Source of the DNA: Cyanophora paradoxa CCMP329
Lineage: Eukaryota; Plantae; Glaucophyta
NCBI GenBank assembly: GCA_004431415.1
Contig: QPMI01000235.1
Location: forward strand, 1-64,000
DNA: 64,000 bases
Reading direction: 5' to 3'
Below the pieces are notes generated by a model. It was not told where the DNA came from and did not search any database. It worked only from the letters and a program-made list of their open reading frames with translations. Numbering within the stretch: the stretch's first letter is position 1; the number at the start of each line of letters is the position of its first letter. The position numbers were made by a program, and so were the translations under genes. Below are positions 1-64,000 of the stretch, piece after piece.

Positions 1-2738
1 TGTACGATGGGAGCGCCGGGGGCCGCGCCCCAGGAGCGCGCCCCCCGCCCGCGCTGACGCCGCTCCGCCCGCTGCAGGCCGCTGGCGACGAGAGCGAGCG
101 GCGGGCGGCGACTCGGCAGCTTCGACGGCCTCTCGCGTGGTGCGTCGGGGCCCGGGGATCGCTGAGCAGGGCCGGTGAGGGCGGGAGCCGCGTGCCTCTC
201 GTTGTACGATGGGAGCGCCGGGGGCCGCGCCCCAGGAGCGCCCTCGCCGCCCCCGCTGACGCCGCTCCGCCCGCTGCAGGCCGCTGGCGACGAGAGCGAG
301 CGGCGGGCGGCGACTCGGCAGCTTCGGTGGCCTCTCGCGTGGTGCGTCGGGGCCCGGGGATCGCGGAGCGGAGCCGGTGGGGGCGGGGGCCGCGCGCCTC
401 TCGTTGTACGATGGGAGCGCCGGGAGCCGCGCCCTAGGAGCGCGCCCCCCGCCCCCGCTGACGCCGCTCTGCCCGCTGCAGGCCGCTGGCGACGAGAGCG
501 AGCGGCGGGCGGCAACTCGGCAGCTTCGGCGGCCTCTCGCGTGGTGCGTCGGGGCCCGGCGATCGCGGAGTGGGGCCGGTAGGGGCGGGGGCCGCGCGCC
601 TCTCGTTGTACGATGGGAGCGCCGGGGGCCGCGCCCCAGGAGCGCCCTCGCCGCCCCCGCTGACGCCGCTCCGCCCGCTGCAGGCCGCTGGCGACGAGAG
701 CGAGCGGCGGGCGGCAACTCGGCAGCTTCGGTGGCCTCTCGCGTGGTGCGTCGGGGCCCGGGGATCGCGGAGCGGGGCCGGTGGGGGCGGGGGCCGCGCG
801 CCTCTCGTTGTACGATGGGAGCGCCGGGGCCGCGCCCCAGGAGCGCCCTCGCGCCCCCGCTGACGCCGCTCCGCCCGCTGCAGGCCGCTGGCGACACGAG
901 CGAGCGGCGGGCGGCGACTCAGCAGCTTCGGCGGCCTCTCGCGTGGTGCGTCGGGGCCCGGGATCGCGGAGCGGAGCCGGTGGGGGCGGGGGCCGCGCGC
1001 CTCTCGTTGTACGATGGAGCGCCGGGGGCCGCGCCCCAGGAGCGCCCTCGCCGCCCCGCTGACGCCGCTCCGCCCGCTGCAGGCCGCTGGCGACGAGAGC
1101 AGCGGCGGGCGGCGACTCGGCAGCTTCGGTGGCCTCTCGCGTGGTGCGTCGGGGCCCGGGGATCGCGGAGCGGAGCCGGTGGGGGCGGGGGCCGCGCGCC
1201 TCACGTTGTACGATGGGAGCGCCGGGGGCCGCGCCCCAGGAGCGCCCTCGCCGCCCGCGCTGACGCCGCTCCGCCCGCTGCAGGCCGCTGGCGACGAGAG
1301 CGAGCGGCGGGCGGCGACTCGGCAGCTTCGGCGGCCTCTCGCGTGGTGCGTCGGGGTCCGGGGATCGCGGAGCGGGGCCGGTTGGGGCGGGAGCCGCGCG
1401 CCTCTCGTTGTACGATGGGAGCGCCGGGGGCCGCGCCCTAGGAGCGCGCCCCCCGCCCCCGCTGACGCCGCTCTGCCCGCTGCAGGCCGCTGGCGACGAG
1501 AGCGAGCGGCGGGCGGCAACTCGGCAGCTTCGGCGGCCTCTCGCGTGGTGCGTCGGGGCCCGGGGATCGCGGAGTGGGGCCGGTGGGGGCGGGGCCGCGC
1601 GCCTCTCGTTGTACGATGGGAGCGCCGGGGCCGCGCCCCAGGAGCGCCCTCGCCGCCCCGCTGACGCCGCTCCGCCCGCTGCAGGCCGCTGGCGACGAGA
1701 GCGAGCGGCGGGCGGCAACTCGGCAGCTTCGGTGGCCTCTCGCGTGGTGCGTCGGGGCCCGGGGATCGCGGAGCGGGCCGGTGGGGGCGGGGCCGCGCGC
1801 CTCTCGTTGTACGATGGGAGCGCCGGGGCCGCGCCCCAGGAGCGCCCTCGCCGCCCCCGCTGACGCCGCTCCGCCCGCTGCAGGCCGCTGGCGACACGAG
1901 CGAGCGGCGGGCGGCGACTCAGCAGCTTCGGCGGCCTCTCGCGTGGTGCGTCGGGGCCCGGGGATCGCGGAGCGGAGCCGGTGGGGGCGGGGGCCGCGCG
2001 CCTCTCGTTGTACGATGGGAGCGCCGGGGCCGCGCCCCAGGAGCGCCCTCGCCGCCCCCGCTGACGCCGCTCCGCCCGCTGCAGGCCGCTGGCGACGAGA
2101 GCGAGCGGCGGGCGGCGACTCGGCAGCTTCGGTGGCCTCTCGCGTGGTGCGTCGGGGCCCGGGGATCGCGGAGCGGAGCCGGTGGGGGCGGGGGCCGCGC
2201 GCCTCACGTTGTACGATGGGAGCGCCGGGGGCCGCGCCCCAGGAGCGCCCCGCCGCCCGCGCTGACGCCGCTCCGCCCGCTGCAGGCCGCTGGCGACGAG
2301 AGCGAGCGGCGGGCGGCGACTCGGCAGCTTCGGCGGCCTCTCGCGTGGTGCGTCGGGGTCCGGGATCGCGGAGCGGGGCCGGTGGGGCGGGGGCCGCGCG
2401 CCTCTCGTTGTACGATGGGAGCGCCGGGGGCCGCGCCCCAGGAGCACGCCCCCGCCCGCGCTGACGCCGCTCCGCCCGCTGCAGGCCGCTGGCGACGAGA
2501 GCGAGCGGCGGGCGGCGACTCGGCAGCTTCGGCGGCCCTCTCGCGTGGTGCGTCGGGGCCCGGGGATCGCGGAGCAGCGTCGGTGGGGGCGGGAGCCGCG
2601 CGCCTCTCGTTGTACGATGGGAGCGCCGGGGGCCGCGCCCCAGGAGCGCGCCCCCCGCCCGCGCTGACGCCGCTCCGCCCGCTGCAGGCCGCTGGCGACG
2701 AGAGCGAGCGGCGGGCGGCGACTCGGCAGCTTCGACGC
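1..2738 (+). repeat. GC-rich tandem satellite, ~202-bp unit, ~13.5 copies (runs off the window start)
   Basis: TGTACGATGGGAGCGCCGG recurs at 1, 203, 405 and onward with a period of ~200-203 bp and few substitutions. Confidence 0.95.
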
Positions 2739-2793
2739 CTTGCTGCTCCGCACCACCTCACCAACCAACACACCTTGCGCGACTGATCATGAA

Positions 2794-2873
2794 GGCTTGC
2801 GATTCGAAAGCTTGCACGACATAATAAAATGGGCTTGCGATTCGAAGGCTTGCGATTCGAAGGCTTGCGATTC

Positions 2874-2910
<37 letters not shown>
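2794..2910 (+). repeat. GCTTGCGATTCGAA short repeats followed by a poly-G tract
   Basis: Four copies of GCTTGCGATTCGA, then ~36 G. Confidence 0.85.
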
Positions 2911-2911
<1 letters not shown>

Positions 2912-3138
2912 CGGCGGGGCGGCGCGAGCGGCCGGGCGCATCAGCGTCGCGTCACGTGCCCGCCACGTGCGGCGGCGGCCCGCCCTCGTCGCCTTCATTG
3001 CCGGTGGACGCTCGAGGCTGCAGGGAGGGCGCAGTTGGCGAGCGGGAGGCGTCGGCAAGGGCGGGGTGGGAGTGCGAAGCCGCGGGCAAAGCCGCCGGGC
3101 GAAGCGCGGAAGGGCCGCCCAAGGCTCATTCATGATTA

Positions 3139-4601
3139 GCATTCAATAACATGAACAATAATGGGATATGATGCCCACAGCGGCCCGCGGGCTCCCTGGA
3201 AAACGTGGCAGACAACTGTGCGCTCATGAGGTGGTGAGAATGCTAGACTCTACCACACACATTCCTTAGTCATTCTGGGCTGGCGAGAGAGCTCTTGTCT
3301 GCCACTTTATTCCAGCGCTTGAGCATCATCATATATGACAATCAATCGTTATTTAGACTCACATATAGCCTCTCTGGGGCTCAGGCCCGTCGCTGGTGCC
3401 CATGGCGCAGGGGTGGGGCTGCAGGGGCTCAGTGGAGTCACTGCCTCAGGAAGGCTGGCTCCCGCGGAAGGGCCGCCCCAGGCTAATAAGCATTCAATAA
3501 CATGAACAATAATGGGATATGATGCCCACAGCGGCCCGCGGGCTCCCTGGAAAACGTGGCAGACAACTGTGCGCTCATGAGGCGGTCAGAATGCTAGACT
3601 CTACCACACACATTCCTTAGTCATTCTGGGCTGGCGAGAGAGCTCTTGTCTGCCACTTTATTCCAGCGCTTGAGCATCATCATATATGACAATCAATCGT
3701 TATTTAGACTCACATATAGCCTCTCTGGGGCTCAGGCCCGTCGCTGGTGCCCAAGGCGCAGGGGTGGGGCTGCAGGGGCTCAGTGGAGTCACTGCCTCAG
3801 GAAGGCTGGCTCCCGCGGAAGGGCCGCCCCAGGCTAATAAGCATTCAATAACATGAACAATAATGGGATATGATGCCCACAGCGGCCCGCGGGCTCCCTG
3901 GAAAACGTGGCAGACAACTGTGCGCTCATGAGGTGGTCAGAATGCTAGACTCTACCACACACATTCCTTAGTCATTCTGGGCTGGCGAGAGAGCTCTTGT
4001 CTGCCACTTTATTCCAGCGCTTGAGCATCATCATATATGACAATCAATCGTTATTTAGACTCACATATAGCCTCTCTGGGGCTCAGACCCGTCGCTGGTG
4101 CCCAAGGCGCAGGGGTGGGGCTGCAAGGGCTCAGTGGCATGGAGTCACTGCCTCAGGAAGGCTGGCTCCCGCGGAAGGGCCGCCCCAGGCTAATAAGCAT
4201 TCAATAACATGAAAAATAATGGGATATGATGCCCACAGCGGCCCGCGGGCTCCCTGGAAAACGTGGCAGACAACTGTGCGCTCATGAGGTGGTCAGAATG
4301 CTAGACTCTACCACACACATTCCTTAGTCATTCTGGGCTGGCGAGAGAGCTCTTGTCTGCCACTTTATTCCAGCGCTTGAGCATCATCATATATGACAAT
4401 CAATCGTTATTTAGACTCACATATAGCCTCTCTGGGGCTCAGGCCCGTCGCTGGTGCCCATGGCGCAGGGGTGGGGCTGCAGGGGCTCAGTGGAGTCACT
4501 GCCTCAGGAAGGCTGGCTCCCGCGGAAGGGCCGCCCCAGGCTAATAAGCATTCAATAACATGAACAATAATGGGATATGATGCCCACAGCGGCCCGCGGG
4601 C
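3139..4601 (+). repeat. Tandem array of a ~351-bp lower-GC unit, ~4.2 copies
   Basis: GCATTCAATAACATGAA starts at 3139, 3490, 3841, 4197 and 4548; copies are nearly identical. Confidence 0.95.
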
Positions 4602-4825
4602 CGGAGGACTGGCCGGGACAGGGTGGGGAGGGAGGGCGAAGCCTCAAAGAGCTGGAGAAAGCTTCGTGTAATTGAACATAATTGAACAATGTTTCTGCCG
4701 ATGCTATGAACGCGGGCTCGCACCGGGGCCGGAAAGCGGGGGGAGGGATGGGGGAATAGGGCGCGGCGACAACGAGGGGGTATACGACGAATGGAAGAGG
4801 CCGCGAGAGGGCCCGCGAGAGGGCC

Positions 4826-7800
4826 GGCCGCCGAAGCTGCCGAGTCGCCGCCCGCCGCTCGCTCTCGTCGCCAGCGGCCTGCAGCGGGCGGAGCGGCGTC
4901 AGCGGGGGCGGCGAGGGCGCTCCTGGGGCGCGGCCGCCGGCGCTCTCATCGTACAACGAGAGGCGCGCGGCCCCCGCCCCCACCGGCCCCGCTCCGCGAT
5001 CCTCGGGCCCCGACGCACCACGCGAGAGGGCCGCCGAAGCTGCCGAGTCGCCGCCCGCCGCTCGCTCTCGTCGCCAGCGGCCTGCAGCGGGCGGAGCGGC
5101 GTCAGAGGGGGCGGGGGGCGCGCTCCTGGGGCGCGGCCCCCGGCGCTCCCATCGTACAACGAGAGGCGCGCGGCCCCCGCCCCAACCGGCCCCGCTCCGC
5201 GATCCCCGGGCCCCGACGCACCACGCAAGAGGCCGCCGAAGCTGCCGAGTCACCGCCTGCCGCTCGCCTTCGTCGCCAGCGGCCTGCAGCGGGCGGAGCG
5301 GCCTCAGCGGGGGCGGCGAGGGCGATCCTGGGGCGCGGCCCCCGGCGCTCCCATCGTACAACGAGAGGCGCGCGGCTCCCGCCCCCACCGGCCCCGCTCC
5401 GCGATCCCCGAGCCCCGACGCACCACGCGAGAGGGCCGCCGAAGCTGCCGAGTCGCCGCCCGCCGCTCGCCTTCGTCGCCAGCGGCCTGCAGCGGGCGGA
5501 GCGGCGTCAGAGGGGGCGGGGGGCGCGCTCCTGGGCGCGGCCCCCGGCGCTCCCATCGTACAACGAGAGGCGCGCGGCCCCCGCCCCAACCGGCCCCGCT
5601 CCGCGATCCCCGGGCCCCGACGCACCACGCAAGAGGCCGCCGAAGCTGCCGAGTCACCGCCTGCCGCTCGCCTTCGTCGCCAGCGGCCTGCAGCGGGCGG
5701 AGCGGCCTCAGCGGGGGCGGCGAGGGCGATCCTGGGGCGCGGCCCCCGGCGCTCCCATCGTACAACGAGAGGCGCGCGGCTCCCGCCCCCACCGGCCCCG
5801 CTCCGCGATCCCCGAGCCCCGACGCACCACGCGAGAGGGCCGCCGAAGCTGCCGAGTCGCCGCCTGCCGCTCGCCTTCGTCGCCAGCGGCCTGCAGCGGG
5901 CGGAGCGGCGTCAGCGGGGGCGGCGAGGGCGCTCCTGGGGCGCGGCCCCCGGCGCTCCCATCGTACAACGAGAGGCGCGCGGCTCCCGCCCCCACCGGCC
6001 CCGCTCCGCGATCCCCGGGCCCCGACGCACCACGCGAGAGGGCCGCCGAAGCTGCCGAGTCGCCGCCTGCCGCTCGCCTTTGTCGCCAGCGGCCTGCAGC
6101 GGGCGGAGCGGCCTCAGCGGGGCGGCGAGGGCGATCCTGGGGCGCGGCCCCCGGCGCTCCCATCGTACAACGAGAGGCGCGCGGCTCCCGCCCCCACCGG
6201 CCCCGCTCCGCGATCCCCGGGCCCCGACGCACCACGCGAGAGGGCCGCCGAAGCTGCCGAGTCGCCGCCTGCCGCTCGCCTTCGTCGCCAGCGGCCTGCA
6301 GCGGGCGGAGCGGCCTCAGCGGGGGCGGCGAGGGCGATCCTGGGGCGCGGCCCCCGGCGCTCCCATCGTACAACGAGAGGCGCGCGGCCCCCGCCCCCAC
6401 CGGCCCCGCTCCGCGATCCCCGGGCCCCGACGCACCACGCGAGAGGCCACCGAAGCTGCCGAGTTGCCGCCCGCCGCTCGCTCTCGTCGCCAGCGGCCTG
6501 CAGCGGGCGGAGCGGCGTCAGCGGGGGCGGCGAGGGCGCTCCTGGGGCGCGGCTCCCGGCGCTCCCATCGTACAACGTGACGTGCGCGGCCCCCGCCCCC
6601 ACCGACCCCGCTCCGCGATCCCCGGGCCCCGACGCACCACGCAAGAGGGCCGCCGAAGCTGCCGAGTCGCCGCCTGCCGCTCGCTCTCGTCGCCAGCGGC
6701 CTGCAGCGGGCGGAGCGGCGTCAGCACGGGCGGCGAGGGCGCTCCTGGGGCGCGGCCCCCGGCGCTCCCATCGTACAACGAGAGGCGCGCGGCTCCCGCC
6801 CCCACCAGACCCGCTCCGCGATCCCCGGGCCCCGACGCACCACGCAAGAGGGCCGCCGAAGCTGCCGAGTCGCCGCCCGCCGCTCGCTCTCGTCGCCAGC
6901 GGCCTGCAGCGGGCGGAGCGGCGTCAGCGGGGGCGGCGAGGGCGCTCCTGGGGCGCGGCCCCCGGCGCTCCCATCGTACAACGAGAGGCGCGCGGCTCCC
7001 GCCCCCACCAGACCCGCTCCGCGATCCCCGGGCCCCGACGCACCACGCAAGAGGGCCGCCGAAGCTGCCGAGTCGCCGCCCGCCACTTGCTCTCGTTGCC
7101 AGCGGTCTGCAGCGGGCGGAGCGGCCTCAGCGGGGGCGGCAAGGGCGCTCCTGGGGCGCGGCCCCCGGCGCTCCCATCGTACAACGAGAGGCGCGCGGCT
7201 CCCGCCCCCACCGGCCCCGCTCCGCGATCCCCGGGCCCCGACGCACCACGCGAGAGGCCGCCGAAGCTGCCGAGTCGCCGCCCGCCGCTCGCTCTCGTCG
7301 CCAGCGGCCTGCAGCGGGCGGAGCGGCGTCAGCGGGGGCGGCGAGGGCGCTCCTGGGGCGCGGCCCCCGGCGCTCCCATCGTACAACGAGAGGCGCGCGG
7401 CTCCCGCCCCCACCGGCCCCGCTCCGCGATCCCCGGGCCCCGACGCACCACGCAAGAGGGCCGCCGAAGCTGCCGAGTCGCCGCCCGCCGCTCGCCTTTG
7501 TCGCCAGCGGCCTGCAGCGGGCGGAGCGGCGTCAGCGCGGGCGGCGAGGGCGCTCCTGGGGCGCGGCTCCCGGCGCTCCCATCGTACAACGAGAGGCGCG
7601 CGGCCCCCGCCCCCACCGACCCCGCTCCGCGATCCCCGGGCCCCGACGCACCACGCAAGAGGGCCGCCGAAGCTGCCGAGTCGCCGCCTGCCGCTCGCCT
7701 TCGTCGCCAGCGGCCTGCAGCGGGCGGAGTGGCGTCAGCGGGGGCGGCGAGGGCGCTCCTGGGGCGCGGCCCCCGGCGCTCCCATCGTACAACGAGAGGC

Positions 7801-8600
7801 GCGCGGCTCCCGCCCCCACCGGCCCCGCTCCGCGATCCCCGGGCCCCGACGCACCACGCGAGAGGGCCGCCGAAGCTGCCGAGTCGCCGCCCGCCGCTCG
7901 CTCTCGTCGCCAGCGGCCTGCAGCAGGCGGAGCGGCGTCAGCACGGGCGGCAGGCGTGCTCCTGGGGCGCGGCCCCCGGCGCTCCCATCGTACAACGAGA
8001 GGCGCGCGGCTCCCGCCCCAACCGGCCCCGCTCCGCGATCCCGGCCCCGACGCACCACGCGAGAGGGCCGCCGAAGCTGCCGAGTCGCCGCCCGCCGCTC
8101 GCTCTCGTCGCCAGCGGCCTGCAGCGGGCGGAGCGGCGTCAGCGTGGGCGGGGGCGCGCTCCTGGGGCGCGGCCCCCGGCGCTCCCATCGTACAACGAGA
8201 GGCGCGCGGCCCCGCCCCCACCGGCCCCGCTCCGCGATCCCCGGGCCCGACGCACCACGCGAGAGGCCACCGAAGCTGCCGAGTTGCCGCCCGCCGCTCG
8301 CTCTCGTCGCCAGCGGCCTGCAGCGGGCGGAGCGGCGTCAGCGGGGGCGGCGAGGGCGCTCCTGGGGCGCGGCCCCGGCGCTCCCATCGTACAACGAGAG
8401 GCGCGCGGCCCCGCCCCCACCGGCTCCGCTCCGCGATCCCCGGGCCCCGACGCACCACGCGAGAGGCCGCCGAAGCTGCCGAGTCGCCGCCCGCCGCTCG
8501 CTCTCGTCGCCAGCGGCCTGCAGCGGGCGGAGCGGCGTCAGCGCGGGCGGGGGGCGCGCTCCTGGGGCGCGGCCCCCGGCGCTCCCATCGTACAACGAGA
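4826..8600 (-). repeat. Same ~202-bp satellite in inverted orientation, ~18 copies
   Basis: CGCTCCCATCGTACAACGAGAGG is the reverse complement of the unit in 1-2738 and has the same period. Confidence 0.95.
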
Positions 8601-9260
8601 GGCGGAGCGGGGCGGCGGACCCCGCGGAGGCTAGATGGGACCAAGCCGCGCGCGGCGCGGGGCGCGGGTGGCCGGAGCGGCACCTGCGGCCGGGCAGGGG
8701 CGGGATCAAATCGGGGGGTCGCCGGGGCGGCGGCGCAGGATCGAGGCGGAGCGGGGCGGCGGACCCCGCGGAGGCTAGATGGGACCAAGCCGCGCGCGGC
8801 GCGGGGCGCGGGTGGCCGGAGCGGCACCTGCGGCCGGGCAGGGGCGGGATCAAATCGGGGGGTCGCCGGGGCGGCGGCGCAGGATCGAGGCGGAGCGGGG
8901 CGGCGGACCCAGCGGCGGCTAGATGGGACCAGGCCGCGAGCGGCGCGGGGCGCGGGCGGCCGGAGCGGCACCTGCGGCCGGGCAGGGGGCGATCAAATCG
9001 GGGGGTCGCCGGGGCGGCGGCGCAGGATCGAGGCGGAGCGGGGCGGCGGACCCGGCGGTGGTTAGCTGTGAGCAATCCCCGCGCGGCGCGGGGCGCGGGC
9101 GGCCGGAGCGGCACCTGCGGCGGGGCAGGGGGCGATCAAATCGGGGGTCGCCGGGCGGCGGCGCAGGATCGAGGCGGAGCGGGGCGGCGGACCCAGCGGC
9201 GGCTAGATGGGACCAGGCCGCGCGCGGCGCGGGGGCGCGGGCGGCCGGAGCGGCACCGGC
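8601..9260 (+). repeat. GC-rich tandem repeat, ~143-bp unit, ~4.5 copies
   Basis: GGCGGAGCGGGGCGGCGGACCC starts at 8601, 8745, 8889, 9032 and 9173. Confidence 0.9.
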
Positions 9261-10234
9261 GGCGAGCGCTGTACAGCTGGCGCGGGGCGGCGGCCGGGCG
9301 CGCGCGGCCAGCGGCCGGCGAACCCTGACGAGACGCGGCACATCGAAGAGAAATGCCCATGCGGTCGCGTTTCTCGTGCATGGAAGAGACGGGCTGCGGG
9401 CAGGAGCTGAGGAGGCGACCTGCAGATTGGAGCCGGCCGGCGAGCGGGGCGCTCGCGACCGTCGGGGACGGCCCATAGGCCTTCCAGCAGCACGATGCGC
9501 ACCCGTGGGCGCGTTGGCGGTGCGCGGAGGTCGCGGGATGCGGCGCAACGCCAAGGGCACGATCGCTGCCGCGCGTCGGCGTTGGCGGGAACGGCGGGGA
9601 GCCGGCGGAGCCGGCTTTTACGCACGACGATCGCTCGGGATGGCGGCTGGCATGCCGAGAACAGGCTGGTCGCACGGTTCGTGGCTCGCGCGGCGCGCAC
9701 GCGGGATCTGGACTTCGACGAATCTAGGCGCCACTTTGCGGATACGCCGTTTCTCGGCCCGCGATCGGGGATACAGCCCTTTGGGCGCTTCGAAGCCACG
9801 ATTTCGTGCCGTCTGAGCCGCTGCGGCTGCTAGCAGCGAACTCGAAGGTCCGCGTAAACCGCGCGGCGCCGTACCCCAGCGCAGGCAGACCGGCGGGTGT
9901 CGGCCGCTCTATATATGGTGACCGGGTTACCCGGCCGTACCGCCTATATGTGAGCTATATATCGAAATACATTTTCTCCTTGCAACCTGAAATTTTGTAT
10001 AAGAACCTGGAATTTGTAATTAAAGGTCCGAGAGCTACCGACGCGTGACCGCATTAGAAAAAACCTTTGACGTCAACTGCAAGCTGTTTCGCTTTTCCTT
10101 ATCTTCCGTCACGTCCCGTATCTCCAAAGGGCGCCGTTTCCCTATATAAAGTCCCTTACCCCCCTATTACGGGGTACATACCCCAACACAACCGGCGACA
10201 TGTACATGTGGCATCAATTATCCGGGCTTGTTGC

Positions 10235-10380
10235 CTCTAGCGATCGTAACTCTAGCGATCGTAACTCTAGCGATCGTAACTCTAGCGATATATCGATCGC
10301 AACTCTAGTGACTCTGGCGATCGTAACTCTGGCGATCGTACTACGGTAATTTTCCCGATTGTGACTCTGGCGATCGTAAT
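10235..10380 (+). repeat. 15-bp minisatellite CTCTAGCGATCGTAA, degenerating rightwards
   Basis: Three exact copies plus several degenerate ones. Confidence 0.85.
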
Positions 10381-11365
10381 TCCGCCCAATTCGCTATCTA
10401 GCAGCGCGCGCGCGCCTCGTTCCACGAGTACGGGTTCCGAACGAGCGTCCCGTTGTGTTGCAGCGTGAAGGGGCCATTCTCCGTGAGCAGCGCCAGCTCC
10501 GACGAGCACCCCGGTCCGCCTGTGGCGGACCGACGCGCGCTCATCGATATCAGCGCGCTGGTCGGCCTGCAGCTACGCAGGCGTGGGTGCCTGTGAGCCA
10601 AAGGACGATGGGATCGCGGTGTTAATATTCCCTTGTGCATGTATATCGATATCTTGGATAAAATTGAGAAATATAAAGTTATATTTGCAAATAAAGTTAA
10701 AAATCCCGGCCCGTCGGCCGGCGCATGCTCAGACGTCTCTGACTGCGCTCACACGCACTGCGAGACTTAAAAGCTTATTATACTGATATTTATAATTAAT
10801 TCTAACGAGCTGCTAGACCGTCGACGTCGGACGTCGACTTGAAACCTAAACTAGAATTTCAGCCTGGCAGCTAAACATTACTAAGTTATAGCTATATATG
10901 AGTCTTCTAAAGAGCAGCTCGACAGAAACCTCCTATAGCTATATCATACTATAATCATAGTACAGCTAGCTGTAGGCTTACGTGATCATGATCATGAACT
11001 AGCTATAGATCTAAACTAAATAGCGTCTCCGTTGCCCTTGTCCATGGCCAACTCGTGGGAATCCAAATCGCTCCGAGGCTCGCGCGCCGTGGCGAATTCG
11101 AAGCTTTCATCGACAAGCTGAAACCCGCTGGAGGCTTTCGCCACGCGCCCCGCGCGCGCTCCTTCGTCTCTTTCTATCCTCCGAATGGCCAGGATATGCG
11201 GAAACCACGGAAAAAGTCAACCGTTGCAATCACGGCCTTCTCGTAGCCGGACAGACTCGCCTGGAAAGGGCGACGCCATCGAGATGCGCAGAGAAGCCTG
11301 ATTTAGTGGCGGGCGGGCGGGCCGCCGGGCGGGCTTCGCGAGTGCGCACCTCGAACTTCTCCTTG

Positions 11366-11440
11366 GCCTCCGCCAGGCCCTCCGCCCGGCCCTCCGCCCG
11401 GCCCTCCGCCCGGCCCTCCGCCCGGCCCTCCGCCCGGCCC
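11366..11440 (+). repeat. 12-bp tandem repeat GGCCCTCCGCCC
   Basis: About 5 copies; reads (RAEG)n on the minus strand. Confidence 0.85.
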
Positions 11441-12669
11441 CTCTCCCGCTCCGCAGCGAGCGAAACCTGAGCTGGCGCTTGAAGACGCACAGCAGCGGAT
11501 ATCGAGCGAAGCACAAGCGACTAACCTTCAACGGACTTTGCTCCTTTTGCTGCCGGTCGTGGGCGCGTCATACAGCTGCAGAGCTCGAGCGCACTACTAG
11601 AAATACTAAAGCTAGTCTAGGCCCTAGGCCTAGGTACCGGTACGCGGTGCACGCACTGGAACCTGGCCGGGGCCTCCGCGCCGTCGAGGTCGCTTGCGCA
11701 TACAGATAGAGCCAGTCTCTGTCCTCACTTCGCGCAAGCCGCCGCTGTTCGCGAATCAGAACGTTAACAGCCGCACGCGAAATGGGCCCGGGGCGCCGGC
11801 CCGGGTAAACAGCGCACCGGGAGAGAATGCGCAGCGTTGGCGCGCTGAAGATAAATGCAGTCTCCATAGTGTGCCGGCTGTAGCGGGAGTGCGGGGAGTG
11901 CGGGAGCGGCGGCGAGTGCCGGGCAGCACCAACCAACCAGTGTCAGGATGAAAGCCTGGCCTCGTGCCTTGGTTGAAAGTATTGTGAGATTGCACGCAAG
12001 TGCGCCGGGCTTGCAATTGAGCGTGCCCGGCGCCGGCGTGCCCCGCCGTGCCGATCGGAGGGGCCTGAGGTCGGGGAGGCTGTACCCCCCAGCAGGAGCT
12101 GTTTGGGGGGTCGACGTCGCCCGGGTTGCGGATCCGGACGTCGACGTCGACAATTGCAAAGGACCGAGGAGTACTAAATTAAACGCACTTGCGGAGAGCT
12201 TTAGAAAAGCAGTCGTCCGCTGTATACGTACATCGGAACATGTACATCGGAACATCGGGCTCTACACCCTCACCCTCGAGCTCCCCCGGAGCGCCCGCAC
12301 ATCATGGCATGTACAGCGTGTCCGGGTCGCTCCCGGCGCGCCGCCGCCGCGCGCCCTCGATCTCCGGCTGCGGCTGCGCCTGCGTCTGCGGCTGGGGGTC
12401 GACGTCCGGATCCCCCTCGCCGAGGCGGCGGAGGGGCCCGGCGGCAGCTCCCGGAGTCCGCCGCGAGCGCCGCGGGCCGCGGGGGATCGGGGCGGGGCAG
12501 CGGGGGCAGGTCCGGCCCGGAGCCGGCGGGAGCGAGCAGGCCCTCAGCGGGCGGTAGAGCTCCGGGCGAGCACGCAGCCGCAGCCGCAGCCGCAGCCGCA
12601 GTCGCCGGGCCCGGGCCCGCCGGCGCCCATGGCCAGCGCCCCGCCCCGGGCGCCTCCGCCCCGGGTCCG

Positions 12670-14191
12670 TCAAGAAGGAGTCGTGGGGCAGGGCGACGAG
12701 GCAGAGCGGCGGCGGGCCGGCGTCGACCGAGGCTCGCGGAGGGCCATGGGCGACGGGGCGCCGCGGGGCGCGAGCGCGGGAGAGGAGACGGAGGCGCGAC
12801 GCGGCCGCTTGGCCCACGCCGCGTGGGCAGGCGCCGTGATCGCTCGGTACAGGCCGCCCTCGCCCTCGCCGCCGGCGCCGCGCGCGCCCGCGCCGGGCGT
12901 CCCGGCGGCCGCGAACGCGCGCGCCGGGACGGGCGCGTTCCTCGCGAGGTTCCAGCGCCGCATCTGAGGGGCGGGGTCAGGTCCAAGCGGAGCGGGATTG
13001 GGCCCAATCGCACCGCCTCGGCCTGCGCGAGGAGCTCCTCGGGGGCCGCCCGCCGCGCCAGGATGCGCAGATCGTTGTCCCTGCGCCGCTCCCTGCGCAT
13101 GCGAGCGAAGGTCCGAGGGCGCGGGTGAGGCTCGGCGCGCGCGCGCGCGGAGGCCGGGGCAGGAACCGCACCGGCGCATCTCGCGCTCGGTGAGGCCTCC
13201 GGCCGGCCGGCGCCCGCGCCGCCCCGCGAGGGCCCTCAGCATCCGCCACGTCACCGCGCCTTCTCACTGAGATCTAGAGCGCTAGCTCGAGCCGGCTCGT
13301 GATCAGCTGTCGTCTCTAGGTCGATGAGGCTGCTTGTCAGCCGCCCGCTTCTCTCGGCTGGTCCTCAGCTCGTCCTTTCCATCGCGCAGCTCGTCGGCAT
13401 CTCCAGCTGCGGCTGCACTGTGCATTTCTCTCTAGCAGACCAGCCTGCGCCCGGGCGATAAGCCCTGCGGCGCGCCCGTCAGAGCGGAGAAGCGTGCGCC
13501 GCGGGCCCGGGGCGTGGGAGGGGCCGCGCACCTCCGTGGGGGCCTGACGTAGCGCTCGACGGACGAGACGGCCGCTCGACGGCCCGGCCCGGGGCGCGGT
13601 CCAGCAGGCGGACGAGGCGCTCCAGCGCGCTCGCCTCGAGCTCCCGCCCGACGAAGCCCGCCAGCCTCCGGTCCACCCCCGAGCCGGGGCCCTCCCCCAG
13701 GAACGCCTCGCTGCGCCCGCCGGCGTCGCGAGCTAGCGCTCGAGGTCAGCGCTAGCTATCAGCACGCAGCCACCTCAGCTGCAGCAGCAATCCAAGCCGC
13801 GGAGAGCAGAGAGCTTGAGAGGGCTCACGGCGTTTCGGAAGCGCGAGAGGGGCAGCAGCTCGTCGGCAACCGCCTTCCGGTTTCCACCTCTTGCACATGT
13901 ACACCAGCCTGCGCCCGGGCGGGAGCGACGAGGCGTGAGCGATCGAGCACCTTGACAGGCCGAATGGGCGCAGGGCGGCGCGCCGAGCTCTATTGCGCGC
14001 ACCGGGCAGGGACGAGGGTCTGCGAGAGCTCGATCGCGAGCAGGATCCCGGAGGCAGCGGAGCACTTGCCGGAGGATCTCGTCGGGCAGGCAGCTGATCA
14101 TGAAAGGCGCCCCTCCGGACGCCGCTGCAGACCCCGAGGAAGCCGCGCTCCATGCGCCCGCCGGCGTCGGGCCGAACGACGCGCCGTGCAT
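12670..14191 (-). pseudogene. Decayed F-box gene, copy 1 (5' part of an FBH1-like F-box helicase gene)
   Basis: F-box-like SCLPDEILRQVLRCL...CKRWK with frameshifts; homologous to the three other minus-strand copies; distal boundary approximate. Confidence 0.55.
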
Positions 14192-14365
14192 CGCGGCGCG
14201 CCGCTTCTGCGCAGCTAGAGTCGCAGCGCCGGATCCTCTGCTGGCTGCGCCGCTGTGGCAGCTGCTAGCGCTGTCGCCCGTTGGCGGTTACTCTCGCCGG
14301 CCGGGCTCGACTCCGGCCGGGCCGATCGAGCGTCGTACCCGGCGGCTGCGGCGAAATTCGGGCGA

Positions 14366-16291
14366 ATGGCGGCGAGGGAGCGGCCTTCGAAGCGCGCGAA
14401 GGCGGAGCTTGAAGACGGTGCGAACGGCGTGTACCGCACGCGTACGCGCATTTCGCCCGCGGACGTGCCAACTTTAAATTTCGCCCACAGCAGTATCACC
14501 GCCATGGCCACCGGCAGCTTCGAATTCGAATGCTCCGGAGCCGGAGGCAATCGGGCTCTCGCTCGAGCGTCTGCCGGGCGACTTGCTGTCGAGGTGCCGG
14601 GCAACAACCTCGATTCTTCCATCCGCGCGCTGCGCTCGAGCTCACGGTTTTCGCAGGATCTTGCAGCTCCTGCCGCTGAAGGAGGCGTTCCGAGTGCGGG
14701 AGGTGAGCCGAGCGATCCGCGACGCCGTTGAGGGCACCGCCTTCGACGGCGCGAAGCTGGACCTGGACGCCATGCGGACGGAAGAGCTCGAAGGACTCGA
14801 GCGGCTCGTGCGCGAGGGACGGCTCAAGGGCAGCGAGCTCCACATCAGCGTCAAAAGCGAGTGGGCGCCCTCCAGTCTCGGCGAGCAGCCGCACCGCCTC
14901 ATCGCGGCCCTCGCGGGGCGCTGCAGGAGTGTGCGCGTAAAGTTCGCACACTCCGTAGAGAACATCGTCGGTCAGCGCGTCGCCGAAGTGGTCGCCGCGC
15001 TGGCGCCGGGCGGGGCGGCCAGCCCGCTGCAGGAGCTCGCGATCGAGCTGCTCAGCAAGCAAGCGTTCTACAACCCGCGAGACGCTCTGGAGATACCGGT
15101 GGAACTCCTGGCGCCGCTCGCCGGGCTGCGGACCCTCCTGCTGCCCGATCTGCCGCTGAGCGTCGGCACGGCGGCAGGCATCGCGGCCCGCCTCCCCGCG
15201 CTGCGCTGCCTTCAGTTCTTCTACGGAAAAGATCAGCGCGGAGCCCTCAAGCGGCTTGGGCCCCTCTGCTTGGAGCGGCTCGTCTTACACACAGCTCCCC
15301 GCCCGGTGGGTGCCCTTTACTTTCCGAGAGAGAGAAAGCTCTTGACTTGAGTTATCGATACAGGGCGACGACTTCTGCGTGCGGCTCGGCGAGCTCTCCG
15401 GTACCCCCCTGGGGCGCTCCCTCCGCGAACTTCACGTCGAGTGCGTGGGCCGCCGGACCCCCCCCCCCCCCCCCCCCACCTCCCTCCCTCCATTCCAACC
15501 TCTTGGGCAGGGAGATGGTAGCATACACACACGGTTTCACGAGCTTGTCCTTTTCCGCGGACGACCTTGGCGCGCTCGCCGGCATGCCGCAGCTCGAGGC
15601 CGTCACGGGCTACGTGCGCCCGTACCCCCGCGGCGATGTCGCAGCCCGCGACCTCTGAGCGGCCCCCGCGCAGGTTGGTCTCATGAAAGACCTCGATGGG
15701 GCGGTGAGCCGCGGGCTGCAGAGCCTGTTGCGGGCCCCGCGCCTCTCCGTCCTGCAGCTGTCCCTCGAGGGCCCCGGTCCGACTATCACCTTCGAATTCA
15801 ACGCAGCCCCCGCGGGGGCTCTCGCCGCTGCCTTCTTAGGCCGCGATTCTTCCACTACTTTCAGCGCCGCCCTCGCCGCCGCCCTCGCCGCCGGCCCGCT
15901 GCACTCCCGCCTGGCCCTCGACCTCCGAGTCTCCTGCAGCTGGCGCGTCTTGGAACAGATCGTCAACGCAGGAGCCGGCCCCATCCTCCGCGGCGTCGAC
16001 GTCAACTGGGTCTCGCCGCATGCCGACCGCGCAGGTAGTGTTTCGGCGGCCCTCCTCCGCTGCACCCGCCTCGAGAGCCTCTTCCTCTGCGCCGAAGTCA
16101 TTAGCGAGGGCGAGTTGTCGGCCCTCGCCGCCGGCCTCGCCCCGCTCGCGGCCCTCCCGCCCCTCCCCGGCGGCCTCCGCTTCGAGGTCTTATTGCTGGA
16201 CAAAAAGCTCGCCGCGGAGGCGAACGCGTCCCTTTCCGCCGCCCTCCCCGCCGCCGCACTTTTTGTTCGCCGTGCAGGCACCTTTTCATAA
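14366..16291 (+). CDS. Multi-exon F-box/LRR(RNI)-like protein, copy 1
   Basis: Starts MAARERPSKRAK (NLS-like); intron-split F-box SLERLPGDLLS|RILQLLPLKEAFRVREVSRAIRDAV; LxxLxL repeats (LRTLLL, LRCLQF, LESLFL); short GT-AG introns. Confidence 0.7.
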
Positions 16292-16779
16292 TATCGTTGT
16301 AGGTCTCTCAAAGTCTGATAAGATTTTGCATACGTGCCAGACAGGGTCATACAACTGCACACAGTCCCCCGGTCCGCGTCTACCGGATACCGGCCATGGG
16401 ATGCCAGGGGCAGGGCCCGGGGGAGGAGGGAGGGAGTACAGGGTCGTACTAGCGGGGCGAGGCAGCGGCGGGCGAGGGGGCAAGGCGGGGGGTACCCGGG
16501 CGAGTGGGGGGGAGGGGGGGGCGAGTGGGGGAGGAACGGGGCGAGGCGGGGGGTACCTCCAGCTCCGGGAGGGGTACGCGCTCGGGTGCGGGGTCGGAGG
16601 AGAGGGACCGGAGGCGGGACGGGAGGGAGGCGCGGCGGTTGGCGCGGGGCGGCGGCCCGGCGCCGGTCTCCCCGCGCCTTGCCAGCTCGATCCCGGCCTC
16701 CGGCGCGGCCGGCACCAGCCGCGGTACCGCTCCGGCGCGGCAGGCCACGAACGCGCGCGCCGCCCGTCGGTGAGGCGGT

Positions 16780-18025
16780 AGCTGCAGCTACACAGCGGAA
16801 GCCGCGGCGTACCCCTCCAGCACCCCCGCGTACGCGATCACCTGCCCCCGGGGCGGCGGGACGGGCCCCAAGCACCTTGAGCAGCTCGCCGCGGGGCACG
16901 ACGGTGGCGACGATGGCGCGCTGCTCGGCGGTGAGGCCCGCCGGGTCCGCCCCTCCGCCCGCCCGCGCCCCCTGCTCCGCCTCGAGGACTCGCACCGCCT
17001 CCAGCAGGGCGTGCGCTGCCGGCGCCGTCGGCCGCGGGCCCCGAGCGGCGGTGGGCGGGCGGTGCGGGCGGCATCTGCAGCTGCAGCTGCACTGCGGCAT
17101 TTCTCTCTAGCTGGCGAACCAGCCTGCGCCCGGGCGATTAGCCCTGCGGCGCGCCCGTCGGATCGGAGAAGCGTGCGGGGCCGCGCACCCCGCGGCGGCG
17201 TGGCGTAGCGCTCGATGGCCGCGAGGAGCTGCAGCGCGTCGCCGGTGCGCCCGCAGAAGAGGCCGAGCGACGCGCACTCGCCGGGGCGGCCCCGCGAGCC
17301 CCCGGCGGGCCGCCCCAGCGCCCAGGCGGCCGCCCGCGCGGCCTCTCGCCGCCTCGCCGCGTTCTCGTCGCGCCCGCCCGCAGCCGAGCCCGCGATGCGC
17401 GCCTAAGAAGGAGGCGCTCCGGCACGGCCCAGCCCGGGGCGCGGTCCAGCAGGCGGACGAGGCGCTCCAGCGTGTTTGCCTCCCGCTCGACGAGGCCCGC
17501 CAGCCTCCGGTCCACCCCCGAGCCGGGGCCCTCCGCCAGGAACGCCTCCAGCTCCGCCATGGCCAGCCGGCGGCGCGTGTCAGCGCTAGCTAATAGCACG
17601 CAGCCACCGCAGCGATCTGAGGCGCGGATCCGGAGAGCAGAAAGCTTGAGAGGGCTCACGGCGTTGCGGAAGCGCGAGAGGGGCAGCAGCTCGTCGGCAA
17701 CCACTTTAAATTTCCACCTCTTGCACACCATGGCCAGCCTGCGCCCGGGCGGGGAGCGCGGGACGAGGCGCCCGGCGTGAGCGATCGAACTCCATGACAG
17801 GCTGAACGGGCGCGCGCGCGCGCCGAGCGCCAGTACGCACCGGTCCGGGACGAGGCTCTGGGAGAGCAGGAGGCAGCGGATCCGGAGCACTTGCCGCCGG
17901 AGGATCTCGTCGGGCAGGCAGCCGATCATGAAAGGCGATTCTCCGGACGCCGCTGCAGGCCCGGAGCGAGCCGCGCTCCATGCGCCGGCCGGCGCTGGGC
18001 CGAACGACGTCGACGCGCCGTGCAT
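16780..18025 (-). pseudogene. Decayed F-box/UvrD helicase (FBH1-like), copy 2
   Basis: F-box GCLPDEILR...LAMVCKRWK; downstream LTAEQRAIVATVVPRGELLK|intron 16842-16875|VIAYAG-VLEGYA, a helicase Q-motif/motif I region lacking TGKT. Confidence 0.6.
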
Positions 18026-18220
18026 GCGGCCCGCGGCGCGCCGCTTCTGCGCAGCTAGAGACGCAGCACCGACCCTCGAGCTCTGCTGGCTGCGCCGCTG
18101 TGGCAGCTGCTAGCGCTTTCGCCCGTTGGTGACTGCGCTCGCTGGCCGGGCCCGGCTCGTCTCCGGCGGGGCCCGTTCCGATCGAGCGTCGTACCCGGCG
18201 ACCGCGGCGAAATTGGGCGA

Positions 18221-20049
18221 ATGGCAAGCTCGGAGCTGCTTTCGAAGCGAGCGAGGGCAGAGCTCGAAGACTGTGCGAGCTTTGAGTCGCGCACGCGTAC
18301 GTGCACGCGCCCGTGCTGCCGCTCGCAATCAGACTCGCTGCGCCCACTCGCTTCCAGATGCCCACGAAGAAGCAGATGTCCAGGAAGCACCCACGACCTC
18401 GCTCGAGCGTTTGCCTGGCGACCTGCTGTCGAGGTGCCAAGCAACAACACCGATTCTAGATCTTCCGGTCCATCCGCGCTGCGCTCGAGCTCACGGGCCG
18501 CGCAGGATCTTGCAGCTCCTGCCGCTGAAGGAGGCGTTCCGAGTGCGAAAGGTGAGCCGAGCGCTCCGCGACGCCGTCGAGGGCACCGCCTTCGACGGCG
18601 CGAAGCTGGACCTGGATGCCATGTGGACGTGCACGGAGAAGCTCGACATACTGGAGGAGCTGGTTCGCGACGGGCGGCTCAAGGGCAGCGATCTCAGCGT
18701 CAGCATTATGCGCGAATGGAAGCCTTCCAGCATCGGCGCGCAGCCGCTCCGCCTCGTCGCGGCCCTCGCGGGGCGCTGCAGGAGCGTGCGCATCATAGTC
18801 AACTCCTCCCAGCTGCAGCACTCCGGAGAGCACATCTTCAGTCAGCGCGTCGCCCACGTGCTCGGCGCGCTGGCGCCGGGCGGGGCGGCCAGCCCGCTGC
18901 AGGAGCTCGAGCTACTCAGCACCGAGTACGAGTTGTGCAACCGACGAGCAGTCCTGGAGATACCCGCGGGGCTCCTGGCGCCGTTCGCCGGGCTGCGGAC
19001 CCTCCTGCTGCCCGATCTGCCCCTGAGCGTCGGCACGGCGGCAGCCATAGCGGCCCGTCTTCCAGCGCTGCGCTGCCTTCAGTTTTTCTACAGGAAAGAG
19101 CAGCGCGGAGTCCTCAGGCCGCTGGCGCCCCTCTGCTTGGAGCGGCTCATCTTACACACAGCTCCCCGCCAGGTGGGTAACCTCTTGACCTCTGGAGAAT
19201 TTTTCGTTAATTCGATTTTACAGGGCGACAACCCCGGCTTGCGCCTGGACGAGCTCTCCGGTACCCCCCTGGGGCGCTCCCTCCGCAAGCTCCACGTCGA
19301 GTGCGCGTGTCTCCGTACCCCCGTTCCCTTCCCTTCTCATTCCGACCGCTTGGGCAGGGAGGTGGAAGCATCACACAGTCACACCTCGTCCTTTTCCGCT
19401 GACGACCTGCACACGCTGGCCGGCATGCCGGAGCTCGAGGCCGTCACGGGCTACGTGCGCCCGTCCCCCCCGCGGCGATGTCGCAGCCCGCGATCTCTGA
19501 GCGGCCCCCGCGCAGGTTTGTCTTAAGGAAGACATCGGTGGGGCGGTCAGCCGTGGGCTAGAAAACTTGCTGCGGGCCCCGCGCCTCTCCGTTCTGCAGC
19601 TGGCCCTGGTAGGCCACGATTCGACCGCGGCTCTCAACGCGGCCCTTGTCGCCGCCCTCGCCGCTGGCCCGCTGCCTTCCCGCCTGGCCCTCGACGTCCG
19701 AGTCTTCTGGATCGACTTGAAACGGATCGTCAACGCAGGAGCCGGACCCATTCTGCGCTGCGTGGACGTCGACTTGCACGACTTCGACGCCAATGTGTGC
19801 GCCGACGTGTTCGCGGCCCTCCTCCGCTGCCCCCGCCTCGAGGGCCTCGTCATCCGCGCCTTAGTCCGCGGCGTGGAGGACGCCGCGCGCTTTGCCGCCG
19901 GCCTCGCGCCGCTCGCGGCCCTCCCGCCCCTCCCCGGCGGCCTCCGCCTCGAGGTCGTCGGGCGCGAGGGAGTGGCGGCGCGGGCGCGGGCGGCCCTCTC
20001 CTCCGCCCTCCGGATCCCCGCAGCGGCCCTCGCGATCGGCTTCGGTTAG
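18221..20049 (+). CDS. Multi-exon F-box/LRR-like protein, copy 2
   Basis: Paralog of 14366-16291 with the same F-box and exon layout. Confidence 0.7.
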
Positions 20050-20369
20050 ACGGGCCTTGGGCTCAGCTAGCGCTCAGATCGGTTCGATATCTGAAATCTG
20101 CTCAGCGTCCGCCGCTGCATGCGCCGCTGACCATGGGGTCGAGCCATGGCCCCGACTTATTGTACTTCGGTTACCCACGTGCACATTGAATATTCGACTT
20201 GTACCCTTTTCCTGATACTATGATACTTGGCTGCTATGTGGCCACTGGCCATGGCGCAGCTGGTTGACGTTGAATGAGAAAATCACAAAAGAGATATCGA
20301 TATGCATATGTCGAGCGCGAGGCTGAGGCCTCGGCTCGAGCGGGGCGGGGCGGGGCGGGGCGGCGGGTC

Positions 20370-21409
20370 CCAGGCACCTTGAGGAGCTTGCCGCGGGGGA
20401 CGCGTACGACGGTGGCGACGATGGCGCGCTGCTCGGCGGTGAGGCCCTCGGGGTCCGCCCCCTCCGCCCCCTCCGCCCCCTCCGCCCGCCCCGCGCCGCC
20501 CCGTCGGATCGGAGAGGCGTGCGGGGCGGGCCCGGGGCGTGGGAGGGGCCGCGCACCCCCGCGGCGGGCCTGGCGTGGTCCTCAATGGCCGCGAGGAGCT
20601 GCTTCGCGTCGCCGACGCGCCCGCAGAAGAGGCCGAGCGCTGCGCACTCGCCGGGGCGGCCCCGCGAGCCCCGGCGGGCCGCCCCAGCACCCAGGTGGCG
20701 ACCGCCCGCGCGGCCTCTCGCCGCCTCGCCGCCGCCGCCGCCTCGTCGCCCCCGCCTGCGGCCGAGCCCCGGGCCCGCGAGGCGCGCCTCGAAGTCGGGC
20801 AGGAGGCGCTCCGGTCCGGCACGGCCCAGCCCGGGGCGCGGTACCGGTCCAGCAGGCGGACGAGGCGCTCCAGCGCGCCCGCCTCCCGCTCGACAAGGCC
20901 CGTCAGCCTCCGGTCCACTCCACCTCCAGGAACGCCTCCAGCTGCGCCCGCCGGCGGCGCGCGCTAGCTGGCGGCGCGCAAGGTCCGCGGCCGCAGCTGC
21001 GATCCGAGGCGCGGGGAGCAGAGAGCTTAAGAGGGCTCACAGTCGACGTCGGCACGTCGACTCGGCGTTGCGGAAGCGCGAGAGGGGCAGCAGCTCGTCG
21101 GCAACCGCCTTCCACCTCTTCCACACCAGCCTGCGCCCGGGCGGCGAGCGCGGGACGAGGCGTGAGCGACCGAACACCGTGACAGGCTCAATGGACGCAG
21201 GGCGGCGCGCCGAGCGCCAGTACACACCGGGCCGGGGCGAGGGTCTGGGAGAGCAGGAGCTCGAGGCAGCGGAGCACTTGCCGGAGGATCTCGAGCTCTT
21301 CGGAAAGGCAGCTGATCATGAAAGGCGCCCCTCCGGACGCCGCTGCAGGCCCCGAGAGAGCCGCGCTCCATGCGCCGACCGACGCCGAGCCGAACGACGC
21401 GCCGTGCAT
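20370..21409 (-). pseudogene. Decayed F-box/UvrD helicase (FBH1-like), copy 3
   Basis: SCLSEELEILRQVLRCL and LTAEQRAIVATVVRVPRGKLLK segments; frameshifted and truncated. Confidence 0.55.
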
Positions 21410-21589
21410 CGCGGCGTGCCGCTTCTGCGCAGCTAGAGACGCAGCGCCGGATCCTCTGCTGGCTGCACCGCAGTGGCAGCTGCTAGCGCTTTTGCCCGTT
21501 GGTGCCTACTCTCGCCTGCCGGGCTCGACTCCGGCGTGGCCCGTTCCAGCTTGAACGTTGTACCCGGCGACTGCGGCGAAATTGGGGCA

Positions 21590-23533
21590 ATGGCGCGCTC
21601 GCGGCCGTCGAAGCGCGCGAGGAAGGAGCTTGCAGACGGTGCGGGCGTCCTGTCACGCATGCGCACATGCCTGTATTGCCCCTCGAAATCTGAGTCGCCC
21701 AACCGACCGCAGGGCCGTCAACCGCAGCACCAGACCGTCAAGCAGCTACTCTCCCTCGAGCAATCTCCTTCTCTCGAGCAATCTCCCTCGAGCAGCTGCC
21801 CGGTGATCTGCTGTCAAGGTGCCGAGCGCCAACGTCCGCTCTCGACTCGGCCGCAGTCTCGGCGAGCTCACGCGCCGCGCAGGATCTTGCAGCTCCTGTC
21901 GCTGAAGGAGGCGTTCCGAGTGCGGGGGGTGAGCCGTGCGATCCGCGACGCAGTCGAGGGAACCGCCTTCGACGTCGACGCGGCAAGCTGGACGTGCTGT
22001 GTCGGGCAGGGGAGCAGTGGGGCGTGGCGCTCGACAGCTTGGAGCGGCTAGTGCGCGGCGGCCGTCTCAAGGGCAGCGGGCTCAGCGTCAGCGTCGAGTG
22101 TTCGGAAAAGCTCGAGCTCTCCAGCCTCGGCGCGCAGCCGGTGGCTCTGCTCGCGGCGCTGGCGGGGCGCTGCAGGAGCGTGCGCGTTAAATTCAACTTT
22201 TTGAATCCACCCGAGCTCGTCTTGCGGTGGCACGTCGTCGACGTGCTCGACGCGCTGGCGCCGGGCGGGGCGGCCGGGCCGCTGCAGGAGCTCGAGCTGC
22301 TTAGCACCGGCGACATCGGGTCCTCCCTCCCGGAACTTGAATCTCCTTCGATCCTTGACTTGCCGGAGGAGTGCCTGGCGCCGTTCGCCGGGCTGCAGAC
22401 CCTCCGCCTGGCGCCCGATCTGCCCCTGAGCGCCGGCACGGCGGCAGCCATCGCGGCCCGCCTCCCCGCGCTGCGCTGCCTTCAGCTGCGCTACGACCAG
22501 TTCCTCTCCGGAGTGCTCGCGGAGCTCGGGCCCCTCCGCCTAGAGCGGCTCGTCCTGTGCCCCGGCCCCGACAGTCGCCGTGCCGGCTCCCGCATGGTGG
22601 GTACTCCCAACTCTCCGCCGCGGCTAGTGCTCCGCAGATTCCCCCTGATCCTTTTTGTAATTCAGAACATCTGCCGCAATTTACGCCTGGAAGAGATCGC
22701 CGGTACCCCCCTCGGGCGCTCCCTCCGCGAGCTCCACTTCGAGTGCGCTGCCGTACCCCCGTCGAGCTTCGATGCAGCTCAGACGAGGCTCGGCAGGGAT
22801 CTGGCGGAGCCCCTCAGGCGCCGGTCCATGTTCCCGTTTAGGCAAGTCATCCCGGGGGGCGACCTTCGCGCGCTCGCGGGCATGCCGCAGCTCGAGTCCG
22901 TCACTGGCTTCCCTTGCGTGCGTCTCTGAGCCTTTCGCCCGGCCCTTCCGTCCTTCTGAGTCTTGCGCCCACCGCCCGCAGCTCTACGTCGCCCCTTACG
23001 ATGATCACGAGCTCGGGCTCCTGCTGCGGGCCCCGCGCCTCGCCTCCCTCCAGCTGGACGCCCCAGACCTAACGTGGAAGGCCCTCACCAACGCCCTCGC
23101 CGCCGGCCCGCTGCCCCCCCGCCTGGCCCTCGACCTTCGCTCAGCATCGGCGGAGGTCCTCACCGCCGCCAGCCCCGTCCTGCGCACCCTCGAGCTGGGC
23201 CTCCCGGACCGCGGGCCAACGGCCGAAGTGCGCGCGGCCCTCCTCCGCTGCACCCGCCTCGAGAGCCTCCTCCTCCGCGCCCAAGTCGTGTCCGAGAGCG
23301 AGTTGTCGGACCTCGCCGCCGGCCTCGCCCCGCTCGCGGCCCTCCCGCCCCTCCCCGGCGGCCTCCGCCTCGAGGTCCGAATGTGGGCTCTGCGTCACGA
23401 GGAGCTCGCGGCGCGGGCGAACGGGCCCATCTCCGCCGCCCTCTTGGCGGGCTTGGCGTCCCCGACGCAGGCAATGGAGTCCCTCTCCGCCGCTCTCCCC
23501 GCCGCCGCGATTCAAATCCGTTTCGAGGGCTAA
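21590..23533 (+). pseudogene. F-box/LRR-like protein, copy 3 (frameshift at ~21971-21984)
   Basis: Paralog; 14 nt replaces 9 nt after GTAF (GACGTCGACGCGGC), shifting the frame; could be an assembly error. Confidence 0.6.
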
Positions 23534-23799
23534 TTACTAAGAGTTCCAGTCCCCGCTTTGCGCCTACCGGATACTGGGATGCCGACAAGAGGAGATAGAT
23601 CTAGATGATCCATGATCATAAGGCTGGCAGCAGGGGGGCCGCGCGGCCCGCCGCCGCCGTCGGGCCGCGGGGGACTCGGAGTACGGGGTACGAGGCGGGC
23701 GATGGGGGGAGGAATGGGGGAGGGGAGGGACCTCCAGCTCCGGGAGGGCCCCGGACAAGCGGAACGCTCGGGAGGGAGCCGGGGCGGGAGGGCGGCGGG

Positions 23800-25134
23800 C
23801 GCGGGGGCGTCGCGGGGCGCGAGCGCGGGGGAGGAGACGGAGGCGCGCCGCGGCCGCTCGGCCCACGCCGCGCGGACGGGCGCCGCGATCGCTCGGTACA
23901 GGCTGCACCCGCCCTCGCCGCCGCCGCTACCGCCGCCGCCGCCGCCGCGCCGGGCGTCCCCGGCGGCCGCGAACGCGCGCGCCGCGCCGCTCGCGTTCCT
24001 CGCGAGGTTCCAGCGCCGCACCTGAGGGGCGGGGTCGGGTCCAAACGGAGCGAAATCGTGCCCGGCCGCACCGTCTCGGCCTGCGCGAGGGGCTCCTCGG
24101 GGGCCGCCCGCCGCGCGAGGATGCGCAGGTCGTTGTCCCGGCGCCGCTCCCTGCGAGAAGGGTCGGCGAGCGCGCGCGCGGAGGCCGGGGCGGGGTCCGC
24201 ACCGGCGCATCTCGCGCTCGGTGAGGCCCCCGGCCGGCCCGCGCCGCCCCGCGAGGGCCCTCAGCATCCGCCCCGTCACCGCGCCGTCTCACTGAGATCT
24301 AGAGCGCTAGCTCGAGCCGGCTCATAATCAGCTGTCGTCTCTAGGTCGATGAAGCTGCTTGTCAGCCGCCCGCTTCTCTCGCCTGTTCCTCAGCTCGTCC
24401 TGTCCATCGCGCAGCTCGTCGGCATCTCCAGCTGCGGCTGCACTGTGGCATTTATCGGGCGGGGCGGGCGGGCGGGGGGCGGGCGGGCGGGCGGGCGGGC
24501 CTGTTGTAGCATATGTATACGTATACGTAGAGGAAGCGCTGCCCGGGGCGGGCGCGGCGTTCTCCTCGAGCACCCGCGTCTTCCGCTCGCCGCCGCTCCC
24601 TGCGAACGAACAATGGCGCGCGGAGGCCGGGGCAAGGGCCGCACCGGCGGACCTCGCGCTCGGTGAGGCCGCGCTAGCGCTGAGGCGGCAAGGACCTCGG
24701 CCGCAGCAGCGATCCGAGGCGCGGAGAGGGGTAGCTTGAGAGGGCTCGCGGCGTTGCGGAAGCGCGAGACGGGCGCGGCAGCAGCTCGTCGGCAACCGGT
24801 ACGTATACCGGTACCGCGGCCGCCTTCCACCGGTACCTCTTGCACACCAGCCTGCGCCCGGGCGGGGAGCGCGGGACGAGGCGTGAGCGATCGAACACCA
24901 TGACAGGTCGAATGGGCGCAAGGCGGCGCGCCGAGCGCAATCGCGCGCACCGCGCCGGGACGTCGACGAGGGTCTGGGCCGGATCCGGAGGAGGAGGCAG
25001 CGGAGCACTTGCCGGAGGATCTCGTCGGGCAGGCAGCCGATCATGAAAGGCGCGCCTCCGGACCCCGCTGCAGACCCCGAGGGAGCCGCGCTCCATGCGC
25101 CGACCGTCGCCGAGACGAACGACGCGCCGTGCAT
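23800..25134 (-). pseudogene. Decayed F-box gene (FBH1-like), copy 4
   Basis: GCLPDEILRQVLRCL; shares the RWNLARNA exon and downstream sequence with copy 1; distal boundary approximate. Confidence 0.55.
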
Positions 25135-25272
25135 TGGGGCGCGCCGCTTCTGCGCAGCTGTAGCAGCTGCTAGCTATAGCGCTTTCGCCCGTTGGTGGCT
25201 ACCCTCGCCTGCACCGGGCTCGACTCCGGCGGGGCCCGTTCGATCGAGCGTCGTACCCGGCGACTGCGGCGA

Positions 25273-27136
25273 ATGGCGGCAAGGGAGCGGCCTTCGAAGC
25301 GCGCGAGGGCGGAGCTCAAAGACGGTGCGGGCGTCGTGTAGCGCACGTGCACGCGCATTTCGCGTCGCACGCATGCCAACTTTCGCCCACAGCAGGGTCA
25401 TCGCCACCGGCCGCTTCCAATGCTCTGGAGACAATCGGGCTCTCGCTCGAGCGTCTACCGGGCGACCTGCTGTCGAGGTGCCGAGCGCCTGTCGCCCGCG
25501 CTCGACTCGGCGAGCTCAGGCGCCGCGCAGGATCGTGCAGCTCCTGTCGCTGAAGGAGGCGTTCCGATTGCGGGGTGTGAGCCGAGCGATCCGCGATGCC
25601 GTCGAGGAAACCGCCTTCGACGGCGCGAAGCTGGACCTGGACGCCATGCAGACGGAGGAGCTCAAAGGACTCGAGCGGCTCGTTCGCGACGGTCGGCTCA
25701 AGGGCGGCGAGCTCAGCGTCAGCGTCATGTGCAAATGCTTATGGACGCTCCCCAGCCTCGGCGAGAAGGTGGAGCAGCCGCTCCGCCTCCTCGCGGCGCT
25801 GGCGGGGCGCTGCAGGAGCGTGCGCGTCGAGTTCGCCGAGCCACACGCAGAGGAGCAGGTCTTCAACAGGCACATTGTCAGGGAGCGCGTCGAAGTCGTG
25901 CTCGACGCGCTGGCGCCGGGCGGGGCGGCCAGCCCGCTGCAGGAGCTCCAGCTGCACTGCAACAGCAAGCAAGCGTTCTATAGCTACGACCCGCTAGACG
26001 TCCTGACGATATTCGAGGAGTACCTGGCGCCGCTCGCCGGGCTGCGGTCCCTCCTGCTGCCCGATCTGCCCCTGAGCGTCGGCACGTCGGCAGCCATTGC
26101 GGCCCACCTCCCCGCGCTCCGCTGCCTCCAGTGCTTCTACGGGAAAGATCAGCGCGGAGCCCTCATGCGGCTCGGACCCCTGTGCTTGGAGCGGCTCGTC
26201 TTACACCCAGATCCCCGCCCGGTGGGTGGCCCCCTGACTTCTGGAGAATTTTCCTGACGTGAGTTTTCGATACAGGGCGACAACCCCGGCTTGCGCCTGG
26301 ACGAGCTCTCCGATACCCCCCTGGGGCGCTCCCTGCGCGAGCTCCATATCGAGTGCGTGGGCGGGTGTACCCCCTCCCCCTCCCCCTATTCCGACCGCTC
26401 GGGCAGGGAGACAGCACCAACGGCTTTTTTCGTACACGGGTACACGAGCTCGTCCTTTTCCGCGGACGACCTCGACGCGCTCGCCGGCATGCCGCAGCTC
26501 GAGGCCGTCACGGGCTACGTGCGCCCGTCCCCCCGCGGCGATGTCGAACTCTGCGTTCTCTGAGCGGCCCCCGCGCAGGTTGGTCTGACGAAAGATCTTG
26601 GTGGGGCGGTCAGCCGTGGGCTGCAGAGCCTGCTGCGGGCCCCGCGCCTCTCCGTCCTGCAGCTGTCCTTCTTTGGCGTCGATTCGTCCACCGCTTTCAG
26701 CGCGGCCCTCGTTGCTGCCCTCGCCGCCGGCCCGCTGCCTTCACGCCTGGCCCTCGACCTCCGAGTCTCCTGGTACAGCATTTCACAGATCGTCAACGCA
26801 GGAGCCGGCCCCATCCTGCGCGGCGTCGACGTCGACGTGACCTCGGCAACTGACGACGCTGCAGCCGCAGTTTCGGCGGCCCTCCTCCGCTGCCCCCGCC
26901 TCGAGAGCCTCGTCATCCGCGCCGATGTTCGCAGCACGATCGATGTCGCGGACCTCGCCGCCGGCCTGGCGCCCCTGGCCGCCCTCCCGCCCCTCCCCGG
27001 CGGCCTCCGCTTCGAGGTCACCGCGTGTGGGCGGCGGTCTGATGGGCTCGAGGAGCTCGCGGCGCGGGCAAAGGAGTCCCTGTCCGCCGCCCTCCCCGCC
27101 GCCGCATTCCACGCCCTTTTTCGTTTGCAGGGCTAA
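25273..27136 (+). CDS. Multi-exon F-box/LRR-like protein, copy 4
   Basis: Starts MAARERPSKRAR; F-box SLERLPGDLLS|RIVQLLSLKEAFRLRGVSRAIRDAV; same downstream exons. Confidence 0.7.
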
Positions 27137-27304
27137 TTGCTAGCCCTTTTCCTCGCATCGTTGTAGTTTTTTGACAAGTGACTGCGACTTTGCGCCGGAC
27201 TTTGCGCCGGACTCCGGACGTGCCAGACAGGGTCCAATGTGCGAGTGCACACGTGCACAGCCCCGCTCCTCGAGTATACGAGTACGAGTGTACGAGTGTA
27301 CGAG

Positions 27305-27444
27305 TGCTCGCGGCCCTCCCGCCCCGCCCCGGCGGCCTCCGCCTCGAGGTCGAAGCGCCGGGGGAGCTCGCGGCGCGGGCGAACGAATCCCTGTCCGCCG
27401 CCCTCCCCGCCGCCGCAATTCAAGTCCTTCAAAAAGAGGTTTAG
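27305..27444 (+). pseudogene. Orphan 3' fragment of the F-box/LRR family
   Basis: LAALPPRPGGLRLEV...LAARANESLSAALPAAAI matches the C-termini of the paralogs. Confidence 0.6.
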
Positions 27445-28004
27445 CCATGGAGGGACCTTTTCCTGAAGCTGATATATATTGTTGTATATAGACGTAGTTC
27501 TCTGATATGTGACTGCGAGTTAAGAGCCGGATCCGGATGCGACTTTGCAGACGTTTCAAATATGGCCATCCGGCTACAAGAGGAGATCTAGATATCGCTA
27601 ATCATCGATATTGATCATCGGATATCTAGATCTGACGTCGACTCCTCGCGATCAATTTCAGTTAACGTTAAAACCCGTCACGGCGTTGAGCGAGCTTGAA
27701 TCACATGAATCACAAGCTTGAAGAGCTGTATATCCACTGCAAGTCTTCGCAGGGCCGCGCAGTCTTAGCGTTGGCGCAGAGACGCACGAGGTTTGAAATC
27801 GCTCAAGCAATACAGCTACATAAACTAGGCTACATAAGAGGCCGACGGATACGGATTATGCAAAATTGAATGATTGCGCCTCGAGCTCCCGCCACGCCAT
27901 CCGGGGCGGCAGGCAGCCCTCGACGGGGGCAGGGAGGGGCTTCCGGAACCGTACATGTACAATTGCAACAAACCGACGAGACGGCCGCCGAGCGCAGAGA
28001 TGCG

Positions 28005-30448
28005 CTAGAGGCGGCGGCCGCCCTCGGGGGGGTACGGGGGCGTGGGCGTCCCCGTGCTGGGCCTCTCGAACCGGTCGGACTCGCGGTCGTACCCGTCCTC
28101 GCCGTAGCTGGCGAGCCGCGGCGAGGCCGGCTCGGAGCCGTCGGGGGGTAGGGCCTCCAGGAAGCGAACACACTCGGCGGCGCTGGGCCGCCGCGCGGGG
28201 GTCGGGTGCCAGCAGTCCCGCAGGAGCGGCGCCAGGGCGGGGTACGGGCAGTCCGCCAGCGAGGGCCTGCCGGGGCGTGAGAAAAGCAAAACAAGACGGC
28301 CTCAGACGAGGCGGCGGGGTAGGAGCGGAGCGCGCCTGAGCCCGTTGAACGCGGCCGCCATGCCGAGGGCGAGCGGGTTCAGCTCCCGAACGTCGTCAAA
28401 GGGCCGACGCAGGAAGACCACCTCGTAGAGCCTGCGCGGCGGGGGGCCGGGTCGGGGGGCGGCTGGGGAGGGGTACGGGGACGAAGATCGCTCACGTCAT
28501 GCCAAAGGCGTACACGTCCACCTGGTGGGGGGGGGAAGCGTCAGGGGGTACGGCGGGCGGGACGAGGGAGGGGCACGCGCTTTCTCGTTCGCGGGCTCGT
28601 TGCGGAGGACCTCGGGGGCCATGCACGCGAGCGTCCCGGACTCTGAGGGGGGGTACGGCGTCAATGCGGCGCCGGGGTACGCTTTTCCGCACGGACCGGT
28701 CATGCAGCGGGACTCGGGGAGGGAGCACGCAGTGCCGAAGTCCTGCGGGGGAGGGACCCTCGGTTTGGGGGTACGGGAGGAAAAGGGGAGGGGGGTACGC
28801 ACGCCGATGAGGACGGAGCCGTCGGCCGCGATGTAGAGGTTCGAAGTCTTCAGGTCGCGGTGCACGAGGGGTACGGGCAGCCCGTGCAGGTACGCCAGGC
28901 CCCTAAAAACAGGAGGGGGTACGAGTTGGGACCGGACTTCGGGCCGGGAGAGAAGGGGGGTACGCGGCACCTCGCGATGTCGAGCGCGATGCGGCGGATG
29001 CGGGGCCGGTCGAGGGGGCCGAGGACGGGGCTCACGGGGGGCACGGGTGCGCCGGCGGGGCCCCGCTCCCGCTCCGAAGGCGGCCCGGGCGCTACGGGGA
29101 GAGCCGAAGCCAGGGAGCCCCCCGGGCACAGCTGCGCCCCGCCGGCCGGTTCGGATCCGGGGGGGGGGGGGGGGGAAGAGAGGGAAAGGGGGTACCGTCA
29201 TGACGAGGGCGAGGGCGCGGCGGTCCTCGCAGACGGCGCGCAGGGCGACAACGTTCGGGTGCCTCAGCGGCCGCATCGACGCCGCCTGAGCGGCGCGCTC
29301 GGCTTTGGGGGGAGGGAGGGGGAGGAGCGGGGGGGGGTACGTGCGCGCCTCCTGGCGGAAGCGGGCGACCTCCTCCTCCGTGAACCCGCCGCCTCCCCGG
29401 TACAGGAATCGCTTCACGGCCACCTGAGGGGGGGGGGGAGGGGGGGGAGGAGGGGGGGGGAGGAGGTGTCAGAAAAAGGGGGGGGATAAGCTCTTCGGGG
29501 AGCGGTTTCCGCACCCACTGGCCGCGCCACTCGGCCTCGTAGACGGTGGAGGAGCCGCCGCTGCCGATGGCGCGCAGCAGGCGGATCTCGTCCAGCCGCA
29601 CGCGGGGCGCCGGCGGCGTGCCCGGCGGCTCCGGCGAGCCGGCGCCCGGCCGCGGGCGAGCCGACCCGAGCTCCGAGGAGCTGATGCTCCGGGGGAGGTA
29701 CGCGCGCCTCCGCTGCGGAGGAAGGGGGGGATTGAGCGCGGCGTGGCGGGGAGAGAGGGAGGGAAGGAGGGGTACGGCGGACCTCGGGCGCCTCCTCTTC
29801 CTCGTCCGCCCCCGAGCCCTCCCAGTCCTCCTCGTACTCCTCCTGTATCCGGGTAAGCGGAAGGGGGGAGGGGGGGTGGGGGGGGGGGGGGCGAGGGAAG
29901 AAGCGGCGCACGAGGAGGGTCTCGCTCAGGCGGGTCAGGGCGAGGGTGCGGGCGGGGCGGCGGCGGCGGCCGGAGCGGCGGCGGCGCGGGGGGAAGATGG
30001 AGCGCCCGTGGAGGACGGAGGTCGCCGCGAAGTCCGGAGCGTCCCTGGCCCCCGGCGCGGCGACCGCTGGGGAGCTGCTGCTCGTGGCGAGGGCCTTGCC
30101 GCCCCACAGCTCGTGCTGCAGGGGAAGCCCGCTCACGGTGCGGCTCGCCCGCAGCTGTGGCTGCCGCGGCGCCAGCGAAGGCTGCGCGGGAAGCGGCTTC
30201 GGCTTTCCGACGAGGGCTTGGCCTGGGCGGAGTGAGCCGCAAGTTGCGGGGCGGCGGGCGGGCGGGCGGGCGGGCGAACCGGTGAGCCAGTTGACAGCGG
30301 CGATCGGCGGCAGGAAAGAGACCTCGGGCATGCTGTGCTGGAGGTTCTTGAGCGTCCGCGGGGCCCGCCGGCTCCGCGGGCTGCGTCCGCCCTGCGACTC
30401 GTTCGGCGTCACGGGCCTCTCCAGATCCAGGCCGCCGCTTGCATCCAT
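28005..30448 (-). CDS. Multi-exon TKL (Raf/CTR1-like) Ser/Thr protein kinase
   Basis: Ordered exons give IGSGGSSTVY, VAVK, LRHPNVV, GLAYLH, HRDLKTSN, DFG, GTLACMAPE, DVYAFG and DCWHPTPARRPS; start codon tentative. Confidence 0.88.
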
Positions 30449-30926
30449 GGCTCCTGTCGATGCTGACAACCTCTACGCCGTGCACGTGTGCCGAAAAGAC
30501 TGGCGGGCACTCGACGGCTCGCGCCCGCTTCCGAAGCCCCGGCGCAGAGCAGCTCGGCTCCGAGCTGATTCAACTGCTCAGAAACAAACCTGCTCAAAAC
30601 CTGCTTCTGCTGCGAAACGCCCATCTGAGTGTCCTCAATGCAAATGCAGGTTCGGAACTCGCTTACCTGATCGGGGCGGGTCTTGCAATTGCTGTGCACG
30701 GCACAGCTGGACGGGACGCGCCGGCCCCATTGTTCGCGGGCTTGTGCCAATGTGCTTTCAGGTTGGGGTACAGACCGACTTCGTTCGCACTGCGCTTCGA
30801 ATGAACCGCCAGCTGGATGAACGTATGCGAAACACTTTCGGATCGCACGTACAACCCAAAAAGCTAGTGGCCACCGCGCCTCCCACTAGTGGCAGAGACG
30901 TAGCTAGCGGCCAGCAGCAGGCGGCG

Positions 30927-32850
30927 ATGTCTCACATGGACGCGGAAGCGGCCTCTCTGACACGGTTTTTGCCCAACGAGCTGGTGTCGGCAGTGCTCAG
31001 TTTCCTCGAGGTGGGCCACAGGAGCGTCGCGTCCGCGGTCTGCGTGCGATGGAAGCGCTGCGCCGGCGAGGCGCCGTTCTCGCCGTCGGCCTCCCTGACG
31101 TGAGCCGCTTTGAGTGCGCGTCCAATCGCCCATTTAGAGAGCGGTCCGCCGCAGTGTCGCCGTGGACGTGGAGGAGGGTGACCCGCGGCCGGAGCTCGAG
31201 CGCCGCCGGCGCGAGGGGCGCCTCTACAAGCCCCTCGGCCCGCGCGCCGCGGAGCTCGAGCCTCGCGCCCTCTCCGCGGCGGCGGCCGCCGCCGTCCTTC
31301 GTTCCCCAGCGTGCCGCACCCTCCACACGCTCCGCCTGACGGTCCTCTACGCCACGGAGCCGTCGGCCTCCAGCGCCGGCGCCGACGGCGACGGCTGCGA
31401 AACCGATGCGCTGTCCGCCCTCCTCGCGGCGGCCCCGAGCCTTCGCAGGCTCGAGCTCTCGGCGCCCTGCGAGACGGCGCGGGCCCTCCGCGCCGCCGCC
31501 TCCCGCCTGCGCCTCGCGGACTCGCTCCCGTCCCTCCGCGAGCTCTTCCTCACCGCCGAGGGCGGCGCCCTCTGCCCCTTCGACTCCGAGGGCCCCGTGC
31601 GTACCCCCCGGTCTTCCCCTCCCCCCTCGTTGCTGACCCGCCCCGGTCGCAGCCGCCGGCGCACCCCGCGCTGGAGGTCCTAGGCGCCCACGCGGCGCTC
31701 CCGAGGGCGGAGGACGCGCGGGGTACCCTCCTCGAGCGCCTCCCCTCCCTCCGTCGGGTACACTCTCTCCGGACCGAGTCTCCGGGCGCCCTCTCCGCCC
31801 TCGCCCGCGCCGGCGTCCGCGCCCGCTGCCTCAGGTGCGGAAGTACCCCCTCCCCGCTGCCTGGTACCCCGCGGCTGATCGCGTAACCCCCAGCGCCGTG
31901 GATGCGGACCTATCGGAGCCGGCCGCCGCCGCCGACCTCGCCGCCGTCCTCCGCCCCTCCGCCTTCGCCCCCGAGGCGCGCCCGTACCCCCCTCTCGAGC
32001 CCGCTGTACCCCCCCCCCCCCCCGCTGATTGCTGTATCCAGGCGGAGCCCTCTCGGCTGTACCTCTGCTCCTGCGCTCTCCCCGAGGCGGGCGAAGCGCC
32101 TTCCTTCGACGGTCTGGAGAGGTGTGTAACCCCTCCTCCTTCTCCCCCCCCCCCGGCTCATGTACCCCCAGCGTGTACGTCGCGTGCTGCACGATCCGAG
32201 AGGGCACCCTTCGCTGGCTCCTCGGTTCGGCGTACCCCCCCATTTCTGATGCGCGTACCCCCCTCAACGACGCTCCCGCAGGCGGCGCCCACGCGGCGAC
32301 GCTCGGCCGGTTCACGCTCAAGGCCGACCTCGTCGACGTCGGCCCCGGTACCCCCCTCGCCCCTCGCCCCCGCTCCGCCGCACGTACCCCGGCGCGGCGC
32401 CAACCGGGGCCCGGCGCAGCATGCCTCGGCGAGACGCTGGCGGCGCTGCGGCCGGCGGCGCGGGTGTCGGTGGGCTGGCCGGCCTCGTGGGGCGCGGGGC
32501 GACTGGAGGAGGCGCGGCGGGCCCTGGGGCCCCGCGGCCTCGAGTTCGACTGCCTACCCCCCCGCGGGCCCTCCCGCTACTTCTCCGTCTCCTCCCCGGT
32601 ACCCCCCGTCCTTCCTCCCCCCCCTGATTCCCTGGGCTTCGCGTTGACCTCTTCGTTCGCAGGAGCGCCCCAAGCGGCCGGCCGCCGGCCACAGCCGCGA
32701 CGCCGCCGCTTCGGATCGGGTCGTGAACGTGGCGGCCGTGGCGGGGGCCGAAGCCGGCGCCGGCTCCGGCCTTCCCGACGACATCGCGAGCCAGCTCGTC
32801 GCCCCTCCCCCTTTACCTTTTGAGAAACTAGATTTGGTTTTTTGAATAGA
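30927..32850 (+). CDS. Multi-exon F-box/LRR-like protein
   Basis: F-box FLPNELVSAVLSFLEVGHRSVASAVCVRWKRCA; LRRLEL and LRELFL motifs; 3' end approximate. Confidence 0.65.
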
Positions 32851-33299
32851 CAGCGCTAGCTCCAGAAGCGTTCGAATAGGCAGAAATGCTTGCGATACGT
32901 ATACAACATCAGACGATATCGGTAATTATAAGAACAATTCCGCTGCATGCGCATGCCAAGATGCTTCATTGAATGCTTTGTGAACATGTACGTACACGAC
33001 GGTCGACGTCGACAGTCCCAGGAGGCTTGCAATTGAAATAACTAGCAAATCGCGATCGGGGCGCGGCATCGAAGATAGACGTGGCATGGACGTATCTACA
33101 TCGTCGACAGGCGCCCGACCGCCCAGGCGGGGAGGTAGGGGGCGCGCAGGCGGGCGAGGCGGCGCTCGCGGGCCCCCCACGAGGCCGTTGCCTCGGGGCG
33201 GTAAAGGAGCGGCGAGTAGGCAGCCGCGCGGTCGGCCCGCGCCCGCGCCGCGCGCTTCGAGAGGCCGGCCACCTCCACCAGGCGCTGCGGAGGACGGAA

Positions 33300-35145
33300 T
33301 ATTAATCAGAAGGCTCAGCGGCTCAGAAGCTTAAGGCGGAGGCGAACCGCGGCGATGCCGGCGGGGGATACCGCCGCCGCGTCCTGCCCCCCCTCCGCGA
33401 TCAAATCCTGCAGGCACCCGAGCTGCGTGTGCCGCCCATGGCCAGGCTCAGAGGGGCGAGGGGCGGCGGGGGTACGTATACGTGCCAGGACGGCGTCCGA
33501 AGGCCCTAGGAGGCGATCAAGCGGGGGTACGGGGAAGCCCGGTGCGATGCGGACGTAGAGGTCGCCGGCCGCGAGGGCGCCGCCGTCCTCGCCGGGCCGC
33601 CGGCTCGGGCCCTCCAGGAGCCACTCCAGCAGCTCGCGCGGGGCCGGCGCCGGCGCGCCCCCCTCCGGCCACACCTGCAAGGCGGCCGTCAGGAAGCCGC
33701 GGGGGTAGAAATTTGAGAGGGGAAGGGCGCACATCGATCTCGAAGGCGGGACAGGCGGCGATGCAGGCGGCGAGCTCGGCGGGGTCGAGGAGGGCGTGGG
33801 CGCGCGCGGCGGCCCAGAAGCGGGGCCCGGGGCGGCGCCGGCGGAACTCGGGGGCGCTCGCTGCGCGCTCGACGGACTGCAGCAGGACGCGGAGGGGGAG
33901 CCGGGGCCCGGAGCCGCCTCGGGCATGGCTGAGGGCGAAAAGAAGGAGGGCAGTCGCGTGGCAGAGGCGCGCCGGCACCCTTTCGTTTGAATTTGAATTT
34001 TTCCGCGGCGCGGCCTCCTCCTCCGGGTACCCCACGGGCCCGGCGAACCGCAGGGCCCGCCCGTCGGGGGACAGCGCGAGTATCCCCCCCTCGAACTCCC
34101 CCCCCGGCCCCGGGGCCCGGAAGGCCCCAAGGGCGCGGCGGGCGGCGAGGAGGTCCTCCTTAAGGGGCGGGGCCGCCGGATCAAATTCGAAGTCGAAGTC
34201 GAAGTCGGCGTCGCGGGCCGCGCGGAACGCGGCCGCGACGGAGGAGTCCGTCGCGAGCCCCGTGGCGAGCACCTGCCGGCCGGCAATTTTATATATGAAA
34301 GAAAGTGACCTAGTCTTAAGCTTAAGAGTTATATACCTGCTGGAGGGCGATCTCGAGCATCGCGAGGGTGACCGGCGCCCGCCTCGGCTGCTCGTAGAAG
34401 GCCATCAGGGCCGCCGGCCACCCCGGCACCGCGAAGGCGACCAGGGCAAGGCGGGGCTTGGGCTGGCCCAGGAGCTCCGCCAGGCGGAGGAGGGAGGCCG
34501 GGTGGTACCCCGGGGACGAACAGAGGCCCCGGCGGAACAGGACCTCGCCGCCGCGGGGGGCGAGGAAGGGCGCGGCCTCCTCGAGGGCCCGGGCGCCCTC
34601 GACGAGGGCGGGGGCGTGCCAGCGGACGCCCGAGCCCTTGCGGGGGAAGCTTCTCTTGAATTTCTTCTCGAGCTCGCGCACCCGCCCCCTGCGCGCGCGC
34701 AGAATTAATATTTGATTACATTTCAGCGGAGGCGCCCGAGCTCGCGATCGATCGCGAGGCGCTCGCGAGAGGCGTCCGATGTCGATGTCAGCAAAGTATA
34801 TTTAATTTACTACTACATGTAGCGTGCAGAATTCTAATCGAGACGATTAATATGGGACACGTACGCCGAGAGGCCGTGCTCGTCGCCGACCTGCTGGAGG
34901 GTGGGGGGCCTCTCCTGGCCCAGCAGGCCCAGCCGCCGCAGGATCATGGACAGCTGCCGCGGCCCGCGGCCGGAGGTTAGAACGTGCTATATATAGCCAG
35001 CGCCCCGTATACCCATGGCCAAGTCACGGCCATATGCATGGGGGCTAGGGAGTATTTATCCCATGGACGCGGCCGGAGGCTAGAACGTGCTATAGCCAGC
35101 GCCACGTATACCCGGTTCATGGCCATGGGCATAGGGGCTGGGGAG

Positions 35146-35200
<55 letters not shown>

Positions 35201-36677
35201 TGTGGCCAGCGGACCCGGCCGCGGGGCGATGGGACGAAGGTTTCGAAGACGCTCCACGTCATGTCCTGCATGCAGGAGAGGAGGAAATCAAATGCGCCGG
35301 TCAGGAATATATTAGAGAGCTTCGAATTCGCGAAAATAGTGAAACGCGCCTCGAGAAAGGGCCCCTCGCGCTCGCGATCCTTTTCGATATCGCGATGTTG
35401 CTGGATATCGATATTGATTGCGAACGATACGTCAAAACGGCGCGAAACTTTCGATATTTGCGGGTGCGCGTGGGGCTGGGGCGCGCCTCGGCGTAGGAAG
35501 AGAGGGTGGCTATGGCGAGGTCGCGGTCCTCGACGGCGAGCGTGACGAGCGGGCCCGAGGTCCCCTGCGTATTAACCCGAATTCGAATCAGACATCGATA
35601 AATAGCTGAACGAAAGAGATTGCGGGGAAATCATTGATTTTGAATACCAACCGCTGCAATTTTGCAATCTAAATTGATTGAATCGTCGAATATTAATATA
35701 ATTACCCGCTGAAATCTATATATATATAGCTAAATGAAAACGCACTGCGGACAGGTCGAGGAGGCTGACGAGTTCGCGGAAAAGCATCCCGTAGCGGTAG
35801 TCGGAAGCGGGGGCGGATCGCCGCCCCAGGTCCCTTCGAAGCCTCCGCGCGAGCCGGGAAAACTCGCGGGGCGCAGTCTGCCGGCCGTGCGATCGATATC
35901 ATCTTCGGATCGGATCGGATCGGATCGGATCCGGAGGCCATGGCCAGGGCAGGCGGCGAATGTAAACTCGCGATCGTATACGTAATTCTTAGTTTGCAAA
36001 ATTGAACGCGCACCGAGCTCGAGCTCGAGGAAAGAAGAGCGGCCGCGTCGAAGGCGGCGTCGAGGGCGACGGCGAGCTCCTCCGCGGAGAGGTCCGCGAG
36101 GGCGCGGGCGGCCGAGGCGGGGTCCCAGCCCCTGGCCGCCCGCAGCGCGGCGAGGCGCTCGGCGCCCAGCGCCGCTTCGAGGCCCAGGAGCGCGATTGCG
36201 GGCGCCTCCTCGGCCGAGGCCTTCGAATTCGAGTTAGAGCTCGAGGCGCGGTGCGGGACGAATCGGCGGAGGCGCTCCGGCACGAAGGCCGCCCACGGGA
36301 CGCCCGCGGGGTCGTCGCGGTAGACGACGAAGCCGCTGATCGGAGCCGGCGGCGGCACCGGCTCCCGCGGCCGACCCGCCGAATTCGACGCGACGGGCGC
36401 CAGCGCCGGATTCGGAGCATCCAGCCGCGCCGAATGCGGGCGAGCCGTACGAGTGCACAAGCGGACGCCGAGCCAGTGCGTCGGCCGCGGGCGCTGCAGC
36501 AGAGATTCCATCGCGTCCCGTCTTAATGCTACGAGAGCGGCGGCACTATGGCTGACGCCTTCGAATTCAAGTGCCGCCGCTCTCGTAGCATTAACATTGC
36601 TCGAAGGCCCTCGCCACAGGCAAGCATTTGCGAAGCCAACGCCAACAAAGGCCGTGCCCGCGCCAGAACCTGACATG
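33300..36677 (-). CDS. Hypothetical multi-exon gene(s), possibly decayed
   Basis: Several minus-strand GC-rich, Ala/Leu-rich coding-like blocks (33517-34272, 34322-34681, 36000-36677) separated by AT-richer intron-like stretches; no family recognised. Confidence 0.3.
35150..35198. repeat. (TA)n microsatellite
   Basis: About 24 TA units. Confidence 0.95.
36523..36594. repeat. Perfect 25-bp inverted repeat with a 22-nt loop
   Basis: TTAATGCTACGAGAGCGGCGGCACT (36523-36547) and AGTGCCGCCGCTCTCGTAGCATTAA (36570-36594). Confidence 0.92.
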
Positions 36678-38023
36678 GTTCGACGCTGACCGGACCTGCG
36701 GCGCGCGCGCACATTATATTCAGCACGCCCGACGCCCCGGGCCCTCCGCGTGATCATGAGCTCAAGGCACCGCGGCGGGGCCGCGCTCTCTTAGTCGCCG
36801 CCGCACCGTAAGTCCAACTGCTTCGGTTCGCTTTTGTGTTCTTAAGCTTTACCGTACGCGCAGTACGCAGCGACAAGGTCGACGTCAAGGCCTAGCTGTA
36901 CATGTACCGGTCAGGACTGGATGCGGCGACCCCGGTCATAATGATCACGCACGTGCACCGCGCCTGTGCACGTGTGCGCGTGTCGCGCTCGCATCGCGAT
37001 CGGCTCTACTGACCGCGGTCGGTCATGCAGATCAGCAGCTGTCAAATTGTTTCGCCCAGTCGTCACGCGTCATTTTTTTGTCACACGAGGTGTACATAAA
37101 AACTTCAAACCGGTTCGGAGAGCAAAACAATTAAAGCAAGCTGGAGAAATCAGGGGTCGAGCACTATCTAGAGCTATATAGCTATAGGTTTAAAGAGGCT
37201 AATAAGCCGCCCGGTTTAGCGAAAGATGAAACAGTTCGGAGAGCTGTCATGATCAGAACAGTGCGAGCTGGCAACCCCGGCCCGGGATCCGCAGCGCTAG
37301 CTATAGCCGACGCTTGCTCGTGGCTCGAGCGAGCCTCGGAGGACTGCGGGGCGCTCACCGAGCATGCGCAGATCAAAAGCATCATGGCAGGCGCATCCTC
37401 TGCTGCGCTACAGCAGATCTAGAGCGCGGCCCCCGTCCGCGCGGCCGCCCCGAGCCTGGCGCCAGCCGCTCGGCCGGCGCCGAACGCGGTCGGATCCGGA
37501 GGCCGCCGGCCGCGGTACCGCCGAAGGCAAGCGAGGCCGACCTCAACAAATTCGTACTTCGTATACGGAGGTAGCGCCTGGCATGCCATGCATATGATGG
37601 TTCGACCGAACATGGATCGGATCGATGCTCTCCGAATTCGAACCCGCTCATGATCAGCAAGCGCGCAGCTGCGTAAACGTAGCTGCTTCGAATTCGCCTT
37701 AATTCGCGGTCTTTAATTCAGATTTGATTAGATATTGATCGATCGCGACCGTCATGATCAGCCGGTCGACGTCATTATGATCAGCACGCGGGTCATGATC
37801 ATGATCAACGTTTAACCATACTATGATATGCATGTGGATGATCCCACTAGCCCTTTCGTCAGCTGCGCATGCAGCATTGCGACCCGAGCCTGCAGTTGCA
37901 CGTGACTCGCAAGTTAAGAGACGTCGACGCAACGTTAACCGATGAGCCGACGGTATTCGTCAGCTGCAATCGACGTCATTTCTATTTTTTTGTCATATTT
38001 TTTGTCATACGAATTCGAATTCG

Positions 38024-38147
38024 AGGCACAATCGCAAGTTCGAATTAGGCACAATCGCAAGTTCGAATTAAATATTCCGAAAATTAAATATTTAGGCACA
38101 ATCCGGAAATTAAATATTTAGGCACAATCGCAAGTTCGAATTCGAAT
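38024..38147 (+). repeat. Short AT-rich composite tandem repeat (AGGCACAATCGCAAGTTCGAATT / AAATTAAATATTT)
   Basis: 3-4 copies of AGGCACAATC. Confidence 0.75.
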
Positions 38148-38571
38148 CTCGTTAACGTTTTGTTTCATTCGAGTTTTCTTCGACGAGTTGAATTCTACTT
38201 ATACTTCCCGATCATCGGGTAGTTATAAAGGGCCACTGACTTGCCGCGCGCGTCAGTTGGGTCCGGGGAAGGGCATTTAACCTCGGCGAATCCAATTGCA
38301 AGATCTAGATGCAGAGGGCAGCTGCAGGGACTTAAGTTAGCGCTTAAGCTTAAGAAGGCGCGCGCGCGGTGCACGTGGCCGGGCGCCGGCGAGCCGCCGG
38401 GCCGGCTCCGGCCGAGGCTGGCCACGCCAGGCGAGCTCAGCGGCTGTCCTCGCGATCGAGGCGAGCTGGCCTAGCGAGCTAGCTATAGCTCTGTAAGGCG
38501 CGGGCCTTGGGAAGAGGGAGGGAACCTTGTCTGGCCATGCATATGGACGTGCTCGAGCTCCTGCCAGGCTG

Positions 38572-38577
38572 CGCATG
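38572..38577 (+). repeat. Left target-site duplication CGCATG
   Basis: Identical hexamer at 60208-60213, directly outside the other TIR. Confidence 0.92.
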
Positions 38578-39074
38578 TGTTGTATACGCATGGACCTCAC
38601 GACCGGGCAATTCCGCTTCGCTCCATTGCCCCCGATTCCATGCGTTTCCAGTGTATACCTCCACCCCATCTTCAGTTAATTCACCTTGTACGTCTACGAG
38701 CCCCTAATTCCCAGGTCTACCAGACTCGGGCCGGAGTCTTAACAAAGAAATATCTAACGACTATTCAGGACAGAGCTGACAACTAGAATAGGCGAAGAGG
38801 AGCGCTGCCCCCCATGCGCGCGGTCTGTAGAGCAACGTAGCAGAATAGGCTAGGCGATATTAATGTGTGCATTGAGCTAACTGAGGAAACGCGTTCAGCA
38901 TTAACTATAGGCGTGAGGGCGAGTACAGAGAAGCTAAACGAGGAAAGAGCGTTAAGGTAAAGCTAGACGAAATAAATGTGTGCATCGAGCTAGCTGAGGA
39001 AACGCGTTCAGCAAAATCTATAGGCGTGACTTCAGTAAGAAACGGGCCCCTTTTAGCGGTCTGGTGCGGCCTCT
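38578..39074 (+). repeat. Left terminal inverted repeat (497 bp)
   Basis: TGTTGTATACGCATGG...GGTGCGGCCTCT is the reverse complement of 59711-60207. Confidence 0.97.
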
Positions 39075-39080
39075 ATCCAC

Positions 39081-39416
39081 TTAATCTGGCTGTTTTTCCG
39101 AGACTGTAGTCTTCTCCTTTCTGAAACTTGATAGCAAGGACTTTTTTCTTTTCAGTGGCTTCGGGATATTTGGTGGTGGCCAAGACAATCTTCGGCCTTC
39201 AGCATCAAGCCAAGGTACAGGTGAATCAGATCGTGTAAAAGGAGAATTGGACCTAGAAGTCCCGGGTGTGTTGATAGGCGTCACATGAGTTTCTGGGGTG
39301 CGAGAGCCTTCTGTGTCCGATATTTCGAGGTTAATGGTCGTCTCACAGCAACTACAATTCAATTTGCTGGTGACGTTGAGATGGAACATATCCATGAATT
39401 TTCGAAGCAAATCCAT
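39081..39416 (-). CDS. Hypothetical viral protein (CSCC motif, Ser/Pro-rich, basic C-terminus)
   Basis: 111-aa ATG ORF co-directional with its neighbours, ending 6 bp from the TIR. Confidence 0.6.
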   Translation of the reverse strand: MDLLRKFMDMFHLNVTSKLNCSCCETTINLEISDTEGSRTPETHVTPINTPGTSRSNSPFTRSDSPVPWLDAEGRRLSWPPPNIPKPLKRKKSLLSSFRKEKTTVSEKQPD

Positions 39417-39454
39417 CTATTATTGGAAAAATATAAAAAAACAAAGGAATGCAG

Positions 39455-40279
39455 CTATGGAGCCGTATCGCTGCCGAATATAGGAAAATACCTGTTTGTA
39501 CCAACATATTCTGCATATGTATTCTGTCTTGCAATAGCATCGGTTCGTTCAGCATAGAGAATGCACTTGTAGATACCAAACCTGGTGGCTCTCACCAAGA
39601 ACTGGTAGTCTTCAAGACCGAAATTTACACCATGGTAAGCAATGCCGAAATTATCATATGGAGTAATCACAACTGTAATATTTGGAGTTCCACCCTCTAC
39701 TTGACAGACAGCATAAACGTCTGGAGGGATATCAACAACCACCTTGTAGTGGTCACCAATTTCAACCAGAGAATCAACTACTGATGTCTGCTCATTAACA
39801 ACGATTGGAAAGATCTTGATAATATATGGTGCATTCATACTGGGCACGTACGTCCGAATCCGCGTCAGATTATCAATCGGGTTTGGCTGGTCGTTCACGA
39901 AGAGAGGAGCTCCGATCGTTCCCCCAACTCGAAGACCATCACCAATATATGCGCCGCCATTTCGACAGTTAATAGCTCCCGAACGAGATTCGAAAGAATA
40001 AGTCGAAATAGGGGAGCTGTAGGTGTCTGGATCGCCATAATTTGCGCTAAAATTTGCATTTGTGACAAGAAGCTTCGTTGTCTTAACTATACCATTGTTT
40101 TTATCACATCTGAGTTCCTGCAATCTCAGTTTATGGGTTGAACCAAATGTATTCATTGTAGGTTGAACCTCTGTTGATTCAAGACCTTCCACATCATCAA
40201 AAGTAGCATGTTGTAGAACGTGATTTGCAGGAGAAGCAAGCGAAAGCTGAGCTGTTAGGATGCGTTCAATTTCAGCCAT
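39455..40279 (-). CDS. Putative virion fibre-associated protein, paralog A
   Basis: 274 aa; shares GLESTE, ELRxDKNxGxVKTTxLLVTNANF and GGAxIGxGxRVxG with 40303-41157. Confidence 0.65.
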   Translation of the reverse strand: MAEIERILTAQLSLASPANHVLQHATFDDVEGLESTEVQPTMNTFGSTHKLRLQELRCDKNNGIVKTTKLLVTNANFSANYGDPDTYSSPISTYSFESRSGAINCRNGGAYIGDGLRVGGTIGAPLFVNDQPNPIDNLTRIRTYVPSMNAPYIIKIFPIVVNEQTSVVDSLVEIGDHYKVVVDIPPDVYAVCQVEGGTPNITVVITPYDNFGIAYHGVNFGLEDYQFLVRATRFGIYKCILYAERTDAIARQNTYAEYVGTNRYFPIFGSDTAP

Positions 40280-40302
40280 TTTACAATAAAGTGATATATA
40301 TT

Positions 40303-41157
40303 TTACGGAGTAGGATCATCGATCACATCTGGTTCTTGGTAAAATCCTGTTGTGAAGATATCTGCAACATTTACCCCACGAAGTGCTGAAACAGCTGCTA
40401 TATCTGTTCTCAGTCCCATAATCATAGTATTGTAAACTCCAACCTCAGTGACAAACAAATCATAAGTAAATGTCAAATTGTTATATACACAATATCCCCG
40501 ACCGAAATGATTTGATGCTTGAACAAAGAATAGGTAATTGTGACCAAGTTGGTTATTATTTGCTCTGCACATTGAAAGCATTGCTGTGGGAAGAGGAATA
40601 TTTCTTCTCACACGATCAGTTCCTGTAATGGAAACCAATTCTGAATTTTCAAGACTGACAGATGATGCAACATAGAAATGCAGAAAAGGTTGCTGTGCAA
40701 CTGGGGTATAGAACCGAATTCGTTGTGGGTTCTCCACATTTTGTTCAAGAGAATCTGGGACATCATTGTATGCTATCGAAGAAGAGAGTTGACCGGATAC
40801 ACGACATCCACCGCCAATAAAAGCACCGCCTGAACGAATTGTAGCAGCAGCAGTGTTTTTATCAAAATCAAGAGCTTTCAGATCAACACTGTAGGCATCA
40901 GGACCTCCATTAGTAGGCTGGAAGAAGTTAGCATTTGTGACAAGCAGTCGAGTGGTTTTAACTACGCCTGAGTTCTTGTCTGCTCGAAGTTCTTTTACAC
41001 GAATAATCGAATTCTTATCGAAAGCATTCCCGTTAGAATTAGGTCGTTCAGTGGATTCCAGACCGCGAACCTCATCATTTACTTCATGTTGACGAAAATG
41101 CATTGCAGGTGATCCAAGGGAATAGATAGGTAGCTGAATCCGATTATATTCGCCCAT
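40303..41157 (-). CDS. Putative virion fibre-associated protein, paralog B
   Basis: 284 aa; clear paralog of the adjacent ORF; function inferred. Confidence 0.65.
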   Translation of the reverse strand: MGEYNRIQLPIYSLGSPAMHFRQHEVNDEVRGLESTERPNSNGNAFDKNSIIRVKELRADKNSGVVKTTRLLVTNANFFQPTNGGPDAYSVDLKALDFDKNTAAATIRSGGAFIGGGCRVSGQLSSSIAYNDVPDSLEQNVENPQRIRFYTPVAQQPFLHFYVASSVSLENSELVSITGTDRVRRNIPLPTAMLSMCRANNNQLGHNYLFFVQASNHFGRGYCVYNNLTFTYDLFVTEVGVYNTMIMGLRTDIAAVSALRGVNVADIFTTGFYQEPDVIDDPTP

Positions 41158-41197
41158 TGCTTATTTTACTAAGAAGGAAAGAAAAATAAAACTACCA

Positions 41198-41503
41198 TCA
41201 AGGCAAAGTGATTAGATTCGAACCAAGGGATTGGTAAGCAGCTGAAAGAGATTGTATGTTGGCGGTCATAGTTTTAATGTTGTTATCACACTCAATGTAT
41301 TTAGCAACAGGATCACCATAAGCCGATTGCGCAAGGACATTAACCAAGAGGTTTTTATATTCATGAACAACTGGGGACAGTTTGTTCGTTTGCTGAATTG
41401 TTTTTTCGACAGTTTGTAGTGCGGCTACAAGTTTAATAGTATCAAAAGCAAGAGCAACAGGCTCAGAAGTAGTAGAAGATCCACCAAGCGGATAGGTCGC
41501 CAT
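41198..41503 (-). CDS. Hypothetical viral protein (helical/coiled-coil)
   Basis: 101-aa ORF starting 3 bp after the fibre gene stop. Confidence 0.65.
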   Translation of the reverse strand: MATYPLGGSSTTSEPVALAFDTIKLVAALQTVEKTIQQTNKLSPVVHEYKNLLVNVLAQSAYGDPVAKYIECDNNIKTMTANIQSLSAAYQSLGSNLITLP

Positions 41504-41506
41504 TTA

Positions 41507-44500
41507 TTATACAGCGACATTTTTAATTTGATCTATTTGATCTTGTAGACCTTTGCATTTCTTAGATAATTCTTTAACGGCTTCTATGAGAACCGGAATT
41601 AAACCTGTGTATGCAAGGGTTAAATAATTTTCGTGATTTTTACCTACTACTTCTGGTATGACTTTTTCGACATCTTGCGCAATCAAACCTAAGTTAACTT
41701 TCTGTTTTTCATCACCAATCTTTTTATAACTCACACCCTGTAATTTTTCGATTGCTGAAAGCGCACCGGTTATATTTTTAATGTCGGTTTTGTATCTTCT
41801 ATCGCTTCCTTGTGTAAGCCATCCCCAAAAGTAAACGTCACCATCACTATAAAAAGCTTGCATTGTTATATCATTTCCTCCTCTAAAATTGATGATATCG
41901 TAACCATAACCTTTAATGTATGTAGTCGATGATGAACCGAAATAAACTCTCCCGTTACCTTCATCTGATGTTATCCAAGTTCCGGTAGCCCATGTGGTGC
42001 GAGCATCTTTACTAAAAACGTTATCCCAACTTATAAACCCATTTGCTGGTGCTGTTCTCCCTTTTTCTTTCGTCCAACCGATATAGCCTATGTGACATCT
42101 CCCTTTTCTTGCAACAAATCGTACATGGGAGAATGTATCACAATGGAAAGAAGTCCATGTTAAGCCATCATGCCAATCTGAATCGTTATTATTTGAAACG
42201 GCTTGGTAACAATTTACCCTCATAATGTGATGCCACCTCCCATTTCGATAGCCTCCAATATCGAAATATCTGCAATTTGTCCAACACAGGTATTGAACAT
42301 GACATGTTTTCATATTTGCTGGGACTTCAATCTGTGCATAATCTGAACTTGTTTGATCATCATAAATATTGCTATAAAATCCATCAATTGGATTAGTGTA
42401 AGAAGGAACCCAACCTCCTGTCCAAGATCCCACATACTGAAGACTATAACTACCATGTCCACTCCAAGTATCAAAACCTGTAATGTTTCCAATCGAATTG
42501 GTGACATCTGTTAATGATAGATAGGATGTAGGTATATTTGGCTTGCTATACACATTATTCCAATGAATATAACCAGTGTGACCACCATAGCTATGCCCAA
42601 CCCATATTTTCATGAAACTAATACCCATAATGTGAACCCTTCCAATTCTTGCTTGAATTCGAATCCTTACAAATCGGTTTCCTAGGAAGATGGGGACATT
42701 ATTCACACCACTATGATTATCATTTGCAGACCCTGAATAAGGGTGATAATTGTTGACAGTTGTTATGAAAATCGCATTGCCTTGTCGATTAATTCCCCAA
42801 ATCTCGAAAATTCGTGTGTTGCCCCATGGTAAATGAGTTAAAAATGCTGTTCCTGTGTGTAATCCATCGGGTATATTGTATTCTATCCAAGCGGAAGAAG
42901 TTTGGTCATCAACTTCATTATTAAATGCATACCCACCATAATTATAATATGGATCCCATGATGAACCATAACCGAAATTCCAACCTCCAGAATAATTATA
43001 TGGAGAACTGCCTGCAACATATCCATCATTTGAGTGAAGCTTAGGAACAGCATTACCATTTATTTGAAGATTCGTAGTAGCATTAATGGTAGATGCTGTG
43101 AGGGTATTATTGACCCAAAGGTTACCATTGTCATAAGACTTTAAAATTGCTCCATCTGCTGAGTTTCTAAATTCAATTGAGACACCATCACCATTTGGTC
43201 TCCCTCGTATATATGTGCAATCGCCATTACCAAACCAAACTCGCTCAACTGCATCTGTTGATTTTAACCATGTATTTGTAGCCCATGTTGCGGTTTGTGG
43301 AAGGTCTGCGGCTGTTATTAAAGCGGGACGACTGTAAATATTATCCCAAGAAATCATGCCCAACTCATTATCGGTTGCTCTCTGTCTACTCCAACCAAAA
43401 ACCCCCGTAAGATAAATGCGACCTTTTCGCCCTTGAATATATATTTTTGTGTAAAATTCGCAGTTGATGGAGACAAACAAAACAGTATTATGGGTTCCAT
43501 CTTGATATACCGCCTGGATTCCTTGATAAGCATTCACACGTTTTAAGAAATGTTGATATCCATTAGGTGTTTGCCCATAGATATCATAATATCTGCAATT
43601 ACCCCAAGGCATATGCTGAATATAAAACGATTTCATACCTGTGGGGACGTTCCACCTCATAAAGCAAGCACTACAATCAGCGTCATTTTCTGGTGTTGTA
43701 TAAATTCCGCTTTGTCCTGTCCTTGCTATCCATCCTGTATTCCAATTTCCACTGCTTCTATCTGTCGAAATAACATCTAATTGGTCAAAATCGTAACCTT
43801 TCGGTATTGTCGTCCCACCAATTTGTAAAGTGGTAGCATTTACAGTTCCTGTAACAGTCCCACCTGTGAGAGGTAAGTAATTAGCAAGTGCCGCCGCTAA
43901 TTCTGCATCGGTTGCATAACTGCTTAAATCTGCGGTCGTGAGATATCCTTTATAGGTTAGGTAATCATCTGTAACAACTCCTGAAAGGGTTGTATTGTGT
44001 AAGTTTTTCGCCGCCATTCTCTGATTGACTTCTAAGGCACCACCTGATGTCGTTTTAATCCACGCCATCTCACATTTTCCGTGATCATCTGTGGGTTGTC
44101 CCGCAACGGGAAGATAGTTAACAACTTTCTCCCTTGTGAATACTATTTTAGGTCTTGCTCCATCATATGCGCTTTGATCTGTTACATTAATTTGAATAGC
44201 TGCTGAAAAATCCGCTACTTGTCCTGTTTCCCCTGGGTGATAATTCGTAACATAAATACTGGGGAAAGTATCGTTTACTCCTACGTTGAAATCACCACTA
44301 TACACTCCATTTACGATTGGATCCCTGGGTAATCTTACAGCAAGAGTTCCCACCATCGGTGTGCCTTCTTGACCTGTAAACGATCCATTGAGACTAACGT
44401 AATGATCATTCAAATATAACCTGTCAGGTGTATTAATCGATTGGTAAAGTGTGACTCCATTAAAAACATTTCCGATTGCATTCAATTGTGCGAAAACTGG

Positions 44501-46981
44501 CTGTTCGTCTATTTGACCCCAAACGTGCCTGTGTGTCGATGGTGTAAATGTCAGAGGGACGTTATCAATTTCTCCCCAATCGTGCCTATGGGCGCTGGGT
44601 GGAAACGTTAAAGGCACATTATCGAGATCGCCCCAATCGTGATGATGTAATGCTGGTGGAAACGTGAGAGGCACGTTATCGAGATCTAACCAACTGTGCC
44701 TATGGGCGCTGGGTGGAAATACGAGAGGGGTGTTATCGATATCTAACCAATTGTGCCTGTGAGCATCAGGTGGAAACGTTAGAGGGACGTTATCGAGATC
44801 TACCCAATCGTGCCTATGGGCGCTGGGTGGAAATGTTAAAGGCACGTTATCGAGATCACCCCAATCGTGCCGATGGTCTCCCGGAGGGAAATTTTCGGGT
44901 GGATTTGGGATATTTTCCCATCTAAAATAATCTTCTGTTACGACTCTTGAAATATCTTCATTGTGTATATTTTTGGCGCTTGCTCTTTGATTGATTTCTA
45001 ATAAACCTTCACCAACTCCACCATTATAGTTCGTTTTAATCCATGCGACCTCGCATTGTTTATAGTCATCTCGGTTCCCCAAAAGTGCATCTGGTAACAA
45101 TCTCTCTCTGCTGAATATTAATTTGGGTCTTGACGAATCTAAATCACTCACATCAGTAACATTAATTTGGATTGCTGCGTTTTTATCATCATAGTTTGCC
45201 GGATCAGAAGGTAAAGATATTAAACCTCCTGTCATTGGAACGTCATTGGCGTAGTAATTGGTTAAGTATATTCCTGGTTTAGTGTCTTTAATTTCTATGC
45301 CACCACCAAGTGGTAATATAACATTTCTTGTAGGAGGTCTAATATAAAGTTCACCCTCCATAGTGGTGCCTGCATCTATTCCCTGACGATTCACATAATA
45401 ATCGTTTAATTGTAATCTTTCTGGTGTGTCTATATTCTGGTAAAGACTCACACCATTGTTAATATCTCCTAATAATACATTTCCTGTTGATGCAAAAGTA
45501 GGCTGTAAATCGATTTCGTCCCAATTATGCCTATGGTCTTCCGGCGGAAACTCTTCTGGTATCCCATCAATATCGCCCCAATCGTGCCTGTGATCTTCAG
45601 GTGGATATTTCTCAGGTTTACCTAAGATCTCATCCCAGTCATGGTTGTGATCCTCTGGTGGATATCTTGCTGGTTTATTGTTAATCTGCTCCCAATCTGG
45701 AAAGAACTCCCAAATCTCTGGGCGAAAACCATCTGGAAGTAGTTCCTCATGAGGTTCAAAAGGTTGCTCATAATCAACAACTGGTGGTTCGAGACCATCT
45801 GCTAAGTATTCCTCATGAGGTTCATAATTCTGTTCATACTCATACTCCTGTGGATCTAAACCATCAGGTAAATACTCTTCCTCATTGGGGTCGTATTGAT
45901 CATATTCATACTCTTGCGGGTCGAAACCATCAGGTAGATATTCTTCCTCATCTGGGACAAATTGGTATTCTTCAAGCTCTAATATATCGATTTCAGGAGG
46001 TAAATACTGTTCATCTATCTGCTTTTTCGGTTCGAATATAGGTTTATTGCGAACTTGCTCCCAACTAACAATATGTTGACCGAAAGGAACTGTCTCGTCA
46101 GCAACTCGCTCTCGACCTGGTCCATCCGGGGTTGGAGGCTTCGGTAGCCCTGGAAGAGGTGGTATAGGTGGTATAGGGACAATAGGTCCGAAGTAGTAGT
46201 TGAAAATGTTTATTATCTCCGGTTCAGTGATGACCTTTTTTCCATCTTGGTAAATCGACGTGCCGTGAATATTTCGCCACTGCCTGGTGCGGAGCCCAAG
46301 ATCGTAGCTGTCATGCAACGCCGGGAGCAGGTGCCTATCAGCCTCAATCAGGATTGAGCCAAAGGTGCATCCAGGAATATCTAACCTGGTGGCTGGCTCG
46401 GTATCGATTTGATTTACATCAAAACCGTATAAAATATTTGCTTCTCGTGCAGCTGTAAAAAGTAAATCCCAGGGAAACGGCTGGATTTGTGATGCTAGCA
46501 CTGATATTCCTGCAGGCGCAGCGTCGCTGCTTGTCTGCGACTCTTCGCCAAGGAGAATTCGCCCTGTAATGTGAGCCGCAGTTTTGTTTGTGACAGCATT
46601 GGATTCATCAATTAGACGTAGAGCTGATATGTGAATCCCTCGATCGTTTTGAAGTCTAAATATTAATCTACCAGAATCATACTTCGAAACTGTGCCTGAG
46701 GAGGCAATGCGCAGGTGCCGCGGCAACGCCCTGGATCCGATTATTTCAGCAACATAATTCTCAGCTGGACCCAGACAAAATCTCTGTGCAATATCCGGGG
46801 CGCCAACATGTGAGTTGCGCAGAATTAATGCAGCTGGTCGATTAAACTCGGTCCTGTGGATGTCACGATCAGCATTGTAGTCAGCCAAGATGCTTCCGAA
46901 AACGCGAATATTTATATGTCGATCATCCACGAGATCTGGAGCTTTACGAAGTGGCACTGGCTTCTTCAAGATGTAGGACAT
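41507..46981 (-). CDS. Giant tail-fibre-like protein with C-terminal peptidase S74 intramolecular chaperone
   Basis: 1824 aa; SDRRYKTDI...GLIAQDVEKVIPEVV...YTGLIPVLIEAVKEL; ten 19-aa PPxxHxHxW repeats; internal domain duplications. Confidence 0.88.
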   Translation of the reverse strand: MSYILKKPVPLRKAPDLVDDRHINIRVFGSILADYNADRDIHRTEFNRPAALILRNSHVGAPDIAQRFCLGPAENYVAEIIGSRALPRHLRIASSGTVSKYDSGRLIFRLQNDRGIHISALRLIDESNAVTNKTAAHITGRILLGEESQTSSDAAPAGISVLASQIQPFPWDLLFTAAREANILYGFDVNQIDTEPATRLDIPGCTFGSILIEADRHLLPALHDSYDLGLRTRQWRNIHGTSIYQDGKKVITEPEIINIFNYYFGPIVPIPPIPPLPGLPKPPTPDGPGRERVADETVPFGQHIVSWEQVRNKPIFEPKKQIDEQYLPPEIDILELEEYQFVPDEEEYLPDGFDPQEYEYDQYDPNEEEYLPDGLDPQEYEYEQNYEPHEEYLADGLEPPVVDYEQPFEPHEELLPDGFRPEIWEFFPDWEQINNKPARYPPEDHNHDWDEILGKPEKYPPEDHRHDWGDIDGIPEEFPPEDHRHNWDEIDLQPTFASTGNVLLGDINNGVSLYQNIDTPERLQLNDYYVNRQGIDAGTTMEGELYIRPPTRNVILPLGGGIEIKDTKPGIYLTNYYANDVPMTGGLISLPSDPANYDDKNAAIQINVTDVSDLDSSRPKLIFSRERLLPDALLGNRDDYKQCEVAWIKTNYNGGVGEGLLEINQRASAKNIHNEDISRVVTEDYFRWENIPNPPENFPPGDHRHDWGDLDNVPLTFPPSAHRHDWVDLDNVPLTFPPDAHRHNWLDIDNTPLVFPPSAHRHSWLDLDNVPLTFPPALHHHDWGDLDNVPLTFPPSAHRHDWGEIDNVPLTFTPSTHRHVWGQIDEQPVFAQLNAIGNVFNGVTLYQSINTPDRLYLNDHYVSLNGSFTGQEGTPMVGTLAVRLPRDPIVNGVYSGDFNVGVNDTFPSIYVTNYHPGETGQVADFSAAIQINVTDQSAYDGARPKIVFTREKVVNYLPVAGQPTDDHGKCEMAWIKTTSGGALEVNQRMAAKNLHNTTLSGVVTDDYLTYKGYLTTADLSSYATDAELAAALANYLPLTGGTVTGTVNATTLQIGGTTIPKGYDFDQLDVISTDRSSGNWNTGWIARTGQSGIYTTPENDADCSACFMRWNVPTGMKSFYIQHMPWGNCRYYDIYGQTPNGYQHFLKRVNAYQGIQAVYQDGTHNTVLFVSINCEFYTKIYIQGRKGRIYLTGVFGWSRQRATDNELGMISWDNIYSRPALITAADLPQTATWATNTWLKSTDAVERVWFGNGDCTYIRGRPNGDGVSIEFRNSADGAILKSYDNGNLWVNNTLTASTINATTNLQINGNAVPKLHSNDGYVAGSSPYNYSGGWNFGYGSSWDPYYNYGGYAFNNEVDDQTSSAWIEYNIPDGLHTGTAFLTHLPWGNTRIFEIWGINRQGNAIFITTVNNYHPYSGSANDNHSGVNNVPIFLGNRFVRIRIQARIGRVHIMGISFMKIWVGHSYGGHTGYIHWNNVYSKPNIPTSYLSLTDVTNSIGNITGFDTWSGHGSYSLQYVGSWTGGWVPSYTNPIDGFYSNIYDDQTSSDYAQIEVPANMKTCHVQYLCWTNCRYFDIGGYRNGRWHHIMRVNCYQAVSNNNDSDWHDGLTWTSFHCDTFSHVRFVARKGRCHIGYIGWTKEKGRTAPANGFISWDNVFSKDARTTWATGTWITSDEGNGRVYFGSSSTTYIKGYGYDIINFRGGNDITMQAFYSDGDVYFWGWLTQGSDRRYKTDIKNITGALSAIEKLQGVSYKKIGDEKQKVNLGLIAQDVEKVIPEVVGKNHENYLTLAYTGLIPVLIEAVKELSKKCKGLQDQIDQIKNVAV

Positions 46982-47004
46982 TTTTATATAAGCCCCTTTT
47001 AAAA
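46982..47004. promoter_or_regulatory. Putative 23-bp bidirectional promoter core between the fibre and patatin genes
   Basis: TTTTATATAAGCCCCTTTTAAAA lies between two divergent AAAATG starts. Confidence 0.45.
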
Positions 47005-48489
47005 ATGAAGGTCATTCTCTCACTATCAGGTGGAGGTGCTCGTGGAATAGTCATAGCCCGAATTCTACAGCGGATTGAGGCGATTACTGGGAAAGCAATA
47101 CCACAGCTGTTTGATTTCTTTGCAGGCACCTCAACAGGGGCAATAATAGCGGCCGGATTGGCGATCCCATCAACTCCAGGCTCTGTTCTTGCTTACCGAT
47201 ATTCTGCAGGTGATATCTTGAGTCTATATCAAACGAACCTGCCAACAATATTTGCAAATCCAAGATCACTGACAAGCTTGCTCTCAGGAAGCCGCTATGA
47301 TGCAAATCCTCTGGAGTCGGTGCTTACAGACGTTGCCCTGGACTACACAATTGCAGAATCGACAAAAGACGTATTAATTACAGCGTTTGATACAGTTTGG
47401 ATGCAGCCAGTAGTTTTTACAAAGGATGGGCCATATTCAAGCACGCTGATTCGTGATGCAGTTAGAGCATCTTCTGCAGCGCCGACATTCTTTCCACCGA
47501 AGGTTCTAGGGGACAAAAACCTTGTTGACGGGGCAATTGCCTGTTTGAATAATCCCTCAGTTGCAGCGCTAAGCCACGCCAGTAAAATTTACGATGCAGA
47601 AGATCCAATTGTTCTTGTGAGCATTAGCTGTGGTGAGGTCCAAGCCAGTGAGCAATTGACTGCAGGCTTTTCGAATTCGGAGACGTCAGGCTGGGGCGCT
47701 CTGGGCTGGATCCTATCCCTCTCAGGCAGCCCAATCATTTCTATGCTAATGTCAGGTAGCGAGCTGGAATCGCACTTTCAAATGCAGGAACTGCTTCCAG
47801 TTGATGCGGATAGGAATCTAACAAGATACTGGCGTTTAAGTGTTCCGCTGCCAGCTGCAGTCATGAGCAAGCTTGATGATGCCTCTCCATCGAATATTTC
47901 TTATTTGATTTCCACAACTGATTTATGGCTGAAACAAATCGAAATAAATGCTAAAATAAATGCACTCTGCAGTTTTCTATTGGCGAACTACGACCTACTG
48001 AACGATGAGAGACTTATCATATCGTCTACTTTAACAGTTGAGCCTCCATTTGATGTCAACTGGTTTATAATTCCAGATGCGAATATCACAAGCAACGACT
48101 TCGAGGAATTGCACCCACCTTCTCACGTGCGACCCAACTCAACAGGGTTTCAGGGTGGCACTTTACCTAATCCCTGGATCAAAGTCGAGTTTCCCAAGCC
48201 TTTTGAGCTACATCAAATCATTATGTATGGGCCAGCCTTTGCTGCCGGAGTCCTATTTAATTTCAGCATTCTGACCAACTTAGGATATGTCCAAGATGGG
48301 AGGCTTTTTGAAAATACGGTCCTAGCAAATGTGCTTGCTGCAAACCCATCTATGACAGGCTTTGATCTAATGCATAGTGACTCGCATTTGATCACCCCAC
48401 AGGTTTATAACTATGTGCAAATTATAACAAACGAATTTATAAATGTGAATGCGTTCCGGGTTGATTTCCGAGGTCGTTACATTAATTAG
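47005..48489 (+). CDS. Patatin-like phospholipase with C-terminal extension
   Basis: LSLSGGGARG, nucleophile motif AGTSTG, ASSAAPTFFPP and DGA; likely ATG at 47005 (494 aa). Confidence 0.93.
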   Translation: MKVILSLSGGGARGIVIARILQRIEAITGKAIPQLFDFFAGTSTGAIIAAGLAIPSTPGSVLAYRYSAGDILSLYQTNLPTIFANPRSLTSLLSGSRYDANPLESVLTDVALDYTIAESTKDVLITAFDTVWMQPVVFTKDGPYSSTLIRDAVRASSAAPTFFPPKVLGDKNLVDGAIACLNNPSVAALSHASKIYDAEDPIVLVSISCGEVQASEQLTAGFSNSETSGWGALGWILSLSGSPIISMLMSGSELESHFQMQELLPVDADRNLTRYWRLSVPLPAAVMSKLDDASPSNISYLISTTDLWLKQIEINAKINALCSFLLANYDLLNDERLIISSTLTVEPPFDVNWFIIPDANITSNDFEELHPPSHVRPNSTGFQGGTLPNPWIKVEFPKPFELHQIIMYGPAFAAGVLFNFSILTNLGYVQDGRLFENTVLANVLAANPSMTGFDLMHSDSHLITPQVYNYVQIITNEFINVNAFRVDFRGRYIN

Positions 48490-48814
48490 GCGGCGGCATG
48501 AATGCCCAGGAAATCAGAGAGAGTCCAAGACGTGTTGGAATAGTTCTGCCAGATTTATCTTTCTCCCAGAATGGTGCTCCATTACGCCCTCCCAGTCGCC
48601 TCTTAATGTAATTCTCTCTTCGCTGATACCAAGTTGTGTTTTTGGTTGCGAGCTCCTTTTTGATTCCATCAGGACCAAATCGGCGGTAAGCTTGCAGAAA
48701 ACCTATGTTTGTTTGTGTGCTTGGTTTATCTCCAATCGCAACAAGTGATACTTTTTTGTCCCGCATCAATGGCAAGTACTTTTCAATCTGAGCTATGGGC
48801 ATCAACTGCGACAT
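48482..48814 (-). CDS. Hypothetical basic viral protein
   Basis: 110-aa ORF with AAAAATG start; motifs GFLQAY, WxxRRxxYIKR and PTRxxLSLISWA. Confidence 0.7.
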   Translation of the reverse strand: MSQLMPIAQIEKYLPLMRDKKVSLVAIGDKPSTQTNIGFLQAYRRFGPDGIKKELATKNTTWYQRRENYIKRRLGGRNGAPFWEKDKSGRTIPTRLGLSLISWAFMPPPN

Positions 48815-48842
48815 TTTTTGATATATTGTGCCGCTTTTAAAA

Positions 48843-49799
48843 TCAGTGCGGAGCCAAGAAGGCTCCTTGCCTTCGGCTTTCCCTAGTTATGAACTGCAGT
48901 TCACCAGACCAAGGCAGGCCGTTCAGTGATACATCATCACCATCTCTGTCTACAATGCGCAGTCGCAAGGAAGTCAACACAAGACGCTCTTCGATGGGGA
49001 TCCATTCGCCTTCGTTTTCCTGATTAATATACACGAACTTGCCAACATCCTGGCTCATCTGGATTCGAGCAAGCCCGTAGTTGCACATTGTTTTGGCCCC
49101 ACGGCGAAGCTTTGAAGCAAATGGCCGTAGCTCTTCGCAGACAAGGAAGAGGTACTGGTCGCTGTTCATGTCGATTATCTTTGGAAATTCGACAGCATAA
49201 CCAAGTGGCTCACTCCGCATTCTTTCGGTGAAATCGATGCCGTACTCAGGGTGTGCAGGTGTAACTGGAATGCCAGCAACCTCCAGATACCGCTCAGCTG
49301 CAGTTACTGGCCTTTGCCCCCCTTCAAGCACGATAGGAGACAGCAGGAGGGGCTCATTTCGGTTCAGCCCGAGCAGATTTGATAGAGCTTTAAACTGGCA
49401 GGTCAGTGTGCAGGAACGGTTGCAATAGGCAGACATCTTCAGCGTCTCTGGGTCCCGAAACAATTTGAAATAAGCAATCGAGATCCCTTCTAGCCTAATA
49501 TTAAACGATAGGCCAAAGTTGTAAAGATCTGTCTCTCCATAATTTGCAGTTGTAATTATGCCTGGCTCAAAAACCGCCAGATTGTCTGTTCCAATGTAGG
49601 GAAAGGTGATCGAAAGATACTCATCTTTAATGCTGGTGTAAAGGCTGTTTGCAAACTCGCACTGGGTAAGTCGTACAGCAACAGGATTGATTATAGGTTC
49701 ATTTATTTCGAGCACATAGTTTGCCTCTGAATCAATTGGCCTTCTGTCTCTGCTGTCAAAGCTGAGCCTGGCGCAGCGTCGATGCTTGTCTTCGACCAT
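48843..49799 (-). CDS. Minor capsid (penton-like, single jelly roll) protein 1
   Basis: FDSRDR, VRLTQCEFANSLY, YLFL, LARIQM and LRLRIVDRDG..LNGLPWSGELQF match the penton/mCP pattern of large DNA viruses. Confidence 0.8.
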   Translation of the reverse strand: MVEDKHRRCARLSFDSRDRRPIDSEANYVLEINEPIINPVAVRLTQCEFANSLYTSIKDEYLSITFPYIGTDNLAVFEPGIITTANYGETDLYNFGLSFNIRLEGISIAYFKLFRDPETLKMSAYCNRSCTLTCQFKALSNLLGLNRNEPLLLSPIVLEGGQRPVTAAERYLEVAGIPVTPAHPEYGIDFTERMRSEPLGYAVEFPKIIDMNSDQYLFLVCEELRPFASKLRRGAKTMCNYGLARIQMSQDVGKFVYINQENEGEWIPIEERLVLTSLRLRIVDRDGDDVSLNGLPWSGELQFITRESRRQGAFLAPH

Positions 49800-49827
49800 T
49801 TTTATTCTCTAACCGATATTAAAAAAG

Positions 49828-50784
49828 ATGCCTACGGATTACGTCTGCATTGCAAGCCACCTAGCAGATGAGCTTTTATCAACCTCAAAATTCAAGGTTA
49901 GACTGCCTAAAATTTATCAGGATGTAAAAGCTGTGCGCTTGGTATCAGCTGAGATCCCCAACACAATGAGCACAATTGATATACTCGATCCAGCAGAGGA
50001 TTTGGTCTTTGACACCTATATATATTGGTGCAAATATGATCCTGCAAATGAGGGACCAGACCCACCTCAGCCAGGCTTTGGTGCGTGGAATAACATTGCG
50101 ATTCCACCTGGAAATTACGACGTCACCTCGCTTGTGACAAAGATAAACGAAAGGTTGACGGGGACTGGTATCACGTGCACGTATAATTCAGCGGTTAAAT
50201 TAATAGGGTTCACAGCTAGCTTCGAGTTCTTTATTGCTCTGATGTTGCCACCTAACCAGGGTGGGCGGGAAGTCAGAAACTACCAGGCTGTTGCAAGGGC
50301 TCAAAGAACTGCAAAGCTTCTAGGGCTGAGATCAATTCTACCCATCCGGTCTAAGGATTTATCTGTCGATGTTCAATATATAGAGGGCGCTTATGAACCT
50401 GATGTCACTCCCGATGATCATGTGCTCCTACGCATTCCTGAAATTGGTGACCTTGTCAGTATGCCCAATACTTCAATACCTGGCTTCTTTGCCAAAATTA
50501 GCATTCCAAATAGCCTTCGTCCTGGCGAGATAGCATACTATGATTCAACTGAAGCAACTCCTTTGTATAAGTATGTTTATTCAAAGCTGGACCTCTACTC
50601 TGTGACTATTGAGATATACGATTTTATGCAGCGAATCGCTGATTTAAATGGAGCTCCTGTGTCATTTATTCTCGAAATTCGTTATGGTCCTGACGAACCC
50701 AATGGTGATGTTGTCTACGAACTTGCAAAACTTCAGCTCCAGAAAAGGTCAAAGACATATCCTTGGATCAATTCGTCAAACTGA
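49828..50784 (+). CDS. Minor capsid (penton-like) protein 2
   Basis: FKVRLPKIYQDVKAVRLVSAEIPN, IPPGNY, FFAKISIP and IEIYD..DLNGAPVSFILEI; directly upstream of the MCP. Confidence 0.82.
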   Translation: MPTDYVCIASHLADELLSTSKFKVRLPKIYQDVKAVRLVSAEIPNTMSTIDILDPAEDLVFDTYIYWCKYDPANEGPDPPQPGFGAWNNIAIPPGNYDVTSLVTKINERLTGTGITCTYNSAVKLIGFTASFEFFIALMLPPNQGGREVRNYQAVARAQRTAKLLGLRSILPIRSKDLSVDVQYIEGAYEPDVTPDDHVLLRIPEIGDLVSMPNTSIPGFFAKISIPNSLRPGEIAYYDSTEATPLYKYVYSKLDLYSVTIEIYDFMQRIADLNGAPVSFILEIRYGPDEPNGDVVYELAKLQLQKRSKTYPWINSSN

Positions 50785-50825
50785 GTCGCCCAAATTATTT
50801 TCTTTCACTGCAATTATATAAATCG

Positions 50826-52214
50826 ATGGATGTTACTCAGAATTTGCAGCGACTTGGCCTCAAAGAGCTCCTCACGACACCTCAGGAAGCAAAGGACTTC
50901 TTCATGAACAACGAGCTTATGTTGGGTCTAACGAGCCAAACCAAGCCTGTTCGTGTTGTTGTCAACCCAAGCAATGACTATGGAGACTGCTTCGGAAAGA
51001 GGGTTACTTATTTCCTGCCCCGCTACAATTTCCTTCAGGGGCTTGAACTCCAGTTTACCCTGCCCGAGCTGACCGCTTTTACTGGTGACACTGACCTGGT
51101 TCGCACTGGTTATCTGCGCTCTGTTGGTGCTCTTGTAAAGCGAATTGAAATCAAATATGCTTCTTACAGCTACATTGTCCCCGAGGACTGGCTTGTTCAC
51201 AGCGCTCTGATTTTCAATGATGATGCTCAGCTTAAAAAGAAGTACCGGTCTGGTGGCTGGCTCCATGGAACACCCCCGCAGGGTACCAATCGCACTGGAG
51301 GCATTTTCAGTGTAAAAATCCCCTGTCCATGGGAGGGTTCTGTGCTCCCAATTGGTGCTCTATCTGGCGAGGTGTCTGTCGAGGTTTGGTTCCGTGATCG
51401 TGCCCAGGGCTTCGTCGAGACCAGCTATGGTGGTAGGTTTGTAACAGAATATGCCATCGGCGGTGATGCCACTAAAGAAGATGGCCTTGGTAGTGTTGGA
51501 GCTGCCGCTGCATCCCCTGCAAACATCGGCCAGAATATAACTCCCAATGTTCTCAGTGTCACCCCTGCCAATCCCGAGCTTTCTAATCCAAAGATTATTG
51601 CTCATTGCATCAACGTTGATGAGGCCACTTTTGCCCAGGTTATTGAAAAAGTCAAATCGTCTGGAATTGCGATTCCCGCTACGGAGGTCGGCTGGGTTGA
51701 TGCTGATTCAATTACCTATGCAGGTGCTGGTGCGCCAACCAGAATTAATCTGTCTCAAATCAGTGGACTCTGCTACGGTCTATTTGTTAGCATTCGTAAG
51801 CAGACAAATATGAATCAAACTGATGGAAAACACAGTGTCCTCAAAACCGAGGCAAATACTCGTGACATAACTATTTCCTGCGAATTGAATGGCCAGCGGC
51901 TTTATTCTAACGAGCCTGTGCCACTCCTTCAAGGTGCTGAGCTCATTGCTGATGTGTTCAAGTGCTCTAATCTTGATGCTCCTTTGAATAGGTACGTGCT
52001 GACTGGTTTGCCATTTTGCATTAGTGGAGATAAATCGATCCGAAATGCTGCTCAAACTGGTTTCGTAGATCTGACAAACTCGAGCAGCTGCTTCCTGAAT
52101 ATCATGAACCCTGCTGCTTACGATGCAAACAACAAGATTTACGTCCAAATTCGCGCTCTCCTGCACACTGTCCTAATTGTTGATGCTGCGGGTCTTCGTA
52201 AGGTGAACCTCTAG
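50826..52214 (+). CDS. Major capsid protein (double jelly roll)
   Basis: 462 aa from ATG 50826; FGKRVTYFLPR..LQGLELQFTLPEL, LVKRIEIK and LPIGAL..VSVEVWFR; lies between penton and ATPase. Confidence 0.85.
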   Translation: MDVTQNLQRLGLKELLTTPQEAKDFFMNNELMLGLTSQTKPVRVVVNPSNDYGDCFGKRVTYFLPRYNFLQGLELQFTLPELTAFTGDTDLVRTGYLRSVGALVKRIEIKYASYSYIVPEDWLVHSALIFNDDAQLKKKYRSGGWLHGTPPQGTNRTGGIFSVKIPCPWEGSVLPIGALSGEVSVEVWFRDRAQGFVETSYGGRFVTEYAIGGDATKEDGLGSVGAAAASPANIGQNITPNVLSVTPANPELSNPKIIAHCINVDEATFAQVIEKVKSSGIAIPATEVGWVDADSITYAGAGAPTRINLSQISGLCYGLFVSIRKQTNMNQTDGKHSVLKTEANTRDITISCELNGQRLYSNEPVPLLQGAELIADVFKCSNLDAPLNRYVLTGLPFCISGDKSIRNAAQTGFVDLTNSSSCFLNIMNPAAYDANNKIYVQIRALLHTVLIVDAAGLRKVNL

Positions 52215-52265
52215 TCGAAGTGTCGCGGTTGTGTTCGCCTGCGAATATCAGTACTTAATTTTTTG

Positions 52266-53006
52266 ATGGATGAGTCTCAAGAACTCGCAAAGTTCCAGCC
52301 GGGAGAAATGAGGGTTCCTTTTAAGGCCCTGTTTATTTCAAAGTCCAATAGCGGCAAGTCTTTCTACTGCACCAAGCATCTGCTGCGGCTGCTCTATCCA
52401 AAGATCAACCGAGTCGTCGTTTTCACTGCCACCAAATTCAATGGTGAATACTCTGCAATAACGAAAGAGCTTTACGATGATTTTCAACCCGCCATAGTTG
52501 CAGAAATCATTGATTCACAGCGAAATTTGATTGAAAACAAAAAGAAAGCGCCGCAGATATTGCTTGTATTGGACGATCTAGTTGCTGCCTCTGAAACTGT
52601 TGATCTGCGAAATAGCAAGGCTGTAAATCGACTTTTTACACAAGGTCGTCATTTTAATATCAGTACGATTCTTATGACCCAAAAGCTTACAGCATTGAGT
52701 CAATCTATAAGATCGAACTCCGACTATTGTTTTTTCTTCAGTTACTCTAATCATACTGAACTCGAGGCAATTTATAGAGAGTTTAGTCATCTCCCGAAAG
52801 ACGAATTTATTGCTTTGTTCGAAACCTGGGCGCATGATTATCAGTGCCTAGTCCTTGATGGGACCAAGTACGATACGGCCTGGTACGTTGATAAAGCTGT
52901 TGAAGATAAGAGTTTTCGCTTTACAAAATGGCTTAAGAATGAAGAAGAGCCTAAGAAAGAATCGCCTGTTATCTATAAAAAGAGGCGTTTTAAAATCTTA
53001 TCTTAA
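52266..53006 (+). CDS. A32-like FtsK/HerA DNA packaging ATPase
   Basis: Walker A SKSNSGKS, Walker B LLVLDD, Arg finger GRHFNIS, MTQ and IRSNSDY. Confidence 0.92.
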   Translation: MDESQELAKFQPGEMRVPFKALFISKSNSGKSFYCTKHLLRLLYPKINRVVVFTATKFNGEYSAITKELYDDFQPAIVAEIIDSQRNLIENKKKAPQILLVLDDLVAASETVDLRNSKAVNRLFTQGRHFNISTILMTQKLTALSQSIRSNSDYCFFFSYSNHTELEAIYREFSHLPKDEFIALFETWAHDYQCLVLDGTKYDTAWYVDKAVEDKSFRFTKWLKNEEEPKKESPVIYKKRRFKILS

Positions 53007-53015
53007 GAACAGAAG

Positions 53016-53645
53016 ATGGCAAGAGGCATTCCTAAGAAGGGATATCGTGAAAGACGCAAGGTCAATGTTGTTGAACCACTAGTCGAAAGTGGTGCAACAG
53101 AGGGCGCAGCTGTAGCTAATCCTAGCGGGGAGCTCGCAAGTGACCCCAAACTAAACGCACCCGTTGCTAAAACAATTGCCTCCGCAGCAGCTAACGCCAG
53201 TGCAATTGACGACCGACAAAGCCAGGTCAAAATTGTAAACGAAATGCAGTCTGATATTGATGATGATGCTGCTAGAATTTTACAAGCGATGGCGTCTGAA
53301 GCGCGGTATTCAGGGCCTAAAATCAAGACAGCAACGGTGTCAAAAAGTCAGATTGACGAGTTGGCTGCCAAATTGCGTGATCTAGAAGCGAGGTCGGCTA
53401 ATATCGAATCATATGTAAAAGATAAGCAAGAAAGAGCTAAGATCCGCGAGATGTTGCGAAGCGAAATGTTTAAGCACAGATCTATGGATGTACCAGATTT
53501 GCGCTATTTGAAAAATGAAAAAGCTAAAGCCGAGCAATCGCTTGACTCTGCCGAAGTAAAACCAGCAACTCCAAATGTTTTTGAACCCAATTCTACGAGC
53601 TCGCAGATGAAGAATGCAATGGGTGGGAGAAGGATACGACTGTGA
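53016..53645 (+). CDS. Hypothetical protein with basic termini and coiled coil (possible core protein)
   Basis: 209 aa; starts MARGIPKKGYRERRK; 9 bp after the ATPase. Confidence 0.65.
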   Translation: MARGIPKKGYRERRKVNVVEPLVESGATEGAAVANPSGELASDPKLNAPVAKTIASAAANASAIDDRQSQVKIVNEMQSDIDDDAARILQAMASEARYSGPKIKTATVSKSQIDELAAKLRDLEARSANIESYVKDKQERAKIREMLRSEMFKHRSMDVPDLRYLKNEKAKAEQSLDSAEVKPATPNVFEPNSTSSQMKNAMGGRRIRL

Positions 53646-54198
53646 CACATCGATCAACAGGATTTGCATCCACACACCTGGAACATCCACATTTGTGCTT
53701 CATTTCATCCATTTTCGCTAATACCCAGACATGCCTTCCATTTTTCATGATTTTCTTTAGATTTGGCACCCAATACCACACGATAAATCTGAACTTCATC
53801 CACGGCGTAGATGGATTGCACTGGTTACAGTTCCAAACTACTTTTTCACTGTATTGCAACAGCTTTTGCTGAGGTATCCAACTCGTAAATTCATTGCACT
53901 TCGCACACTTCAAACGTGCTTCTCGGACAATTGAAATCTTATCAAAGCATCCGTATTCCTGCTTCTCTCTCGTTTCCCCTGCATATGAGGTTATAATCTT
54001 GTCTAACTGCTTTTCAAAACATTCGTGACACATTGCTTCATTTTCACAGACATCATTGCAATCTATGCAAAGAATAGAGCGAACACGTCTGCGCACCTCA
54101 CAAACTTCCTCATCACTAGACTCTGTGGCCTCTCTATAATCTGAAGTGCTGAAGAGACCTCTTGGAGCAAGTGTGCCGAAAAAGTTGTGTCCTCCCAT
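53593..54198 (-). CDS. Cys-rich, putative zinc-binding protein
   Basis: CxxC pairs CIDC, CHEC, CAKC, CNQC and CSRC. Confidence 0.6.
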   Translation of the reverse strand: MGGHNFFGTLAPRGLFSTSDYREATESSDEEVCEVRRRVRSILCIDCNDVCENEAMCHECFEKQLDKIITSYAGETREKQEYGCFDKISIVREARLKCAKCNEFTSWIPQQKLLQYSEKVVWNCNQCNPSTPWMKFRFIVWYWVPNLKKIMKNGRHVWVLAKMDEMKHKCGCSRCVDANPVDRCVTVVSFSHPLHSSSASS

Positions 54199-54257
54199 TG
54201 TCTTTTACTTTTTACAATATCGGATTGATATTTCTTTAAGACTTGCAAACGCATCGC

Positions 54258-54512
54258 CTAATCGAAATCAGGCAAATCTGTAAGATCTTCTACAGTTGGT
54301 TTCCTCTCTCGCTCTACATATTCAAGCATCCCGTTTACTGTTGCCAGATCATTCGATTGACAAATTTCAAAAGCACGCTGCAATTGCCTTTTATCGTACT
54401 CCCGCAGATGTTCCCAAGATAATAACCATTCGGCGTATTTCGGATCGGTTAAAACTACTTTCAGATGAGTTTCGCCACGGTACTTTCCAAATCGAATTGT
54501 TCCTGCGACCAT
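54258..54512 (-). CDS. Small FGKYxG-motif protein (DUF3820 / exonuclease X C-terminal-like)
   Basis: MVAGTIRFGKYRGET...DPKYAEWL; likely ATG at 54512. Confidence 0.7.
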   Translation of the reverse strand: MVAGTIRFGKYRGETHLKVVLTDPKYAEWLLSWEHLREYDKRQLQRAFEICQSNDLATVNGMLEYVERERKPTVEDLTDLPDFD

Positions 54513-54622
54513 TATTTGAATTATATCTCGGATTTTATGTTCGGAATTTAACGCAACACAAACCTGCGATTTATGCCATAAAAAGATTTCGCACCTTGTT
54601 TGTGACGAGAAAACACGCAAAA

Positions 54623-54898
54623 ATGGATGCTGAATCATCACCTAAACAGCGAGGTCGCAAACCAATTGTTGTCACCCCTGAAATTGCTGCGGCACGAAAA
54701 GCAAAGCGTGCTGAAAATCATCGCCGTCGTTACAGTGAAGATCCGGAATTTCGCCGACGACACATTGAAGCCAGTTCGAAATATCAGCAGAACAACAGCG
54801 AGAATCATTTAGAGGCCAATCGCCGGTATCGCAAACGCATCTACGATAAGCTAGCTCTTTTGGAATCTCTTCAAAATCAACTTGTTATAGTTCTTTGA
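54623..54898 (+). CDS. Small basic putative DNA-binding protein
   Basis: 91 aa from AAAATG at 54623; KQRGRKP AT-hook-like motif followed by an Arg-rich helix. Confidence 0.65.
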   Translation: MDAESSPKQRGRKPIVVTPEIAAARKAKRAENHRRRYSEDPEFRRRHIEASSKYQQNNSENHLEANRRYRKRIYDKLALLESLQNQLVIVL

Positions 54899-56021
54899 TT
54901 GCCCTTCTGGTTTTTGTACTCTCTAATATTCCACCAGGGTTTAACTTGACAGTTCCAGCTGTCGCAAGTTGCTTTTGAAGGCGAAGCAGCTTCTTATTTT
55001 TTTCTATATCTGCTCGATCTAAGTTCTCTCGCATTAGATTAAGCTCCTTCTTTCGTCGTTGCATAGCTTTCTGTGATGCTCCTCCCGCACGACGTTCCTC
55101 TGAATCTGCAGCTACTTTCATTAGTCGCTGGTAGGTCACCGCTTTGCCGTAGCCCGAAAGCGTAAATTTGAGCAGTGGTCCAAAACCACCTATCTCCATA
55201 ATCGTATAGATTTCTTTTGAATACGTAGGCTTTGAAGACTTGTCGAAACGTTTTCTCTCTAGCTGTACCCGCACGCGATCGCCTACTTTAAATTCGACCT
55301 CCTTCAGGTAGTGTTGCTGCTCGTAGATCTCTCGCTGATAATCATTGCGAGCGATTGTCTCCTTCGGATTCTCTGCTGCAGCGTTTGGCGATGTACCGAT
55401 CGACCTATGCTCTGACGAATTATAATTGCGCACAAATGCGGGCAGCTTATCGATGTATCTATCCGTGTCATACGCCTCCATATACCGTGCAATAATTCGC
55501 TTCAAAGTACCATTGAACCGCTCTACTTTTCCATTTGCTTGGGGCCGATGCGCTTCCACAGCATTATGTTTAATTCCCTCAACTTCTAACAGACTAGTAG
55601 CTGAAGCTTTAAACTCCTGATCTGTCTGAATAATATCCGGCTTGGCTGGAAAACTCTCTATTAGTTTCCGTAGAGTTGAAAGGAGTGTCCCTTCGCTCTT
55701 GTTCTTCATCGGAATGCTGTAGGCTTTCCTAGTCACTACGTCCACTGCGTTCATAATAAAGTGAATGCCGCGGTTGGTTCTGGCGTACGGAGTCACGTCG
55801 ATTAGGTCGACCTCGTAGTATTTCTCTGCTTTGTCGTATGTTATACTTGTGAATGGTTTCTCTTTTTGCGGTCTCGCAAATCTTTGCGCTGTCGATAATT
55901 TCTCCAGCACTGCTCTAACCCTGGCAACTGGTATTTTCAACTTCTTTGCAATACGTGTGGCTGACTGAAGCCCTGTTTCTGGATCATAGTATGCCTCCTG
56001 AATTTTGGCCGATGTACTCAT
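54885..56021 (-). CDS. Retroviral-like (rve, DDE) integrase of Polinton type
   Basis: YYDP N-terminus, EVDLID, VDVVTRKA, QTDQEF, VERFNGTLK, YNSSEHRSIGTSP and FKVGDRVRV; alternative ATG at 56045. Confidence 0.95.
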   Translation of the reverse strand: MSTSAKIQEAYYDPETGLQSATRIAKKLKIPVARVRAVLEKLSTAQRFARPQKEKPFTSITYDKAEKYYEVDLIDVTPYARTNRGIHFIMNAVDVVTRKAYSIPMKNKSEGTLLSTLRKLIESFPAKPDIIQTDQEFKASATSLLEVEGIKHNAVEAHRPQANGKVERFNGTLKRIIARYMEAYDTDRYIDKLPAFVRNYNSSEHRSIGTSPNAAAENPKETIARNDYQREIYEQQHYLKEVEFKVGDRVRVQLERKRFDKSSKPTYSKEIYTIMEIGGFGPLLKFTLSGYGKAVTYQRLMKVAADSEERRAGGASQKAMQRRKKELNLMRENLDRADIEKNKKLLRLQKQLATAGTVKLNPGGILESTKTRRAIKEL

Positions 56022-59000
56022 GGGGAACCGTGCTGTAATAGTCATCCGAAATTATCTTGCGCTTTGTGTATTCCGTCTTATTTAATACTCTGCTGAAAGG
56101 AATTTGGATGATAGAACTAAAGCCAATCCCTGCCTCGCGTTGCTTTCCATTCGGTTTGAAGACACGAGCAAGTTTAGACTCAATTGTGCATTCTGGCTGA
56201 TACCTGCTCTCGAGCATCTGCTTGAACGCTTCCAAAGCGACCCGTGACTCGAGGTGCCCCTTCCTCATCTCCGGATCACTCGAAAGCCAGTTCTCTTCTA
56301 TCCAGCTCTTCGGAATTCCTTTCGCACGCACATGCACGTCAGACTCCCCATTCGCCTTCACAAAACGACAGCAGTAAACCTTTGGGCCAACAAAGTATGC
56401 CTCCACAATTTGCCCTTGGATGTCGTAATCTAGTTTTCCCAGCTCGTTCTCGCATATCGCCCTGTTTGCCTCTTCTTCGCTCATACCCTCCAAAGAGTAT
56501 GGTCGTTTCATGCAATCAGTCACCAGCTCTGCAAATTTCCTGTGCACAACAAGAGAGTCGGTGTCCGTGTAAAACGGCATGGCTTCGATGTCTTTGTAAG
56601 AGTTCATCTTTACTAGGAACCTGTCCATGATCTCGCGACTGTAGGAGAGAATAAATGCTCCAATGAAGCAGGGCTTCGACACACAAGCATCACGTTTGCT
56701 CTCTGGTACTTCGTATGTCACATACATCCGTGTTTCACTCTCAATTTCGATGTCTGTAATCGTAGACGTCCGCTGGAGCTCTTTAAATCGGCGATAATTA
56801 GAAACTAGCTCCGTGGTTTCGATCACTGCCCGCTGGGCAAATTTGCCGTAGAGACCATTTAGTTGAATCTTTGCTGTTGCGTACTGAGCTGTGCCCTTCC
56901 TTGAACGTGCCTTCATACAATACAACTTCTCGATGTAATCTTTAAACATTCGCTCCTTGCCTTCAAATAAATACACCTCGTGAACCTCTGTTATTTCGAC
57001 CCCAAGCGCTATCGCCCTATAGATATCGACCGATGTATACATCTCTCGCTCGATCGGTTTTAGGTTCGACCACCCCAAATTCGACTCGTGGCGTGGTAGC
57101 GGAGAAAGCACAAGGTCCTGAGGAATTTTCGCACTGATGCTCGCAATGAACAGTTGCTCCATTTTTCGACTTAGCATGAACTTTCGAAAACGCTCCAAAG
57201 CCTCCGGTTCATTGATCACCTTAAATTTACCTGTCGGAAACTGGTTAAAGTACATTGCGGTCGGATAAAGAGAGACCACATCCAGATCTACCAAGAAATC
57301 ATCTGGACCCTTCGAGACAAACTTGCGTTTGAATGGCAAACAGCGACCTCCGTAAATAGCCCTGCGAAAAACCTGATCTTCGCTATACTTTGGAAGGTGC
57401 AGCTCTGTCTTCATCAGCTGCCGGTAAATCTGAAATGCCATCGATGAAGCTGTAAGTGTCTGCTTAGAATTCACATTAATTCCAAATAGCTCAAAGCACG
57501 TACTCGAATATTTCATGTATAGCTCCGTCATCGATCGCACGTCGGCTCTAAGATATTCTCCCCATTCCTCTTTGTGTGTCTCAACATCTGCCCACGTCTT
57601 GATCTTGCGATGGTCAAAGTCTCCTTTGATCGTTGTGCAGCCGTAGTCCTTTCCAGCCTGTTTTAGTGAACCTTGAATATGTAGGCACGGGTCAAAACTT
57701 GTCAACTCTCCTCCTGCTGACGTCTTCCACTTCATACTCTTAATCTTGCCCGAGGAGCGCATGACGTTCACCTGGCTGTCTGGCCGATTCTCAATCAGCC
57801 ATCGGTATATGAATATCAGATCAAAACCCGCACCGTTGTAAAATACTACTGTGGTCTTCTCTGCCCAATCATCCAGCCATTGCATAAATTGATTTAATGT
57901 TTCAGGACCGTAGAACATCTTGGTTCCTACAATTTCGCCCTTGCAAATTATGTCTGTGTCAACAGCATATGGAACGTGGGTCTTGCCATCGCAAGGAAAT
58001 GTTTCAAAGTCCGCCCCTATCACGCTCTCCATTGCCGTAAATTCACTCTCCTTCTCGCAAGGGGTGATCTTTCTTCCAATGACACCTTTGTTTCTGATGG
58101 CCGCAACGCATTTGTTTGTGTGATCTTCAATTGGATTGTAGGCGCAACGGCATCTAGTACAAAACTGACAAGTTACCTTGTGCCTTTCCAGTTCCAACTG
58201 CATTTTCCCGCAGGCACTGCACTTCTCCATTTCAGTTGTTCTTTTATCCTTAATCAGGTAGCAGTGCGCCTCGACAATACAAAGGTGAGCACGCTTTTCA
58301 AATCCTAGATCGGTTGCAAAAAGCGGCTTAAATTTTCCTTGCGAAAACTCAAAAACACTCGTGTCTATTCTGTAAAAACCGCTCAGCTTATTAATTGTCG
58401 GCACATCAACTGATATCAATCCTCGCCGTAGTCCTAGCTGTGTTCTAATCCCTCCATAGTCCAATCTCTGAAGCTGCTTGTAAATTCGATCTAGGCTTAT
58501 TCTTCCAGGATTCAGCTTTACATATTCAAAGCACTCTAACACGCAATTGTCCTCTGGTGAAATCGGACAGTAGATCTTATTCATGGTCAGGGCTTTGCCG
58601 TTGAATGGGAGCTTTGGAACGTTTCCCAGTGCACCTGCAGCGTTCTCTGCAATTAGCACCTCTATTTTCACTACTGGCCAGAGGTCATTGTCTTCGTATG
58701 GCTGTTGCGCTAGCATCCATTGTTCCATCTTTTCAGCCAAGTTTGACAACAGCGAGTGCATTGTGCCCTCTTCGATTGTTGCAAGTTGAGTGCGATACAT
58801 GCGAAAGTTATCGAAATGAAAGCGAATTAGGACGCTTGATCCAATCCTCGCTGGCACTCGCAGCTCTCTCAGAAACACGATCGTGATCTCTTTCACTCGC
58901 TCAGGCATTGGAGTCGGTTCAATATCCAAAACATCCTTGGTAAATAACAACCCCGGATATGCATAGTGGGCATAATTTAACACGGTATCGCCTCGACCAC

Positions 59001-59310
59001 TCTCGCGAAACAAATTCGAGATCCCATACTCAACAATATCATCAAACTCTCGCGTGGTTGCAATTCGAGCATTGCGTTCGCTATCAAAATGTCTTGTTAT
59101 CCATGCCTCGTACAAAGGGCGCTGCGGCCGGTTCGTCTGCCTAAGTCTGAGCAATGTCGCTAGATTTGCTCGAAGATTTTGTGTGTGGGTTCCCCTCTGT
59201 GGGTCTGCTAGCCGCAACAGTGTGTTCAAATATGTTCCGTTAATGTACCTAAGAGTGTGTAGCTCCTGCGCAAGGCTCCGAATTTCCGCTCTCAGATTGT
59301 TCCTGTCCAT
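55984..59310 (-). CDS. polB: Protein-primed family B DNA polymerase with N-terminal TP/vOTU-like region
   Basis: Exonuclease motifs ADFET, YNGAGFD and YLRADV; polymerase motifs DVVSLYP, KIQLNGLYGKFAQ, YTDTDS and PKVY. Confidence 0.96.
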   Translation of the reverse strand: MDRNNLRAEIRSLAQELHTLRYINGTYLNTLLRLADPQRGTHTQNLRANLATLLRLRQTNRPQRPLYEAWITRHFDSERNARIATTREFDDIVEYGISNLFRESGRGDTVLNYAHYAYPGLLFTKDVLDIEPTPMPERVKEITIVFLRELRVPARIGSSVLIRFHFDNFRMYRTQLATIEEGTMHSLLSNLAEKMEQWMLAQQPYEDNDLWPVVKIEVLIAENAAGALGNVPKLPFNGKALTMNKIYCPISPEDNCVLECFEYVKLNPGRISLDRIYKQLQRLDYGGIRTQLGLRRGLISVDVPTINKLSGFYRIDTSVFEFSQGKFKPLFATDLGFEKRAHLCIVEAHCYLIKDKRTTEMEKCSACGKMQLELERHKVTCQFCTRCRCAYNPIEDHTNKCVAAIRNKGVIGRKITPCEKESEFTAMESVIGADFETFPCDGKTHVPYAVDTDIICKGEIVGTKMFYGPETLNQFMQWLDDWAEKTTVVFYNGAGFDLIFIYRWLIENRPDSQVNVMRSSGKIKSMKWKTSAGGELTSFDPCLHIQGSLKQAGKDYGCTTIKGDFDHRKIKTWADVETHKEEWGEYLRADVRSMTELYMKYSSTCFELFGINVNSKQTLTASSMAFQIYRQLMKTELHLPKYSEDQVFRRAIYGGRCLPFKRKFVSKGPDDFLVDLDVVSLYPTAMYFNQFPTGKFKVINEPEALERFRKFMLSRKMEQLFIASISAKIPQDLVLSPLPRHESNLGWSNLKPIEREMYTSVDIYRAIALGVEITEVHEVYLFEGKERMFKDYIEKLYCMKARSRKGTAQYATAKIQLNGLYGKFAQRAVIETTELVSNYRRFKELQRTSTITDIEIESETRMYVTYEVPESKRDACVSKPCFIGAFILSYSREIMDRFLVKMNSYKDIEAMPFYTDTDSLVVHRKFAELVTDCMKRPYSLEGMSEEEANRAICENELGKLDYDIQGQIVEAYFVGPKVYCCRFVKANGESDVHVRAKGIPKSWIEENWLSSDPEMRKGHLESRVALEAFKQMLESRYQPECTIESKLARVFKPNGKQREAGIGFSSIIQIPFSRVLNKTEYTKRKIISDDYYSTVPHEYIGQNSGGIL

Positions 59311-59510
59311 TATGAATAGGTCTCTACAATATTGGCTGACCGAAAACTTTTTGCGATTTAATCGCGCACAATCTCTGATTGCTAGTATGAGTGCGAGAAA
59401 CCTTTAAGCCATGCAACTAACTGCAAGACTTGTCTCCGGCTCGGTCTCCGGGATCCGGCTTGGATCCGGCTTGAGCTTGGCAGCCGCTCGTTCTCGGGCT
59501 AGCAATCCGC

Positions 59511-59680
59511 ACACTATCAGCGTACTATCAGCGCACTATCAGCGCACTATCAGCGCCAATCTTTTGTGTGTCACGTATCTCGCCGTTTTCTCGCCACGTC
59601 ACAGCGTCACGTCATGGCGTCCGCAAAGTTTTCTTAGGAACTTGACCCTCCGAATTAAAACAATTAAAACAATTAAAACA
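59511..59680. promoter_or_regulatory. Subterminal repeat-rich region upstream of pPolB
   Basis: ACTATCAGCG x4, AATTAAAAC x3 and clustered GTCACGT/ACGTCA motifs. Confidence 0.5.
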
Positions 59681-59710
59681 AAAGAAAGGTAAAGTCATCG
59701 ACACATCTCC

Positions 59711-60207
59711 AGAGGCCGCACCAGACCGCTAAAAGGGGCCCGTTTCTTACTGAAGTCACGCCTATAGATTTTGCTGAACGCGTTTCCTCAGCTAGCTCGA
59801 TGCACACATTTATTTCGTCTAGCTTTACCTTAACGCTCTTTCCTCGTTTAGCTTCTCTGTACTCGCCCTCACGCCTATAGTTAATGCTGAACGCGTTTCC
59901 TCAGTTAGCTCAATGCACACATTAATATCGCCTAGCCTATTCTGCTACGTTGCTCTACAGACCGCGCGCATGGGGGGCAGCGCTCCTCTTCGCCTATTCT
60001 AGTTGTCAGCTCTGTCCTGAATAGTCGTTAGATATTTCTTTGTTAAGACTCCGGCCCGAGTCTGGTAGACCTGGGAATTAGGGGCTCGTAGACGTACAAG
60101 GTGAATTAACTGAAGATGGGGTGGAGGTATACACTGGAAACGCATGGAATCGGGGGCAATGGAGCGAAGCGGAATTGCCCGGTCGTGAGGTCCATGCGTA
60201 TACAACA
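59711..60207 (-). repeat. Right terminal inverted repeat (497 bp)
   Basis: AGAGGCCGCACC...CCATGCGTATACAACA. Confidence 0.97.
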
Positions 60208-60213
60208 CGCATG
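60208..60213 (+). repeat. Right target-site duplication CGCATG
   Basis: Matches 38572-38577. Confidence 0.92.
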
Positions 60214-61578
60214 CCCCGCGGCCGTCGCGCGCGTGAGGCGTGGCGGTTGCACGAGTGCGCATGTGCTGCGGGTGCACGTGCGTCACGGCGTTGCTATATA
60301 GCTAGGGGCTGGCCTAGGCCTCCGCGCGATCTGGGCGCGGGCGCGGGGACGCTGCTCAAGCTCACGTTCCGCTCATGATCAAAAAGCGGCGCAGCGGGCC
60401 AGCTCATGATCATGATCAGCGGCGCCGGCTGCAGCAGGCATGCGCATCGCGCGCGCGGGGGGGCTCCGGATCCGCGCGCCGCGCGGGCGTCGGCTTGTTG
60501 CAAGTGGCATAGCCGGCCAAGTGCGGGCGGCTTGCGGCCGGCTTGTGCAATTGCGTCGGGTCGCGGTTGGCGCGGGTGAAGCGTGCGCGGCTGGCGCGGC
60601 TAGCCGCTGAGCCACAGCAAGCTGCCGCGCGCGCGAGAGGCGTAACCATTGTTGAGCCAAGCCGAGCTGCGGCGCCCGGGGGAGAAAGCGGCCGGGGGGT
60701 ACTTTAAGAGGTTTCGCAGGGTAAGTTCGCACTCTCCAATGCGATTGGCTAGCACGCGCGGCGTCCTCCTACGCGACCGCGCTCGCGCCCGGCCTCGCTC
60801 TTGCAGTACGGAATGTCGGGCATAATGCAAGCATTGACCTCGAACTGGTCCGGCCCGTATATCTGCTCCCTGTGCGTCGCTGGACCCCTTTTTGTCCCGG
60901 GTGTTGGTGCCTGTTCCTGGATCACCCTTTGGTCGGACGGGACCGGGAGACACGGTTTCGGGGTCCCCTGGGGATGGGCTTTCAGGGTGTACCACGCGGC
61001 CCGGGTTTTGAGGAGGTCGGGGAAATGGGATTTGGGGTAGGGTTGGGCCCGAGGGACAGGGACAGGGGAAGTGCCTTTTGATTATCGTTTTGTTAAATGA
61101 GCGGGATCGATCCGATCCGCACTAAGCCACTTTTTAAGAGTAAAGCGGGTCCCTGCATGCCGAATTCGAGCTCGGTGCCCAGCGGATCGGAAATCGGGTC
61201 TCGCCGGCGGCCCCCGGGGACCCCCTCGGAAACCGTTCCTAGGGCGGGCGCCGGCCCAAACGCACCGCCAGGAGTCGAGAGCGCGGCTATCAACAGGGAT
61301 GAACGCGCAGAGGCTGCCGGCACCCTTCTTCGTGCGGGCCGGGGTACGCGTGCGGTTCTGCGGGAGGCTCTCATCTTCGAATCATGGGTTCGAATCCCGG
61401 CGGGAGACTTTTGTCCTGCGAGCAGAGCGGCGCTTTCCACGCCAATAGCCATGCTCCTCGGCCGCGGCGTCGCTCTCTCGGCGCGCCCCGTGCGCGTGCG
61501 CGCGTTGAAAAGGGACCCCGAGCGAGTCGGCTCCTCGGCGCGCTCCACGAGGTCCGCACCCGCAGACGCTCTCGGAGG

Positions 61579-62839
61579 ATGGCCCGCATCAAGCAGACGG
61601 TGAGCGAGAGCGCCCGCCCCGCGCTCTTCTCCTCGTCCTCGTCGTCCGCCTTGCAGCCGATCATATGCATCGTGTCTCATGTCCGCCGTCTCTCGCAGGC
61701 AAAGAAGAGCACCGGCGGCAAGGCGCCGCGCAAGAAGCTGGCTACCAAGGCGGCCCGCCGCTCGGCTCCGGCGGCAGGCGGGGTGCGTGATGTCGCAGCG
61801 CGCGTCGCGTCCCAGCCGGAGCGCCGGCGCCGCATCCCGCGGCCGGCGCGTCTAACGTGTGCGCATGCGCACCGCAGGTGAAGAAGCCGCACCGCTACCG
61901 CCCTGGTCGTCTCCCTCCCCGCCCCGCGGCCGCGCTCTAGCTCAATGCAAGCTACGCCACATGCATGCATGCACGCATACACGCAGCTATAGCTAGCTAT
62001 AGATGCACCCCGCCCGCGCGCGCCGCTCCGGCCTCTCTCTCTCTCTCGCTCGCTCTCACCGATTCCTGACGCGCGTACCGCGCCGGTCGTCGGGCGGCGG
62101 CGGCGACGGAAAGGCACGGTGGCGCTCCGCGAGGTGCGCATGCATGCCGAGCCTACCGTAGCTGAGCCGACTCTGCGCCTGCGCGCCGCCTGATCCCGCG
62201 TCGCATCGCAGATCCGCAAGTACCAAAAGGTGGGCGCTGCCGCCGCGCTGCCGCCGGCCCGCCGCCGCGGGGCCCGGGCCCCGTGGCCCCGGGATCGTTC
62301 GACTGAGACCGCGGACGCAGACGACGAACCCGCTGATCCCCTACGCGCCCTTTAAGCGCCTCGTCCGCCTTCCCGCCCCCTTTTCCCGCCGCACCCCCGC
62401 ACTCCCTGCCACGTCGTTTTCGCGCCCGCGCGGCGCAGGTCCAGGAGATCGGGAGCGAGATTGCCAAGGAGAAGAACGAGGAGGGGGCAGACCCCAAGAT
62501 CGAGCTCCGCTGGACGCGCGAGGCCATCGAGTGCCTGCGCGAGGCCAGCGAGATGGTCCGCCGCGTTTGCGCCCCGGCCCCGCCCCCCTCGACCCCAAGG
62601 GCGCGCTTCCCACGCTCGCTTTGCCCGCCTCTGCGCAGCAACTCATCAAGCACTTTGAGGAGGCGAACCTCTTGGCGATCCACCGCAGGCGCATCACCAT
62701 CCAGCCCAAGGTGCGGCCCCCCGCCACCGCCAAGCCCCCTGCGCCCGACCCCCTGCCCCGCGCGCTCCGTTCTGTCCAGGACATTCAGCTCGCCCGCCGC
62801 ATCCGCGGCGAGCCTGCGACGGAGCCCACGGCCTCCTGA
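61579..62839 (+). CDS. Divergent histone H3 variant (CenH3-like fold), 9 exons, 153 aa
   Basis: Exons 61579-61599, 61699-61782, 61878-61905, 62114-62133, 62212-62229, 62321-62362, 62439-62555, 62639-62710 and 62780-62839; all introns GT-AG; they splice to [19 protein letters not shown]...[20 protein letters not shown]...[11 protein letters not shown]. Confidence 0.92.
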
Positions 62840-63209
62840 TCGCGACGGCGGCGGTCCAACAGCGGTCCGCGCAGAGGCCCGTCTCGGTCCGTCGCCCCTG
62901 CCCTCCTCTCCCTTCGCCCCCCCTTTCCCCGTACCCCCCCCCACCCCCCCCCACGCCGAGCCTCACCGGCGCGCGCGGCCGTGGCCAGCTCCGGGCTTGG
63001 CCGAGAGCCGGCGAGCCTGGCGTCGCCCTCCCTCCCCCCTTCTCTCCCCCCCTCCCCTCCCCCCCCCCCCCCCTTTCCCCCCTCCTGTTTCTCTCCCGAC
63101 TCGCCGCTCTCTCCCTCGTGCGAGAGCACCGCTGCTTCTGTACAGCAATGACCACACCGCACGCATACCCCCCGGGCCCTGTCTAAGAGGCGCGCGTCTA
63201 AGAGGGCGG

Positions 63210-63960
63210 CTTTGAGCGAAGCCTGGACGTAAATGGGAAACGCAGTACCCCCAGGGGGCGAGCTGAGCGTGGCCGGAGGGAGAGAGGAGAGAGGGGGGAG
63301 GGGCGGCCTTGAACAAAGCCTGGACGTAAATGGGAAACGCAGTACCCCCAGGGGGCGAGCTGAGCTTGGCCGGAGGGAGAGAGGGGGGAGGGGCGGCCTT
63401 GAGCAAAGCCTGGACGTAAATGGGAAACGCAGTACCCCCAGGGGGGCAAGCTGAGCTTGGCCAGAGGGAGAGAGGAGAGAGAGAGAGAGGGCAGCTTTGA
63501 GCAAAGCCTGGACGTAAATGGGAAACGCAGTACCCCCCAGGGGGGCGAGCTGAGCGTGGCCGGAGGGAGAGAGGGAGGAGGAGCCCCTTGAGCGAAGCCT
63601 GGACGTAAATGGGAAACGCAGTACCCCCCAGGGGGGCGAGCTGAGCTTGGCCGGAGGGCGAGAGGAGAGAGAGGGAGAGAGAGGGCAGCTTTGAGCAAAG
63701 CCTGGACGTAAATGGGAAACGCAGTACCCCCAGGGGGGCGAGCTGAGCTTGGCCGGAGGGAGAGAGGAGAGAGAGAGAGAGAGAGGGCAGCTTTGAGCAA
63801 AGCCTGGACGTAAATGGGAAACGCAGTACCCCCCAGGGGGGCGAGCCTCGGAGCTGAGCTTGGCCGGAGGGAGAGAGGGAGGAGGAGCCCCTTGAGCGAA
63901 GCCTGGATGTAAATGGGAAACGCAGTACCCCCAGGGGGCAGGCTGAGCGTGGGCGGAGGG
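63210..63960 (+). repeat. Tandem satellite, ~90-103-bp unit, 8 copies
   Basis: Core AAGCCTGGACGTAAATGGGAAACGCAGTACCCCC repeated with variable GA-rich spacers. Confidence 0.93.
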
Positions 63961-64000
63961 AGTGACGGGAGGGGGGAGCGGGGGGGGGGGGGGGGGGGGG

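Follow-up and report, generated by a model that had tools for sequence, protein, structure and literature searches.

A modular S74-terminated fibre-like protein of an integrated polinton-like virus in Cyanophora paradoxa DNA

Results

The integrated element and its genes

The window, by which we mean the whole 64,000-nucleotide stretch of Cyanophora paradoxa CCMP329 DNA analysed here, carries a 21,630-bp element whose GC content is 44%, as against 69-70% in the flanking host sequence. The element and its recognisable genes are arranged as follows.

38572..38577: left target-site duplication, 6 bp, CGCATG
38578..60207: integrated polinton-like virus, 21,630 bp, 44% GC, ends TG...CA
38578..39074: left terminal inverted repeat, 497 bp, 100% complementary to the right copy
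41507..46981, minus strand: modular fibre-like gene, 1824 aa, no internal stop
47005..48489, plus strand: patatin-like phospholipase with GxSxG and DGA motifs (Pfam)
48843..49799, minus strand: 318-aa gene, candidate minor capsid (penton) protein
49828..50784, plus strand: 318-aa gene, second candidate minor capsid (penton) protein
50826..52214, plus strand: major capsid protein, 462 aa, 64% identical to a Cyanophora paradoxa protein
52266..53006, plus strand: A32-like packaging ATPase (Pox_A32, E=2.5e-9)
54885..56045, minus strand: rve integrase with D, D and E motifs (Pfam)
55984..59310, minus strand: protein-primed B-family DNA polymerase (pPolB; DNA_pol_B_2, E=2e-58)
59711..60207: right terminal inverted repeat, 497 bp
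60208..60213: right target-site duplication, 6 bp, CGCATG

Target-site duplications of 6 bp are the rule in polintons. This duplication, the terminal inverted repeats and the size of the element, which falls within the 15-30 kb range of polinton-like viruses (PMC10120064), match the features by which polintons and polinton-like viruses are recognised. As pPolB, the rve integrase, the A32 ATPase and the major capsid protein are all encoded in addition, the termini and the set of replication and capsid genes together identify the element as an integrated polinton-like virus. An earlier note on this DNA had spoken of a small eukaryotic virus; the sequence is an element integrated in host DNA of 69-70% GC and not a free genome. 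The capsid, ATPase, integrase and polymerase genes are all intact, catalytic motifs are present in the polymerase, integrase, ATPase and patatin lipase, and coding density reaches 92% (17 chosen ORFs); this copy is intact and looks recently inserted. No gene for an adenovirus-type maturation protease, a feature of the classical Polinton/Maverick elements, was found among the 16 element ORFs scanned against Pfam. We know of no particle of this element.

The capsid protein has a single relative in the protein database, the Cyanophora paradoxa protein listed above, which is identified as a major capsid protein by HHpred (98.47%) in Table S2 of Bellas et al. 2023 (PMC10120064), a study giving 366 such hits for the Cyanophora paradoxa genome. 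No loci for the capsid protein or the ATPase were found in viral or metagenome contigs. The two 318-aa genes, which we take to be candidate pentons from a motif and from their position, gave no match in Pfam or in further searches; they are divergently transcribed (48843-50784), with no significant BLASTP similarity between them. The patatin gene lies head-to-head with the fibre gene, at a distance of 23 bp, and the additional ~160 aa at the C-terminus of its product (47995-48489, plus strand) found no domain match. This extension may be a discoidin domain, because patatin-discoidin fusions are known from glaucophyte and rhizarian elements (PMC12220804). Just downstream of the fibre gene sit two tandem paralogues (39455-40279 and 40303-41157, minus strand) of 274 and 284 aa, 35% identical to each other (96 shared residues), with no match in Pfam, PHROG or NCBIfam and no similarity to the fibre N-terminus or to its duplicated domains D1 and D2 described below; they are possibly further virion proteins.

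Several short repeats accompany the element. Within each terminal inverted repeat, 68 nt are repeated directly (38849-39029 and 59756-59936; 113-nt spacing, 88% identical), 11-nt tandem repeats occur inside the right end (59505-59559), and short AT-rich direct repeats of 25-26 nt, in several copies, are found in the host sequence some 450 bp to the left of the element (38022-38142). A Pfam scan of 16 host ORFs returned two F-box matches only, both sub-threshold. The host ORF at 61384-61881 (plus strand), which had no Pfam match, includes a stretch that we take to resemble the N-terminal tail of histone H3, and is perhaps a degenerate or intron-split H3 gene.

Layout of the fibre-like protein

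The fibre-like gene, described in the earlier note as an open frame of 1824 codons filling 25% of the genome, is indeed uninterrupted and accounts for 25.3% of the length of the element. From N- to C-terminus, the encoded protein is organised as follows.

46187..46981, minus strand: N-terminal region, residues 1-265
46112-46189, minus strand: Pro-rich hinge, preceding the acidic repeats
45707..46054, minus strand: five acidic 22-aa EEYLPDG-type repeats, residues ~318-427, 34% Asp+Glu
45512..45694, minus strand: HxH block 1, three 19-aa repeats
44915..45514, minus strand: duplicated domain D1, residues 490-689
44507..44920, minus strand: HxH block 2, seven 19-aa repeats
43949..44512, minus strand: duplicated domain D2, residues 824-1011, 47% identical to D1
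43298..43789, minus strand: repeat domain A, residues ~1065-1228, putative beta-sandwich by homology to C
43097..43288, minus strand: segment 1232-1295, 39% identical to 1663-1723
42536..43024, minus strand: repeat domain B, residues ~1320-1482, putative beta-sandwich by homology to C
41996..42490, minus strand: repeat domain C, residues ~1498-1662, predicted seven-strand beta-sandwich with weak galactose-binding-like/CBM likeness
41813..41995, minus strand: Gly- and aromatic-rich segment before the chaperone, residues 1663-1723
41510..41806, minus strand: Peptidase_S74 intramolecular chaperone, Ser1726/Lys1731, C-terminal helix

The two HxH blocks, the acidic repeats and the domain duplicated behind each block had all been noticed before and stood up to analysis, but the first reading had missed the composition of the C-terminal 40%, namely three domains of ~155 aa (A-C) and a duplicated segment of ~60 aa. 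Peptidase_S74 was the sole domain found in a Pfam scan of the whole protein. Around residues ~200-250 (window positions 46082-46400), the matches were weak and to phages only (phrog_36881, E=0.0012; cyanophage proteins, E about 1e-3 to 5e-3), which suggests one more phage-fibre segment near the N-terminus. AlphaFold2 run on the single sequence of residues 1028-1824 was uninformative (mean pLDDT 32.3). Hydropathy indicated neither a signal peptide nor a membrane helix (19-aa mean: maximum 1.28; N-terminus 0.28), and on this ground we reject a secreted or membrane adhesin.

The C-terminal chaperone

The autocleaving chaperone signature reported at the C-terminus was recovered as Peptidase_S74 (PF13884) at residues 1726-1779, with E=1.7e-16 and 60.6 bits against a cut-off of 22; its SDRRYK motif begins at window position 41806 and places Lys1731 five residues after Ser1726. 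The last 130 aa of the fibre match 1192 of 50,697 phage records, those named among the matches listed being tail fibre or baseplate proteins, and the C-terminus also matches the long tail fibre chaperone in PDB 6f45 (E=2.5e-4). A serine followed by a lysine at +5 where the domain begins, and then a C-terminal helix, are likewise found in the chaperones of T5 pb1 and of the K1F endosialidase. In T5 pb1, for which the pair is given as Ser1264/Lys1269, cleavage at this point unmasks the receptor-binding tip, and by this analogy the fibre chaperone is predicted to cut itself off. Two differences are apparent: the chaperone is 99 aa long here as against 133 in the comparison with T5 pb1 and K1F, and the arginine described as a folding sensor in T5 pb1 (Arg1250, 14 residues before the catalytic serine) is lacking at the same spacing, position -14 from Ser1726 being Ser1712 in a count of spacing that involves no structure. 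Upstream of the chaperone there is no sequence similarity to T5 pb1 or K1F.

The HxH repeats

Ten [P/T]PxxHxHxW motifs follow each other at 19-aa spacing, at residues 441, 460 and 479 in the first block and 699-813 in the second; nine read PPxxHxHxW and the last TPSTHRHVW. Among 2000 shuffles of the fibre protein, 1999 contained no such motif and one contained a single copy. A search with residues 1-994 retrieved 1555 proteins at E<=0.001, and in the 150 matches listed the best-scoring stretch lay at or across the HxH blocks. The strict motif occurred at least three times in 70 of 155 fetched proteins. Block 2 matched 423 of the 50,697 phage records, mainly from phages of Mycobacterium (175) and Streptomyces (172), and all 15 matches listed were tail or minor tail proteins; it also matched PDB 9d93, 'tail collar fibers, gp4' (E=2.3e-7). 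The W-x8-FPPxxHxH repeat thus shares both period and motif with gp4 and with the minor tail proteins of these phages, and identity to phage tail repeats was 50-54% among the matches listed. Unlike in phage tail or collar fibres, the repeats here alternate with orphan domains of ~190 aa, in a eukaryotic virus. An alignment of the fibre with 26 of the 150 matches (27 rows), hand-picked for short length and contiguous repeats, a choice that favours conservation, showed four invariant histidines and seven more that are at least 90% conserved.

The Pfam search proposed in the earlier note was thus borne out for Peptidase_S74, but not for the phage tail repeat (PTR, PF12789), which had no match at E<=5 in either HxH block. 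Among the best 40 matches and one other (n=41), PF12789 is present in 21 and S74 in 5, while 13 lack any Pfam family. The solved fibres of pyocin and T4 contain buried iron sites in which HxH pairs supply six histidines and to which a part in folding or stiffness is ascribed (PMC6116203), and the repeats of the present fibre would, by analogy, also bind metal. In the literature consulted we came across no record of metal binding by the 19-aa repeat type itself, and the available text of PMC13252515 contains nothing on 19-aa HxH repeats.

Two orphan domain families

Behind each HxH block comes a single copy of a domain of ~190 aa, and these copies, D1 and D2, are identical at 85 of 180 aligned residues (47%; score 368, shuffle maximum 63). 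Domains A, B and C are 32-38% identical in pairwise comparisons (scores 159-244, shuffle maxima 54-66), and the second copy of the ~60-aa segment, 39% identical to the first (1232-1295 and 1663-1723), runs into the S74 domain. No relatives of D1/D2 or A-C were found in viral contigs, metagenome contigs, PDB sequences or phages by searches that were word-limited, so that absence is not proof, and none of residues 830-1720 in a database search for shorter proteins. A search among proteins of near-equal length gave four matches, each covering 3-5% of the query, and the 155 fetched proteins contained no relative of D1/D2 or A-C except for one weak row for region A.

When the alignment of its three copies was used as input, domain C was predicted to fold into a seven-strand beta-sandwich (core pLDDT 60-83, pTM 0.55), a fold in which we have moderate confidence. 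Structure searches with this model returned many carbohydrate-binding module, discoidin and Eph-type rows. Foldseek found none at E<=0.001 (E>=0.0085), and the best structural match, with Z 7.4, was the prophage protein YomS, which is not a lectin; CBM29 followed at Z 6.9 (rmsd 3.6, 108 aligned), no match reaching 8, a value below which, according to the search tool, a match may reflect a common arrangement only. In the ESM Atlas the best value was 0.87 for domain C, and D2 scored 0.95 to bacterial clusters with a recognition value below threshold, which makes it a lead only. Given these CBM-type structural matches, albeit weak, a sugar-binding role of A-C is likely.

Copies of the fibre gene in host DNA

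At least 20 sequencing runs of one organism contain 43-51% of the sampled words of the fibre gene. Three of the four runs that were mapped yielded 1230-1986 short contigs per run, at 80-100% identity and along the whole gene, some of them with frameshifting indels, which points to many diverged fibre-gene copies in the DNA of this organism. Certain contigs join homologous positions of the gene. One join, seen in three runs, leads from 42076 to 42554 and skips 477 nt, with 69 letters on its short side, the letters between the joined positions not being known; a second skips 1323 nt between 42041 and 43365, with 20 letters on its short side, and a third jumps 774 nt backwards from 45520 to 44747. 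All three distances are divisible by three; four others that were checked are not. Such contigs may be variants in module number, or may result from cross-mapping between paralogous repeats at 80% stringency. In run X1, one contig skips 3378 nt (48879-52258; 30 letters on the short side), including both penton candidates and the capsid gene, and may represent another host copy from which the capsid gene has been deleted. Among the putative RNA runs, whose RNA nature is guessed, one lacked fibre pieces and three had low-depth pieces of the polymerase, terminal repeat and flank only.

Discussion

A probable attachment fibre

We interpret the 1824-aa protein as a homotrimeric attachment fibre of the integrated polinton-like virus, a reading to which we give a probability of roughly 0.7. 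The phage-style fibre with an S74 chaperone put forward in the earlier note is supported by the matches in Pfam, in phage records and to PDB 6f45 and 9d93; the trimer, its position at the vertices and an extracellular virion would be expected from related proteins. Following the solved phage fibres, the S74 chaperone would register the three chains from the C-terminus and, 99 residues or about 11 kDa in size, would be released by self-cleavage at Gly1725-Ser1726, unmasking the tip. In each HxH repeat, two histidines per chain would join in the octahedral coordination of a single Fe or Zn ion at the three-fold axis, and up to ten such sites per trimer would make for a stiffer shaft. To judge from other polinton-like viruses, the fibre would sit on the pentons, its N-terminus (1-265) docking on the capsid, and the neighbouring patatin lipase would help membrane entry after binding. 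Domains A-C near the tip would probably bind sugars of the host surface.

The fibre might instead grip a carrier and not the algal surface, the virion entering by hitchhiking on bacteria (whether prey or neighbours) or on a giant virus acting as helper. T4-gp37-like tail proteins of the virophage DSLV2 do bind Synechococcus cells and LPS (PMC12724248), and the recognisable parts of the present protein are of phage type. The likeness to phages, however, lies in the shaft and the chaperone, no phage relative of the putative binding domains having turned up in the searches run, and Gezel-14T has been inferred to enter independently, so that we regard a carrier as an unlikely target. Somewhat less probable still is that the element spreads mainly by copying within the host genome, with a fibre that is no longer present on particles or that works uncleaved. 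The many diverged copies in runs of one organism, some with frameshifting indels, and the missing folding-sensor arginine of pb1 would fit such a history. They are opposed by a 5.5-kb frame without interruption, terminal repeats that agree perfectly over 497 bp, the 92% coding density and intact catalytic motifs, and by the reactivation of integrated polinton-like viruses of other algae by giant viruses (bioRxiv 2025.10.09.676808). That the HxH shaft, beyond stiffening the trimer, serves as iron bait for a host iron-uptake receptor, a 'Trojan horse' put forward for marine phages (PMC11705849) and conceivable with ten potential sites per trimer, is very improbable, since the iron of solved fibres is buried and ascribed to folding or stiffness (PMC6116203) and the 19-aa repeat of the shaft occurs widely among the tail proteins of phages of Streptomyces and Mycobacterium.

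Comparison with known polinton-like virus fibres

An attachment fibre of this kind has published precedents, and the surprise implied by the earlier note at an S74 fibre in such a virus is not supported (PMC12220804; bioRxiv 10.1101/2022.07.28.501842). According to Bulzu et al. 2025 (PMC12220804), PF13884 is ubiquitous in polinton-like viruses of most eukaryotic groups, where it often forms the end of modular proteins that can reach 3.9k aa; these authors also infer independent host recognition from S74 fibres. The distribution of homologues that the earlier note had suggested checking extends to phages, by the record counts given above, and, as published, to polinton-like viruses. For glaucophyte elements (n=156), a count of the columns in that study gives 37 with PF13884, 85 with rve, 49 with pPolB, 89 with lipases and none with proteases, a set that the gene content of the present element fits (PMC12220804). 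The protein resembles the S74 fibres of Bulzu et al. in being long and modular, with a single C-terminal PF13884, repeated putative sugar-binding domains and a lipase in the same element, and departs from them in that laminin G3, collagen, avian adenovirus fibre, PTR and BppL_N modules do not score. Its architecture is absent from the text of their Fig. S6, where the sole Cyanophora entry is PTR-PTR-H_lectin (PMC12220804).

Purified particles of Gezel-14T/PgVV contain a phage-like fibre and a lipase (bioRxiv 10.1101/2022.07.28.501842). The fibre, Ltf (PGVV14) of Gezel-14T / PgVV-14T, is likewise the longest ORF, repetitive and phage-fibre-like, but, compared by description only, it differs in having T4 gp36-like repeats, and the main text of that preprint nowhere mentions 'S74'. 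A tail fibre gene is also common to Tetraselmis elements (bioRxiv 2025.10.09.676808), and the word 'fiber' is absent from the main text of Bellas et al. (PMC10120064). Within the literature searched, subscription papers being outside its scope, we found no HxH-repeat fibre in a polinton-like virus. An S74-ended modular fibre in polinton-like viruses is therefore already known, and only the mix of building blocks is new.

More tentatively, and with doubts that outweigh our confidence, the protein can be pictured as a metal-stapled fibre that a eukaryotic virus has assembled from a 19-aa HxH repeat of phages together with domains of two orphan families. One of these families would be a new variant of a sugar-binding fold, and the many host copies would shuffle module number so that one algal genome would hold a library of fibre specificities.

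How polinton-like viruses find their cells has so far been inferred and not shown, and we found in the literature no receptor-binding experiment in the host lineage, which the capsid relative and the gene content mark as probably glaucophyte. With an intact copy whose tip domains are small enough for expression, receptor binding could be tested directly in this algal lineage. Should module number vary among the host copies, they would reveal how attachment proteins of endogenous viruses become diverse.
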